Below, piece by piece: positions 1-64,000 of a stretch of DNA of 64,000 nucleotides. Position 1 is the stretch's first letter. Each line of letters starts with the position of its first letter. Origin of the DNA: Selaginella moellendorffii (lineage: Eukaryota > Plantae > Lycopodiophyta); NCBI RefSeq assembly GCF_000143415.4, contig NW_003314264.1, positions 746,014 through 810,013 on the forward strand, written 5' to 3'. Below the pieces are notes generated by a model. That model saw nothing but the letters and a program-made list of their open reading frames with translations. It was not told the DNA's origin and ran no database searches. Made by a program: the position numbers and the translations under genes.

Positions 1-3000
1 TCAATCGGTGTGGAGGACGGCCGGAAGCCCAATGATTTGAAGCTCAACGCCTTGCGTTTCTCGCGGTCTATAGACGACGACGACCTTCTGACAGTGGCTA
101 ATGCTCTTTTACGTGGTGAGGTAGTCTTCAACAAGACCAAAATGACTCCCGGCCATATTGTGACATACGAGGACTTGTGCACGACTCTGAGAGCTCGTGC
201 GCTATTGAAGGATTGGATCTTCGAGCAAGTGGCTGTAGAGAGGGTGAGCATCGATACCACGCAAGAGATGATGGAAGCGCTGGAGTTGTCAAATGAAGAC
301 ATCGACGAGTACGTGAAGGGGGCCCCCAAGTTCATCGATCAGCTGCGGGATGCCACGAAAAGTAAAGCTGAGAAGTTGGATCAGTATCCAAATTTCATTA
401 ATAGGGATGTCGACCGCCGGCTTCAGAAACAGCTCGACCCCGCAGCAGAGGCCTATCGAGAACCTTACTGGGTATACGTGAATTCGGATGAGGATCAAAG
501 GTGGAGGAGCATCGTTTCCCGTGGAGATGAGCAGGTCAAGAACATCTTTTGTGTGATGGACTTCACAAACGAGGAGATCACTCATGCAGACGAAGTCAGC
601 TCCATCATTGACTTAATGGTGGGACTTGCAGAGGTGGAATCTTCAGTCCACTATATGATCTACGAGTTCGAATCCTATCACAAGTTCTGGAAGGCCTTGA
701 ACGAGGTGAAGGCTCGGTTGAAAGGCAAGGAGATGCGGGAGATCCATGGGATAATGGCTAAGAAGAAGATACCGACGAATGTCCTCATCTTCAACCTCCT
801 GACTCAGATTCCTATGGCAGACTCCCCTTCCCCAATCTCAATGGAGAGGTACAATGGATGAGGGATGCTTTTCAAGTCAGGGCCACGTTTTTCTCATCTC
901 GTCGTCTTCGAAGGGTGCAAGAACGTGCAGAAACCATGTTAATACAGTCGGGTGAGGATACGGTCCTAGGTCACGCACTAAAACAGGCTATGGATGTCTT
1001 GTATTTTGAGATGGAGACTCGGCCAGATGATTTTCCCAAGATGGTCCTGGAAGAACAAGCCATCTAGCCTGAGCAGCCTATGGAAGAAATGCAGGAGGGG
1101 GATGAGGAGCCAGAGAAAGATAATGAGCAGGAAGAGCAGAAGGACGAAGAGGAGGACGAAGAAGAGGAGGACGAAGAGGACTTGGATGGTCCTCACAATG
1201 GTGACAATCACAATAATGACGACGACGATGATGACGACGATGGCCAGCCTGAGGTGGCCAAAGAGCAGCAGAGGAAGGTCATACAAGACAAACCATCAGG
1301 TAAATAATAGTACATCCATTCCTAACCTTTTACCATTTCTAACATTGTCCATGTAGGTCGCAGAGCAAATGGTAAGTAGAGATTATTCAGTTGAATTAAG
1401 AAACTCTAGCCTTTAGTGTCGAGGAAGGATAGTGCCAAGCAAGGGTCGAAACGTATGTCCAATCCTTCAGAATCAGCAGTGTGCCCAAGTGATATCGGTC
1501 CTAGTTCCTCAATAGCAGTTGATGGTAAATATAGTATAGTCGATTCAATGTGCTAATGAGTTTGTTTTTAGTAGCACGGGAGGATACCATCTCAATCGAA
1601 GGGAGATATTTGGACATGCATATGGATCCGCCAGTGGACTCTACTTGCCTGCAAGAGTCATCAGAGCTGGTGGAGGCTACTATCCATATCAACGCCAAGC
1701 AAGCTGACCACGCTCCACTTGATGCTGCCCATACCACTGAGTTAATCTTGTCCACGTATCCAACTAACGGTGACCAGGCGCCATTGGACCCGCATGAGGC
1801 CGCCCCAGCCGCCGAGCCGGTTGTATCCTCATTTCCAACGGACTCAACGTGTGCCCAATCGTCTGACTACGTGCCGTTGGAACCTCCCTACACCGCCCCT
1901 GCTGCCTGTTCAGTCATGTCCACTTTGCCAACGGAGGCACCAGCTGAAATGGCGTGTGATCACACGCCATCGAAACCACCGCATGCCACTGTTGAGCCAG
2001 TTGTACCAGAGTCTACAGCTGAAATGGCATGTGCCCACACACCATCGGATGTGATTGACCCCACATTGCAGAGGAGAGTATTTCTGCCCTTCACGTTTCC
2101 TCGACTAAAACCCTCTCAACGACCATCAGGGAGCACCATTCGCTAATATTGTAGATGGTAAAATTGACTTGTACCATTTTTTATGCTGACGCATTTCATT
2201 TCACAGTCACGGTGAAGGTACTGTATCGTTTTTGATCTGAACGGTGTCCTTTTCTCCCATGAGCGTGGCTCGTCCTCGAATGTCACTGCACCCTCCAAAG
2301 CCTGCGGTCGCAAGTTGGTCAAAAGAGACAGATTCACATTAATCACACGGGAGAAATTGCGGGATCTAATAATGACCATGCGACACTTAAAACAAAGGGC
2401 CGAGTTCAATTTGCAATTGGGAGTTTGGACATCCATGATGCGCCACAATGCATTAACGTTGCTACAGATGATGCACGATCAAACGCGAGTAATATTACCA
2501 TTTGACTTTCTCCTAACGCAGGAGGATTGCTTGACTATGGTCCATGTGAGGGGTAGCAAGCCCATCTTCGTCAAGCCAGAGACTGTAGTGATGAACCGAA
2601 CTGCTAGGTCAAGTGAAATCCTCATCATCAATGACTCGCCGATTAAAACTGCAGTGAACACGCACACATATGCAGTGCACCCCATCTCTTGCAGTATGGA
2701 AACTAGGGAGAAGAAACCGTATGTTCTGGGGGACCTTGCAAAACGGCTTGGAGCGATGGTGATAGAGAACCGGCCAGTCCAGGAGGTGGCTGCAGAAATC
2801 AACCAAATGGCAGATGGAACGGTATATCAGAAGCCATTTGATCGGACAGACACTAGTCATCATTTATGGCATGTATATTGTCTAGCCAAGCACTATCCGC
2901 ATCTCCATAATCTGCTCAACCAGATGGGTTCTTCGACCACTGAACATGAGCGTGGACGTATTAGAGAAGAGATGGCATTACTATTGGGTTTAAATCCTGA

Positions 3001-3046
3001 TAGTGTGGAGAGTGATGAAATTCCAAGATTATTGTATAGGCGTTAG
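1..3046 (+). pseudogene. Transposon cargo gene remnant (central region, acidic tract, C-terminal FCP1/SCP-like HAD phosphatase domain)
   Basis: ORFs 10-861, 858-1307, 1550-2146 and 2315-3046 match the cargo gene of the full copy. IVFDLNGVL at 2225-2251 is in frame with GVWTS, TQEDC, KPIFVK and IINDSPIK. Internal deletion and in-frame stops. Confidence 0.75.
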
Positions 3047-3509
3047 AGGCAAAAAATAACAGTCTGAGATGGCATGTATTTATTTAAAAATGTAACTTAT
3101 TATGGCATGGGGTTCCATGCCATTGTATTAATATTAAAAGACAATTCTTTGAGAGGATTTACATTATACTAGAAGTGTTACAGCATGTTATTGGAAGTCT
3201 ACGAAGTTATTTTATTAATAAGGGGAAAGTAAAGATTGAATGGGGACTTGGGCTCCACCTAGACTCGGAGCAATTGAGCCAATATTAAAAGGATGGAAAG
3301 AAATTGGACGACGATGACAAGGAGAAAAGAGAGGTGAAGCAGTGGCAGGGGGAGGAGAAGTGATTGAGTAGACATTTTCTTGATTAAAATAAAATGGCAT
3401 GTGCCTCAATGCAGTTGAATTTTGTTATATTTATATACTATATAAAGGTTTGGAAACCTTATTTTAAAAGTGGGATAATGACAATTCCCACTTTAACGAA
3501 ATAGAGCTT
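1..3509 (-). mobile_element. Terminal part of a second copy of the Sola-like TIR DNA transposon, inverted relative to 13973-24816 and truncated by the window edge
   Basis: Near-identical reverse complement of ~13973-19100. Ends in TIR ...TCCCACTTTAACGAAATAGAGCTT at 3509. Lacks ~1.6 kb present in the other copy (junction 793/794). Confidence 0.9.
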
Positions 3510-3689
3510 ATAGGATAAAGGGTCAAAACCACGTGCGCTACAACGTGCGCGGTAATTTTTGAAACCTAAAATCACATTCACAATAATATATATATATATT
3601 TTTTGTTCTTTTTTGTTACATATATACCATTCAACATACAAAGAAATGATATACCTTTACCTACAAAGATATAGAGAGAGACCTAATGC

Positions 3690-5674
3690 TCAACTCCCTT
3701 ATCATAAATCAACTTGTTTGCGAAGATTTAGACAACTATTATAAACTCCTTTTTTTATAAATATGTCAAAGAGATATAAGTGGGGACTTATGATTAATAG
3801 TTATTCTAATGGTTATGGATTGAACCTATACACTGAGGTGCTAAAGTTAGTCTGCCAAAATTGACCCAAAAAAAACAAACTAGAGATGTTTGATTTAAAA
3901 AATACTAAATATTTTATTGATTTACAAGGTTTATTACATAGTATTATATGACCTACTTTTTATTACATTTAGCATATCTCACGACATTCTTTGGTGCGAC
4001 CACCACACTTTTTACAACATAATAAGATGCCTTTAACTTCAACTTTATATTCACTTTCCAATACCTCTAGTGGTGGACAAATCTCTTCTTGGATGTGTAA
4101 GGTACTAATAAATTGGTATGAAATACATTATGAATATATGATCTCTATAGGAAGATCCAATTGATAGAATGCATCACCAACTTGCTTTGACACCTAATAG
4201 GGGCTAATATCTTTAAGTAATAGAAATCAAGTTCCATGAGGATAACCATACTTGGTCTCCCATTTGATAAGTTACATCTAGATGATGTTGATCTTTATAA
4301 AATTGATATCTATTTTGTGTTTGCCTATCACCTTAGAAGCTTTAGCATAGATGCTATGTATAAGTCTCCATGGGTAGAACTAATATGTTTGTTATCACTT
4401 TAGGTACAACTATTTATTAAAGAACTGTAACATCTCCCATAGAGAATAGTAAATTGCACTGTGAAATATGTTATTATAACAGATTTATGCTATATCCAAA
4501 TACTCAACCCAATTGTGTTAGTCTGCCCCAATGTAGTACCATAAATAATCGTCAACCTAACTCTTCACTCATTTGGTTTGCTCATCTATTTAAGGATGAT
4601 AAGCTATATTAAACTTCAACTTGATATTGAATAACTAGAATAATATGCCGTAAAAATTCCTTATAAACCTCAAATCTATATCTAAGATCATCTCTTTAGT
4701 AAGTCCATGAATCTATACTACTTCAAGGAAAAAAAGTTTTATTGCTTGTTTAGCATTCACTATTTTCACAATTGGGATGAAATGTGCAATCTTCAATAAC
4801 CAATCTACAACCATCATTAAAGTATTAACTATTTAACTTTGGTAAACAAGTAATAAAGTTAAGTGTCATACTCTAAAATAGCCACATTAGTCCTATAATG
4901 CATTACAACTTCCTAGCGTATTTCTCAATCCTTCTACCACTTTACTATTAGAGTTTTTCTTCAATAACTCTATATGGTGCAATATCCCAAACATCCTCCC
5001 AATCAGTCCCAACTAATTGCTAATATTACTTTGAATTAAGTTTGACAACTCAGTGCTTATGGAATTACCAAGTTTATAGATGATGTCAATTAAACTCTAG
5101 AATTTAGACTTCTCGGGAAGTTATTCAACTTAGTACTATTTAAACTCAATGAAACTTAACCTCAAGTATCCTAAAAATTTTAATTGATTAAAACAAAGGG
5201 TGCACTTTTGTTTATGGGCCCTTTCCCTTTATATTTGAACTTTCATAGATTATTTTTGGAATCATTTTCTTTGGTTGTTTATACAAATTTAGTAAACATT
5301 TTCTGCTAATGATCTTGCTTTGGGATAAGTTTTGGCTATGTTGCAAAGTAGCTTAGTGTGTTATTATCTATATAAATCTTGATATATCCATCCAAATAGT
5401 ATCTCCAATATTTTAATGCCAATATTGTAACAAATATCTCTTTCTCGTGCATAGGCTATCTTTATTGGGTCTCATTCAATTTTTTAGAATAAAATACAAC
5501 CAACCACATTATCACAATCTTGTTGCAACACAACATAAATAACATAGCTAGATGTATGATAATGCATTTCAAAGGGTTTATCAAGATTTCAAATCTTAAG
5601 AATATGAACCATAATCAACCATACATAGTATTTCACTGCTTTTACCTTCTTCAAATCCACCTCAATTACACCAC
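3690..5674 (-). mobile_element. Highly degenerate AT-enriched Gypsy relic related to the 8758-27592 element
   Basis: GAAGATTTAGACAACTATTATAAACT at ~3722 is also at ~10633. Colinear decayed similarity to the integrase/RNase H region 10600-13100; no long ORFs. Confidence 0.75.
5090..5285 (-). mobile_element. Degenerate Cassandra solo LTR
   Basis: Decayed match to the LTR at 9381-9574 (GACTTCTCGGGAAGT...TAGTACTATTT...CTTAACC). Confidence 0.65.
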
Positions 5675-6903
5675 TGTAAACTCTTTAATTTGAACTTCCC
5701 TAGAGGTTACCTAGCTCAGTACTAATTAAACCTAAAGACGCTTAATCCCAAGTATCTCAAAGCCTTTATCCGATTAGAAAAAGGGGTGCACTTTTGTTCA
5801 TAAGTATTTTCCTTCTATATTTGAACTCTTATAAATTGTTTCTCAAGTTGTTTTTTTTTATTGTTTACAATCCAACACGCTTCTTTGCAAGTTTATGCCC
5901 TCATTAATAAAAGTTAAGATCTACAGCTCTCCCGAGAGCCCTACTTTTTTGACACCTTTGTAAGCTTCTGGGTTTGGACTTCCCAAAAGGTCACCTAGCC
6001 CAATACTATTCAAACCCAAGGATGCTTAACTCCAAGTATCCCAAGACCCTTAACCGATTGAAAAAGGGGGTGCACTCTTATTCATGGGCCCTTTCCCTCT
6101 ATATTTGGGGACCGTCTCTCGAGTCGTTCCTTTTGGTTGCTGAGAGCCATAGCTCTCTTGAGAGCCCCGCTCTCTTGACACCCTACCCCTCGGGTCTAGC
6201 CTAGCAGGAGCAAACTGGACCAGCCAGATGTCAATCAACATGTGGTGTGATTCCCCTAGCCAACCAACAGAGTCGGATCCGAGACCCCTCTGATACCAAA
6301 TGTAAACTCCCGTTGGAGTTTAGACTTCCCGGAAGGTCACCCAGCCCAATACTATTCAAACGCAAGGACGCTTAACCCCAAATATCCCAAGACCCTTAAC
6401 CGATTGGAAAAGGGGGTGCACTCTTTTTCATAGGCCCTTTCCCTCTATATTTAAACCCCATGGATCGTCTCTCGAGTCGTTCCCTTTGGTTGTTTACAAC
6501 TTTACTCTTTTATTCATAAGTTGTTTCTCTTTATATTTGAACCTTTATAGATTGTTTCTCAAGTTGTTTTTTTTTATTGTTTACAATCCAACATGCTTCT
6601 CTACAAGTTTATGCCCTCATTAACAGAAGCTAAGAACCACAACTCTTCCAAGAGCCCCGCTTTCTTGATAGCCTACCCCCTTAGGTCGAGTTTAGCCAAA
6701 GTAAATTAGACTTGCCTGATGTTAATTAACATATGGTGTGATCCCCCTAGCTAACCAAAAGAGTAAGACCTAAGGCTACTTTCATACCAAATGTAAGTTC
6801 TTGAATTTGGACTTCCCAAGAGGTCACCCAGCTCAATAGTATTCAAACTCAAGGATGTTTAACTCCAAGTATTCTAAGACCTTTAACCGATTGGAGAAAA
6901 AGG
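5675..6903 (-). mobile_element. Tandem/nested cluster of Cassandra TRIM units
   Basis: ~195 bp LTRs start with TGTAA at 5675, 5959, 6301 and 6792. PBS complements (TC)TGATACCA at ~6289 and TTCATACCA at 6781. 5S-like segment in each LTR. The last LTR is interrupted at 6903 and resumes at 29304. Confidence 0.85.
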
Positions 6904-7239
6904 TGTAAGAAACTAAATTTTCCATTCTATTTCAATCACTTAACCACAACTTTGACCACTTAGAAGAGTCTCACTCACAATCTCCATAAGTCCTATTCCG
7001 GACTTGGAGACTTGCTAGCCCCGGATTATACCCTACTTGTTTGTTTGTATTCACTTTAGCTTTGGACTTCTTAGTGAATATATCATCACCCAACACGTGA
7101 GCATAGCCTTCTTGGATCACACTGGCCTTTCTTGGCCAAACTAGCTTCACTGGGGTCCAACCCCCACATTCTCCTTACTATACTTTTGGAACCCCTTGTA
7201 GTGCCTTCCTGGGGGACGATTCCCAACAACTTAATTCAG

Positions 7240-7755
7240 ACTTAGACTCGGTCTTAGTCTCGGTTTCAAACTCAAACTTGGGTCTCGGTCTCAGTCTCAG
7301 TCTCGATCTCGGTCTTGGTCTTGGTCTTGGTTCCATCTCCATCTCAGACTCCATCTCGGGTCCATCTCAAACTCCATCTTAGACTCCATCTTGGACTCCA
7401 TCTCAGACTCCATCTTAGGTCCATCTTGGACTCCATCTCAAGTCCATCTCGGACTCCATCTCAGACTCCATCTCGGGTCCATCTCGAACTCCATCTCGAA
7501 CTCCATCGTAGGTCCATCTCGGATTCCATCTCAGGTCCATCTCGGACTCCATCTCAGACTCCATCTCAGACTCCATCTCGGACTTCATCTTAGGTCCATC
7601 TCAGACTCCATCTCGGACTCCATCTTGGGTCCATCTTGGGTCCATCTTGGGTCCATCTTGGATCCATCTTGGACTCCATCACAAACTCCATCCCAGACTT
7701 CATCTCAGGTCCATCTTGGACTCCATCTCCAACTCCTTTTTGGACTCCATCTCGA
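7240..7755. repeat. Tandem repeat inside the LTR: 6 bp GTCTYG units, then 11-12 bp GACTCCATCTCR/GGTCCATCTYG units
   Basis: Directly visible; about 35 copies of the CCATCT core between 7333 and 7755. Confidence 0.9.
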
Positions 7756-8757
7756 GTCCTCTTATGTCCCTTTTTTAGAGACTCACTTATTGCTCGCTTC
7801 ATGCTCATTCCTCAAGCACTTTGTTGGGAGTTCCACTCCTGCTCTCAACTTTTCGAGTCGGAGCTTTTAGTCTAAATGTGTTATGTTCATTTGGCTCCCA
7901 TCTCAGCCACTACCACATGGCACACTTTTGGCTCCTCTTTGGGACCTAGGGATTTTGTGTCTCACAACTCCACCACCCATAAACGAAGTTTGATGTCCTC
8001 ATTGAATAATAAACCATTTTATAAAGTAACATTAGCATGTATTACCCTTTTCATTCTTAGCACCAAGCCAATAATCATTGATGGTTTGTCACTGAAGGCT
8101 CTCCATGCCTTTCCTATCCTCTATGAAGTATAGTCTCTCCAACTTAGAGACTTATTAAGCCATTTATGGTGGTCCTTCCCCTTTTCTTTATTTAGTTCAT
8201 GCTAAACTTGTTAGAGACACCTAATCTATTTTGACTATTCATTCAGGAGTAGTCTCGGCCTCTACTAGCATAACCATCGCACTTTGGAACTTTTAATTTT
8301 GATTTCTCAAAGTCAATTTCATAGATGTCTCTGACATCTTGCATTGCACGTGTTGTGCAAATTGCATTTCCCTATCCTAAAAAGTTCCTTACTTAACAAA
8401 ACCATCATCCTCTCTTCTATTTTGTGTTACTCTAGGCACTAAGTTTTACTTTTCCATAATTTGTGCTAAGGTTGTCTACAACTTTATCATTTGGCTACCT
8501 TGCCACTCCCTCCCTTAGAACTTTCACCTTTGCCAAATTGGAGCATTTGGGAATCCATCCACAAAAACATATTTTCTTTCCCATGATTTGTTAACATCCA
8601 ACACATAAGTGTTCCTTGCTCAATTTTGTTGTTTGGATTTCTTCCAATGATTTTCATGGCCCAAACTTGGCCACTAGTCATTTGCTCCTATTCATTAATT
8701 GTTGCACTAAATAACATAGGATCATTATCTCCATCCTTGATGTATTCTTTTGGTTCC

Positions 8758-10295
8758 TGTAGCACACCTGAATTTGGAGCCGAACTCCAAGCCTATTGCG
8801 CTATGAATGAGGGTCCAGTACAATCCCACGAGCACTAGCTCCCCTTATCTAGCATTTGCACGCAAAATAGTGTCAGACGGAGTCTGGCACAATTTTGGCA
8901 TACCAATGGCCTAACGCGAGGAGGAGGGTACCCCACTAACTAGAGCAGCCTGGAGCTTGGGCTTAGACCCAAGCCAGACGCAGAACAAGGAGCGACACAG
9001 CCCAGTAGGAGCCAAACTAATGTCTCAAGTGGTCGAACATGCATTCTAACCACTATCCCTACTATACATTTGGAACCCCCTACAACCCCCCCCCCCCCCC
9101 CACCCCCTGAGGAACACACGCTTTGGGCTTTCACCCCAAGCCTCCCTTAGTATTAGGAGTTAGTCTCTGGGACAAGCTCGAAACTTACTAAATATGGAAT
9201 GGCGCTAGATATGGAATGGCACGAATTTGGATACGAGATCAACACCATTGTGTTCGGGCCAATCTCTACATTCCATAGATATGCCAAATGAGCTAATCTA
9301 GACACTTTCCATAAATAGCATTTGGGACCGAAATGAGACCAACACAAAGGGTGTGATAGCGAGAGTGTTTGGCAAACAAGTGTAAGCTCCTGAATTCTGA
9401 CTTCCCGGGAAGTCACCCAGCCCAGTACTATTCAAACCCAAGGACGCTTAACCCCAACTATCCCAAGACCCTTAACTGATTGGAAAAGGGAGTGCATTCT
9501 TATTCATGGGCCCTTTCCCTCTATATTTGAACCCTATGGATCGTCTCTCGAGTCATTCCCTTTGGTTGCTTACAATCCACCACGCTTCCCTGCAAGTTCA
9601 CGCCCTCGTGAACGGAAGCTAAGAGCCGAAGCTCTCCCGAGAGCCTCGCTCTCTTGACACCCTACCCCTCAGGTCGAGCCCAGCGGGAACAAACTGGACC
9701 AGCCAGATGTCAATCAACATGTGGTGTGATTCCCCTAGCCAACCAACAGAGTCGGACCCGAGACCCGCTCTAATACCAAATGTAAGCTCCTGAATTCTGA
9801 CTTCCCGGGAAGTCACCCAGCCCAGTACTATTCAAACCCAAGGACACTTAACCCCAACTATCCCAAGACCCTTAACCGATTGGAAAAAGGGAGTGCACTC
9901 TTATTCATGGGCCCTTTCCCTCTATATTTGAACCCTATGGATCGTCTCTCGAGTCATTCCCTTTGGTTGCTTACAACAAGGTAAGCTATCATCCAGCAAT
10001 ATTGAGGGATTAATCTCAATATGTGAGGGTTCTTGTCACTAGCAAGTGCAACACAAAACGAGACAGGAACTCCTTACCGAGCTAAGTATGCTTAGTTAAT
10101 AGCACGTGGGAATTCCGTCCTTATGCTCATCCGGTCTAAGTACACTCGAAATCCCCAATTAACTCCACTAGCACAAAAGGGGCTACTAAAAGGTTCGAAC
10201 TGTACTAACCTCCTGCCGTCATGGTAGTAAGGAAAGAGTGTCCGTAAGGACTGGCCGACAAGTATTTTTCGATACCCGAAGTCACATTCGCAACA
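8758..10295 (-). repeat. 3' LTR of the chromovirus (contains a Cassandra insertion)
   Basis: Colinear with 26666-27592 once 9381-9980 is removed; adjacent to the PPT. Confidence 0.92.
9381..9975 (-). mobile_element. Complete Cassandra TRIM (two 5S rRNA-like LTRs, ~205 bp internal region)
   Basis: LTRs 9381-9574 and 9781-9975 are nearly identical. TSD ACAAG. PBS-like TGGTATTAGAG on minus. Minus strand GTTAAGCGTCCTTGGG...TAGTACTGGGCTGGGTGACTTCCCGGGAAGTC resembles the 5S A-box/C-box region. Empty site in the other LTR. Confidence 0.92.
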
Positions 10296-10914
10296 CTCTC
10301 CCCCCCTTGGGGAAGATCAACGTCCGCGTCGATGTATACCTGAGTCTAGCAAACCGTCAAGGAAACAACTCCGAAAGTTAATGGAAAGCATACTATATAG
10401 GAAACACACTAACTTAAATGAGTTATGGAACAACCTCTCTTGTACGTCCAAGGACGTTAAGACTCAGACACCTTCCAACCGTCACTGACAAGGAAATGAC
10501 TAATGGAGTTAGCCACCCTTGCTGCTCTGAGTACCACTCGGCTTACAAAGGAGTGATACATCCTTGCCCGTAAGGACATAGGGAGAAGGCCAGAGGCCCA
10601 ACTGCCCCTAAGCAAGAAATCAACCCTGTCGAGAAGATTTAGACAACTATTATAAACTGATAGAGTAAATTGTTTACACGACCATGCCCCTTTTCAAAAG
10701 TTAGGCATCGAGAGAGAGGTAGGGACTTGTGATCAGTCTATAATAGTTATCCCCATGGTTATGGATTGAACCCATGCACCGAAGTGCCGAAGTCAGCCTG
10801 CCAAAACTGACCCAAGGACTAATGGACGAGAGAAACAACACTTTGATTGATAGAAATATATTACTTTATTAATTTGCAAGAGTTATTACAAGGTTTACAA
10901 AAGCTAATCTTTAT

Positions 10915-13900
10915 TACAATTCTCATACTCCGTGACAAGCTCATGAGCATATGTAAAATTCCTAAGAGGTTCCCAAGTTGATTCACAAGATGGATAACCT
11001 TTCCACTTAACTAGATATTCTTTCGCACGAGCATGTCTTCAAGACTGAGCATCCAAGATAGCTTCAACTTCATATTCTGGTTCACCATCCACAACATCTG
11101 GTGGCGAACGAATCATCTCGTGTCGAGCAACATCCATAGTGTAAGGAGCCAAGAGATTGGTATGAAATATATTATGAATATGGGACATCTCCACAAGAAG
11201 ATCCAACTGATAGGATATAGCACCAATTTGTTTCAACACCTGATAGGGTCCAACATATCTTGGTAATAGCTTTCGAGACAAAGATCCCTTAATGTTCAAG
11301 TTCCGGGAAAATAACAACACCTAATCTCCCACTTGATAGGAGACATTCCGACAATGCAGATCCTTATCACGTCGATACCTATCCTAAGCTTTGCCCATTG
11401 CCTCAATTGCTCTAGACCAACCGTGACATAGCTGCTCCGCATAAGTTTCAATGGCCGGGACCAACACTTCGGACATTGGTTTAGGTACAATAATCTATTG
11501 AGGAACTCCACGAGCATTCCCTTGCAGCATCTCCCATGGAGAATAGCCTATAGCACTGTGAAATGTGTTGTTATAATAGATTTCTGCTGTATCCAAATGC
11601 TCAACCCAGTCGCATTGGTCCGCTGTGACATAATACCACAGATAATCCTCAACTTGAGCATTCATGCGTTCGGTCTGCCCATCAGTTTGAAGATGATAAG
11701 CTGTACTAAACTTCAACTTGGTACCAAACAGCTGGAATAGTGTGCCCCAAAACTTTCCCGTAAACCTTGAATCTCTATATGAGATCATCTCTTCAGGAAG
11801 ACCACGAACCCGCACTACTTCATGGAAAAAGAGCTTTGCTGCTCGTTTTGCATTTACTGTTCCCATAGTTGGAATGAAGTGTGCAATCTTTGACAACCGA
11901 TCCACAACCACCATTAAAGTATCATAACCCTTTGACTTTGGCAAGCAAGTGACGAAATCAAGTGTCACACTTTGAAATGGCCATGCCGGTGCTGGAATGC
12001 ACTGCAACTTTCCAGCCTGCTTCTTAGTTTTGCGCTTACATTGCTGGCATATAGGGCAGGAACGGATAATTAGCTACATCACCTTCTATACCAAACCAGA
12101 AAAATCCCTTTTTCAACGAAGCTAGAGTCTTTTGCTGTCCACCATGTCCTGCTGCTAGAACATCATGATGTTCCCGCAGAAACAACTGTTGTAGATCCTT
12201 AGAGGGAAGATACAATCTTTCTTGCTTATAGAATATAAGCCCATCCCGAACTGAGAAGTGAAGCTTCGCATTAGTGCGGTTAGCAACTTTTGCTGCTTCG
12301 CTACCAGAGTTCTGCTTCGCTACTAGAGTTCTGCTTCGACAACTCTGCACAGCGTAAGATTGCCTTTGCCAATGGATCACTTCCATATGAAGCTTGAACG
12401 TCCTCCAACCAGTCCGAACTGATTGCTGATATTGCCCGGAACTGAGCATGACGACTCAATGCATCCGGAACAATATTATCTTTACCAGGTTTATATATGA
12501 TTTCAATATCATATCTAGCAAGCTTCTCTTGCCAATGAGTTTGCTTCAGTGTAAACTTAGGCTGCGTAGCAAAGTAGCTTAGTGTGTTTCTATTTGTATA
12601 AACTATGGTGTGTCCACCCAAGTAGTGTCTCTAGTGTTCCAAGACCAACACTATAACAAACATCTCTTTCTCATGCGTTAGCCATCTTCGTTGAGTTTCA
12701 TCTAATTTTTTGGAATAGAACACAACGGGACAACCATGTCGCTTTAGTGTAACACCCACCGCTTTGTCACAATCTTGCTGCAACACAGCAACAATTGCAT
12801 AGCCAGATGCATCACAATGCACTTCAAAGGGTTTTTCAAGATCTGGGATCCTAAAAACAGGAACCGTAGTCAAGATCTCCTTCAACCGTACAAAAGCACG
12901 TTGACAAGATGGTGTCCAATGAAATGGTATATTACTCTTTATCAACTTAGTCAACGAAAGAGCAATTCTTGCAAAATTGCGGACAAACTTGCAATAGTAT
13001 CCTGCTAAACCAAAAAAGGAATGAACATCTGACACAGTGGTCAGGACATCCCAGGACTTCACTGCTTCCACCTTCTTTGGATCAACTTCAATTATGCCAC
13101 CACCAACTATATGTCCGAGAAAGTTTACGCACAATTGTCCAAAAGCGCATTTACTTTCCTTAGCATACAATTTGTGTTCGTGCAATTTCTAAAACACCAG
13201 CTCCAAATGTTTCAAATGATCCTCCAATGTTTCACTGAAGACTAGAACATCGTCGATGTATAGGACAACAAATGTGTCCAAATAATCTCTGAATATTCAA
13301 TCCATCATAGTGCTGAATATTGCCAGAGCATTGCATAACCCGAACGGCATGATAAGAAACTCATAAGATCCATACTGAGTCTTAAAGGCTATCTTCTCCA
13401 CATCCTGATCCGCCACCCATATCTGATGATACCCAAACCACAAATCAAGTTGCATAAAATACTTAGCCTTTAAGAGTTGGTCAAACAAGTCATCAACGTG
13501 AGGCAAAGGATAACTGTTCTTGATCATGATCTTGTTGAGTGCTCAATAGTCAATACACATTCTTATAGTTCCATCCTTTTTCATAACAAAAAGGACCGGC
13601 GCTCTATAAAGTGACTTGCTTGGTCGGATATGACTTTTGTCAAGAAGCTCCATGAGTTGCTTCTTGAGTTCAGCCATCTCCTTGATGTTCAACCGATATG
13701 GAGTTTTCATAGGTGGTTTAGAACCTAGAATAATCTCAATTCGATGATTAACCTCATAGATAGGAGGTAAATCCTTCGAGAAGATATCCTGAATCCTCAC
13801 CAACAACTCCAATATCTTCTTTGGTACAGGATCAACCCTGTCACCTATTCGAACTAAGTCACCAACACTCTCAACTTCCATCACTTGAACCCAAAAGGTC

Positions 13901-13968
13901 CGACATCCCTTCTTAGCTGCTTTTTGAGCGGCCCTCACAATCAGGAATTTTGCATCCCAATCCTTTAA
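10915..13968 (-). pseudogene. Gypsy pol 3' part: RT, RNase H, integrase, chromodomain (stops and frameshifts)
   Basis: KKDGTIRMCIDY, MPFGLCNA, YIDD at ~13250, FEVHCDASGYA, LDFVTCLP, QTDGQTER, PRYVGPY, EYEVEAILD...EYLVKWKGY...TWEP. Confidence 0.92.
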
Positions 13969-14394
13969 GGAAAAGCTCTATTTCGTTAAAGTGGGAATTG
14001 TCATTATCCCACTTGTAGAATAAGGTTTCCAAACCTTTATATAGTATATAAATATAATAGAATTCAACTGCATTGAGGCACATGCCATTTTATTTTAAAC
14101 AAGAAAATGTCTACTCAATCACTTCTCCTCCCCCTGCCACTGCTTCACCTCTCTCTTCTCCTTGTCATCGTCGTCCAATTTCTTTCCATCCTTTTAATAT
14201 TGGCTCAGTTGCTCCGAGTCTAGGTGGAGCCCAAGTCCCCATTCAATCTTTACTTTCCCCTTATCAATAAAACAACTTCGTAGACTTCCAATAACATGCT
14301 GTAACACTTCTAGTATAATGCAAATCCTCTCAAAGAATTGTCTTTTAATATTAATACAATGGCATGGAACCCCATGCCATAATAAGTTACATTT

Positions 14395-17300
14395 TTAAAT
14401 AAATACATGCCATCTCAGACTGTTAGTTTTTTGCCTCCAACGCCTATACAATAATTTTGGAATTTCATCACTCTCCACACTATCAGGATTTAAACCCAAT
14501 AGTAATGCCATCTCTTCTCTAATACGTCCATGCTCATGTTCAGTGGTCGAAGAACCCATCCGGTTGAGCAGATTATGGAGATGCGGATAGTGCTTGGCTA
14601 GACAATATACATGCCATAAATGATGACTGGTGTTTGTCCGATCAAATGGCTTTTGATATACCGTTCCATCTGCCATTTGGTTGATTTCTGCAGCCACCTC
14701 CTAGACTGGCCGGTTCTCTATCACCATCGCTCCAAGCTGTTTTGCAAGGTCCCCCAGAACATACCCTAGTTTCCATAGGGGTGCACTGCATATGTGTGCG
14801 TGTTCGCTGTAGTTTTAATCGGCGAGTCATCGATGATGAGGATTTCACTTGACCTAGCAGTCCGGTTCATCACTACAGCCTCTGGCTTGACGAAGATGGG
14901 CTTGCTACCCCTCACATGGACCATAGTCAAGCAATCCTCCTGCGTTAGGAGAAAGTCAAATGGTAATATTACTCGCGTTTGATCGTGCATCATCTGTAGC
15001 AACGTTAATGCATTGTGGCGCATCATGGATGTCCAAACTCCCAATTGCAAATTGAACCCGGCCTTCTGTTTTAAGTGTCGCATGGTCATTATTAGATCCT
15101 GCAGTTTCTCCCGTGTGATTAATGTGAATCTGTCTCTTTTGACCAACTTGCGACCGCAGGCTTTGGAGAGTGCAGTGACATTCGAGGACAAGCCACGCTC
15201 ATGGGAGAAAAGGACACTGTTCAGATCAAAAACGATACAGTACCTTCACCGTGACTCTGAAATGAAATGCGTCAGCATAAAAAATGGTACAAGTCAATTT
15301 TACCATCTACAATATTAGTGAATGGTGCTCCCGATGGTCGTTGAGAGGGTTTTGGTCGAGGAAACGTGAAGGCTGAAATACTCTCCTCTGCAATGTGGGG
15401 TCAATCGCATCCGATGGCGTGTGGGCACATGCCATTTCAGCTGTAGACTCTGGTACAACTGGCTTAACAGTGGCATGGGGTGGTTCCGATGGCGTGTGAT
15501 CACACGCCATTTCAGCTGGTGCCTTCGTTGGCAAAGTGGACATGACCGAACAGGCAGCAGGGGCGGTGTAGGGAGGTTCCAACGGCGCGTAGTCAGACGA
15601 TTGGGCACACGTTGAGTCTGTTGGATATGAGGATACGACCGGCTCGGCGGCTGGGGCGGCCTCATGCGGGTCCAATGGCGCCTGGTCACCATCAGTTGGA
15701 TACGTGGACAAGATTAACTCAGTGGTATGGGCAGCATCAAGTGGAGCGTGGTCAGCTTGCTTGGCATTGATATGGATAGTAGCCTCCACCAGCTCTGATG
15801 ACTCTTGCAGGCAAGTAGAGTGCATTGGCGGATCCATATGCATGTCCAAATATCTCCCTTCGATTGAGATGGTATCCTCCCATGCTACTAAAAACAAACT
15901 CATTAGCACATTGAATCAACTATACTATATTTACCATCAACTGCTATTGAGGAACTAGGACCGATATCACTTGGGCGCACTGCTGATTCTGAAGGATTGG
16001 ACATACGTTTCGACCTTTGCTTGGCACTATCCTTCCTCGACACTAAAGGCTAGAGTTTGTATCTTAATTCAACTGAATAATCTCTACTTACCATTTGCTC
16101 TGCGACCTACATGGACAATGTTAGAAATGGTAGAAAGTTAGGAATGGATGTACTATTATTTACCTGATGGTTTGTCTTGTATGACCTTCCTCCGCTGCTC
16201 TTTAGCCACCTCAGGCTGGCCATCGTCATCATCATTGTCGTCATCGTTATTGTGATCGTCACCATTGTGAGGACCATCAAAGTCCTCTTCGTCCTCCTCT
16301 TCTTCGTCCTCCTCTTCTTTGTCCTCCTCTTCGTCCTTCTGCTCTTCCTGCTCATTATCTTTCTCTGGCTCCTCATCCCCCTCCTGCATTTCTTCCATAG
16401 GCTGCTCAGGCTGGATGGCTTGTTCTTCCAGGACCATCTTGGGAAAATCATCTGGCCGAGTCTCCATCTCAAAATACAAGACATCCATAGCCTGTTTTAG
16501 TGTGTGACCTAGGACCGTATCCTCACCCGACTGTCTTAACATGGTTTCTGCACGTTCTTGCACCCTTCGAAGACGACGAGATGAGAAAAACGTGGCCCTG
16601 ACTTGAAAAGCATCCCTCATCCATTGTACCTCTCCATTGAGATTGGGGAAGGGGAGTCCGCCATAGGAATCTGAGTCAGGAGGTGGTGACTGGCTGCTTT
16701 CACTCAGCCCTTGATCTGCAATGAATGGCATGAGCACACACGCCATAACCGCGAGGCATTACCTATCATCTTTTCGTTGCCCTTCTTCCTTTTCGAATCA
16801 AAGGCCTCTGATCCCGACGACTGTCCAACGTGCTTTCGCTTTTTATGACCACTGTCAATTTGAGCTTGATCTGCAAGAAATGGCATGAGGACCCACGCAA
16901 TAACCATGACGCTTTACTTCCCGTCCTTGGAGGCTCTGTCGTGCCTTCTGCATCCTCAGGTGCCTGCTCCTCAATTCCCTTTCTCTTTCGTTTCTTATGC
17001 GCCAGTTCTACAGAAATAGCATGAGGACATACGCGATAAGCACACAAATGCTTTTACCCTTCCTCCTCTGCCCTAGTCGGTTGTCCATCTCTTTGTCTAC
17101 AGCGTCTGAAAGCTGTTTTGCAGGTAGCCTAATTCGAGGTTCATGACGTCTCCTTGGCACTTGAACTGTATACTATTGCATCAACACATGCAACATCCCA
17201 CAATATTTTTAAGTTACCTTTCATAAAGTTTTCCATTGGTTCAACTCGTTCCCCTGAAATACAAACTTAGATAAGTGCATGGGGCCATATGTCATGATCG

Positions 17301-19892
17301 TACCTGTTTCGGAACTCTCCTTATCACTCTCCAAGGCCTCCCCCTCCTCCACTGGAGGCACGTTGTTCCGTTCGATTTCCTCGACTCGATCTGCAAGAAC
17401 ATTAGTTAATTGCGTGGGGCCACACGCCATCAAACCTTCAGGTTCTTGTCGTGAGGTCTGCACTACTTGCCCTAGTCTCTTTGGAATTTGAGCTGCAAGA
17501 AGCAATGGCATGAGAATTCACGTATAACAAAAATGATTGGTACCTCTTGTCCGTTGTACTTGGCTGGTGCTTGCCTGTTTTGCCTTTGAAGAAGTGTCTC
17601 CTGCAAGGAATGGCATGAGACCACACGCCATTGCAAATATAATTTGTACCTCCTTTTTTCCTATTGCTTGTCTGTTTGTCCTTCTTCGATGCGCCACCAG
17701 TGCGCTTTTCAGTCCTCGTGTCTGAATATTCACAACGATCTATAATCAAAATGGCATGAGGCCTCACGTGACCTTACCTTGTGCAGGTTGTGAGCTCGGC
17801 CCAACATGGGTATCTTCAACAGTAGCTGTTAACGCCGTTTCAGCATCTGGGGGTGGCCACGCTCCTACATACAGAGCTTGTGAGATAACATTTAAACTTA
17901 AAGTGCGTACTCACCAGGTTCGCAGAGAAGATACTGTTTTTCTTTGGCAACTGTAATTATATGCTCCATTGAAGTCACCTCTTCAATGGAGTTTGTCACC
18001 GCAACACACAGGACACCCTTGAGTAGTGCGGCTCGAAAGAATAATCCGCCGCAATTGTACTCGACAACGCATTTGCCCTTGGAGTCGGAAGCAGGTGACC
18101 CACCCGCTATTGCGTTGAAGACCCAGCTGAGCATTTCCCATGCTGCACCTGGAGCTTTCTTTGGATTCGAAAGTTCCATAGCCGTCTTCAGTTCCTCAAG
18201 CACGGGTAAATTGACTTCCCTCAGATCAATTCGATCGGTCTTGTCGAACGAAGCTGGGAAGTCACTCCAGTCCCACTCTGCTGCAGGACCAATAACAAGG
18301 GTGAGTGTGAAGATGCGGACATTCGTCGGTATCTTCTTCTTAGCCATTATCCCATGGATCTCCCGCATCTCCTTGCCTTTCAACCAAGCCTTCACCTCGT
18401 TCAAGGCCTTCTAGAACTTGTGATAGGATTCGAACTCGTAGATCATATAGTGGACTGAAGATTCCACCTCCGCAAGTCCCACCATTAAGTCAATGATGGA
18501 GCTGACTTTGTCTGCATGAGTGATCTCCTCGTTTGTGAAGTCCATCACACAAAAGATGTTCTTGACCTGCTCATCTCCACGGGAAACGATGCTCCTCCAC
18601 CTTTGATCCTCATCTGAATTCACGTATACCCGGTAAGGTTCTCGATAGGCCTCTGCTGCGGGGTCGAGCTGTTTCTGAAGCTGGCGGTCGACATCCCTCT
18701 TAATGAAATTTGGATACTGATCCAACTTCTCAGCTTTACTTTTCGTGGCATCCCGCAGCAGATCGATGAACTTGGGGGCCCCTGTCACGTACTTGTCGAT
18801 GTCTTCATTTGACAACTCCAGCTCTTCCATCATCTCTTGCGTGGTGTCGATGCTCACCCTCTCCATGGCCACTTGCTTGAAGATCCAATCCTTCAATAGC
18901 GCACGAGCTCTCAGAGTCGTGCACAAGTCCTCGTATGTCACAATATGGCCAGGAGTCATTTTGGTCTTGTTGAAAACTACCTCACCACGTAGAAGAGCAT
19001 TAGCCACTGTCAGAAGGTCGTTGTTATCTAGAGACCGCGAGAAACGCAAGGTGTTGAGCTTCAAATCATTGGGCTTCCGGCCGTCCTCCACACCGATTGA
19101 GTTTAGCAACTCCCTGTCATGGTACCTCCTTAGCACATCTACCCATTTGTCAAAAACAACTTTTGTCGCGAGTAGAATGTTATGGATGCTGAGTGTGTCA
19201 TTGACCCCTAGTGTTTTCGAGAGAAGACTCAAGAATTCCTGCAATGGAAATGGCGTGAGGCCGCATGCTATGCCACATGCAACGAGGCTTACCTGCCAGG
19301 CACTAGTTGCTAGTGCACGTCCTTGTCCTAGTTTTTGTGGCTTCTTCAGTTGAACCCAGAGCTTCCGTGTTCGTGCCAATGTCTCGTGCAGACCCGATTT
19401 GTAGCACGTTTCTTGCTTGACATTCTGCGCGTGGGAGATGTATATGATAGATCGGAGGGGCGAGTTGCCTTTTATCAGGTGGACAACTCTTGTCTTGAAG
19501 ACTTTCTTCACCTCCTCACCCACCATAATATCCACAACTATCTCTTGCATCGCCAAGCTAGAATGCTGCCCGGAGACGGCATAGAACCGGATGTTCTGAT
19601 CGTCCAACACCTTCCTATTGATCAAGTCTGGAAACCTCGTCTCGCCCTTCATTGTTCGGTAGTAGGGGATCACGTCTGCGATGTCGGGTGTTACTGGACT
19701 TCCCAGCATCTTCTACTTCAGTTTCTCCACCCACTCATCAGATACTAGCCTGTGGTACGACAGCAAAGTCTAGAAGCTACTCAGTTTGAAATTTGTCAGA
19801 GGAATCATAAGATCTGGTTTGTCAGAGGATTTGATGTGACGTTCAAGCGTGTGTTATTTTTGAATTCTCGAACTCATTCCTAGGTCTATCAT
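14395..19892 (-). pseudogene. Multi-exon transposon cargo gene: ParB-like, MTase-like, acidic/low-complexity and FCP1-like phosphatase regions
   Basis: Same-frame ORFs 19709-18411 and 18404-17898 are split by a TGG>TAG change (TGG in the other copy). Many GT-AG micro-introns. Motifs FYAVSGQHS, VVEYNCGG and DLNSVL...IIDDSPIK. Confidence 0.7.
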
Positions 19893-20363
19893 TTTTGTGC
19901 GCCGTGTTCTTGGTTCCGCTAAGCGCAGTGAGCGCTGCTTGTGTAAGCGGCGTTGTGAGCTGTGGTTTATGCATCTATGAGCGGTTGCGGCATTGCGAGC
20001 GCCATTGCGAGCGGCAGTTTATGCGAGTGGCAGTTTGTGCGAGCGGCACTACGAGCAGTTGCGGTGGTGCGAGCGGCGCTACGGTACCACTAATGGTATG
20101 AGGGCTCATGCCATCTTGGGGCTTGCAAGTTCATCACTAGCATATTGCCAATAGTTTCTTTACTTGCCTATAGCTGTGTGTTTATCAAGATGGCATGAGG
20201 CCTCATGCCAATTTTGTGAATGCGAAATTTCACGTGGGTGTCAATAGCATATTTGAATAATGGCATATGGCCTCATGCTATTGAGGTTGTTTGGTATGTT
20301 ATGATTTAGGCCATTCTCCAATCATTTTTTGTATGGTCTTAACTTCTTTTCTGCACTTTCAGA

Positions 20364-23189
20364 ATGGCCTCCGCAAGTGCGACGCATGTTCCCTCCGTGG
20401 ATCTTAAGAACCGTGCTACATGGATTCAGGCAAAGGTGTTTCTAAACAACCCCGAGGGGGAGGTGGTAGCTGAGGGCTTAGCCACAGTTGTCGATCCAAG
20501 AGATGCGGTTGCTAATCAAGAATTGGGCTACGATGATATTGGAGTTGCGATTTTAGAGGTTGTTGACACAGAAGAAAACAGTCTGACTATTAGAAGCATT
20601 GTGCGGTGGAAATTGAGGCACTTAGTGTTTGAGAATGTGAAGGATTCACACTCAAACACCACTACAACTGATGACAGAACATCTCTTCATGGGAAAAGAA
20701 AGTACACCTTCCTAAAGCGCAGCCAAAGGGATCTGAGCAACAAACCGAAAAGGCAGAAAATGGCGATGGAGGTTCGAATTGTCTCGACAGTTGCTTGTTG
20801 CAAGAGGAGGTGCTGTCAACATGCTGATTGGGATGCTATTGAAGAGGAGAGAGCAAGATACAAGACATTGTCCTAGAAGGCAACTCGCAATTTTGTGTAT
20901 GAGGCATTACGGTCATCTGTTGATGCTTCAGAACATCAGGTGGGGGGGATGGTCTTCCAGAGGGGTTTGGTCTACATGAAGGCATGGAGAATCATTTATG
21001 GAGTCCCTCAAACCACATTCTACAGAATCAAAACTAAGTTCGAGGAACAAAGGGTTCAACAGGCAGTCCATGGGAACAACGGTACTCACAAAACCAGGGG
21101 TCATGTTGTATATGGAGAGGCAATCTTCAAGAGGTTTGTCGAGACATGTAGCGAGCAGCAACCACATAAAACCCGCCTCTTGGAAGATGGAACTCGAGAC
21201 ACCCAACAAGTTCTCCCTTCCATGTATACCAAGGGGGCCATATTGGAAGATGTGAATCGGGAACTCCAGAGTAATGGCTACAAGAAGCTGAGCCAATCTA
21301 GATTTAGTAGATTGTGGAGCAACAGGTTCAGGGATGTGAGTATAGGAAAGTACTCCAGCTTTTCAAAGTGTGACGAGTGCATTGCTATCAAAATGGCTTT
21401 GTCGAAGAATTCTTGCATCGCTCAAGAGTGAGAGACGTTGGTTAGAAGGCGGCTCGACCACAACATCGAGCAGAGAAGCTGCAGGACTGCATATTATCAT
21501 AACAAGATTCTCTCCATGGAGAGACCTGACTCTTACCTCTGCATCATCCACGACAAAATGGACCAGAAAAAGACGTGCTTACCTCGACTCAATCCTGCCC
21601 CCAAGGCAATCTCTTCATCCATGCAGCTGCCTATGTCTCTGTTTGGCATAATCGCTCATGGGCATGGTGCCCAGAACTATGGGAACTTCTTTGTACCTCT
21701 ATGGGGTGGCGGGGGTGCAAACATGATGATTGCGTCCCTAGCAAAACACTTAAGGTCTCTGCAAAGTGCGCAGACTGAGCTGAATGGCCAACCCTTGCAT
21801 AAGGCCCTTGTCAATCGAACCCCATACAGGGTTCAGCTGGAGGAGGAGGAAAGGCTTGCAGTATTGCATGGGGCCCCATGCCATCCCAGTGAATATGTTG
21901 GCCGTCAGATTGTAGAGTTATTAGGTGAGGCCTCATGCCATTCCGACGAGGCTGGTCACCCGGTGAATGCACAGCCTCATCCAAACAAAGCAGAATCTCA
22001 AGGAAGTTCTTGCGGCCGATGTGGCCTTCCACCCCATCTTCTGCTCCAAACAGACAATGCTGGCAGTGAGAACAAAAACATGTACGTCTTCGCGTACTTG
22101 GCGATGCTTGTTGCCAAAGGCATATTTGAAACGGTTACACTTGGCTTTCTCATGGTTGGGCACACTCATGAAGACGTCGATGCCATGTTCAGTCACCTGG
22201 CAGAGTCCCTCCGGCGATCCAATGTCCTCACCCTCCTACAACTCTACGATGAATTCCAAAATTGCATCAAAGGCACTGTTGAAGCTGCACTTGTGACAGA
22301 GGTTCCAGACTTTAAGGGGTTTGTAAGAGGCTACATTAGAAACGGATTTGAAACGCTGTTTGGCCACTCCAAGCCTCTTCAGTTTCATTTCAGCATGCGT
22401 GACGATGCCCCAATGATGAGGTACAAGATGAGAGAATGGGACACAGTGTGGCTGCCAGTGGACGGCATTGAACTCTTCAAGAGAGATCCCATAACTGGGG
22501 AACCTATGATTCCTTAGGGTTCCCCACGGCCGATGCACCCGGATGGACTCAAAGACCAGGAAAGTATAGTGGCCGGGATTAGACAGCATATTGCCTTCTG
22601 GAAGAGGGGGTTGGTGTTTGGTGGAGAATCCTATTTTCAGAGGTGCAAGCCTTTGCTCGAATACTGGGAGAAGATTATATCTGCTATCCAAAATGGGCCG
22701 GTTGTATATGAAGAATTGGAAGAGTCCTTTTGGCCAGAACCCAGAGCACCAGATAGTAGCAGAACAATGTCCTCTGGAAATGCAGTGACAAATAACGATG
22801 TTGAGGATTACTATTGTGGGCCGAGGAACAAGAAGCTGGATTCAGCATTCAATCCAGTACAGGTTTGCAAAGGAATGGTCGTGCTTGTCAGACCCAGTAA
22901 TAAAAAACAAATGATATAGGTGGGGCGCTGCATCACTGATGCAGAGGAGGACGCGGAAACTAACTCCTTCAATGTAACTGTGGAGTGGTTCAAGCCAAGT
23001 TCCGGATATATGAAGGATTGCCTAGAAAAGAGATGGGTGCTGAATCCAAGGGATCCCAATATGAGCATATCGGTGGATAATGTTGTGCATGGTTGGATGT
23101 GGAAGCAGAGTGCCACCATCACCTTGCCAGACCATGCAAGAGATGCAGCAAGAGCATTCATAACCCGGGTTCAAGGTGAGATTCATTAA
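20364..23189 (+). pseudogene. Sola-like DDD transposase (DUF7869-type core), ~940 codons with four in-frame stops
   Basis: Five consecutive ORFs share one frame. Motifs SKCDEC, IIHDKMDQKK, LQTDNAGSENKN and FLMVGHTHEDVDAMFS. Confidence 0.85.
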
Positions 23190-23902
23190 TATTCCTTTAC
23201 TAAGTTTCTAATGTATTTTATTTCAAGGTGAACAATCCGAATCTGAATCAGAGGAGGCGTGATGGCATGTGGCCTTACGCCATTCCTAGGTGAGATGATA
23301 CAAATAACAAGTATAAATTCTTAGTTGTTCTAGCAAATCTTACTTAAAGTTCAAGGTGAACAAGCCAAATATGAATTCATCGGATTGTTATAACAAATTG
23401 CGAGGTGATGGCATGAGGCAATACGCCATTTGAGAGTGGTAGCCATTCCTATATGAGGTGAGTGAAATATTTATTAGAAATACCTCATTCAATTGTGCAC
23501 TTCTAAGTCTTGGTCCACTCAGTACTGTTTGCATGTTTCTATTTTAATTCTTTCTCTAAAATGTTATTTAGCATGTGGCTTCATGCCATTGCTCTCCACA
23601 ATCATGCATTGAATTTTTCTATCCTTGCATAATACTTCTCCATATATATAGCATGTGCGCACATGTGATATGGTTCATTAGGCCTGATATAGTGTGTGAG
23701 GTAAAACAAAGATGATGTGACATATGCATTTACCAATCACACGTGCATAAATCTAATAATATGGCGTGTGGCCCATATTAATGGCACATAAACCCATATT
23801 GTGGGCTTACGTGCTTTATGTACCATCATTCCCTTGCAGCGTGTGTGTTGGTTTCCTTTTATAACACAACGAACTCCATATTTTAGGGTGAAGAGCGTTC
23901 TC

Positions 23903-24160
23903 ATGGCAAGCACAAAATCTGTAAGTGAGGCAGAAAAGGAGATGGAGAAGGAGATAGGTGAAGATGTAGAATATATAAGTCTTCCAAACTCCCCGTACTA
24001 TACTCCAGGTGATCATTTTTCTGAACAAACGGCAACATTAACAACTATCGAGAACGCCCTAGTAACGTCAAAGACAACAATCCAAAGCAAAACAACTGAC
24101 CCGGAGAAGGATGATAGTACCGCTGAGAGTACCAAAAAGGAGGTGTCCACTAGCGCTTAG
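23903..24160 (+). CDS. Small acidic/Thr-rich hypothetical ORF inside the DNA transposon
   Basis: Open frame MASTKSVSEAEKEMEKE...; no recognisable domain; may be a downstream exon. Confidence 0.3.
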   Translation: MASTKSVSEAEKEMEKEIGEDVEYISLPNSPYYTPGDHFSEQTATLTTIENALVTSKTTIQSKTTDPEKDDSTAESTKKEVSTSA

Positions 24161-24820
24161 GCTTATAATGGCGTGTGCCCTCATGCCATTTACTTGATCA
24201 CCAAATACCTTTTTCCCTTTGCACTAGTATATCTTAATACCGGTCTGAGAAATAGAATGGCATGTGCCCTCAGGCCTTTTACTAAATCACCTTTGAAATA
24301 AATGCAAGCCTCTATGTCGTAAAAAAAAGGTACTAGAGAAATTCCTTAATAACATGAATGTTATTTAGTTTCATGAAAATACACTAAGGGTCAAATGAGT
24401 TAAATGACTTCTCCAGACTAGCAATGCCTCTTGCTACACCTTCACAATTAGATTCGTTAGAAAAAGATAACATTGAATAATATCTAAATGTTCTCACCAT
24501 TAAGTTATATGTCTGGCTAATAGGAATGACGTTCATCTTGGAAAGCTCACCACACGCTCAATGAACAAATAGTGTGTGTGCGCATGCCATCGCTCTTCTT
24601 TAGCTTCAGATTCGGCTTGTTCACCTTGACAATGAGATTTATTATACAACCAAATGGACTCAGTCTGGACACAAAGTCACCGTGCTAGTCACCATGCCCT
24701 AGATATGTCTAGCCCCTGGACAAAAAACATATAATTTCACGTCATTTTTAAATACTTGAAAATTTGTACCTAGTCCCATTTTACTGAATAAATCCCACTT
24801 TAACGAAATAGAGCTTGGAA

Positions 24821-26480
24821 CGCTTTTGTAACTGGAAGGACACATCAGGACGTCCTTCGGACTTCAACATGATACGACTTTGTCCAACACCAAAAATCCC
24901 TTTTATATATTTGTTGAAAAAGTCCATGCCAAACACCATCTGAAAATCTACTATCTTCAACACTACCAAGTCCACTCTTTCTTTCCACTTGGATATTTTT
25001 ATTGGAACATCACTCACAAATTTTCTGGCTACTTGCCCACCTTCTGCAAACCGGAAGTGCATAGGTGACATTTGCTCAGTATTCAATCCTAACAACTTAA
25101 CTAAGTCTTCGGATACCATGCTGTGCGTAGCTCCCATGTCAACCATCACTCAGATTTGGTGTCTGCGGACAAAGCCTACCAGATACATCAACGGATCAGT
25201 GTTTGCATTGACTGTGAGAAAAGCTTGAGGAAAGCAACGAAAGTAACTCACCTCCTCTTCCTCATAGTCTGCATTGACCAACTCGTTAACCCCTTCAGCT
25301 TCGCCACCACCGTCTTCCCTCATGACATTAACCCGAGACATTGTCTTATGCTTGTTGGGACATTCTGAGGACCTATGTCCTAACTCTCCACAATGGAAGT
25401 AATGACCCACACTACCTATTCTGCTAGGGGCAGGTTTCCCAGGTTGCTACTGCTTGTACCCACCAAGAGGAGGAACAAAGGTCCTAGGACCAGAAGAAGA
25501 TGCTGATGATCTCCAACCACCACCACCTTTGTTAACCGTTTCTTGTGAGCCTCTAGGGTGGAACCTGCCTTCCACCCTCTGTTTCCGATCACCTTGTTTA
25601 TTCCCAGAATTCCTATTCTTATCCGAGTTACCAGCATATGGTTGCTGATATTGTTCCATAAGCGAGTGACTAAAGGCAACTTGCTGCACTACCTCCTTAC
25701 ACTCCAGGTACGCCTTCGACTTAAACTTCAAAATCTCATTGCGAGAAAGTGAACTTAAGCCCTCCAGAAAATAACTTCGTGCATCTTCATCACTCATATT
25801 TGCAATCATAATGCACTTCTAAGCAAACACTTTAATGTAATGCATGAGATCCCCTCGTTGCTTTAACCGCCACAGCTCTGTGAGAAGTCTCAGACCAAGA
25901 TCATCCAGCAAGTATTCCTTACGGATGCGAGACCGCATCTTGGTCCAACTTCTAATCTGCCCTTTTTTAGCACACACCTAGCGCCACCAAGTTTTGGCAT
26001 GATTGGTGAGAAAGGATTGCGTGCACGCAACTTTCATACGATCATCTACATCTGCCGCTATGAAATAATTTTCCATATTGTAGACCCAGTCCTCCAAAAC
26101 CTTATAGTCCCGCATGCCTCTGAAATTGGGTGGTTTCAGGGGCTTGAATTTTGAAACTCGTGCAACCATGGGCAGCTGTAGAACTTCATCGTCCTCAAAA
26201 CTTGAAGAGAAGTCCAGTTGCTTAGGCTTAGCTAATTTAGTTGCCTCATCTTCTTTCTTCCTCTTCTTATTCTCTTTCTTCAATTTGCGAATCTCCCTTC
26301 GCAAATTCTTGATCTTGACTTCCTGAGCCGTACGCTACAACGCTGCAGCATCTGGCTCTTCCTCTTCTAACTCAACCTCAGCCTCTCTTCCGCAGCATCT
26401 CTAGCAGGAGTTTTCTCCTCTCGATTCGCCCGTCTAGAGGTTTCAACATCATCAGCATGGTTCCTTTTCACCATCTTGCT
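24821..26480 (-). pseudogene. Gypsy gag and aspartic protease
   Basis: KPPNFRG...WVYNMENYF...AKTWW (gag), FHCGELGHRSSECP zinc knuckle, VDMGATHS (mutated DTGA), VFGMDF. Confidence 0.9.
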
Positions 26481-26665
26481 AGCTGCATGCATGTCTCTAT
26501 CAATAACTAAACATGCTTACAACGTTCTTACCGAATGGTGCAATCCAACTAATCCTACACAGGTTGCTTTGGATCTACTAAAAAAGTCTCTGCATATGCA
26601 ACTTGAGTCAGAAAATCCGACAAAAGTTGGATAGGAATCACTAAGACAATTCCTCTGATACCAAA

Positions 26666-27592
26666 TGTAGCACACTTGAATTTGGAGCCAAACTCCAAGC
26701 CCGTTGTGCTATGAATGAGGGTCGGGTATAATCCCACAAGCACCAGCTCCCCGTATCCAGCACCTGCACACAAAATAGTGTCAGACAGAGTCTGGAACAA
26801 TTTTGGCATACCAGTGGCCTAACGCAAGGAGGAGGGTACCCCACCGACTAGAGCAGCATGGAGTTTGGGCTTAGACCCAAGCTGGACGCAGAACAAGGAG
26901 CAGCACAACCCAGCAGAAGCCAAACTAATGTCTTAGGTGGTCAGACATGCATTCCAACCACTATCCCTACTATATATTTGGAACCCTCCACAGCTCCCCC
27001 CCCCCCCTCCCCCCCCTCAGGAACACACACTTTCAGCTTTCACCCCAATCCCTTAGTACCAGGAGTTAGTCTCTGGGACAAGCTCAAAACTTACTAAATA
27101 TGGAATGGCGTTAGATTGCGCATTTAGACACGGGATGAACACCATTGTGTTCGGGCTAATCTCTACATTCCGTAGATATGCCAAATGCGCTAATCTAGAC
27201 ACTTTCCATAAATAGCATTTGGGATCGAAATAAGATCAACAAAAAAGGCGTGATAGCGAGGGTGTTTGGCAGACATGGTAAACTATCATCCAGCGATATT
27301 AAGGGACTAGTCTCAATACATAAGGGTTCTTGTCACTAGCAAGTGCAACACAAAACAAGACGGAAACTCCTTACTGGGCTAAGTATGCTTAGCTAATAGC
27401 ACGTAGGAATTCTGTCCTTATGCTTGTCCGGTCTAAGTACACTCAAAATGCTCAGTTGACTCCACTAGCACAAGAGGGGCTACTAAAGGGTTCCAACTGT
27501 ACCAACCTCCTGGCGTCATGGTAGTAAGGAAAGAGTGTTCGTAAGGATTGGCCGATAAGTATCTTTCAATACCCGAAGTTACATTCGCGACA
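26666..27592 (-). repeat. 5' LTR of the chromovirus
   Basis: TGTAGCAC...CGCGACA; PBS adjacent on the internal side; TSD follows. Confidence 0.93.
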
Positions 27593-28059
27593 GTTCCATG
27601 GCAAAGATTTTGCTTTGCCAAGTCTAAAGGGTGTTCATACTTAATAAGTCTCTTTAGCATTTTCTATTATGGGTTTTATTACGGCTCAACTTAATGACCC
27701 ACCTATAAATCCCTTTCTTATACTCGCAATAACACTGCATTGTTGCAGTTCTTTCCCACTTGGTACTTTGATAAAGCCACACTATTACTAATAGCTCAAG
27801 TCAACACTTTGAACTAAGAATTTTATTCTTTAACTTCATAAAGACCTTGTCCTTGTTTTAGCCATAAGATCACTTAGTGATCTAACTTTGGCACTTTAAC
27901 AGGTTTGCAAATAAATACTAAATCTTCCAGACATTTAACTTATTGACCATGACCTCGGGGGCATCCCCCACATTTGGTGGTGCACCCAAGCTAGCCCTTC
28001 CAACCAAGGACCCATAGCAACTAAAACTAAGTGTCCCCATCTCATTCACCATGACCTTG

Positions 28060-29020
28060 GTGTAGGGGGTTCCAAAAGTATAGTAGGAAGAGTGTAGGGG
28101 TTGGATCCCAATGGAGCCAGTTTGGCCAAAAAAGGCTAGTTTGGCCCAAGAAGGCTATGCCTAGGTGCTAGGCAATGAGATAACCACTGGGAAGTCCAAA
28201 GCTAGAGTGAATATGAACTAACAAGTGGGATAGTTTAGTGAAGTGTTTAAAAGCTAACTCTAATTCCCTCGAGAGATTGAATGGTCGATGCTTCCAGTCC
28301 AAGTGTGGGTGGCACTACCTACTTGGATATCTGGTGTGGCTTAACGAAATCTTGCTCTAAGCCCATGGCTAGAGCACCCAAAGGCGAAAGGCGAGGAGAG
28401 TACCCATGAGGCTCACATAGGGCCACGATGTTCCAAAATGTTATCCCAAAGTCCCGGATGGTGAAAAGGAAGAGGAGTAGTTATTGGTGTAGTGACCAAG
28501 GATGCAGTCACATAACAAGGAAATCCTAGAGAACAAAGGGACTTAGTGGTCAAGCCTGTGAGTCTTGATCTAGTGGCAGTGTTAGCTAATACGGCCATAG
28601 ACAGAAAGGGACTTGGTAGGGACTGGAAAAGAGATATTAGGGAAGGCTATTCCCCATGTCTGCAGACATCCTAAAGATACCAAGGAGTGGATCTAGTATG
28701 GTCATTCATGGATGGATGGCCTAGTCTTTGAGAGACGGGACTATGATGTAGGTGGTGTTGGACCACCAGTGTGATCAAGGTGAATGGGCATGGCCTTAGC
28801 GTAACGGGTTGATATGTTGGTGGTACCTTAAGTGCCAGTCATGGGATCGGGCACGTGGAGCACTTAGACTAAGTGCAAAGGTTGTGTGGCATGGATGCTA
28901 TTCTCGGGGTTAGCAAGCCCTAAGTCCTGAATTGGACTTATAGATGTAAATGAAACTCCTTTAAGTGGTTGGAGATATGGTTAAGTGGCTAAAGTAGAAT
29001 GGAAAAATTAGTTGTTTACA
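28060..29020 (+). repeat. Inverted copy of the first part of the 6904 LTR-like block, with ~0.7 kb extra internal sequence
   Basis: 28905-29020 is the reverse-complement match of 6904-7020; 28060-28230 matches 7030-7200. Confidence 0.7.
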
Positions 29021-29303
29021 TAGACTCCATCTCGAATTCCATTTTAGGTCCATTTTGGACTCTATCTTAAACTTCTTCTTGGACTCTATCTTGGGTCCCT
29101 CTTGTGTCCCTTTTTTAGAGATTCATTTATTGTTTGCTTCGTGCTTATTCTTCGAACACTCCGTTGGGAGTTCCACTTCTGCTCTTGACTTTTCGAATTG
29201 GAGATTTTAGTCCAAATGTGTTACACTCATTTGGCTCCTACTTCAACCACTACATAGCACCCTTTTAGCTCCTTTTTGGGGCCTAGGGATTTTATGTCTC
29301 ACA

Positions 29304-29975
29304 AAGGGGTGTATTTTTATTCATGGGCCCTTTTCTTTTATATTTGAACCTTTATGGATCATCTTTTAAATCATTCTCTTTTATTGTTTACATCTCACGT
29401 AATTGACCAAAAGTACACTTAATCTCATTATTATATAGTTTATTTTCTTGCAATTTTTAAAACACTAACTCGAAGTGTTTCAAATGATCCTCTAACTTTT
29501 CACTAAAGACTAGAATGTTATTGATATACAAAACAACAACAAATGTGTCTAAATAATTTTTAAATATTCTATAGCATCTTCAACAGGAGATTCCTCCCCT
29601 TGATTTGCTTGGCTTTTCAATGACTTTTTATAATCATATTAATTTAGTCATGTTAAGTATGCTTAACTAATAGTATTTTAGAATTCTGTCCTTATACTCT
29701 TATGGTTAAATATATATGTGATTAGTTCCTCAACTAACTTAGGCAGAGATTAATAAAAGGGACTAGTAATACTGACCTCTTGTCATCATAATAGTGTAAG
29801 AAACTAAAGATAACAATTTGATAAATGATTCAATGGGTAAAGGGAAAAAATTTATAAATAAGAGTGCACTTTTTTTTCCAATCAGTTCAAGATTTTAAGT
29901 AGGGTTAAGCATACTTGGGTTTTGAGCTGGAGTTACTAGGTTGGATGACTTCTAGAAGTCCAAAATTAAGAACTA
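29304..29975. mobile_element. Remainder of the interrupted Cassandra LTR (29304-29392), Gypsy RT/LTR relic (29392-29800) and an inverted decayed Cassandra LTR (29820-29975)
   Basis: Similarity to 6411-6498, 13125-13300 and 10080-10240. GGGTTAAGCATACTTGGG...GGATGACTT is on the plus strand. Confidence 0.65.
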
Positions 29976-32683
29976 TATATATAATATCTTTTTAATTTAT
30001 TTTTATTTTAAACTTAAACTCCTATAAGATTAGAAACCAGCAAGTCACTTTCTCTATCCTATATAGCTTTAAAATATTTGTAAACAAGGCCATTTTAAGC
30101 ATATGATATGAGAAAAAAAAACCTAAGAATATAGGAATCTTTATGCTTTATTTCATCAAATATAAAACATGCCTCTTGCCTATACAGCTACTTAAGCAAA
30201 AAGAATCTGCATTGCTCTCATCTAAAAGATTCTTCTAAATTAGTTAAAAATGACAAATGATTTACATAAAATCATCAATTGCTTATGAAAGTCTTCCTCT
30301 CTTTTGCAAATCTAAAATTCAAAGAGCATTTACATCCTTGTTCCCCCAATTTCTAATCCTTGTTTATATAACCAGTTGATATATATTTTTATTATCAACA
30401 ATAACACTAGATGCTTGCTTGGTTTCCTGCCACAAAAGAAAACTAAAACTGAAAAACAAACTTTAATATAAAAAAAACTTTTTCTTTCCTTCCAATTGAT
30501 CTCCTTGAGATTAGTATATAATAATTATTGTGCTAATTGCCTTCTTTGAAAGAAAAGAAAAAGAAATTAAATCCATCTCCTATAAAAGAAAAAATGGCAT
30601 ACTTCATCCTGTGTTTAGGGCTCCATTCCTCCTTGGTACTTCCAATAAGAATCTCTATAAAAATAGTACCCGAATCTCTACCCAATAGTAGTTTGATTTA
30701 CAAATGGACTGAACCCTAGAAAACCTAAATTAATTTCTTCTCAGAAATATTTGAAGTTTCTAAATCTTTTTTATCAGGAAAGATTAAGCAAAATTTTCAG
30801 ATTAACCAAATGTTCTTCTCAGGTAGTATAAAACAAATATTTCCTATTGGAAGACATTTTTTCTGCCATGAGATTTTTGCTGTTGGGAGGCTGTTATGAG
30901 ATTTACCCATTGGCAAAATGTGTACCTATCAGTGTATTTATATGATGCAATCAGGAAATCACTATAAGGAGTAATATTTCTTCGTCTCTTCTCATTTTTC
31001 TGCTTTGTTCTTTACTTTTCTACTTTCTACTCAATAGTGCAAGAGATGGCAAGCAATAATCTAAGGAATGCATCAATAGTGGAGGATAATCTCGTCACAG
31101 AATTGAGGACACCCACATTGATGGCATGGAAGAGCAAGAAGTGCAAGAATGACAAGGCCACAAGTATCACTTGCAAGGGGAATGAGTTGATAATCAAAAT
31201 ATCAACTCATAATAGTGTTATTTTTGCAAGTTACTAGTGTTTGCAAGAGGAATCAGTCGATAATCAAAATATCAGCTCATAATAGTGTTATGTTTGCAGT
31301 TACTAGTCATTTAAGCATCATCCATTCTCTAGCGCCAAATTTTCCAAATGTTGCTTACTTGCATAGTGTGTTAGTGCATGGTGCTTTAGCAATGCAATAT
31401 AGGAGTCCTACTAGCCTTATTTTTTGCAACAACTGCTTGCGCCTTCTCTCTATAATAGCCAGTGGTGGGATTTAACTAGGTACATTGTTTTTCGGATGCT
31501 TGGTGACATTTTTTTTCCTAATTTGGCCAAGCAATCTTTTGTCCATGCATAATTCCAAAAGCAACTCATTCTCTCTGTGATCACCAATGCATCAGCCCAT
31601 GTTCATGTAAGTAAGCTATAAAGTTCTTACTTCTTCTAATTTGCAGCTAGAACTGACTTTTTCATCTTCTTCAATGTTAGGGCTCTAGAAAGACTTTTTG
31701 AAGAATGAGAGGATTTATAAATCCTAGATGACAAAAGACCATTGAACACAACTAACAATCAACGAACTCAAACTGTGGTGCCTGCAAAACAATCGGGTAG
31801 TTTGTGTATTTAAAGTCGATCTCTTTCCCCTCACATTCGGATCTATACTGAAAAAGGCCGTGCTCAATCATAGAGTCAACTGTGTCCTGGAAATTCTCTA
31901 GTGTCTACTTTTCGTCAGCATCCCGAGCGAAAGATCGAATTGAGTGTGCTAATGGCACGGACGCTTGCTTCTTTTTTCCAGCTTCCTGCACTCCATTTAC
32001 ACTAGCCTGCTTCACTCATTGGCACAAATCCTGCAGCAACGAAGCCCTGCCGCTTGACTAGTCAAACATCGCATCCCACAAAGCTTCCACCCTAGCATTC
32101 CTCTCGGATACAAAAGCCAACGCCTCATCCTTGGGATATTTCTTACGCGCCGGCAGGTGAATCCACCGCAAGCTGACGAGAGCAGCACAACATTCGCCTT
32201 GCACTCATCCTTGGAGATATTGACCAGCTTCTTCATCAGCTTGTCAACCTCACTAAGCTCCCAGTATGATCAAGAACGTTGGCCTCGTCAATGAAGACGG
32301 TTGGAAAAACACCTATGTAGCCATTCAGAGAAGTTCATAGGTGTTTGCAATGATTACCCAACTTCTATCGTTCCACCGTAGAATGATAAGTCAGTCCCGT
32401 CGATCCCGTCCAAATAATAGACATACTCGCTGCAAGGCGCCTTCTCCAGATCGGCATCCACTTGGGTTATCGAGAGTCTTGCCAACTCATGAACCACGGC
32501 CGACTTTCCCGAGTCTTTTGACCGACGGTGACCAGCTGAGGGTCGCCCAGCTAACTCAATTGGAAACATTACTAAACCCATGTGATACAGATAATTATCA
32601 ATTAACTTCCAACAAAGGTTTTAAAGATAACATTTTCAGCAATGTAATTCACACAGGTAAGGAAGGTCCCTCCAACTTTCAAT

Positions 32684-33419
32684 TCAAAGCCCGGTGTGAG
32701 TACCGGTGTGGGTGCCGGGGACGTGAGCTCCCGTGCCAGTATGGCCGGTGCCGGTGTGGGTGCCCGTGCCAGTATGGCCGGTGGCGGCCGACAGGGGGTT
32801 GTGTGTGCCGGTGTGAGTCCCCGTGCCAGTATGACCGGTGGCGCCCGACAGGGGGTTGTGTGTGCCGGTGTGTGTGCCAGTATGAGTCCCCGTGCCAGTA
32901 TGACCGGTGCCGGTCGACAGAGGATTGTGTGTGCCGGTGGTGTGGCCGAGCCCCGTATCGTGGTGCCCAATCCCGTGCTTCTTCTCCTCCGCCTTGGCGA
33001 TGTTCTCCGCCTGCTTCTCGTGGAGGTGTCCCGCCGCCTCCGCCTCCTTCATGTGCTTCCTCTCCTTGGCCTCGTGCTTCTCGGCCTTGTTGTGCGCGGT
33101 CACCTTTTCAGCCTGAACGAAGACCACACCAATGAATTGATCAGCACAAAGCTCAATCGATCGATATGAGAGACAACGACACGACAATCGCTCGGACCAT
33201 CTAATAACAAATATAAAAGATACTACTCAATTCGGTTCATTAGAGACACCAACGTGAAGCATTTTGAGATCGAGCAAACATCCCGGATTGAAAAAAGGGG
33301 GAAGATCTCACCTTCTCGGTGCCCGAGGCCTTAGCCGAATCCATCTTCTCCCCGGCCTTGGCCATCGCGTTGCCGGTCTTCTCCTGCACTGCGGCGGTGG
33401 CATTCCTAACACCCTGCAT
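32684..33419 (-). CDS. Late embryogenesis abundant protein, LEA_1 (group 4) family, with Gly/Thr/His repeat tail; exons 33419-33312 and 33112-32684
   Basis: MQGVRNATAAVQEKTGNAMAKAGEKMDSAKASGTEK spliced in frame (GT-AG) to AEKVTAHNKAEKHEAKERK; HTGTG repeats. Confidence 0.85.
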
Positions 33420-33519
33420 CTTCGAACACCTTTCGAATCAAACGATCTCGACTAGAAATCTCTTCGCTGATCTGATCACAACCAAAAGAACTAGAATGCG
33501 TCACGTTCTCTATCCATAG

Positions 33520-33720
33520 CGCTTATATACACATCGCCCAGGCTAGAACCACGCGCCACGTATCGACCATCCTAGTGACGACACGTGCATTTCTTATGTG
33601 ACGTGTCTCTCATGCACTGGCCTGCGCTGGCGAGCGGCCATTGACGGAAAAGGCATCTTCTTAGAATGTATTACATATTGGCGAGGGAATAATCTTCTCT
33701 CACTAGGTAGTACGTGGCTT
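33520..33720 (-). promoter_or_regulatory. LEA promoter: TATA box plus ABRE cluster and RY-like motif
   Basis: TATATAAG on minus at ~33522. ACGTGGC/ACGTGTC at 33555, 33580, 33601 and 33712. CATGCA at 33611. Confidence 0.7.
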
Positions 33721-33799
33721 ATTTTGAGTGGGATCTCTTTTCTGAGGTGTCCTTGAGCGAAGGTTGAGCTGATAATTCACTGGAAATTTGCGAGCTATC

Positions 33800-35592
33800 T
33801 GGCGATGGTGATTCTAAAGAGCTAAGATCATCGCTCGAGCTAGCTTGAGCCTGTAGAAGTAGAAAAGCAAAAACACAAAGACACATATATCGCTTAAGAT
33901 CTCGAGAAACTAAACTTTTCAGAGCGATCGAAACTTACGTGTGAGAGATTGCTGCTCCAAATCATCCCACCGCTGCTGCTGCTGCTGCTGTTGTTCTCGA
34001 GAGCTGGCTGACAATACAAGTTCGTCAATCCAGACGATGAAAAGTTCCTGCCAAGATCCACACTCGTTGGAAGAAAGCTCGAGCTATAAACTCCAAGTAT
34101 ATCGGCAAGACCACCTTGAAAAACACCGGTGCTAGGCGACTCGGGCTTCAGCGGACACGGCAAAACCACACCCATGAGAGGTCCGCTGGCCAGAGAAACA
34201 CCCGAGGCCGGGGAAACCAGAGGAAGCGAGAAACCCAGAGGAGGAAGGAGCGGAGGTGGCGGCCCGACTGACACGAAAGAAGCGGCTGCCGAGGACGAAA
34301 CCAGCGATGGAAGGTGAGAAGTGAAAGTCGAGTACTGCAAAGCCGAGGCGGCTCCAAGCGGACATGGGCAGTAGTAAGGAGCCACGACTGCCGAGAGAGG
34401 AACGCTAGGAACACTTACGGAGCCACTTACTAGGAGCGGGAATGGAACGAAGGTCTGTGGGAGTGATCCAAGGATTCTCTGCGCGAAAGCCTTCTTGTCG
34501 AGCTCTCCCGAGCTTCTCAGCAGCCGCTGGCTCTGGTTGAGTGAGAAGAGCGTCGCGGCGATGGAGCTGGAGCCAGGAACAGTGGTGGAAGTCGACGAGG
34601 CGAGGCCAAAGGACATGCCTATTGCTGCTGCCGCAAGCGCTTGCGAGCACACTGCGCTTGGAGCATCGTCTCCTTCACTCGAACAAACAAATGGATTGCT
34701 CAAACTTGGAAGTGGCAAAGAACCTGGCAGCAGAGCTTCTGGGCCGGAAGGAAACGAGGACGAAGAAGACGGTGGCAAAGTTTGCAAGCCGCTGGCGATC
34801 GACTTGAGACGCGACTCGTGGATGCCTGTCTGCTGACACAAGGTTGGCCTTTGTTGCAAGATATCTTTCATCTGTAGCACAACAAAGGCACGAACGTTTT
34901 TCTTTAGCTCTTCTCTAGAACAGACAAAAAGGGATGAAGAAAAATGTGACTGACCTTGAGGACTAACTCATCTCCACGAGCTTTGGACTTTTCCGATTGC
35001 CAGAAGAACACCGATCTGTTTGAGGCGAGTTTGAGGACGAAGGATCTGCCGGAAGAGTCCGTAGCGATTTCTTGCAGCTCAACTGGAAAAGAGCCTTGGA
35101 TTGGTGACGAAGAAACTAGAGCCAGTCTTTCGATCGTCCCATCATCGCCCAGGAATGAGAGACGTAAGTCGGAGCTGGGCAGCATCGTCAGATCGAGGTG
35201 ACCCCTGCGGCAAAAGAAAAGAGAAGAGTAAACCACCCAGCCTTTGGAAATCACAAAGATCTTACGCTATACCTTGAATTTGTTGGACGGAGAAAGTAGC
35301 CATGGCTGACAATTCTTCCAACGCGAATCGAGACGAGAGGGGCACATAGACACCGAGCAAGCGTGGCGACTTCCTCCGAAGAGAATTTCTCGCTGTTTGA
35401 CGACGAAGCAGCAGCATCCAATGACGAGCTAGACAAGGAGATTGCCACAAACCCTGAATCCGCCGCTGGGCGTGGTGAAGCATCGGATCCGGAGCAAGCA
35501 CTATCCGACGATGGATTGGAGCCGTCTGGTCTCTCAACATCCGCCGCATTCGCCTTACCGCATTCCCAGCCGCTGTTCTTATCAGCGTCCAT
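33800..35592 (-). CDS. Conserved plant protein of unknown function (At2g39950-like) with Ser/Pro-rich C-terminus; 3' end approximate
   Basis: Exons join LCAPLVSIRVGRI / RGHLDLTMLPSSDLRLSF...SGRSFVLK...FFWQSEKSKARGDEL / MKDILQQRPTL with GT-AG introns. Confidence 0.7.
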
Positions 35593-35786
35593 CGCCACCA
35601 GCCCTAACCTAGGGAAATATTCGGCGAATACTTTAAATCGATTCTTTATGCAAGGGTTTGTAAATGAATAAAATCTTCTCTGACTCAATTTATTTTAATT
35701 TTAACAAACATGATGTTTTACTATTCAGATTTTTCACTCTGACACCAATATATTTACTAATTTGTAATAATAATCCGAAATATATT

Positions 35787-36225
35787 TCATAAGCATGCAG
35801 TCAGTGTTCCATCCATATTGCCAATAAATTCATTGAGATCAATCTTCTTGATATCACCCCCACACTGTGTTACTAATATGTGCTTGTCCTCTAAGGTTAC
35901 ACCACTGCAGGATCCCAGGAAATTACCAAACTCTTTTCGGTGCAAGTTGTGGTCTGCAGCAAACTGCACCAAATCATTCAGGTCCAAGTCTGTGCCATGG
36001 GTAGATTTGTCCTTCTTGATGCAATTTCCATTCAGCCAGGAACCATCCTTGATCACAACATCGTCGCAAGTCTCTGAGTAGTCCTTGACGTCCTCGTTGC
36101 ACTATCAACAGAGAATTAAGAAATTTTCCCACTGCCAACATGAAATTTACATGGGGCCTTTCAACTAGTATGGCACTTGCAGTGACGATCAAAGCAAATA
36201 GTATTAGAGGAGAAGCATAGCCCAT
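35787..36225 (-). CDS. Secreted cyanovirin-N homology (CVNH) lectin, ~129 aa; exons 36225-36151 and 36101-35787
   Basis: Signal peptide MGYASPLILFALIVTASA, a 49 nt GT-AG intron, then two CVNH-type repeats: YSETC..L.GNC..LDLND / FLGSC..L.TQC..IDLNEFIGNMDGTL. Confidence 0.85.
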
Positions 36226-36517
36226 GCCTTGGTTGCTAAAACTATATGAGAAGCTCCGCAATAGTTTATTTTGGTTGAATTTAACAATGACATAGGAATA
36301 CAGAAATATACATAGCCTATGTACAGGAGCGGCAAGAATCGCAATATTATTTCGAACCACGTGGAGTAATATCCATTTATCTATATAGAACTTTACAATA
36401 ATTAAACCAAGCAGAATCAAATATAATTCTTTTCGCATATCTCTTTTAGCCCCTGCATTTTAGGGTTTCTCTTTTAACTTAGGGGACTTAGAGGAGGAGG
36501 AGGAGAGATCTCTGGCG

Positions 36518-39129
36518 ATGGATGGAAGCGGCAACTCGCTCGCCTCGGGGCCGGAGGGGCGGAGCAAGCGCGTCGCCTACTTCTACGACCCCGAGGTAGG
36601 GAACTACTACTACGGCCAGGGCCACCCAATGAAGCCGCATAGGATCCGGATGACCCATTCCCTCCTCGTCCACTATGGCATTCACAACAAGCTCGAGGTT
36701 CTCAAGCCCCTCCCCGCCAAGGACCGGGACCTCTGCCGCTTCCACGCCGACGACTACGTCGCCTTCCTCCGGGTCATCACTCCCGAGACGCAGCACGAGC
36801 ACTTGCGCGCGCTCAAACGATTCAATGTGGGCGAGGACTGCCCGGTTTTCGATGGCTTGTACTCGTTTTGCCAGACTTATGCCGGTGGATCCGTCGGTGG
36901 CGCTGTCAAGCTCAACCATGGTCACTCGGACATTGCGGTGAATTGGTCTGGTGGATTGCATCACGCGAAGAAGTGCGAGGCCTCGGGGTTTTGCTACGTC
37001 AACGACATTGTTCTTGCCATCCTGGAGCTTCTCAAGTACCATGCTGTAAGTTTTTCGTGGTTTTCTCTGTCGAGAGAGAGTTTTATAGCTACAAAATTCT
37101 TTCCTATGCTTGTTTGTGTTTTTCTTTGTTCTCTTTCGGCAGTAGTTCTCTCGCTGTTGCAAAATACCTTGTTTTTTCCTTACTCCTAAAGCTGCTACAA
37201 GCTTCTCTTGAGTTCTCATCCTTCAATGCTGCTACAAAGTTTCTCTCGTACTTGCGCTTGTTTTCACTTTGTTGCATAGCCACAAAGTTCTCATGGCTCT
37301 TTCTTGTTTCTCTTTCCAGCGAGTTTTGTACATTGACATTGATATACACCACGGAGATGGTGTCGAGGAGGCCTTTTACACCACAGACCGTGTCATGACC
37401 GTCTCCTTCCACAAGTTCGGGGACTACTTCCCCGGAACCGGGGACGTGAGGGACATGGGACACGCCAAAGGGAAATACTATTCTCTCAACGTCCCGCTCA
37501 ACGATGGCATCGACGATGAGAGCTACCATTCTTTGTTCAAGCCGATCATCACCAAAGTGATGGAGGTTTTCCAGCCGGGGGCTGTCGTGTTGCAGTGTGG
37601 AGCCGACTCGCTGTCCGGGGACCGGCTTGGATGCTTCAACCTGTCGATCAAAGGCCACGCTCAGTGTGTTAAGTTCATGCGGTCTTTTAACGTTCCGTTG
37701 CTGTTGCTCGGAGGCGGAGGCTACACAATCCGCAACGTTGCTCGGTGCTGGTGTTACGAGGTTTGTACGACTTGAGAAACAAGCTCTCTTTTACTTTGGT
37801 TTCTTGATTAGAACAACACCTTGCCTTGCAGACTGCTGTTGCTGTAGGCGTGGAGCTAGAGGATAAAATGCCATACAACGAGTATTACGAGTACTTTGGC
37901 CCGGATTACACGCTCCACGTTACTCCGAGCAACATGGAGAATCAAAACTCGGCTCAGTACCTGGAGTCCATAAGGTCTGATTTCATTTTTTACTTCTCTG
38001 TCCTTGAGTACGATGTCTTTGTATTCACTGAGTGCACAGGAATCGACTCCTGGAGAACTTATCGAATTTACAGCATGTACCAAGCGTACCATTCCAGGAG
38101 AGACCACCTGATACTGATCTTCCAGAAGAGGTCTCCCTCTCTGTGGCTTCTACATGGTGAAAAGCTGAGAAGTTGTTTATAACTGTAGGAGGAGGAAGAC
38201 CTCGATACGCGTGAGAAAGGTCGGGCTTACTCAGACTCGGAGTCTGAGGAAGACGAGCCTCGCAGGAGTCGTCACCAAAGTCCTAACGACGCTGCCATAT
38301 CCAGGTTTGCAAACAAACAAAGCCGAGCATCGTCATACTTTCGTGCTCTCTTTCTTTATCTTTCTTTATCTTGCGTTGAGCTAATATCAAGTGTCCGGCT
38401 GCGTCTTTTACAGGCGACAATCACCCTCGGCAAGAGATGACCGCATCAAAAAGGAAAAAGAAGAACTTATGGTACGAGGACAATGAATTTTCTTATTTCC
38501 TTGCTTCTGACGGGACTATTATATCTGTGTGAAGGACGAAGGAAGTGATATCGACGGGGATCTACCCAAGGCTCAGCAAGAACCTCAAGATGACCAGGTT
38601 TATATACCTCTCTCTAGATTCTATGGCTGAAAAACCACCGAAAACAACAACAAAAACCATTTTTTGGCAGCCGACTGCGATGGAAACCGATGCCAAAGCC
38701 GAGGAGAAGTGCTCGTCCTTGCTCCCGGATGCACCCTCGGCCCCCCTGGCCTCGTCCGCGGACACAGCGCACGAACCAAACGAGCAGAGCACGAGCAACA
38801 CAAATTGGCAACTTGTGACGACCTCCACTGCTGCTACGGCCGCAGCGATGAATGCTCGAAGTCCATTAGCTCCTCCCGCTCTTAATCAAGCTCCCCCGAG
38901 CTCGACAGCCATCGCCACTGCTGCTTGGACGCCTCCAACTTCTGCCACAGTCGTAGCTCGGCTGCCTCGATTCTCCGCGAGCTCTGGAGCTCCAGTTGCT
39001 GCCACTGTCACTGCCACCGCCACGGTTACCGCTGTTACGAGCTCCACAGTGGCGAATTCTCCAGCTCCAGCGCCAGTTCCAGCGGCTCTAGCTCGTGTGA
39101 CCGAAGCTCCCACACCAATGACTCCTTAA
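36518..39129 (+). CDS. HDA19: Class I (RPD3) histone deacetylase, HDA19-like, multi-exon
   Basis: [92 protein letters not shown]. The 3' exons are less certain. Confidence 0.93.
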
Positions 39130-40324
39130 AGGTAAGCTCTCGAAAAAACTCTTCTTTGCTCTAACACAAGTTTTCTCTTTTTAGAAAGCCATCGAGCTAA
39201 CAGTACTTATAGGATTTGGATCATCCACAAGAGGAGAATTTACGAGCCAAGCAAGCTCTTGTTCTCTAAAGCTTTGTAAGCTAAATTTTTTCTCTCTATT
39301 ATGCTCGAATCTTTCTAAGTGGACACTGCGCGAAAGAGAGAAGTGTCTCGTCCACGAGGTAGGTAGCTTGTCAATTCGATCATCCATTTGGGATGATATG
39401 AATTTGGGCCATGCGGCGGTACGGCGTTGGCCATGGTCCACACTCAAGAAAAAAATATTATAAGATTCATATATTCTGATGCGCGTACGGCCTTTTTCGA
39501 TCCCCCACTGTCACGCCGAGATTATGGCCGCCGGGAACTTGCCGGCATATTCAAAACGGCCGGTGGGCTTTCTTTTCCCGCCGCAAAGCGCATATTCCTT
39601 TCACTCCACGTTGGCCATTACACCGCGCAGTAAGAACATGCCACGTAGAATTTACAGCTGGCCTCCACTCTCCCTCTAATTTTCTTTGTTGTTAAGAATC
39701 TCCCATTGCATTAACGAAGCGCGCGTGTGCGTCGAGTGTTTAAAGTTTTTAACGCTTTGCTACTATAGGCGCCCAAAACATTTTACCGGATCAAGTACTA
39801 GAAGGAGCCTTTAGTACTTTAATCCAGGTAAAAGTAGCAAACTGGAAAATGGCGGGAAACCACGAGGTAAGAAAAATTCCTCCCACCCCCCCAACGGGGC
39901 TCCCGGACCCCAAATGGCCGATTAAATCCGCCGCAATGCCATCTCAACCACCCGCCTAGTTTTAACCTTCCCACGAATTTTACTCGAACTGGTCCACGCC
40001 GAATTTCCCTTGTAAGCCGGCTGCATGGCACGCAACCAGCAAGCCTTAACTGTGCATTTCTCACCGCGGGGTAGCGTCTGCCGAAAAGTAACGTATAGAC
40101 CGGCTGGTCCGCCCGGCCTTAAGCTTCTTAAAGCGAAACACAATGCGCGGGCGCCTGGCCTAGAAGTTCTTTTCGTTTGGCAAGCAAAAGCACGAGAGCG
40201 TATGTATCTCTATAGGCCGGTTGCATGGCCGCGTTTTGCCCGGGCTATACCTTCTAATATTCGGTGAATATTCACGAGGGCTTGGGTGGAAGCTTTAGCG
40301 TGGGTGTAGAAACCCACGCCTACG

Positions 40325-40350
40325 GTGTGTGTGTGTGTGTGTGTGTGTGT
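40325..40350. repeat. (GT)n microsatellite
   Basis: Directly visible. Confidence 0.95.
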
Positions 40351-40758
40351 TGTGTTTTCTTTCTTTCTTTGTGGTACCTATATGCGCGCTGTGCTTTCTG
40401 CGTGTTTGGAGCTATGGCGCCGTGACGAGGAGGTTAAAGCGATCGATCGATCCAGGCTAACGCAGCGATCCATTGATCGGCGCATTGGACCGCGGATTGG
40501 AATTCGTCGGTAAGCTGTGGATTCCCGTCTTTCTCGGAATTTGCGCTCTCTCCAGCTCAAGATCTGCGGGGAAAGCCCCAAATCTCCGTAATCTTCCCTG
40601 CATTGCGCTCGATCTCTCCTCTCCTCACGATCTTGGCCTCCAATTCCGATCCCCGCCGCCAAGCCGCCAATCCCGCAATGCGCGGATTGAGAAATCTTTG
40701 CAAGAAGCTGCGCTAATCGATGGGAATTCACTCCTTGGCTGTGTGCTCGCAGGCGCTA

Positions 40759-41754
40759 ATGCTGGAGGCGGACAGCGGCCCACCGGGCTTGTTTCCTCCC
40801 GGCTGCTTTGCTCCTCACAGCGGGGACGAGAGCGGGGAGGAGGAGGAGCTCTCGGTTCTTCCCCGGCACACCAAGGTCATTGTGACTGGAAACAACCGCA
40901 CGAAATCCGTGCTCGTCGGGCTACACGGCATCGTGAAGAAGGCCGTGGGACTTGGCGGCTGGCATTGGCTGGTAAGCAAAACAAATCAATGCTTTCCTTG
41001 CTTTGCATTCCTCTCCGGTTTGATTGATCACGGCGGCTTTTCAAATTCCATCTTGCTTCTTCTTCTTGGAAACAGAGCTCGCGATCGCGCGCGATGGATT
41101 CCGAGCTCCAGCAAGCATTTTTTCTTCTTCTTGTTGCTATTGTTTTGTTTTATTGATCTCGATGCCCCATGGCGGAATCTAATCGAATTGCTCTTGGCAG
41201 GTCCTCACGAACGGGGCCGAAGTAAAACTCCAGCGCAATGCGCTGAGCGTGATCGAAGCGCCCACTGGACAGGAAGAAGACGACGATATCGACAACCCAT
41301 TCTCGAATGAAACAACACCCGGTATGGCTTCCCTGAAATCAAACTCGCGCTTTTCTCTCTTGATGGCTGACTTCCCGCGCTGCCCAGATGATTTCCCAAG
41401 AACATTCAAGCCCAGAGTCCGGCCCCAAAAGCCCGCGGCGCACGAGATCACGCGCATGGCCGATGAATCCAAGCGCAGCTCGGAGAGACGGTGCGAATTC
41501 GGCCTCAAGACGTCCCAGTCGCAATGTGTGCCGGTAAGCAAGCATGGAATTCTTTACATATAGCAGCTCAGTTTCCTCTAGCAGGTTTTTCTTTCTGAAA
41601 CCAAAACGTTTCTTCCTCCTTTCTTAGGTTGTGGACCTTGGTAAACTCGATACGGCAGCGCTAAGGAGATATCGGCGACACTTCAAGCTCGTAAGCCCAT
41701 CTATCTACTTTTGACTTCATGGGAGAGAAACGAAAGAAAGAGAGATGCATGTTT

Positions 41755-41797
<43 letters not shown>

Positions 41798-42065
41798 TGT
41801 CTAAAACACCCGTCTTCTCAGTTTGATGTAGGCCCGAATTCCTCGAAAGAACAGCTACTGCAAGCAGTGTCAAGGCACTTCGTGGGACAAGTAAGTCGCT
41901 CCTCGTCCCGTGACCCCATTTCATTTCATTCCCCTCGTAAAGACGATAGCTTTGCGTTTAAACAAGCAAACTTATCCCCCTTGTGTGGTGGTGGCGTGGC
42001 AGCAACTGGACGAGCTGCAGGTGATCACAGGATTTGTGCAAGCTGCAAAACGGCCGCGAATGTGA
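40759..42065 (+). CDS. SAP30 function-related (AFR1/AFR2-like) Sin3-HDAC complex subunit
   Basis: EEELSVLPRHTKVIVTGNNRTKSVLVGL.GIVKKAVGLGGWHWLVL.NG.EVKLQRNALSVIE. C-terminal VDLGKLDTAALRRY...SKEQLLQAVSRHF...LDELQVITGFVQAAKR (SAP30 Sin3-binding type). Confidence 0.88.
41758..41792. repeat. Intronic (GA)n microsatellite
   Basis: Directly visible. Confidence 0.95.
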
Positions 42066-42577
42066 GCTGCGCTGTGCTGCCGCTGCTCCCTGCTGCTAGG
42101 CTGCTACCTTCGACGAGAGACGAAGATTTGCGCGACCAAACTTTTGCCAGGCATAAAAACTTGTAAGATATCTACAACCCTCCCCCGTCCTCTTTTTTCC
42201 TCGTTTTTTTTTTCTCCTCCGTCCTCCTTTCCTTGTTCTGGTCGTCACTGTCCCATTCCTAGTAATTCTCGTATGGGAGAAACGCTGCTGCCGCTGGCTC
42301 TTCTGTCCCCTTGCTTCTCGCTCGCTCGCCTGATCGCCTTCCCCCCTATAACTTATGCTCTTGTTCGCCACGGGGGGTGCTTAACTTCTAACCAAATGTG
42401 TCTAAACTGTACAGAGGTGCCAGAAAAGAATGAGAAAAAAAGAAATTTCTAAACACCACGTCTTTGATCGATCGATAGCGATGAATGATCTTAGAACCTC
42501 GCCGTGAATCATGAAAGAGGAAAATTCTTTGGTGTGGATGGATCGTGGAAGGATGACTTTGACTCACACTAGCACTA

Positions 42578-44669
<2,092 letters not shown>

Positions 44670-44955
44670 CTAGAAAATCTCGAGAGAGAAGCGAAGGGAC
44701 GAGAAGAAGAGGCGCGGCGCTCTTGGCGGGCGAGCAAAGCGCCAATGCAGCCACAAGAAGAAAGAGAGGAAGGTTTAAGCCGAGAAGAAGAAGAGATATT
44801 AACCTAAACGAGCTTTTAAGCGACGAGATTCGAGACCGCGACCTCCTGTGGTAGGTGGCGTGGCGCAGTGAGTCGTTTCAGCCAATGGAAAACCATCTAG
44901 TCAAACATTGAGAGCCAAAATTGTCCACCATGGTCTCCACATTTTTGACAATAGC

Positions 44956-47004
44956 ATGAGATTAGCTGCCAACGTTGATGGTACGCTAAAGTCCTTTGTT
45001 TCGCTAGTAAATTCTTGCTCCATTAACAGAGATTTGCGGGCTGCAAAGCTAGCGCATCTACAAATCTTGCAATCCCCACACAGAAACGACCGCTTTCTGG
45101 CAAATTATCTGATCAAAATGTACGGCAGGTGTGGTAGTGTTGAAAATGCAAGAGATGCTTTTGCCAGCATCAAAGACCCAAACTTGTTTTCTTGGAGTTT
45201 GATGTTTACAGCAGTTGCCCAGAACCGGCATTTAGAGTACGCTCTAGAAATCTTCCATCGAATGCCAGAGAGAAACCTAGTGATTTGGAACACACTAATG
45301 CTCGCTTACTCCGATATCTCGCAACACGATATAGCGGAGAATATCCTGAGCATAATGCCCGAGTGGGATATCGTGTCCTGGAACTCCATGCTCCAAGCAT
45401 ATGCCAAAAAAGGGTACCTGGAGCGCGCAAAGATTCTCTTCGACGACATGGGCGAGAGGGACGTGGTGTCGTGGACGACGATGATATCCGCATATTCCTC
45501 GTGTGGGCTCGTCCACGATTCCTTGATGCTCTTTACGAAGATGCCAGGGAGGAACCAGGTATCTTGGAATTCCATCACGCACGCGTTTGCTCTCAATGGC
45601 TGCGTGGGCGATGCCAAGCGCTGCTTCGATCGGATGCCCGAGCGCAATCTCATCAGCTGGACGGCGCTGGCTGGCGTCGATCCGGAGCTCGCGATGGAGC
45701 GGATCCCGGCGTGGCCGGGCGCGTCAATTCTGGGCTTGATCTCGGGCTATGGAGAGGCCGGGGAGCTGGACAGAGCCCTGGCGATCTACAGCGCCATTCC
45801 GGGCGAGGATCTGGAGCTCTCGACTAGCATGATCCACGCGTATGCGCGCAATGGGGAGCTGGATCCGGCGATGGCTTTGTTCGATCGAATGCGGCAGCGG
45901 GATCTCGTGGTGTGGTCGCTCATGGTGTCGGCGCTCGCGCATCACGGGCGATTAGCGGCTGCCGGGGATTTCTTCGCCAGGATGCCCGAGAGGAGCATCG
46001 TGGCCTGGAGGGCGATGATCCAGGGGCACGCGCAGAGCGGGCGATCGCAGGATGTCGCGAGGATTTTCGAGGATCTGCCTCAGAGGGACGCTCTCTCCTG
46101 GACATCTTTGATCGTCGCGCATGCCAATTGTGGGGATCTCGCGAAAACAAGGCAGTGCTTTGAAAGATCTCCCGAAGTAACGGTGGTAGCGACTTGTGCT
46201 ATGATCAGTGTGCTTGGAAGGTACGGTCATGTAGAAGAGGTCAACCTATTATTTAAATCCGTACCAAACGAAGATCCAATGGCTTGGACTGTCGCTATAA
46301 CCACAAATGCCAAGTGTGGGCATTTAACTAACGCAAAGACCTTGTTTGACAAAGCGACAAAGAGAGACGTTAGGGTATGGGATGCCATTATAGGGGCATT
46401 TGCACAAGAAGCGTATTTAAGCAGGGCGTTAATTGTGTTTAGCAAGATGCCATGTTGGGACGTAGTAGCCTGGAACACCATTATCACCGCAAATGCCCTC
46501 AAGGGGCATCAAGAGGAAGCGTTGGATTTCTTCGCGATTATGCCCCAGAAGAACGTGGTGTCGTGGACGGTCCTGATCGCCGCGAATTCCCACGCGGGAA
46601 GGTGCAGGGACTCCATCGCGATTCTCCACTCGATGCAGCAGTGTGGATTCCTCCCCGACGACACCACATTCACGATCGTCTTGCTCGCGTGCGCTCACGC
46701 GGGGCTCCTGGACGAGGCGCGCTGGTGCTTCGAGCTCATGGTGCGCGACTACTCGATCCAGCCCACGCGCGAGCACTTTGGATGCCTGATCGATGTGCTC
46801 GGCAGGAGTGGATCGCTGGGCGACGCCCAAGCGCTCATCGATGTGATGCCCTACAGTGCCGACAATGTGGCGTGGGGGATGTTCCTCAGCGCTTGCCGGC
46901 TGCATCGCGATGTGATTGGAGCCAATTGCGCGGCGGATCGTGCCATCGAATTGGCGCCCACCATCTCTTCCTCGTATGTGATGCTCGCGAGCTCTCTGGT
47001 TTGA
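44956..47004 (+). CDS. PLS-class pentatricopeptide repeat protein with E domain (no DYW)
   Basis: Intronless ORF with repeated ERNLVSW-type short PPR motifs; ends HFGCLIDVLGRSG...WGMFLSACRLH...SSYVMLAS. Confidence 0.92.
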   Translation: MRLAANVDGTLKSFVSLVNSCSINRDLRAAKLAHLQILQSPHRNDRFLANYLIKMYGRCGSVENARDAFASIKDPNLFSWSLMFTAVAQNRHLEYALEIFHRMPERNLVIWNTLMLAYSDISQHDIAENILSIMPEWDIVSWNSMLQAYAKKGYLERAKILFDDMGERDVVSWTTMISAYSSCGLVHDSLMLFTKMPGRNQVSWNSITHAFALNGCVGDAKRCFDRMPERNLISWTALAGVDPELAMERIPAWPGASILGLISGYGEAGELDRALAIYSAIPGEDLELSTSMIHAYARNGELDPAMALFDRMRQRDLVVWSLMVSALAHHGRLAAAGDFFARMPERSIVAWRAMIQGHAQSGRSQDVARIFEDLPQRDALSWTSLIVAHANCGDLAKTRQCFERSPEVTVVATCAMISVLGRYGHVEEVNLLFKSVPNEDPMAWTVAITTNAKCGHLTNAKTLFDKATKRDVRVWDAIIGAFAQEAYLSRALIVFSKMPCWDVVAWNTIITANALKGHQEEALDFFAIMPQKNVVSWTVLIAANSHAGRCRDSIAILHSMQQCGFLPDDTTFTIVLLACAHAGLLDEARWCFELMVRDYSIQPTREHFGCLIDVLGRSGSLGDAQALIDVMPYSADNVAWGMFLSACRLHRDVIGANCAADRAIELAPTISSSYVMLASSLV

Positions 47005-47149
47005 ACGATGAACGAGGGCCGTTGATGTGCCCGGCAGGAGGAGCGATCCCAGCCGTTGGGTTCTGGAACGAGCTCTCTGGTTTGAACGATGAACGAGGGC
47101 CGTTGATGTGCCCGGCAGGAGGAGCGATCCCAGCCGTTGGGTTCTGGAA
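46988..47149. repeat. Perfect 81 bp tandem duplication across the PPR stop and EF-P start
   Basis: CGAGCTCTCTGGTTTGAACG...GGGTTCTGGAA at 46988 and 47069. Confidence 0.95.
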
Positions 47150-48205
47150 CGAGGAGAAGCAATGGATAGCGTCGTGTGCTCCGCTAGGGTTTTGGGGCCC
47201 CGGAGCGTCATTCCTTCGTTTCGGCCGCATTGTCAGCCCCAGCGCCAGAGGACGCAGCAGCGATTTCGTCTCAGTGAGTAATCGATTTGCGCAGATTGCG
47301 TAGAAATCTGAGAGGAGAAATCTCGCTGTTTTTCCAGGCATTGTCGCGGTTTCCAGCAATGACTTTAAGACTGGAACGGAGATTGAGATTGACAATGCGC
47401 CCTGGCGCGTCATCGGTGAGTTTTTCTTGTTTGATAGATATTTTCCAGGGAGAATGACCGCATTGTTTGTAGAGTTTTTGCATGTCAAGCCTGGCAAAGG
47501 CTCTGCCTTTGTGCGAACCAAGCTAAAGAATTGCATCACTGGCAACACTGTGGAGCGGACGTTTCGGGCAGGAGAAGTTGTAAGTGTTTTCCTATATTCT
47601 CAAGGAACAAGCATTGACGAGCTTCTCATTTTCTCTCTAGCTAGAAGACGCCACAGTCCAGAAGAACGTAAAGCAGTTCACTTACAGAGATGGCGATCAG
47701 TACGTTTTCATGGACATGGTAAGAGCTAATCGAGAATTCATCTTGCGCCTTTCGAGAATTTTTTTTCTTGTAGGTTTCTTTTGAGGAATCTCGCTTGAAT
47801 GCCAAAGAAATTGGAGACAAAGCAAACTGGCTGCGTGAAGGAATGGACTGCACAGTTGTGTCGTGGAAAAATCGGGTATGTCTGTCCCGTTTGTGTTCTC
47901 CCTTGTTTCAATATGTTTTAACTCGATCTCACGACGCAGATTCTCGAGGTAGACTTGCCAATCGCTGTGAAATACAAAGTCGTCCAAACGGATCCAGGAG
48001 TTAAAGGAAACAGAGAGTCAGGTATAGATGAATTCAAGGGATCCTGTCTAGGTTTCGTGAAAGATTTTGTTCATCTTCAGGTGGAACGAAACCGGCAACA
48101 CTGGACACTGGAGCTGTGGTTAACGTCCCGCTGTTCGTGGATGAAGGGGAGGAGATTATCATCGATACGCGCACTGGGGAGTACATGAGTCGCGCAAAAT
48201 CTTAA
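47025..48205 (+). CDS. efp: Elongation factor P, probably plastid-targeted, multi-exon
   Basis: Transit-like N-terminus, then [72 protein letters not shown]. Confidence 0.92.
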
Positions 48206-48375
48206 GAGTAAGTTGTCCTCTGCGATCCAAATTTTGTAGGAGCTGTGTTAGTGGATCGCTTCCATGGCCTCCTCAACAAAGAAGTCCAGTTTTTGGAGAA
48301 ATGTAGCAAGGAAGATCAGGTATCGATCGCATCTTTTTTGAATTTAAGGATATTCCTGTCTCCCGCGCTTCTACT

Positions 48376-50337
48376 TTAGGGCTTTTGAGCTGCGATAACG
48401 CTCGCGAGCACGGCGTAGGAGCTCGATCTCCTGGGCTCCAGCGCGATAGCTTCCCTCGCAGCTCGCTTCGCCCTCTCAAGATCACTGTGCGTCCGGCACG
48501 ACCCCAGGAAGCTCATCCAGATGAGAAGATTGGGACGCCCGCCGGGGATCCTGCCCATGAATCGCTCCGCCTCGGCGAGCGCCCCCAATCGCCCCAGCAG
48601 GTCGATCACGCAGCCAAAGTGCTCCACCTTGGGCTGGATGCCGTGGTCCAGCCGCATGGACGCGAATTGGCGCAGGCATTCCTCGAGCATCCCGGCGTGG
48701 CTGCAGGAATTGAGCACCGAGACGAAGAGCGCCGGGTGGATCTTGACGCCTTCTTGCTGCATCCTCCCCAGGATCTTCATCGCTTGCCCGAGGCGGCCGC
48801 GATGCGCATACGCCCCAAACAGCGTGCTCCAGGCGAGCTCGTTCTTGTTCTTGGCGGGCATCCCATCAAATATTCCTTGGGCGATGGCCAGGCAACCGCA
48901 CCGCCCGTACATGTCCACCAGGGATGTGGCCACCACGGCTTCTTGCTCGAGCCCTAGCGCGGCGGCGAGCGCGTGGATCGATCGCCCCTCGGCGAGCGCC
49001 GAGAGATTCGCGCAGCCGTCGAGGACCGCCGCGAATGTGAGCTTGCTGGGGCGGATCCCGGCGATTTGCATGCCGCGGAAGATCGCCAGCGCCTCCTTCC
49101 ATCGCCCGTGCTGCGCGAAGGCGCCGATGATCGTGTTGGACGACACCAGGGATTCGTCGCCACGGTGCTCGCGGAAGATCGCCGCTGCTCGATCCAGTCG
49201 CCCGCATCGGCCGTAGAGATGGAGCACGCAGTTGATCAGCACTGGGTTCTCGATCACCAGCAGCCCAATTTCCAGCGCGATCGCGTGGATCGCCTCGCCG
49301 GCCTCGAGCGCTTCCAGATTCGCGCACGCGGTGAGCGCGAGCACGCAGCTCACATTGTCCGGCGCGATCGATCCGGTGGAGATCATCTCCTGGAACAGCG
49401 CCAGTGCCTCCTCGTCTCTCTCCTGCTGGATGCAAGCGCTCATCATCGTGTTCCACGAGATCACGCACTGGCTCGCGTAGATCTCCCGGAAGACCCCGCG
49501 CGCCTCCGCGAGATTGCCAGACTTCCCATACATGTTGATCACGGCATTTGCCGCGAGAGGATTCTCTCGCAGGAATCCAGCGTCGGAAGCGATCCTATGG
49601 ATGATCCTCCCGTCCTCCACATCCGAGCAAGCGCCCAGGACGCTGACGATCGTAACAGCATTCGCGCGAAATCCCCCCTGTTGCATCGATCGAAAGCAAA
49701 GAATCGCATCGCGGTTTTGCCCGGTCTTGGCAAATGCGTGGATCATACTTGTCCAGGTGATAAGATCTCTCTCGCGCATCCCAGCGAAGATCCCAGCGGC
49801 GGATCCGGCGCTGCCACACCTCCCATACATGCTGATAATCGCATTTCCCAGCTTTGTCGCATGGGATCGGCCGAATCCACTCGCCAGGATCTGGAAGTAG
49901 ATCGCCTCTCCCAGCCGCGCGCTCGAGCAGGCGCCAAGAACAGTGATGAAGGTGATTGGATCGGCGCGCTCGCCATCGAGCAGCATCCTGCGGTAGAATC
50001 GCAGCGCCGTGGAGGATTGCCCGGCGTCGGCATAGGCGCCGATCGCCGCGGTCCACAGCACGACGCTCCTCCTGCCCGGGATTCGATCAAACACCTCGAT
50101 CGCGTCACGGAGGCTGTGGCAGCGGAGATACATGTGGAAGAGATGCGCGGCGAGAAAGGGATTGGAGGATTCCAGGAGGCCCGCGGAATGGGCGATGATC
50201 CGGGCGTGGATCGCCCAGCCATCGTCCAGCGATCGCGAGCTCCCGCAAGCGCGCAAGAGAGAGCAGTAGCCCTCGGCGTCGATCGATCGCTTGGCTTCCA
50301 TTCTCTGCAGCGCGCGCCATATCGACGAAGAGGGCAT
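48376..50337 (-). CDS. PLS-class pentatricopeptide repeat protein with E domain (no DYW)
   Basis: 653 aa intronless ORF with PPR motifs; ends HFGCVIDLLGRLG...WMSFLGSCRTH...SSYAVLAS. Confidence 0.92.
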   Translation of the reverse strand: MPSSSIWRALQRMEAKRSIDAEGYCSLLRACGSSRSLDDGWAIHARIIAHSAGLLESSNPFLAAHLFHMYLRCHSLRDAIEVFDRIPGRRSVVLWTAAIGAYADAGQSSTALRFYRRMLLDGERADPITFITVLGACSSARLGEAIYFQILASGFGRSHATKLGNAIISMYGRCGSAGSAAGIFAGMRERDLITWTSMIHAFAKTGQNRDAILCFRSMQQGGFRANAVTIVSVLGACSDVEDGRIIHRIASDAGFLRENPLAANAVINMYGKSGNLAEARGVFREIYASQCVISWNTMMSACIQQERDEEALALFQEMISTGSIAPDNVSCVLALTACANLEALEAGEAIHAIALEIGLLVIENPVLINCVLHLYGRCGRLDRAAAIFREHRGDESLVSSNTIIGAFAQHGRWKEALAIFRGMQIAGIRPSKLTFAAVLDGCANLSALAEGRSIHALAAALGLEQEAVVATSLVDMYGRCGCLAIAQGIFDGMPAKNKNELAWSTLFGAYAHRGRLGQAMKILGRMQQEGVKIHPALFVSVLNSCSHAGMLEECLRQFASMRLDHGIQPKVEHFGCVIDLLGRLGALAEAERFMGRIPGGRPNLLIWMSFLGSCRTHSDLERAKRAAREAIALEPRRSSSYAVLASVIAAQKP

Positions 50338-50435
50338 GCATTGGGAATATTCTCCAGGTCCAGCTCAAAAAGAATCTTTCAATGACCTTTTAATGTGACG
50401 TTTCTTGCAGTATGGGAATTAGGGCTTAATGCGCG

Positions 50436-52829
50436 ATGATGCTTGTCCGCGGGATTCGTAGCGGCCGCGCGGCATCGGCGCTTCGCGCGACGCTCATCGG
50501 TAAGATTCTAGCTGCTGGCGATTCTCTAGAACTCACGATCGCGCGCGCTATTGCAGGATGCTCGCAAATCGGCCATGGCGCCCGAGGCTTCGCTGGAGGG
50601 AGCGAAGCCGCCGATTCCTCTCCCGGCGGCAGCTGGGGGACTCTCTCGGTGGGAATCCTGTTTGGAGCTGCTGCCCTGTACTCACAACCGGCATTTAGCG
50701 ACAGCAAAGTTGTGAGTGTGATTGTGAGCTTGCATGAAGATGTTCTGATTGGTTTTTCTTCTCTTTTGTCTAGTCCGGAGGATTCTTCTCGAGCAAAGTA
50801 TCGGGAGGAAACTCGACTTCTTCGGACGATATGGAGAAGACACTGGAGGAAGTTCGCGAAGGATTGCGGGAACGATTGCGACCCTTGAAAATGCACGCTC
50901 TTCCTCCTATTACCGTCGTTTCTAGAGGGCAGCAGGTACCACGAATGCATCTTTCCCTTTCTATGGTCTTTTAATTGTTACTTCATTGTAACTAACAGGT
51001 TGCGGTCAGGTTTCCCGTGCCTCCAACTTGCGACACTTACCGGCTTGTCGTTGATCTGGTTTCTCATCTTGGTGGTGATGTGGATCTGGCCGTGAGAGCT
51101 TCCAGCAGGTAGTGTAGAGACACAGTTGCGGCGATTTGATCTCTTCGTTTGTTCTGAATCAGTGCAGTTGCTCGACAGTTGGTAGTTTCCCATCCTGATC
51201 GAAACAGCGACAAAGTTTCTACGGACAGGCTTTGCGTTGTCATCTTCGAACCTCTCATAGGGGAGAAATCGTCGGTACGTTTGTTTGCTTTTAGATGAGA
51301 ACTTGATGAGTGCGTGCAGTTGCAGGAAATAGAGTTTTTAAGAAAAGGGAAGCTGAGTTCGGCGGAGCTTGACACGGTGATAAGTACTGTACGCACAGCT
51401 GCCGGTATCAACGTAGAGCCAGCGCCAAAAGTGAGAATTTTTAAGGGAGAAGTGAATGGAAGAAAAGTTAAGCGAGCTTTAGACGCTTTGGATAAGCTTG
51501 GAGTTAAGGTCTATGGCCTTGACATGGAGAGTGGCGAGACTGAGGCGGAAGGTCTCACGTGGCAAAGTATTGCAGGATATCACGAGCAAAAGAGGTACTT
51601 TTTCTTTTCTTTGTTGTTATCCAGCTTACGTGTGTGATACAGGGAGATAGAAGATAACGTCCTCCTAGCTCTAAAACGTCCAGAAGTTTATGACAGTATT
51701 GCAAGAGGAACTAAGGAAAAGTTTGAGTCTAATAGACCACGCGCAGTCTTGTTTGAAGGACCTCCAGGTAGGTTTTAGAAACTGAAGCGGACCTTCTCAT
51801 TCTTTCCGTTTACACAGGTTGTGGAAAGACTTCATGTGCGAGAGTTATAGCCAGTCAAGCGGTATGTGTCATGTCTTCAATAAGCTTGTTTTCTTGTTCG
51901 CTGACTGGATTGTAATGCCAAAAACAGGGTGTTCCTTTGTTGTATGTGCCTCTGGAAGTTGTGACATCCAAATATTATGGAGAGAGCGAACGCTTGCTTT
52001 CTTCCGTGTTTAATGCGGGAAATGATTTCCCGGATGGCGCAATTGTGTTTCTGGATGAGGTATATCGAGCTTTTTTGTTTAATCCATATTTCAGCAATGG
52101 ACCTTACAGATTGATTCGTTGGCAACGAGCCGAGATAGTGATATGCACGAAGCCACCAGAAGAATGCTGTCAGTCCTCTTGAGACAGGTACAAGATTTTT
52201 TTCGTCTAGCTTTCCCGGTATTTAGACTGGTTATCTTACTTGGGAGAAGATGGATGGATTCGAGCAAGATAAACGGATTGTTGTCATCGCGGCAACAAAT
52301 CGGAAACAAGATCTTGATCCGGCGCTGCTCAGGTCCGCTTCCAAGTTTTGAATCAGTCGGAGTCTTACCGTTTTTTGGCAGCCGGTTCGATGCTTCAATC
52401 ACTTTCGATTTGCCTGATTTACAAACAAGAGAGGAAATTGTAGCACAGTATGCGAGGCACTTAAGCCGGAAGGAATTGTCCTCTGTTGCAGCCACAAGTG
52501 AAGGGTACAATGCACACTTTTATGAGTACTGGTTTTGAACTTTTCTTCATCCAGGATGTCAGGTCGCGATCTTCGTGACGTTTGTCAACAAGCAGAACGA
52601 AAGTGGGCTTCTAAGGTGAATTTCATTTTTATTATTAGGAAAGATCTTACGTCTTCGATTCCTGCAGCTAATCAAGGGACTCGTTGGAAATCCACCCACG
52701 CACGAACTTCCTCCTGTTCAAGAGTACATGGAGTCGGCTGCTAAGCGGCGAAGGACACTCGTGAAATGGGCCGAAGAGCAGGTTGTACAGCAATCCTCCA
52801 AAGCTAAAGTAGCTCTCAGTACAAGCTAA
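50436..52829 (+). CDS. AAA+ ATPase (At4g04180-like, probably organellar), multi-exon
   Basis: RPRAVLFEGPPG/CGKT Walker A split by an intron, IVFLDE Walker B, IAATNRKQDLDPAL, MSGRDLRDVCQQAER. Confidence 0.88.
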
Positions 52830-52970
52830 AGAAAAAAGGGAGTTTCTTCTATCGCCCTTTTTCCTGATGACACTGGTTGGATGTTGGCTTCACCTCTTAG
52901 ATAAGTCTGAGAATCGCTTCAAGGAGCGCGAGTCCAAAAACATGCCTGAAGTGAAGAAGCTGTCATCAAG

Positions 52971-54217
52971 TCAGATCATCAAGCCTGGTAAGTCGTCGTC
53001 CTCCTCGTCAGTATCAAACTTCTCACTGTCAGGTGCGTAGCTTCTGTTTTGGAGAGCTCTCTTTCTCAGCACGTAGACGTTAAAGTAGTAGCTTACCAGC
53101 TCCTCCCGGCTCCTCCTTCCCGCGAAGGAAGCTTGGAGGTCCGGCCAAAGCTTCTCCTCCTTGTCCCCGCGGCAGCTTCTCACGATCGCCGCAAACTCAG
53201 CTTGCTCTTGCCTGCTCCACTTGGCCGACTTGATCAAGCTCTCCCCCATTGAGTGAAACCCCCACTCGCGGAAGACGTCATCTCCCAGCTCGAGCTTGAG
53301 CTTCCTGCGTTGCTCGTTGACGTGTAGCTTCACAGAGTCTTCCGAGCTATCGTCCGCGCTGAAGCACGTACTAGCGGTATGGCTTCGGCTTCCCGCCACC
53401 CTTTTGGACCAGACCACTCTTCCTAGAAAGAGCTTTGAGTCATCGTCGTCGGCATGGAGAGCCACAGTGGAAGGAACTTTGGCTTGAAAGCTTGGTCCGA
53501 TTGGGACGCTCTCAGGCTCCGAGGAACTTGGAGGCTGAGGTTTGGGTCGAGGTGTGAGAGAGCGAAGGCTATACTTGGAAGGTCGTCGTGCTCTAGTGTT
53601 ATCGTATCTCTGTACGTAAAAATACATACGAAGACGTCAGTTAGTTATTAAATGACATAAACCATTGGATTGATTAATTGTACCTTTTGGTGGTTGTCTT
53701 GCCTCTGGAGGCGACCCAAGAATGCCCTGATTGTAGCTTGGAATTTCCCACTGTCCCCTTCACGGAGGGCTGCATTTCCTGGATCCAGAGCCAGCTTCCT
53801 CAAATGGGCCAGGGCCTCTTTGACATGAGAGTGAATTGGAGGCTTTAAGGCCTCTTTGACATGAGAGTGGATTGAAGGCTTTTCATTTGGATCAACACTG
53901 GCTTTGGTGACATTTGCAGATGTAGCACCAGCACCAAAGACCCTGCCACTCTCAAAAGCCTTGAGGTACTTCAGATAGACTAACTTGACACTAGGCCCAC
54001 AATGTGGTGGCAACCCTATTGAGGCTGCCACATCCCCCCACTTTCTAGACCCACTAGTTTTAGAGTACCCACCTGACTCTTTCACCTTGTCTAGCAAGAG
54101 TGCAAGGTTCACCTTATTACCTGCTATGAATACTGGAAGTGGTCTCTGCCCAAGTGCTCTTCTAGCTTGTAATGCCCACTCAACCTCCTTCTCAAATGCA
54201 TCATTTCTAATTTCCAT
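52971..54217 (-). CDS. ARID-ELM2-SANT protein (plant ARID1/ARID2-like); 5' end uncertain
   Basis: ARID (VNLALL...VKESGGY...KWGDVA...Y.KYL), ELM2 (IGPSFQAKVP), LKLELG...WGFHSMGE, and ELVSYYFNVYVLRKRALQNR. Confidence 0.85.
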
Positions 54218-55757
54218 TGCTTCCCTTGGCAGCCCTAAAGCCCACTTCTAGGGTTTTACATACTCAAAAGTTGCAAAGTGATTTCATTCTTGGCAGGATT
54301 TGAGCCTAAGACTCTTGCACTTATGAAGTATATATTTTGCATATAAGGTAAGAAAGCTACTTTTTGGAGTTTGTATAGCTCTTTGCCTCTTCACATCAAA
54401 TCAAATTTATAAACTAGTATCAAAAGAATCCAAAATCATTCTAAATTCCACAAACATCACTAAAATTTACCTAAAACCACTTCAAATTGTACACAAATCA
54501 CTAAATCTATTGATATATTTGTAAGTCTGACCAATCTTGTAACATCATCACAATAGAAAGCCCATGTTTCTTGTCCAACATTGTCAATATAATCACACTT
54601 CTTATTTAAGCGACTTGGAGGGCAATGGGTTTTTGAAGGTGAATCTAAAGTGCAACTTTTCAAGTTCTACAAAAATTATACCCAATTTGCATTATTAACC
54701 ATAAATGCCAAAGGATACATCTTTAGCATTTACTCTAATTAGAGATGCTCTATATGCAATAAACAAGCATCTGTCATCTTTCTTTACAAAGAAGTGTAAT
54801 TACTGAGATTGCTTGTGATGAGCATATTCGTAAATTTTTTGAGTAGCTTTTTCCTTCCCACTCCATGCTTTTATATAGGATATATTCATACCCCTAATCT
54901 AAATGGAAAAAGCTCTTTTATTCAAATGTATGGAAATGAGACCAAGAAACCAAGGGAGCTCTGTATAAGAGTTTTTTTTCCTTCCTATATGATGGGATAT
55001 TTTCTTCCTGGCTCTGGTCATGTTTTTCAGGACTCTTACTACCATATCCGGGCCTTCCACAATGACTGCCTTTGACGAGGCCATGCGATTGAGCTTTGCA
55101 TTAGTGCAGCTTGATTGATTTGCTGTACACTATATTCATGATTTCTTGTGAATATGTTGATGAGACAAGCTAGCCAATCTCTCCAACACTAAATTATGAA
55201 GCCTCTAAAAACAACTATTGCTTTTACAGTATATCATGTATTTTTTCTTTTCCAATGCAATCACCAAAAGCTTAAAGTATAATTTTCTTTTTAGACTGTT
55301 TACATCATTCTTTTCCAGAAATTCTTGCACTGCTATTTCTTGTGCTACCACTAATTAAGCAGCTTACAAGAATCCACAACGCAATGAAGCTGCCAAAGAT
55401 AAAAGTAGTGCAACTCAATCTTCTTTCAATAAAAAATTGTAAATGCACCAAAGCTTAATGTCTTATTCAAGGATTTTCAAAGGCTTGCTACTACCTTTAG
55501 TGTAAAGACTTGTCATATCGGTGACAAACAAAGCACTAGAGCTCTGTTTTGGATCTTTGAGCTATGATTCCATCATAGTAATGCTTGCTCTCAGATCAGG
55601 AAAGAAATTTTAGTAAAGAACTTTCTAGCACTTTAATAGTTTGGATGTTCTAATTTGGCTATCCAAATGTTGTGGTTATAGAAGGAAAAAAAAAAGAAAA
55701 GAAAAAGAAGTGAAGATTTCATTGCACATAGCTTGCTTGATTTTTTCTTTTACTTCA

Positions 55758-56043
55758 ATGCTTTATTTCGTTAAAGTGGAACTTTTCATTATCCCACTTA
55801 TGGTGTGTGGCCACATGCTATTTTTATAACAACAATAAAAAATTGAAGTTTTAACTTTATAATTTATAAATTAAAAACTTTTCATATGATTTTGTGTTAT
55901 AATATTGTGAAATATAAAAATAAATTAAAAAACTGATAGAAATATTAATAAATATTAATTAAGTACTAAGAAATGGCATGTGGACACATGCTAATTAATG
56001 TCCCACTTTACTGAATAAGTTCCACTTTAACGAAATAAAGCAT
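55758..56043. mobile_element. 286 bp MITE of the Sola-like family
   Basis: 27 bp perfect TIR ATGCTTTATTTCGTTAAAGTGGAACTT. Both subterminal regions match the two ends of 13973-24816. AT-rich core. Flanks CTTCA/ATTCA. Confidence 0.88.
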
Positions 56044-56429
56044 ATTCAAGTTGCTTACATTGGTAGTGGGGAGTGACAATACATCTGTTCAGAAGAATGT
56101 TCCCATCTTGAAATGTCATTTTTGATTTATATTCCAAATAAAGACTCAAGGAATGGGAAGAGATAAAAAACACTTTCATTTTTCTAGCTATAAATGTTTC
56201 ATTCTTGTCACCAGTGGTACCTTTAAGTTCTAGAGTGTTACTTTAAATAAAATTTCTCTAATACTGGGAAAACTAAACAGAATGACAACATGACTAAAGT
56301 TATGATTCCCAATTTATGAGATGGATGCTTATGGCCATGATGGACATAGCTTCCCCCCAAGGTGCTAGAAGTAGTGCAAATTTTGGAGTCATTAGGACTT
56401 GCCTAATATAATTTTAAAGCATATTTCAC

Positions 56430-56580
56430 AGAGAGTGTAAGATTTCTTGCTGCTTACTTGAAACTAGAAATGGCCTCTACCCAAGTGCTCTTTTTTTGTA
56501 ATACCTTCCCAATTTTCTTCTCAAATGCATCATTTGTAATCAATTTTAGTCCCCTTAGTGGTTGTATTAGGGCTCTAGCC
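56430..56580 (-). pseudogene. Decayed duplicate of the ARID-coding segment 54100-54235
   Basis: CCCAAGTGCTCTT and CTTCTCAAATGCATCATTT are shared with similar spacing. Confidence 0.55.
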
Positions 56581-59500
56581 TCAACCCTCTCTCACACTTT
56601 CTTCTGCTCATGCAATCTTTATTCTCTTATGCTCAAGCATGGCTTTGATGAAAGATGGTGGAATATTTTGGGATAAAAAAAATCTTAGGATCAGGCAACC
56701 ACAAAGAAAGTAAAGAGAGGCAAAAAGTAAAGATGCAACCAAGGATATCAAGGACTAACTTGAGCTGTTGCCTCAAAAGAAATATTCCAAACTCTCCCAA
56801 GTAAGCCTCAAAGTCCCAAACAAAGAAAGTGGAAGTGATGCTTGTAAGTAATAATTGTGATAGCATGAAGAGATGAATGACAGTGGTGGCCAAATGGTGA
56901 GAGGATAGTGGCGGGGGTCTTTTAGCATGTGATGGTTATTAAGTGTCTTTGCAATTCATATAATTGTCATAGAAGAGAAAATTATGTGCAGCTAGTACGT
57001 GGCATTTGCTACTTTTGGTGTTGTGGAGAGTGTGTTTCACCAACAACATCTGTCCATCAAAAGTGCTTGGCATTCTGTCAGGATCAGGTGCAACCAACAC
57101 CAACTGCTGTAGAAATCAGCTGCTATAGTGTCTAGAAATTTGCCAAAAGATCACTACATTGAGATAGTTTACACCATATCTTTGTATTTCCACTGTGTAA
57201 TGCTGTGCTGGACATGATGTAGTCGAATCCCCAATATTGTATGAGAGATATGGAATAGAATATAAGCAGACAATTGAAAGACAATGATGCAGCTGGTAAA
57301 CAGGTGAGTGAATGGTGACTATGAATAGATGACATTTAAGAGTATGATGTGTAGAATGAAGTGATGTGGAGAAAACTGGGACAAAGAAGTAAACATAGAA
57401 GAAACTTGACCTTCTGGATGAATACCTTGAGAACAGAACTCAAGGAAGATCTTAGTTCTCCAGAGGAAAACATAATTTATAACAAAATAGAAAGCTGGAA
57501 GAAAGAAAAGAAAGAGAAAAGAAACACTAGAGATACTTCTTTAAGTTTTTTATTTAGTTTTACTATTTTACTATATAAATATACTCATATGAGTTTTGGA
57601 TGTAGTCCAACTTCATAGCTTTTTACATGAGGTTATTTGTTAGTGAGATACTTAGAGAGAGCTTTGGATGACCTATAAACATAGAAGAAACAAACCTCTT
57701 TCATATGCTTGCCAGGAAAAGGTGGTGCTGGATCCAACATTGTGACTGAAGTTTTACCTCATGCTTGGATCTCTCACCTAGTCATGGCATCTTGGTAAGA
57801 AATAAGATGAAAGAAAATATAATAAAATGGCAAGAGAAGAAAAAAAAACTTACAAGCATGCCAACATTGGGGTTGTGCTACAACACTTAAACAGTGCCAT
57901 GGCTTGGCTATAGCCAGGCACAGCCAGCTATGGCATCTCAATTGTTAGCTTGGAAAGAGGGCAGCCATGGCAGCAATACTGAGAAAAAAAGGTGCCATGG
58001 CAGCCAACATTTACCCTAACATAATAATAAACTGTTAGCCATCTATATGGTAGAGCCATAAACAACACTTATGACATCCAACACAACCAAGTGATGAATC
58101 CAAGCTTATAAATGTTTTTTAAGTTTTTTGAGGTTGTAGGTCTGGCCTTGTTTCTTCTTGACTGCCATGAGGCAAGGTAAACTATCAGGTCTAAACCTCC
58201 CCCAGTGAACGATTTCCAGGAAATGAATGGACTCCATGGAATCTTGTGTTCATAGTCTCGATTTCCATACCAATCCACCATTGCATTTGTCAAGTGATAT
58301 AGATGTATCCTTATCTCCAGCTTGAAGCCACAAGTGTTTGATGTGGGACGATACAAGGTCATCCCATTTCTCCAATTGCGATGGTTTTCTTGATCCTAAG
58401 AATCCTTACTTGCTCTCTCTTGTCCAAAGTCCTACTAGTCCATCTTCCTCATGGGCATACAGAATTCTTCTTCCGAATGAGGATGAGCTAATGATCGTGG
58501 TGCATCTGACAAGGCTAGAACTGGTAAGTGTGTATAGCAGCACCATTGAGAAAAACTTAATCATTTCCGAGACACTGAAAATGAGCAGCAATCCTCACTC
58601 AACCTAAAAACTACTTTACAGCGATAAAATTTAAGAAAAAACTTATATATACTCAATAAATTAAAAATTTGTTATGCATTGCATGCAGCAATGCTTGCTT
58701 AATAGTAGTGTCATACTTATTTAGTATTTTGAATAATCCAATTAATCAATCTGTCCATCTCACCATGATCACCTTGTCCCGTGGCTGCCAGATGCGCTGG
58801 ATCTCTATCCATATTGCCTTGAAATTATAAACATGTTTATAATTTATAAATCAAGATTAATCTTATTGCATATAAACCATTAGATGGTAGAATAAAAAGA
58901 ATACTAGGAAGTGTTTAGGAAAGTTTATAAATTATAAATATGTTTATAAAGTATAAATACAAGATTAATCTAAATGAATAACAACCGTTAGATGGTAGAA
59001 TATTCTCAAATATCCAAGTATATTCTAGGTATATCCACTACCATCCCTACAAATTTTGCTTAAGCAAACCAAAAACTCATAAGATATATATACAACACTT
59101 AAGAAACTCAAAAAAACTCATGTTTTTCTTTTAAAATACTAAGTAATTAGATTAAGTAGATACTAAGTAAATAGATTAAGCCCTTGGAGTATGGAAGGAA
59201 ATGCCTCCAAAGCAAAAAATCTCAGTCTAAAGCACTCACAAGAATCAAGTGAAGTATCAATGCTTGCGGAAGATGCCACAATCGCCTGTGGGTGGTGCCA
59301 TGGCTAGCATCCTATGGTTGGAGAGGTTTGGAGTGATGTACCATGATCCACAACACTCTGACATAGTAGCTAAACCAAGTGCATGAGTGCAACAAGCTTG
59401 TAGATTCTCTAGACAGTGACAATTTTTCTCAAGTGCCAGCCCAACTCTCTTCAGGAGTTTCTCCGGGAGAGGCTTGGAGAAGGTCAAAAGAAAAGTTGTG

Positions 59501-60972
59501 GCTAGAAATGGTCTCTAAATTATTGCAAATGTGTGCTTGTGGGCACTGGAAGTGACATACATATGCCTTTAAGATTGTTGTGTAAAGGCAAGGTTTGCTG
59601 GTGGATATGGGCTCCAAGAGAGGAAGAAATATCTAGTTCACAACTGCAAACTCCCTTAGCAACACAAATACGAGTGGTTCAAGTGAAAGTGAAAGTGGCC
59701 TTAATGGTGACCACAACTGCATCTCTGCCTAGTCTTACTGAGCCTGGTCATCCATAAGCTAAGGATCCACTGCTTCTACTGGAAAATTTATGTGCAAGTC
59801 ACCCCCTCCAGTAGAGAACTGTCTGACGTTGAAGCTGGGAAGAACCACCTCTAGTGCCTAAGGTTGTGTGAGGAGGTCCTTAAGAGAATCCTCTTTTGGC
59901 CCCTCATCATGATATGTGGCAAAAAATTGCTCTCCAAAGGCACCACTAAACTATATTGTCCTCTAAATTGGGCATTTTAGGAATCTCAAGAATCGTTCCT
60001 TGATCCTTTGCCTTCCTTGAGCCTGAGTGAGACTTAGAGTGGATAAAGAGGAAGTTGAGGAACAAGATTGTCAAATCCATATGGAAAAAGTTGACCATGT
60101 TACATCCCAAAGGTTGAGACTCTATCCCCATATCAGTGTATGACAAGCAAGCACTAAATTGTTGTGGAGAGGAGCCTGGTCGTGCTCTTGCAATCTAAGC
60201 CATGTCCTAAGAGGCTAGTTCTTGTCCTTTAACATTGAGGACTGTTACCTGGCTGGCTCCTTGCCCAATATACAGCTAGCAGTTCTCAAAATTGAACAAG
60301 CAAGGTGCCACTTCTAACCATGGCAGGCCAAGTATAACAAACTTCTCTTGTCTAGAGGCTCCCAAAGCAACATAGTCAATGATGGGGAAGTTGGCCGTAT
60401 ATGAACTTGCATGTCCATAAAGAACTTAGTGACCAATACTAAGTCTGGTGTACAAGAGCTTCTAATAGAGACTTTACCAAGCTCCCAAGTGGAATGGATG
60501 AAAAAAACTAAAGAAATGAGAGAAAGAAGGCACATGGCAGAAAAGAGAGAAGGAGAAGAAGAAGAAATATTGGTATTGTGCCTTTTGGGAGTGGACAATG
60601 GTGGAGCTTGAAGTCCCCAACATGGAAGACATTGTGCATACAGACTCCTGGTGGCAATGTGAAGAGGTGAGAAAACCCCTCTTCGCTGGAAATCTATTGT
60701 TAGTAAGAAAACAAAAGAGACAATGGCCCGATCTCCAAGGGCAGAGAAGAAGCACGAGTAAAAGAATGCTGTGTATTGATAAGACAAACGATGGAATGGA
60801 GATAGGGATCCACAATTTGGATTCCCCCTTTTGAAATGCTAGCGGTTCTAACTGCTAGCATATACCATATGCTGTGCATGATTTAATCTATGGCTCCGAT
60901 GCAGCCCTGGGTTCAAAGTCAGAGTCCCCTGAACCTTGTTTTTGGTTGAGACACTCTGCTTCCCTGACAGAA

Positions 60973-61560
60973 CTAGACACCGTCCTCGGTGCGAACATAG
61001 TCAGTTTCCATCGCTTGTTGCTGCTGCTGCTCCAGTCGATAGAGGCGACGTTTTTGCTGTGGGAGTGTAAGCTCGTGGTTAGGGACGCTGTCTGGTGGAT
61101 CTGTCCCATCTTCCTGGAGGTCGGCTACCTCAGCCAGCAGGGCGGTATGATCATCCTTGAGTTTTCGGTAGCGGGTGTTGAGCTCTTCGTATTTGAATTT
61201 GTAGGTGAATTCGTGAGCTGCTGATGGGGTTGATGGCTGCTTGGAGATGATCTTCCTGATGTCCCGGAGGTCAGTGCGGATCTGCTTCATCTCTTCAATC
61301 TGAGTATCCAGCCGGTGGTTTAAAGGCTCATAAAATTCCTTCTTGATCGCTCCCCGGGTGTATATGAAGGAGTCTTGCTTGAGAAGATGCTGTGCAATGT
61401 CTGCTGGTGTTGGGAAGTAGTTTGCTTGCTCGCGGTACATGCGTTGATCCAGGGCTTCAAACAACTTGCGGGTGCAGTAGCTTGGGTCGCGAAGTTTATC
61501 TTCGTACTCCTTCCTGATCTCATCATAATCACGGCGTACCTGACTCTGTGGCTGAGGCAT
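60973..61560 (-). CDS. Extra retrotransposon coiled-coil ORF (possibly the continuation of 62247-63113)
   Basis: 195 aa helical/coiled-coil-like ORF between the extra ORF and the PPT. Confidence 0.4.
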   Translation of the reverse strand: MPQPQSQVRRDYDEIRKEYEDKLRDPSYCTRKLFEALDQRMYREQANYFPTPADIAQHLLKQDSFIYTRGAIKKEFYEPLNHRLDTQIEEMKQIRTDLRDIRKIISKQPSTPSAAHEFTYKFKYEELNTRYRKLKDDHTALLAEVADLQEDGTDPPDSVPNHELTLPQQKRRLYRLEQQQQQAMETDYVRTEDGV

Positions 61561-62246
61561 GGTTGCTGCTCCTGCTCCTGCTCGGTGATCCTGGTGTTTC
61601 TCGCTAGGGTTCGCTCTGTTCTTGGTCCCGGGAGTTGAAGTTACTGGAGGCTGAATCTGCTTCGTTGGATGTGGGTGACGTGGTTGGGCCAGATTCTGTG
61701 AGGTGGTTGGAGATGAGCTTTTCAGTTTGATGGTGGATGAACGGCCCAGATGTGGCGTTGAAATTAATTTATCCGTTGAGAAATTTTTCGCTTGGAATTT
61801 TGTTGAAGGGCGGAATTTTTGTGAATGCTGGTCGTGGTATTTGCTGGAAGAGACATGGTTGCGTGTTCTTCAAGTGATTGGCGAAGGTAGTCAATGTTTT
61901 CTTTTGTAGAACGTGTCAAGGAGGTCGGGGCGTTGAGAATGTTGTTCTCAGCTGGTGTAGAAATTGAGTTCTGGGCGATCAACTGACGTTTTTCTTTGGC
62001 GATGTTGATGTGTTTGTGAGAAGTTGTCAGTTTTGGGGCTGATTCGAGTGGATGCGGGCTCTGGGGTGATTGTTGATGGTGGTGTGAGTTGTGTTCCTTG
62101 TCGCTGATGATGAGGTGCTCTCGGATCAGCGGTTTGGGAGCTGGATTCGCTGGTGTTTTGCGTGTGAAGCAACGGCGAAGTGGAGTTGAATTGTTGGAGT
62201 GTTTGTTGCTGGAGCTGGTGTTGTTGGAGTGAGTTGAGCCTGATTG

Positions 62247-63113
62247 TTAAGATGCTGGCTTCGGTTTCTTGCTGGGAGTTGCTCGTTCTGATTCTGAGTG
62301 TTCTTCGGAGCTGTCGCTTTGTTCTGTGGAGTTCGTTTGGGTTGTCCATGGTTGCTTGTTGGGAAGAGCTTGGTGTAGAGCGATCAGCAGTGGGAAGATT
62401 ACTGTGCGCATGGTCCTCTTGTTGAGTGTGGCGAGGATGGTGCGGTCGAGAAGCTTGAGAAGGAGCTCGTGGAGATGATGAGCCACGTTCACACGTTTGC
62501 CGTCGAGTAGAGCTCCGTAGACTTCTGCTGTGCGCTTGCCGATGGTGCGATCTGTTGGGCGAAGTTCGTAGTAGAGGAGGAGGGCTTTGAGTCGATCCAT
62601 ATGCTGCTCCTCGATGTCCTCCCATGTGAGCTCACCGGTAATTTCTCGATTGGCCTTGATGATTTGCTGTGGAACTTCTCCTGAAAATTTGAGCAGTCCC
62701 TTGTTGGAGATTTTGAAAACAGAGGCGATTCTTGCTGGGCTGAGGGTGATCTCGTTGGTGCCGTCGGTTATGGTGCTGTTCTTGGGGTTGAAGGAGGCGG
62801 CCAGTTTCCTCGCTAGTTTCTGATCAGGGTGTGTTGAAAAGGCCTTGTGGAGGAGCTCGAATCCGTGGTCCTTGAGCCAGGTGGTTGTGTCGTTGCTGGG
62901 AAGCCTAGGAATATGGTGTATGACATATCTGAGGCGTCGGGGTGGATGAGCTGGCATCTTTCTCTTCATTTTCTGCGATTGAAGTGCTCGCCCCGTTAGG
63001 GTTCTTGAAACCTGTAACTGTTGGTTGGCTGATCGTGCGGCGCTCGATTGCTGGTGATGAACGGTCGAGATTTGTTGACGGAATTGATGTGGTTTGATTT
63101 GGCTTGATTGCAA
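62247..63113 (-). CDS. Extra retrotransposon ORF, plant-mobile-domain-like
   Basis: 288 aa ORF downstream of integrase containing LARKLAASFNPKNSTITDGTNEITLSPARIASVFKISNKG. Confidence 0.5.
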   Translation of the reverse strand: MQSSQIKPHQFRQQISTVHHQQSSAARSANQQLQVSRTLTGRALQSQKMKRKMPAHPPRRLRYVIHHIPRLPSNDTTTWLKDHGFELLHKAFSTHPDQKLARKLAASFNPKNSTITDGTNEITLSPARIASVFKISNKGLLKFSGEVPQQIIKANREITGELTWEDIEEQHMDRLKALLLYYELRPTDRTIGKRTAEVYGALLDGKRVNVAHHLHELLLKLLDRTILATLNKRTMRTVIFPLLIALHQALPNKQPWTTQTNSTEQSDSSEEHSESERATPSKKPKPAS

Positions 63114-63379
63114 ATCAATGGTGGATATTGGTGATGAAGTTAACTCAAGTTCAACTGTTGATATTTGCTCAGGTGGCGTTGATCCAATGGTAGCTTGGGA
63201 CTTACAGATTTTTGCTGCTGTTTGTTGCTGAAGTTGGTGGATGAGTTCGTGTTGAGTTGAGTTGAGTTGTATTGAATTGATTTGAGTTAAAGTTTGTCTA
63301 TTGGGGTGAGTGTTGATTGTTGGTTTTGGGGTGTTTGTCGGTTTGGGTCTGAAATTTGTTGAGGTGCTGATGTTGAATA

Positions 63380-64000
63380 TGTTGACGTGATATGGTCGAA
63401 GCTTGTTGAGGTTGACGATCTCAGTGAAGTCTTCGGTGAGTGTGCCGACTTTGGCGGTGCCGTTGGGGTATAGTTCAATGATTTTGAAAGGTCCTTGCCA
63501 GTTGGTGTGAAGTTTTCGGCCAAGTTTGTCGATGGGTCCTCGGTACCAGAGAACATGGTCGTCGACGCTGTATTTGGGAATCTTATGCCGGGATGCTTGT
63601 CGGTCATGTCGAGCCTTTCTCTGTTTTTGGATGGCATGAAGTGTCCAGAGGGCGTTGAGTCAGAGTTCGTCGAGATGTTCGAGTTGCTGAAGCCTTTCTC
63701 AAACTGCATGTCGGGTGTCGAGATTATACTTGACGGTGACTCGCATGCTTGGGACGATGAATTCAATTGGTGTGATGGCTTCTGTTCCAAAGGCGAGTTT
63801 GAATGGCGTCATGTCAGTGGTGACTTTATACGCAGTGCGATAGGCCCAAAGTACGTCGAGAAGTTTGTCGTCCCAGTCTTTGCCGGAATCGTTGATGACT
63901 TTTTTGAGGATGGTCTTCAGTGTTTTGTTCGTTGCTTCTGCTTGACCGTTGCCTTGAGGATAGTATGGTGTCGACGTTTTGTGTCGGATTTTGAACTCGG
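63380..64000 (-). pseudogene. Integrase C-terminal part with two in-frame TGA stops
   Basis: Manual translation of the minus strand gives the integrase core end and GPF module. Confidence 0.85.

Follow-up and report, generated by a model that had tools for sequence, protein, structure and literature searches.

Dispersed 22-bp palindromes as possible self-recognition sites in a Selaginella DNA transposon

Why should a decayed DNA transposon carry 25 copies of one 22-bp palindrome within 10.8 kb? The question is raised by copy 2 (13973..24816, 10,844 bp), an element delimited by a pair of terminal inverted repeats (TIRs) in the window, by which we mean the whole 64,000-nucleotide stretch analyzed. 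Copy 2 is inserted in the pol frame of a Ty3/gypsy retroelement, between aspartyl protease and RNase H, with a 4-bp target site duplication (TSD) of GGAA; removing the element together with one TSD leaves the retroelement frame continuous. Both ends begin with AAGC. The 27-bp TIR of the left end (13973..14014, + strand) contains TGGGA at positions 20-24, and 10 nt beyond this comes an inverted TCCCA. The right end (24773..24816, − strand) has TGGGA at the same TIR positions (20-24) and a further copy of it in direct orientation. The window also contains copy 1 (1..3509, + strand), an inverted partial copy that is ∼96% identical, lacks the stretch equivalent to 16685-18307 and carries palindromes at 1949, 2024, 3102 and 3394. 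A 286-bp MITE (55758..56043) has related TIRs, an imperfect TSD, and palindromes at 55800 and 55973 beside its terminal motifs.

All 26 coordinates given in an earlier, sequence-only reading of this DNA carry the motif within 1 nt, at 0-4 mismatches. Two of them shift slightly (21921 to 21920 and 23569 to 23568), the perfect 20-mer begins at 20191, and further sites are present at 14067, 17274, 23648 and 24569 and, in copy 1, at 3394. Across the window the motif matches exactly 8 times; allowing up to 1, 2 or 3 mismatches raises the count to 17, 23 and 30, and 29 of the 30 fall within copy 1, copy 2 or the MITE. A chance origin was rejected; a motif profile gives 24 sites above 8 bits in the element versus a mean of 0.46 (maximum 3) in 100 Markov simulations. 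That the motif is confined to the family, and is not a feature of retroelements or host genes, was borne out in the 49,346 bp of the window outside the family, where one site exceeds 8 bits and none exceeds 12 bits. For cross-validation, a profile from 12 right-hand sites found 12 of 13 left-hand sites and the reverse direction found 12 of 12; neither profile matches outside the family at more than 10 bits.

Spacers of 0 to 15 were scanned using 7-bp arms, and length 6 gave 19 sites, length 11 gave one and the remainder gave none. The proposed N6 spacer is thus fixed in length, but its sequence is not free: positions 10/13 are G/C in 88% of sites, positions 9/14 are A or T in 76%, and the palindromic symmetry extends through the center (ATGGCRTGWGGCCWCAYGCCAT). 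Among 27 sites the arms show no covariation (12 observed against 14.1 expected for pair 6/17), which favors a double-stranded DNA site. Fixed length, symmetry to the center and arms without covariation are all consistent with the earlier suggestion of a site for a dimeric protein. An Rfam search gave no match, and neither the motif nor the transposase was present in the viral contigs searched.

Most sites in the element (21 of 25) are non-coding, nine of them in short predicted introns, and the four coding sites fall in the low-complexity tail of the cargo gene or in a variable loop of the transposase. Two palindromes (14067 and 14359; 14067..14380) separate the left end from the FCP1-like frame described below, and two (15414 and 15489; 15414..15510) are coding, within the low-complexity tail. 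Eight more (16725, 16880, 17016, 17274, 17409, 17505, 17610 and 17751; 16716..17777, − strand) each occupy their own predicted 38-51 nt phase-1 intron. The palindrome at 19250 is in a predicted 54-nt intron (19239..19292, − strand), the matching junction of which is spanned by a named homologue as WQ|EF. Three (20093, 20190 and 20260; 20093..20281) separate the divergent genes, two (21863..21941) are in a transposase coding loop whose length and sequence differ from homologue to homologue, and seven (23262, 23408, 23568, 23648, 24168, 24257 and 24569; 23262..24590) lie 3′ of the transposase. Within the cargo span, 9 of 11 sites are in predicted introns, which make up 9% of positions.

The cargo gene (15304..19892, − strand) and the transposase gene point away from each other. 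It encodes, in order, a possible ParB-like N-terminus (containing SGQHS), a helical region, a degenerate beta-class methyltransferase-like region and a low-complexity acidic tail. Its 14 introns of 38-57 nt were predicted from reading frame and homology, not from RNA, and in-frame stops have arisen by decay. The RNA runs permit no inference about expression either way: with no control gene in the mapping, 1, 0 and 4 of the 9.2 million reads per run mapped for X8-X10, with no splice junctions, and none mapped for X12. An FCP1/NIF-like HAD domain (14398..15256, − strand; PF03031, E=2.5e-6) is either the C-terminus of the cargo or a separate gene. Its second catalytic Asp is replaced (DLNS/GV) and its frame is broken in copy 2.

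A ParB-like fold of the cargo is only hinted at by predicted structures. The model of homologue P0012 has a mean pLDDT of 61 (below 50 in the N-terminus) and the other cargo fold has a mean of 47. Fold searches with the predicted cargo models returned nothing at E≤0.001 or Z≥5: 7bnr_A (Foldseek with the P0012 model, E=2.4, rank 24), KorB 1r71_A (Z 3.7, rmsd 4.1, 108/114 aligned) and 8qa8_A (Z 3.5, rmsd 3.7, 98 aligned) are all within noise. A Pfam search of the cargo gave no ParB match. The GxxR arginine is the CTP-binding residue of ParB. It is absent in all four homologues covering the region (SGQHS in P0001, P0012 and P0013; SGQHI in L065), where equivalence to the GxxR box was judged by eye. 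With this arginine absent and the ParB structural matches below noise, the parS-like loading proposed earlier is not supported as a CTP-dependent process. Among the element's scanned frames, no ParA-like ATPase was found.

The top methyltransferase match of the cargo is M.RsrI (E=0.024), PF01555 in P0013 falls below the cut-off (E=2e-4), and the catalytic (D/S)PPY motif was not found in P0001. No 2OG oxygenase match was found in the cargo, and word-based sequence searches with it gave no match. Searches of PHROGs, NCBIfam, phage and plasmid sequences produced weak rows only, some of them methyltransferases. An Atlas search with P0012 returned DUF3723 clusters (0.92-0.93; 143-151 features in common), to be taken as a lead only, and one with residues 1-170 of P0013 returned no match.

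The transposase (20364..23189, + strand) is of the DUF7869 type (PF25273, E=1.8e-42), has four internal stops and lacks an N-terminal segment seen in database protein P0020. PF26133 is precomputed on two homologues, and no Mutator-type (MULE) match was found. TGGGA-N10-TCCCA has seven exact matches in 701 kb, all seven at apparent element ends, and judging from sequence it is likelier than the palindrome to be the transposase site.

Palindromes of their own (∼18-24 bp, dispersed or tandem) occur in 30 of 60 related metagenome loci. Ten loci have their own palindrome at at least four sites and another palindrome is common to 20 of the 23 loci of one clade; note that each per-locus profile was seeded from the same locus that it scores. 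Left out of these counts were L080 (41 AT-rich matches), the AT-rich seed of L074, L063 (8 weaker matches), the GAAGGCGA tandem of L023 (10 kb from the transposase) and the two-site seeds of L004, L007, L037, L042 and L079. The palindromes differ between lineages, and the motifs track the transposase tree. A cargo homologue was found beside only 2 of the 60 non-redundant loci and FCP1-like pieces beside 2 more; the homologue is on the opposite strand in L065/L071 and in L069. The cargo-beside-transposase layout thereby recurs in a distant clade, that of L065, whose cargo has SGQH, an intron-like insert and an FCP1-like domain (both equally placed) and 8 sites in the tail region. The palindrome of this clade is 22 bp and has the core GWGGCCWC in common with that of the element. 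Cargo was not found in L023, L074, L058, L054, L029, L022 or L021 despite palindromes and several kilobases of upstream flank.

By analogy and from sequence, we tentatively read the palindromes as family-specific anti-silencing self-recognition sites for a cargo dimer, an interpretation we consider nearly as likely to be right as wrong. They would be double-stranded DNA sites bound by the helical region of the cargo, which would thereby recognize copies of its own family and, once bound, would counter host silencing so that these copies stay active, in the manner of VANC on VANDAL elements. Site number would have grown by tandem duplication, and the protein would act in trans on the MITE and on other copies that have no cargo of their own. 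Activation or methylation loss is the outcome suggested by the acidic tail, by methyltransferase-like and CTD-phosphatase-like domains that both look inactive, and by the VANC and TnpA precedents. Counting against this reading are the rarity of cargo homologues beside related loci, ParB fold matches that stay within noise and the lack of a CpG-protection footprint: CpG o/e is 0.62-0.69 up to 300 bp from sites and 0.58 at greater distance, and divergence between copy 1 and copy 2 is 2.7% near sites and 2.9% far from them.

Binding may instead be due to the transposase, or to a spliced product of it with N-terminal TnpA-like repeats, for activation or transpososome assembly. We regard this as unlikely but a serious competitor, since palindromes accompany the transposase in 30 loci and the cargo in two, L021 combines long TIR-like arms and 6 sites with no detectable cargo, and the MITE retains two sites beside its ends. 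It also draws on a weak Transposase_23 match in P0020 (E=0.014, below the cut-off; one of eight transposases), on a basic transposase stretch that varies among L011, L013, L014 and L021, and on the demonstration that transposases and TnpA can act as sequence-specific activators (10.64898/2026.08.24.746577). The cargo is nevertheless favored as binder, because the conserved end motif is separate from the palindrome and because TIR ends and predicted DNA-binding helices are near-identical in L011, L014 and L021 while their palindromes are different. Furthermore, TnpA and the AtMu1 transposase bind termini (10.64898/2026.08.24.746577), whereas the sites here run through the interior. Rather improbable is a cargo whose binding to the sites folds or bridges the element during transposition, or represses its own genes in the style of KorB. 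The gene-less MITE with its two sites, the KorB and ParB rows of the fold searches (weak) and the negative methylation footprint all fit such a role, but fast lineage-specific site change suits host conflict, an acidic tail would suit activation, and many copies lack cargo. We think it very unlikely that a lineage of land-plant transposons has adopted a bacterial or phage ParB-methyltransferase fusion as a clamp that loads at parS-like palindromes, spreads over its own element and rewrites the chromatin there, with protein and site re-coded in each family and 4mC or 6mA perhaps written in some relatives. If true, this would be a eukaryotic ParB/parS system with natural orthogonal ∼22-bp address/reader pairs.

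There is little probability that the palindromes work at the RNA level, forming hairpins that cover the branch point and tune splicing of the cargo transcript. In all seven sites near an acceptor, the palindrome provides a branch-like CTCAY 15-19 nt upstream of it, and in transcript orientation 8 of the 9 intronic sites could pair at position 6/17, six by G-U. This orientation bias can stem from duplication of one ancestral site, however, and compensatory covariation is absent, 16 of 25 sites (and two more in the MITE) are outside modelled introns, and sites of several relatives are loopless and symmetric to the center, those of L010 keeping fixed mismatches. Slighter still is the chance that tandem duplication produced the repeats neutrally, or that they are host-factor sites. 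Many relatives have tandem palindrome arrays, two introns are ∼81% alike, and site conservation between copies 1 and 2 (1/88 differ versus ∼2.8%) is not significant. Against this, the palindrome persists despite diverging flanks (0.35-0.67 for most intron pairs), a palindrome of ∼22 bp recurs across many lineages, its sequence differing in each, and, besides the lack of strong matches in non-family DNA of the window, it is absent from 29.6 kb located 6-12 kb downstream of transposases.

Several known systems resemble parts of the proposed self-recognition system. Bacterial ParB/parS and KorB/OB sites are 13-16 bp and, as here, repeated and palindromic; the cargo shares an N-terminal motif in a position like that of the GxxR box and weak structural matches to ParB and KorB, but has 22-bp sites, GQHS without the CTP-binding arginine and no ParA-like gene in the scanned frames. 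The Sola superfamily of Bao et al. 2009 reportedly has a 4-bp TSD, short TIRs and an acidic-triad transposase. By description, copy 2 is alike in TSD length (one insertion), short TIRs and an acidic-triad transposase, and its GGAA departs from the AWWT TSD of Sola1 (PMC3845634). Our literature searches found no Sola element with divergent cargo and internal palindromes. En/Spm elements have CACTA termini and a 3-bp TSD, unlike this element with its internal palindromes, 4-bp TSD and no CACTA ends. TnpA of En/Spm and the AtMu1 transposase activate in trans through clustered, family-specific terminal motifs of ∼10 bp (10.64898/2026.08.24.746577), and the proposed cargo would likewise be an element-encoded activator reading clustered family-specific motifs in trans.

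VANDAL elements have family-specific motifs in introns (including those of the accessory gene), intergenic and terminal non-coding DNA; the motifs expand as tandem repeats and diverge fast from one related family to the next, and the accessory gene has a dynamic exon-intron structure (PMC5735166, PMC10398659). Here too the motifs are family-specific, lie in predicted introns and other non-coding DNA, and change between related families. They are ∼22-bp palindromes, not 8-9 bp motifs, however; the transposase is DUF7869 with a 4-bp TSD, not Mutator-type; and the cargo has no DUF1985/DUF287 match, with binding and demethylation only predicted by analogy. In 10.1101/2025.02.11.637652 (section 8), PAG3 of red-algal Plavaka (EnSpm) elements has a weak ParB-like N-terminus (best HHpred match 7BNR) and an enzyme-like domain, adjoins inverted-repeat arrays and is proposed by the authors to bind its own element; a lineage comparison of the repeat was not found in the passages on it. 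The cargo may resemble PAG3 in a weak ParB likeness, with 7BNR again the (weak) ParB row, and in repeats that adjoin the accessory gene here and in L065. It differs in transposase type, host group, methyltransferase-like and FCP1-like domains instead of a 2OG oxygenase, and sites dispersed singly into introns.

Within the literature covered, sequence-specific anti-silencing self-recognition has so far been demonstrated for Arabidopsis VANC, TnpA and AtMu1 only, with the Plavaka case proposed (10.1101/2025.02.11.637652). If true, our interpretation would provide a further, independent instance, from non-seed plants, in which transposase and reader are both unrelated to those. In at least 11 lineages the long palindromes are legible directly in the sequence, so that reader-site co-evolution becomes testable, as do DNA binding by eukaryotic ParB-like domains and the fit of a site within introns of ∼47 nt. 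Orthogonal site-reader pairs could serve transgene targeting.

Introner elements are near-identical introns with terminal repeats; such an origin was rejected for the cargo introns, which have pairwise scores of 0.35-0.81 including the palindrome and differing ends.

Copy 2 of the element, a TIR DNA transposon at 13973-24816, has 27-bp TIRs and a GGAA duplication, and its excision in silico restored a continuous Ty3/gypsy reading frame. We call it "Sola-like" on account of its 4-bp TSD. The + strand carries a DUF7869 transposase whose frame is broken by four internal stops, and the - strand a divergent cargo gene (15304-19892) with an FCP1/NIF-like domain. An inverted partial copy (copy 1) lies at 1-3509, and a 286-bp MITE with two palindromes at 55758-56043. 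The transposase lacks an N-terminal segment at 20364-20372 that the database homologue P0020 has, as does a loose contig end of run X1; the same segment is missing from P0003. A GCGAGCGGC-type short repeat was noted between the divergent genes (19960-20083), which an X1 contig continues with more units, as was a 122-codon acidic low-complexity frame 3' of the transposase (23792-24160, + strand; no Pfam match). Elsewhere in the window are an 11-12 bp tandem repeat amid retroelement-like repeats (7283-7769, with a short echo at 29022-29110) and host genes at 36464-37189, 44872-47004, 48376-50364 and 53648-54247, comprising a histone deacetylase domain, two PPR genes and an ARID-domain frame.

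The palindrome is a real, lineage-wide feature. It was present at all 26 positions listed in the sequence-only reading, at most 1 nt off and with 0-4 mismatches. The fixed-length spacer described there was borne out by an arm search across spacers 0-15, in which spacer 6 accounted for 19 sites, spacer 11 for one and the rest for none. The supposedly variable N6 centre, by contrast with that claim, is constrained, so the consensus becomes ATGGCRTGWGGCCWCAYGCCAT. At more than 8 bits, a palindrome profile found 24 sites in the element versus 0.46 in 100 simulations, and one site in the 49,346 bp of window outside the family; the element total is 25 once a weak site at 17505 is counted. Half-trained profiles, in cross-validation within the element, recovered 12/13 and 12/12 held-out sites and had no match in window DNA outside the family. 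The R/Y variation is partly CpG decay, with G at 17756 in other copies.

Fifteen GT-AG introns of 38-57 nt were chosen by eye in the cargo gene, partly by frame. Removing the first 14 left one internal stop in the frame 19709-15306, versus 35 unspliced, and the remaining stop reads TGG in copy 1. Random sets of 13 candidate introns gave an open cargo frame in 0 of 20,000 trials, a figure that is overstated, the real choice having been partly frame-guided. Two independent checks support the intron model: the homologue P0014 has WQ/EF exactly at the predicted junction 19239-19292, and a 694-nt skip (16865-17558) comprises 399 exonic nt in the model and thus keeps the frame. The form lacking these 694 nt, and with them five palindromes, is dominant in contig runs X2, X4 and X7, all from one sample (depth about 70-95 versus 4-7 for the full form). 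The copy 1 deletion is out of frame under the same model. Nine of the 11 palindromes in the cargo span fall inside predicted introns, which make up 9% of available positions; the other sites of the 25 are intergenic or flanking (12), in the low-complexity tail of the cargo (2) or in a transposase loop that is variable among homologues (2). At all seven intronic sites near an acceptor, the palindrome provides a branch-like CTCAY that lies 15-19 nt upstream; it may therefore double as branch point of the predicted introns. For the two intronic sites farther from the acceptor, the branch-like CTCAY is separate.

From a metagenome scan for related transposases, the best 80 of 419 loci were kept, and 60 were left once duplicates had been taken out. 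Among these 60, a test that needs no seed motif detected families of 5-11 palindromes close to the transposase in seven loci; the families had at most three members in simulations and at most two in 11 pieces of the window that served as controls. Per-locus profiles, which are partly circular in being seeded on the same loci that they score, gave TTTGGCCATATGGCCAAA in L001 (10 sites), AGGCTCAAAC-N4-GTTTGAGCCT in L002 (6), CGTCGGCTGCCCGCCGACG in L010 (7), TTCCACTCGACCGAGTGGA in L011 (4), TTCCAGTCGACCCACTGGAA in L014 (12), CCCACGGGTG-N2-CACCCGTGGG in L016 (10), TTCCTCTCGGCCGAGAGGAA in L021 (6), TTACGAACG-N2-CGTTCGTAA in L044 (12) and about five sites each in L041 and L024. One further clade has AYRCYTRGTGGCCACYARGYRT in common (at least four sites in 20/23 loci), and together these give 30 of the 60 non-redundant loci, from the best 80 of 419, a palindrome family of their own. 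Many of the others have less than 600 bp of flank; L012, L042 and L067 have no family despite more than 1 kb on a side. Over the 3 kb upstream of the transposase, AYRCYTRGTGGCCACYARGYRT had a density of 2.26 per kb, versus 0.91 over the 3 kb downstream and zero in 29.6 kb located 6-12 kb downstream. Palindromes of relatives occur singly or in tandem, with a unit length of 22-49 bp, and their sequences track the transposase tree (46 loci of our choosing plus seven proteins; FastTree, midpoint root). Note also that the AYRCYTRGTGGCCACYARGYRT clade has one palindrome at a conserved AT-rich spot within the transposase gene, probably an intron (L065:7582, L074:10868, L029:10562 and six more loci). 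Units of 46 bp in tandem, each with two different palindromes, were seen at L027:1884-2856, L058:5408-6100 and L017:4466-5300, and plant telomere-like TAAACCC tracts in or beside related elements at L014:100-160, L069:2155-5350 and L021:3040-3060.

The motif TGGGA-N10-TCCCA occurs exactly seven times in 701 kb, always at apparent element ends; in the comparison of TGGGA/TCCCA spacers, spacer 7 gave five matches and other spacers 0-2. This end motif sits at positions 20-24 in both the window element and the distant group of L011, L014 and L021, whose TIR ends and predicted DNA-binding helices are near-identical, yet whose palindromes differ. The two motif classes and this contrast favour a transposase that reads the end motif, with the palindromes left to a second reader. 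Binding of the palindromes by the transposase itself, against which the same observations count, is in our view the less likely alternative. The cargo protein is the candidate for the second reader. L065/L071 and L069, distant in the tree, have a cargo homologue (E 2e-4 to 6e-4) that is likewise placed divergently from the transposase; L065 has SGQH, an FCP1-like domain, eight palindromes in the cargo tail region and six between genes, and its palindrome, like that of the window, is 22 bp long and has the core GWGGCCWC. Against the cargo count its presence in only 2/60 loci (from the best 80 of 419), several long palindrome-array loci having shown none, and a basic transposase stretch that varies among L011, L013, L014 and L021. 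A few cargo-bearing master copies may act in trans, by analogy with the Spm1 copy of 10.64898/2026.08.24.746577, which would explain cargo-less loci. We tentatively place cargo-mediated self-activation via the palindromes a little short of an even chance, and give only a small probability to a cargo that serves another role.

Over 27 sites, no pair showed arm complementarity above independent half-site expectation (pair 6/17, 12 observed versus 14.1 expected; pair 3/20, 11 versus 12.9; pair 9/14, 12 versus 9.3, P=0.16). Such absence of covariation suits a protein reading two half-sites and agrees with the dimeric-protein site proposed in the sequence-only reading. It also speaks against palindromes that work in RNA, for which the orientation of 6/9 intronic sites for G-U at pair 6/17 in the transcript can be cited; that they work in RNA or are neutral is, both readings taken jointly, improbable.

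No description of the element family or its palindromes was found in the literature searched, whose coverage stops short of subscription journals and Repbase. VANC21, an anti-silencing protein of Arabidopsis VANDAL transposons, binds a 9-bp motif that is located in introns as well as in intergenic and terminal DNA, shows tandem-repeat growth and differs between families (PMC5735166), and RdDM is the force opposing VANC (PMC10398659). We propose that the window system works alike, although it is not a VANC member. In red-algal Plavaka elements a ParB-like accessory gene is adjoined by inverted-repeat arrays, and self-binding was proposed (10.1101/2025.02.11.637652); TnpA and a transposase are activators that bind at termini (10.64898/2026.08.24.746577). 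Other plant and algal methyltransferases appear in 10.1101/2021.02.12.428880 and PMC4738411, the window element not being among them in the portions available, and those of PMC9033089, PMC5751038, PMC4455052, PMC3845634 and 10.1101/2021.09.26.461848 hold general Sola facts only.

Named cargo homologues come from Selaginella moellendorffii, Calypogeia and Riccia, which together with the very short predicted introns suggests a non-seed plant, probably a lycophyte. The folded region of the cargo has, in its C-terminal part, a weak likeness to beta-class DNA methyltransferases (PF01555, E=2e-4 in the homologue P0013; M.RsrI, E=0.024) and no DPPY-type motif; the FCP1-like domain is without the second Asp, and no CpG protection is visible around the palindromes. 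Likeness to ParB rests on a conserved SGQH motif plus sub-threshold rows of a structure comparison (ParB 7bnr, KorB 1r71/8qa8), and the CTP arginine is absent from the ParB-like motif. The evidence therefore does not support the parS-like CTP loading suggested earlier, which would make the cargo a CTP clamp; it is safer to infer a plain dimeric DNA binder. The cargo homologue of the named Selaginella genes (P0010 and P0014-P0016) is shorter and lacks both the SGQH region and the acidic tail; either domestication of a copy or truncation of the gene model may account for this. The Atlas neighbours of P0012, another homologue, are fungal DUF3723 clusters, and DUF3723 is named in the Starship literature.

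Follow-up and report, generated by a model that had tools for sequence, protein, structure and literature searches.

In a window of 64,000 nucleotides of Selaginella moellendorffii DNA (contig NW_003314264.1; all coordinates below are those of this window), a DNA transposon carries a gene in which short predicted introns contain copies of one 22-bp palindrome. This raises the question of what the palindrome is for, and why most of its intron copies lie at almost the same distance from the acceptor. The element, its genes and the related sequences in the window are as follows:

13973..24816, both strands: whole DNA transposon, a decayed copy of 10,844 bp, recognized by its ends, target duplication and genes
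13969..13972, plus strand: left copy of the 4-bp target duplication GGAA, with the right copy at 24817-24820
13973..13996, plus strand: left terminal inverted repeat, identical to the right end at all 24 bases
24793..24816, minus strand: right terminal inverted repeat
14400..19889, minus strand: cargo gene, predicted to have 15 introns; this copy contains several stops and a single frame break
20364..23186, plus strand: transposase gene with four in-frame stops, a DUF7869 domain (E 1.8e-42) and palindromes at 21863 and 21920 in the coding sequence
1..3509, plus strand: second copy of the element, clipped at the window start, about 97% identical, lacking the equivalent of approximately 16685-18302
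55758..56043, both strands: gene-less MITE with inverted ends related to those of the element and palindromes at 55800 and 55973

Perfect 24-bp inverted ends, the GGAA duplication and a DUF7869 transposase, for which 35 relatives were found, identify the element as a cut-and-paste transposon with terminal inverted repeats. The cargo gene (minus strand) lies opposite the transposase gene (plus strand), both within the inverted ends. Members of the Sola superfamily generate a 4-bp target duplication, with which the GGAA on both flanks agrees; an assignment to GingerRoot, which has a 6-bp target duplication and an integrase-like transposase, was dropped. The transposase profile gave no match to PDB sequences. 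The part missing from the second copy corresponds to ten introns plus their exons. The MITE, 286 bp long, has both palindromes just inside its ends, and no clean target duplication was seen in its flanks.

The introns predicted in the cargo gene are listed below, with branch motifs numbered from the intron end:

19239..19292, minus strand: phase 0, palindrome 19250-19271, arm CTCAC with its A at -18
17865..17914, minus strand: phase 1, without palindrome, CTCAC at -17; the boundaries are one of several frame-restoring options
17740..17777, minus strand: phase 1, palindrome 17751-17772, CTCAT at -18
17601..17649, minus strand: phase 1, palindrome 17610-17631, CTCAT at -16
17493..17543, minus strand: phase 1, half palindrome 17505-17526 (downstream half, 7.1 bits), CTCAT at -19
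17391..17435, minus strand: phase 1, branch motif TTAAC at -16, separate from the palindrome 17409-17430, which lies farther upstream
17254..17303, minus strand: phase 1, branch motif CTTAT at -19, separate from the weak palindrome 17274-17295, which lies farther upstream
17166..17217, minus strand: phase 1, no scoring palindrome (-2.3 bits), TTGAT at -16
17008..17057, minus strand: phase 1, palindrome 17016-17037, CTCAT at -15
16871..16917, minus strand: phase 1, palindrome 16880-16901, CTCAT at -16
16716..16762, minus strand: phase 1, palindrome 16725-16746, CTCAT at -16, 81% identical to 16871-16917
15257..16163, minus strand: four further introns without palindrome (16107-16163, 16043-16091, 15888-15934 and 15257-15303), with a branch motif at -15 or -16 in three

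Ten of these introns had been proposed in a preliminary description of the locus, and all ten were recovered as minus-strand GT-AG introns with exactly the same boundaries and lengths of 38-54 nt. The expectation that their removal would yield one open reading frame held in part: the ten alone are insufficient and 17865-17914 is needed as well, but with the added introns also spliced out, the frame reads through between 18410 and about 15320 without a stop. Left unspliced, 16164-17864 has 23, 31 and 12 stops in its three frames. Thirteen of the 15 introns are in phase 1 as read, and so is a 14th if a one-base difference in run X1 is the family state; each of the eight exons that separate the nine cluster introns has a length divisible by three. 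A generic splice rule, composed after the introns had been seen, picked out 12 minus-strand candidates, every one of them belonging to the 15, versus seven on the plus strand. The traits of U2 spliceosomal introns are present in the sequence: GT-AG ends, a branch motif and a frame that is restored once the introns are removed. Since splicing leaves an open frame through the whole cluster once the added introns are counted, the 15 predicted introns look real. From three raw RNA runs (approximately 12% of each), the reads that fell on the 11-kb element numbered 0, 0 and 4, with no joints, too few to probe splicing. Contigs of run X1 span one predicted intron and part of another unspliced; these contigs may be DNA.

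The introns had been described as micro-introns. Among the 18 host introns modelled in the window (median 57.5 nt), seven are 38-52 nt long, one of them with an uncertain acceptor, so that the intron size is ordinary for the host. No host intron in the window contains the palindrome.

Nor does every cargo intron carry it, as had been supposed. The full palindrome is present in eight of the ten introns first proposed (16-33 bits) and half of it in 17493-17543; 17166-17217, thought to hold a degenerate motif, has none. With the five added introns, all motif-free, nine of 15 carry the motif. Its reported position, about 9 nt before the acceptor, stands for seven introns (8-12 nt) and fails for 17391-17435 (18 nt) and 17254-17303 (20 nt).

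Copies were scored with a symmetric 22-position matrix derived from 17 element copies, which makes the scoring partly circular inside the element. Twenty-five copies are spread along the element, the largest gap being at most 1.6 kb, and two are found in the related MITE; once the element, its second copy and the MITE are set aside, the remaining 49,350 bp of the window contain no matches. Matches of at least 10 bits number 24 in the 10,844-bp element versus 0.11 per shuffled element. All 50 arms have T at position 7 and 47 of them have C at position 5, while position 6 is A or G. Besides the copies already listed, palindromes occur at four places:

14067..14380, both strands: two in the left arm (14067, 14359)
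15414..15510, both strands: two in a cargo exon, within a 75-bp tandem duplication
20093..20281, both strands: three between the divergent gene starts (20093, 20190, 20260)
23262..24590, both strands: seven in the right arm (23262, 23408, 23568, 23648, 24168, 24257, 24569)

Non-coding sequence holds 21 of the 25 palindromes (p 4e-8) and coding sequence four; nine lie in predicted introns and 16 outside them. Within the cargo gene, nine of 11 copies fall in the 733 intron bases out of 5,490 (binomial p 6e-7). The idea that the introns allow binding sites to be packed into a coding region is in keeping with this concentration, but introns are not required for placing sites, because four copies sit in coding sequence.

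The position of the intron copies can be related to the branch site. The downstream arm is CTCAY in all seven acceptor-near palindromes; it lies 15-19 nt before the end of the intron and coincides with the position of the branch motif in the other introns. YTNAY with its A at -15 to -19 occurs in 14 of the 15 introns and in seven of the eight without an acceptor-near palindrome (shuffle mean 1.3, p 0.0002); this interval was chosen after the fact, -12 to -25 giving p 0.007 and the wide interval of -10 to -35 no significant enrichment (p 0.12). The downstream arms fit YTNAY in 7/7 cases, compared with 2/7 mirror arms (Fisher p 0.02) and 11/36 arms elsewhere (p 0.001). In the two upstream-placed copies the arm does not fit, and each of these introns has its separate branch motif. 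Because the upstream arms of the seven acceptor-near introns bear 12 mismatches versus one in the downstream arms, some intron copies are no longer full dyads. From these sequence comparisons, the downstream half of the acceptor-near palindrome is likely to double as the branch site, an overlap that would explain the fixed spot about 9 nt before the acceptor better than an RNA hairpin does. The overlap is a new observation here; a literature search, narrow on this point, found no description of a transposon palindrome overlapping branch sites.

Three regions of the cargo protein resemble known families:

19293..19853, minus strand: N-terminal ParB/DUF3723-like domain, a lead only, from Atlas features
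17901..18410, minus strand: N4/N6 DNA methylase-like segment, a lead only (Atlas PF01555 0.91, family on 54% of members)
14772..15242, minus strand: C-terminal NIF/FCP1-type phosphatase domain (Pfam PF03031, E 2.7e-6, above cut-off)

For 19293-19706 the Atlas gave DUF3723 at 0.93 and ParB_N at 0.90 (rank 22, family on 35% of members). The catalytic motifs of the methylase-like segment look degenerate when compared with the consensus. The ParB-like and N4/N6-methylase-like assignments, made from language-model features alone, are weak: searches against Pfam, PHROGs, NCBIfam and PDB sequences yielded nothing in support of ParB or methylase in the cargo. Word-index searches with two cargo pieces returned no relatives among 6,038 and 152 candidates, and a full HMMER search with the cargo found two, one of them a Selaginella moellendorffii protein at 26% identity. 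A four-sequence model had a mean pLDDT of 50.7, and of less than 50 in the methylase-like part; searches with this low-confidence model returned no match at E 0.001 in Foldseek and none above Z 5.1 in VIA-align, which excludes no fold. A single-sequence model of the N-terminal domain was unusable (pLDDT 32). A phage search with P0041 found nothing, and the scanned cargo pieces gave no match to DUF1985/DUF287.

We propose that the palindrome is an element-wide docking site in double-stranded DNA for a dimeric protein of the element's own making, most likely the ParB-like cargo protein, and that where it lies close to the end of an intron its downstream half probably serves as a branch site too; the chances of this reading seem to us about even. 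The introns would be spliced from the cargo transcript. Some intron-plus-exon units may have been multiplied by local duplication in a disordered region of the protein, which would be tolerated because the phase-1 exons are 3n long, and selection would then have held the motif while the other intron bases diverged. A GC-rich site of 22 bp would be best accommodated in an intron of 45-55 nt if it shared bases with the branch signal. The bound protein could mark or de-silence its own element, as VANC does, this being the least supported step. As the copy is decayed, its present-day conservation reflects past selection.

The palindrome may instead be bound by the transposase, for transposition or self-activation. 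Related loci have their palindromes on the upstream side of the transposase. A cargo relative was detected neither there nor in 80 related loci in all, most of the contigs being too short to show a cargo gene; palindromes and this cargo may thus not travel together, and the transposase could be the binder. ParB, methylase and NIF families were absent from the 54 ORFs scanned with Pfam out of 126 long ORFs in 20 related loci. The MITE, for its part, retains two copies just inside its ends, and transposases are reported as sequence-specific activators in the available text of a recent study (10.64898/2026.08.24.746577). Against this, most palindromes lie 1-5 kb away from the element ends, and we regard the transposase as an unlikely binder.

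The shared palindrome could also have arisen as a by-product when intron-plus-exon units were tandemly duplicated or converted, the internal copies being unselected. Exon-intron duplication, already named in the preliminary description as the alternative, probably does apply to two neighbouring pairs: introns 16871-16917 and 16716-16762 are both 47 nt long, precede the same six bases and resemble each other beyond the motif (p 0.002, the best of 15 tests), and introns 17601-17649 and 17493-17543 are similar outside the motif (p 0.009), each then followed by a 57-nt exon. The exons are also symmetric, in phase 1 and 3n long. It does not cover the whole pattern: exons align at chance level (p<0.05 in 2/45 DNA and 5/45 peptide pairs, best 0.003 uncorrected) and 12 of 15 intron pairs lack similarity outside the motif; whole-cluster exon duplication was rejected as the full explanation. 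The phase-0 intron 19239-19292, 1.3 kb off, has the motif at the same position, and 16 palindromes lie outside the predicted introns. A by-product of this kind is improbable.

Quite improbable, too, is a function in RNA, by which a hairpin would hide the branch adenine and throttle cargo splicing. The predicted branch A has a pairing probability of 0.92-1.0 in five of the seven acceptor-near introns, and pair 6/17 can form, G-U included, in 8/9 intron copies in sense versus 3/9 in antisense, a bias partly due to the T in the branch motif. Three variable pairs showed no compensatory covariation among 27 copies (p 0.90, 0.20 and 0.17), which speaks against an RNA hairpin as the reason for the fixed position; the majority of palindromes, moreover, do not lie in introns, and folding on paper is possible for any palindrome.

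Introners are near-identical over their full length and have inverted ends or target duplications at their borders. The earlier suggestion that the introns are copies of a small introner-like unit repeatedly inserted in the cargo gene, which their alike lengths and common motif and 3' ends would favour, is highly improbable and was rejected: mean identity across the seven acceptor-near introns is 64% (49-81%) with the shared 22-mer counted, 1-5 of 8 terminal bases are complementary and boundary repeats are 0-5 nt, with no inverted ends or clear target duplications, the motif is absent outside the element family in 49,350 bp, host introns in the window included, and five motif-free introns match in size and phase.

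Docking of a self-encoded protein on dispersed sites has parallels, compared here with the available texts. Like VANDAL21/VANC21 of Arabidopsis, the element has family-specific motifs concentrated in introns, intergenic and terminal regions (PMC5735166), with 21/25 copies non-coding here and different motifs in relatives, and the VANC gene also has a variable, repeat-linked exon-intron structure (PMC5735166). In VANDAL21, which is Mutator-like, the motifs are words of 8-9 bp without palindromic symmetry, arranged in tandem repeats and bound by a proven binder with DUF1985/DUF287 domains (PMC5735166), as against 22-bp palindromes, a candidate binder and a DUF7869 transposase here; the cargo pieces scanned matched neither DUF1985 nor DUF287. 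VANC acts by binding its motif and causing demethylation. In Spm, TnpA likewise is an element-encoded protein on clustered family-specific motifs, a role that is putative here; TnpA sites are terminal and non-palindromic, whereas the palindromes are mostly internal (10.64898/2026.08.24.746577).

Sola1-1_Ec32 of Ectocarpus has an opposite-strand gene with predicted ParB-like and N4/N6 methylase domains, whose product is proposed to bind and modify its own element (PMC12477816). Our element resembles it, by description, in being a large DNA transposon with a cargo opposite the transposase and, at the level of weak leads, in the domain pair, but differs in its land-plant host, its extra NIF phosphatase domain and its putative methylase, which looks degenerate; dispersed intron palindromes were not found described in the available text on Sola1-1_Ec32 (PMC12477816). 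In Plavaka of red algae, the ParB-like PAG3 adjoins inverted-repeat arrays, and a PF01555 methylase belongs to the cassette as well (10.1101/2025.02.11.637652). The likeness to PAG2/PAG3 lies in an accessory protein, putatively ParB-like here, near inverted repeats, and in a candidate PF01555 methylase; Plavaka, however, has tandem arrays adjacent to PAG3, separate genes for the two domains and a transposase of EnSpm type, as opposed to single scattered palindromes overlapping branch motifs. Self-binding by ParB-like accessory proteins is a proposal in those algal elements too.

ParB loads on a short palindrome, parS. Bacterial ParB-fold proteins include an anti-silencer, VirB (PMC10653881), and in phages ParB is fused to an N6_N4 methylase (PMC12704722), as far as the available texts describe; compared with ParB/parS and VirB, the ParB-likeness of the cargo is predicted only, without a demonstrated CTP-binding motif, HTH or clamp. 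A ParB/parS-like self-recognition system in a land-plant transposon, in which the cargo loads on palindromes that double as branch sites and brings methylase-like and RNA-polymerase-phosphatase-like domains, each family evolving its own palindrome, is possible though doubtful. Only a few transposons are known to recognize and re-programme their own DNA. Here a single sequence apparently encodes both protein binding at the DNA level and the choice of branch site at the RNA level, and such dual use would let a compact element gain sites within a coding region cheaply. Seven of 12 related loci examined bear another long palindrome, family-specific and in 1-7 copies each, and each relative's palindrome is restricted to its own group among the 80 related loci; since the element offers a candidate site of 22 bp and a candidate protein, and related families have palindromes of their own, specificity is testable by swapping.

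The preliminary description of the cargo gene had proposed about ten minus-strand GT-AG introns, each carrying one copy of the palindrome. All ten segments, from 16716-16762 to 19239-19292, begin with GT and end with AG at the positions given there. Removal of these ten alone was insufficient for a single frame, which opens with an added intron near 17865-17914, where several boundary choices bring the frame back. Four additional introns predicted downstream of the cluster raise the cargo model to 15, and with all of these removed an open frame runs from 18410 to about 15320, whereas 23, 31 and 12 stops interrupt the three frames of 16164-17864 when read without splicing. The nine cluster introns enclose eight exons, each a multiple of three in length, and 13 of the 15 introns as read are in phase 1; the last intron would also be phase 1 if a one-base difference in sequencing run X1 is the family state. 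A generic splice rule, composed after the introns had already been seen, returned 12 candidates, all in the cargo model, versus 7 on the opposite strand. Judged from sequence, the cargo introns are well predicted. Their length is ordinary for this host: 7/18 introns modelled in three neighbouring genes measure 38-52 nt, with a median of 57.5 nt for the host versus 49 nt for the element, whose introns are shorter on average.

The element and its relatives in the window are:

13973-24816: DNA transposon, 10,844 bp, inverted ends of 24 bp that match perfectly, target duplication GGAA
1-3509: second, internally deleted copy of the element, at the window start, approximately 97% identical, differences mostly transitions
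55758-56043: AT-rich MITE, 286 bp, ends related to those of the element, one palindrome just inside each end

The palindrome has the consensus ATGGCRTG-N6-CAYGCCAT. The element contains 24 copies scoring at least 10 bits and one half copy, versus 0.11 for a shuffled element; two more are in the MITE, and none lie in the 49,350 bp of the window outside the element, its second copy and the MITE. Along the element no gap between palindromes exceeds 1.6 kb. Non-coding DNA holds 21 of the 25 element copies and coding sequence the other 4; in the cargo gene, 9/11 copies are intronic (p 6e-7). The observation that the introns share the palindrome was largely real, yet overstated: eight of the ten contain a full copy and one a half copy, but one contains none, and the motif is absent from all five added introns. 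Of the 50 arms, 47 have C at position 5, whereas position 6 is split between A (32 arms) and G (17), a pattern that appears unlike the symmetric decay expected of CpG deamination alone. Outside the cargo gene, several palindromes also lie within possible introns by the generic rule (20090-20173, 23228-23289 and 24143-24290), and CTTAC is found close to the possible acceptor at 23289.

The branch-site consensus is YTNAY. This motif, its A placed 15-19 nt before the intron end, occurs in 14/15 cargo introns, compared with 5/18 host introns overall and 4/7 of the shortest. It is present in 7/8 introns without an acceptor-near palindrome (p 0.0002 for this interval, which was picked afterwards; p 0.007 for -12 to -25 and 0.12 for -10 to -35). 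In the seven introns where the palindrome ends 8-12 nt before the intron end, the downstream arm reads CTCAY in every copy and is located at the branch-motif distance. The mirror arm fits YTNAY in 2/7 (p 0.02) and other arms in 11/36 (p 0.001). In the two copies placed further upstream (introns 17391-17435 and 17254-17303) the arm reads CCCAY, and the intron has its own, separate branch motif. Most simply, the palindrome's free position would be held at T where the copy must double as branch site. Mismatches number 12 in the upstream arms of the acceptor-near introns and 1 in the downstream arms, which speaks against every intron having a fully functional dyad.

The best fit to the shared motif would be that duplication came first and selection then preserved the motif. 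Two neighbouring pairs probably arose by local copying of an intron together with its exon, the alternative raised in the preliminary description, and exons that are symmetric in phase 1 and sit in a charged stretch of low complexity would accommodate such copying. As an account of the whole pattern it is opposed by exon alignments no better than chance, by 12/15 intron pairs without similarity outside the motif, and by a distant phase-0 intron that shows the same arrangement. The predicted RNA hairpin near the 3' splice site pairs the branch A in 5/7 acceptor-near introns, but compensatory covariation is absent among 27 copies. An introner-like origin of the cargo introns was rejected on their identity, their ends and the spread of the motif within the window.

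The second copy of the element lacks approximately 1.6 kb, a span containing ten of the 15 introns along with the C-terminal methylase-like part. Because the four downstream cargo introns are retained, this loss is a DNA deletion and not intron loss. The DUF7869 transposase, the plus-strand gene of the element, contains four stops; of the 35 relatives found, those with a name come from Riccia, a sea anemone and Branchiostoma. On the plus strand, 3' of the transposase (23820-24160), an open frame of about 120 codons lies between possible splice sites and palindromes and may be a third gene or additional exons. On one reading, the sequence to either side of the element is a Gypsy-type pol region cut in two, and one frame is open across the insertion site.

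The cargo C-terminus matches a NIF phosphatase domain above the Pfam cut-off. One kind of evidence (Atlas) gives leads to a ParB/DUF3723-like N-terminus and an N6_N4_Mtase-like middle, which HMM searches and structure models of the cargo neither confirmed nor excluded. The methylase motifs in the cargo alignment appear degenerate relative to the consensus. An annotated S. moellendorffii protein of 451 aa (P0036) matches the cargo middle at 26%, without the disordered and NIF parts; it may be a domesticated cargo gene or a related one. As the best cargo relative it points, together with the compactness of the genes nearby, to Selaginella as the probable host.

PAG3 of Plavaka is described as ParB-like and adjoining inverted-repeat arrays (10.1101/2025.02.11.637652), and VANC21 binds VANDAL21 motifs that lie in non-coding parts, introns included (PMC5735166). 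The element, which is not a VANDAL, would work like these systems. The best reading makes it the land-plant version of a self-recognition system that has been proposed, in which the new detail would be the overlap of a putative binding site with a predicted branch site.

The transposase alignment gave 209 metagenome matches, of which 80 were fetched; loci of at least 4 kb were screened and 12 examined for long palindromes. Seven of the 12 contained them, in four different kinds selected by eye, with 1-7 copies, each kind restricted to its own loci. The palindrome of the window was found in 0/80 fetched loci, and no cargo relative was seen on these mostly short contigs. Dispersed 18-20-bp palindromes of their own occur in these related DUF7869 loci:

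L003, 641-1567: all 7 copies upstream of the transposase frame
L004, 632-1556
L045, 585-3083

A second recurring word follows many of the L003 palindromes by approximately 15 bases. In another related locus (L040, 7122-9248), a long frame adjoining the transposase has a weak Tudor_5 match (E 2.9e-7), just under the cut-off.

Elsewhere in the window, an array of 11-12-bp units at 7292-7780 has a shorter relative 21 kb away (29022-29116), both inside repeats resembling LTR-retrotransposon ends. The region 36519-52800 contains compact host genes with short introns: a histone deacetylase (PF00850), two PPR genes and two genes that, by their motifs, are presumably EF-P-like and AAA-ATPase-like.
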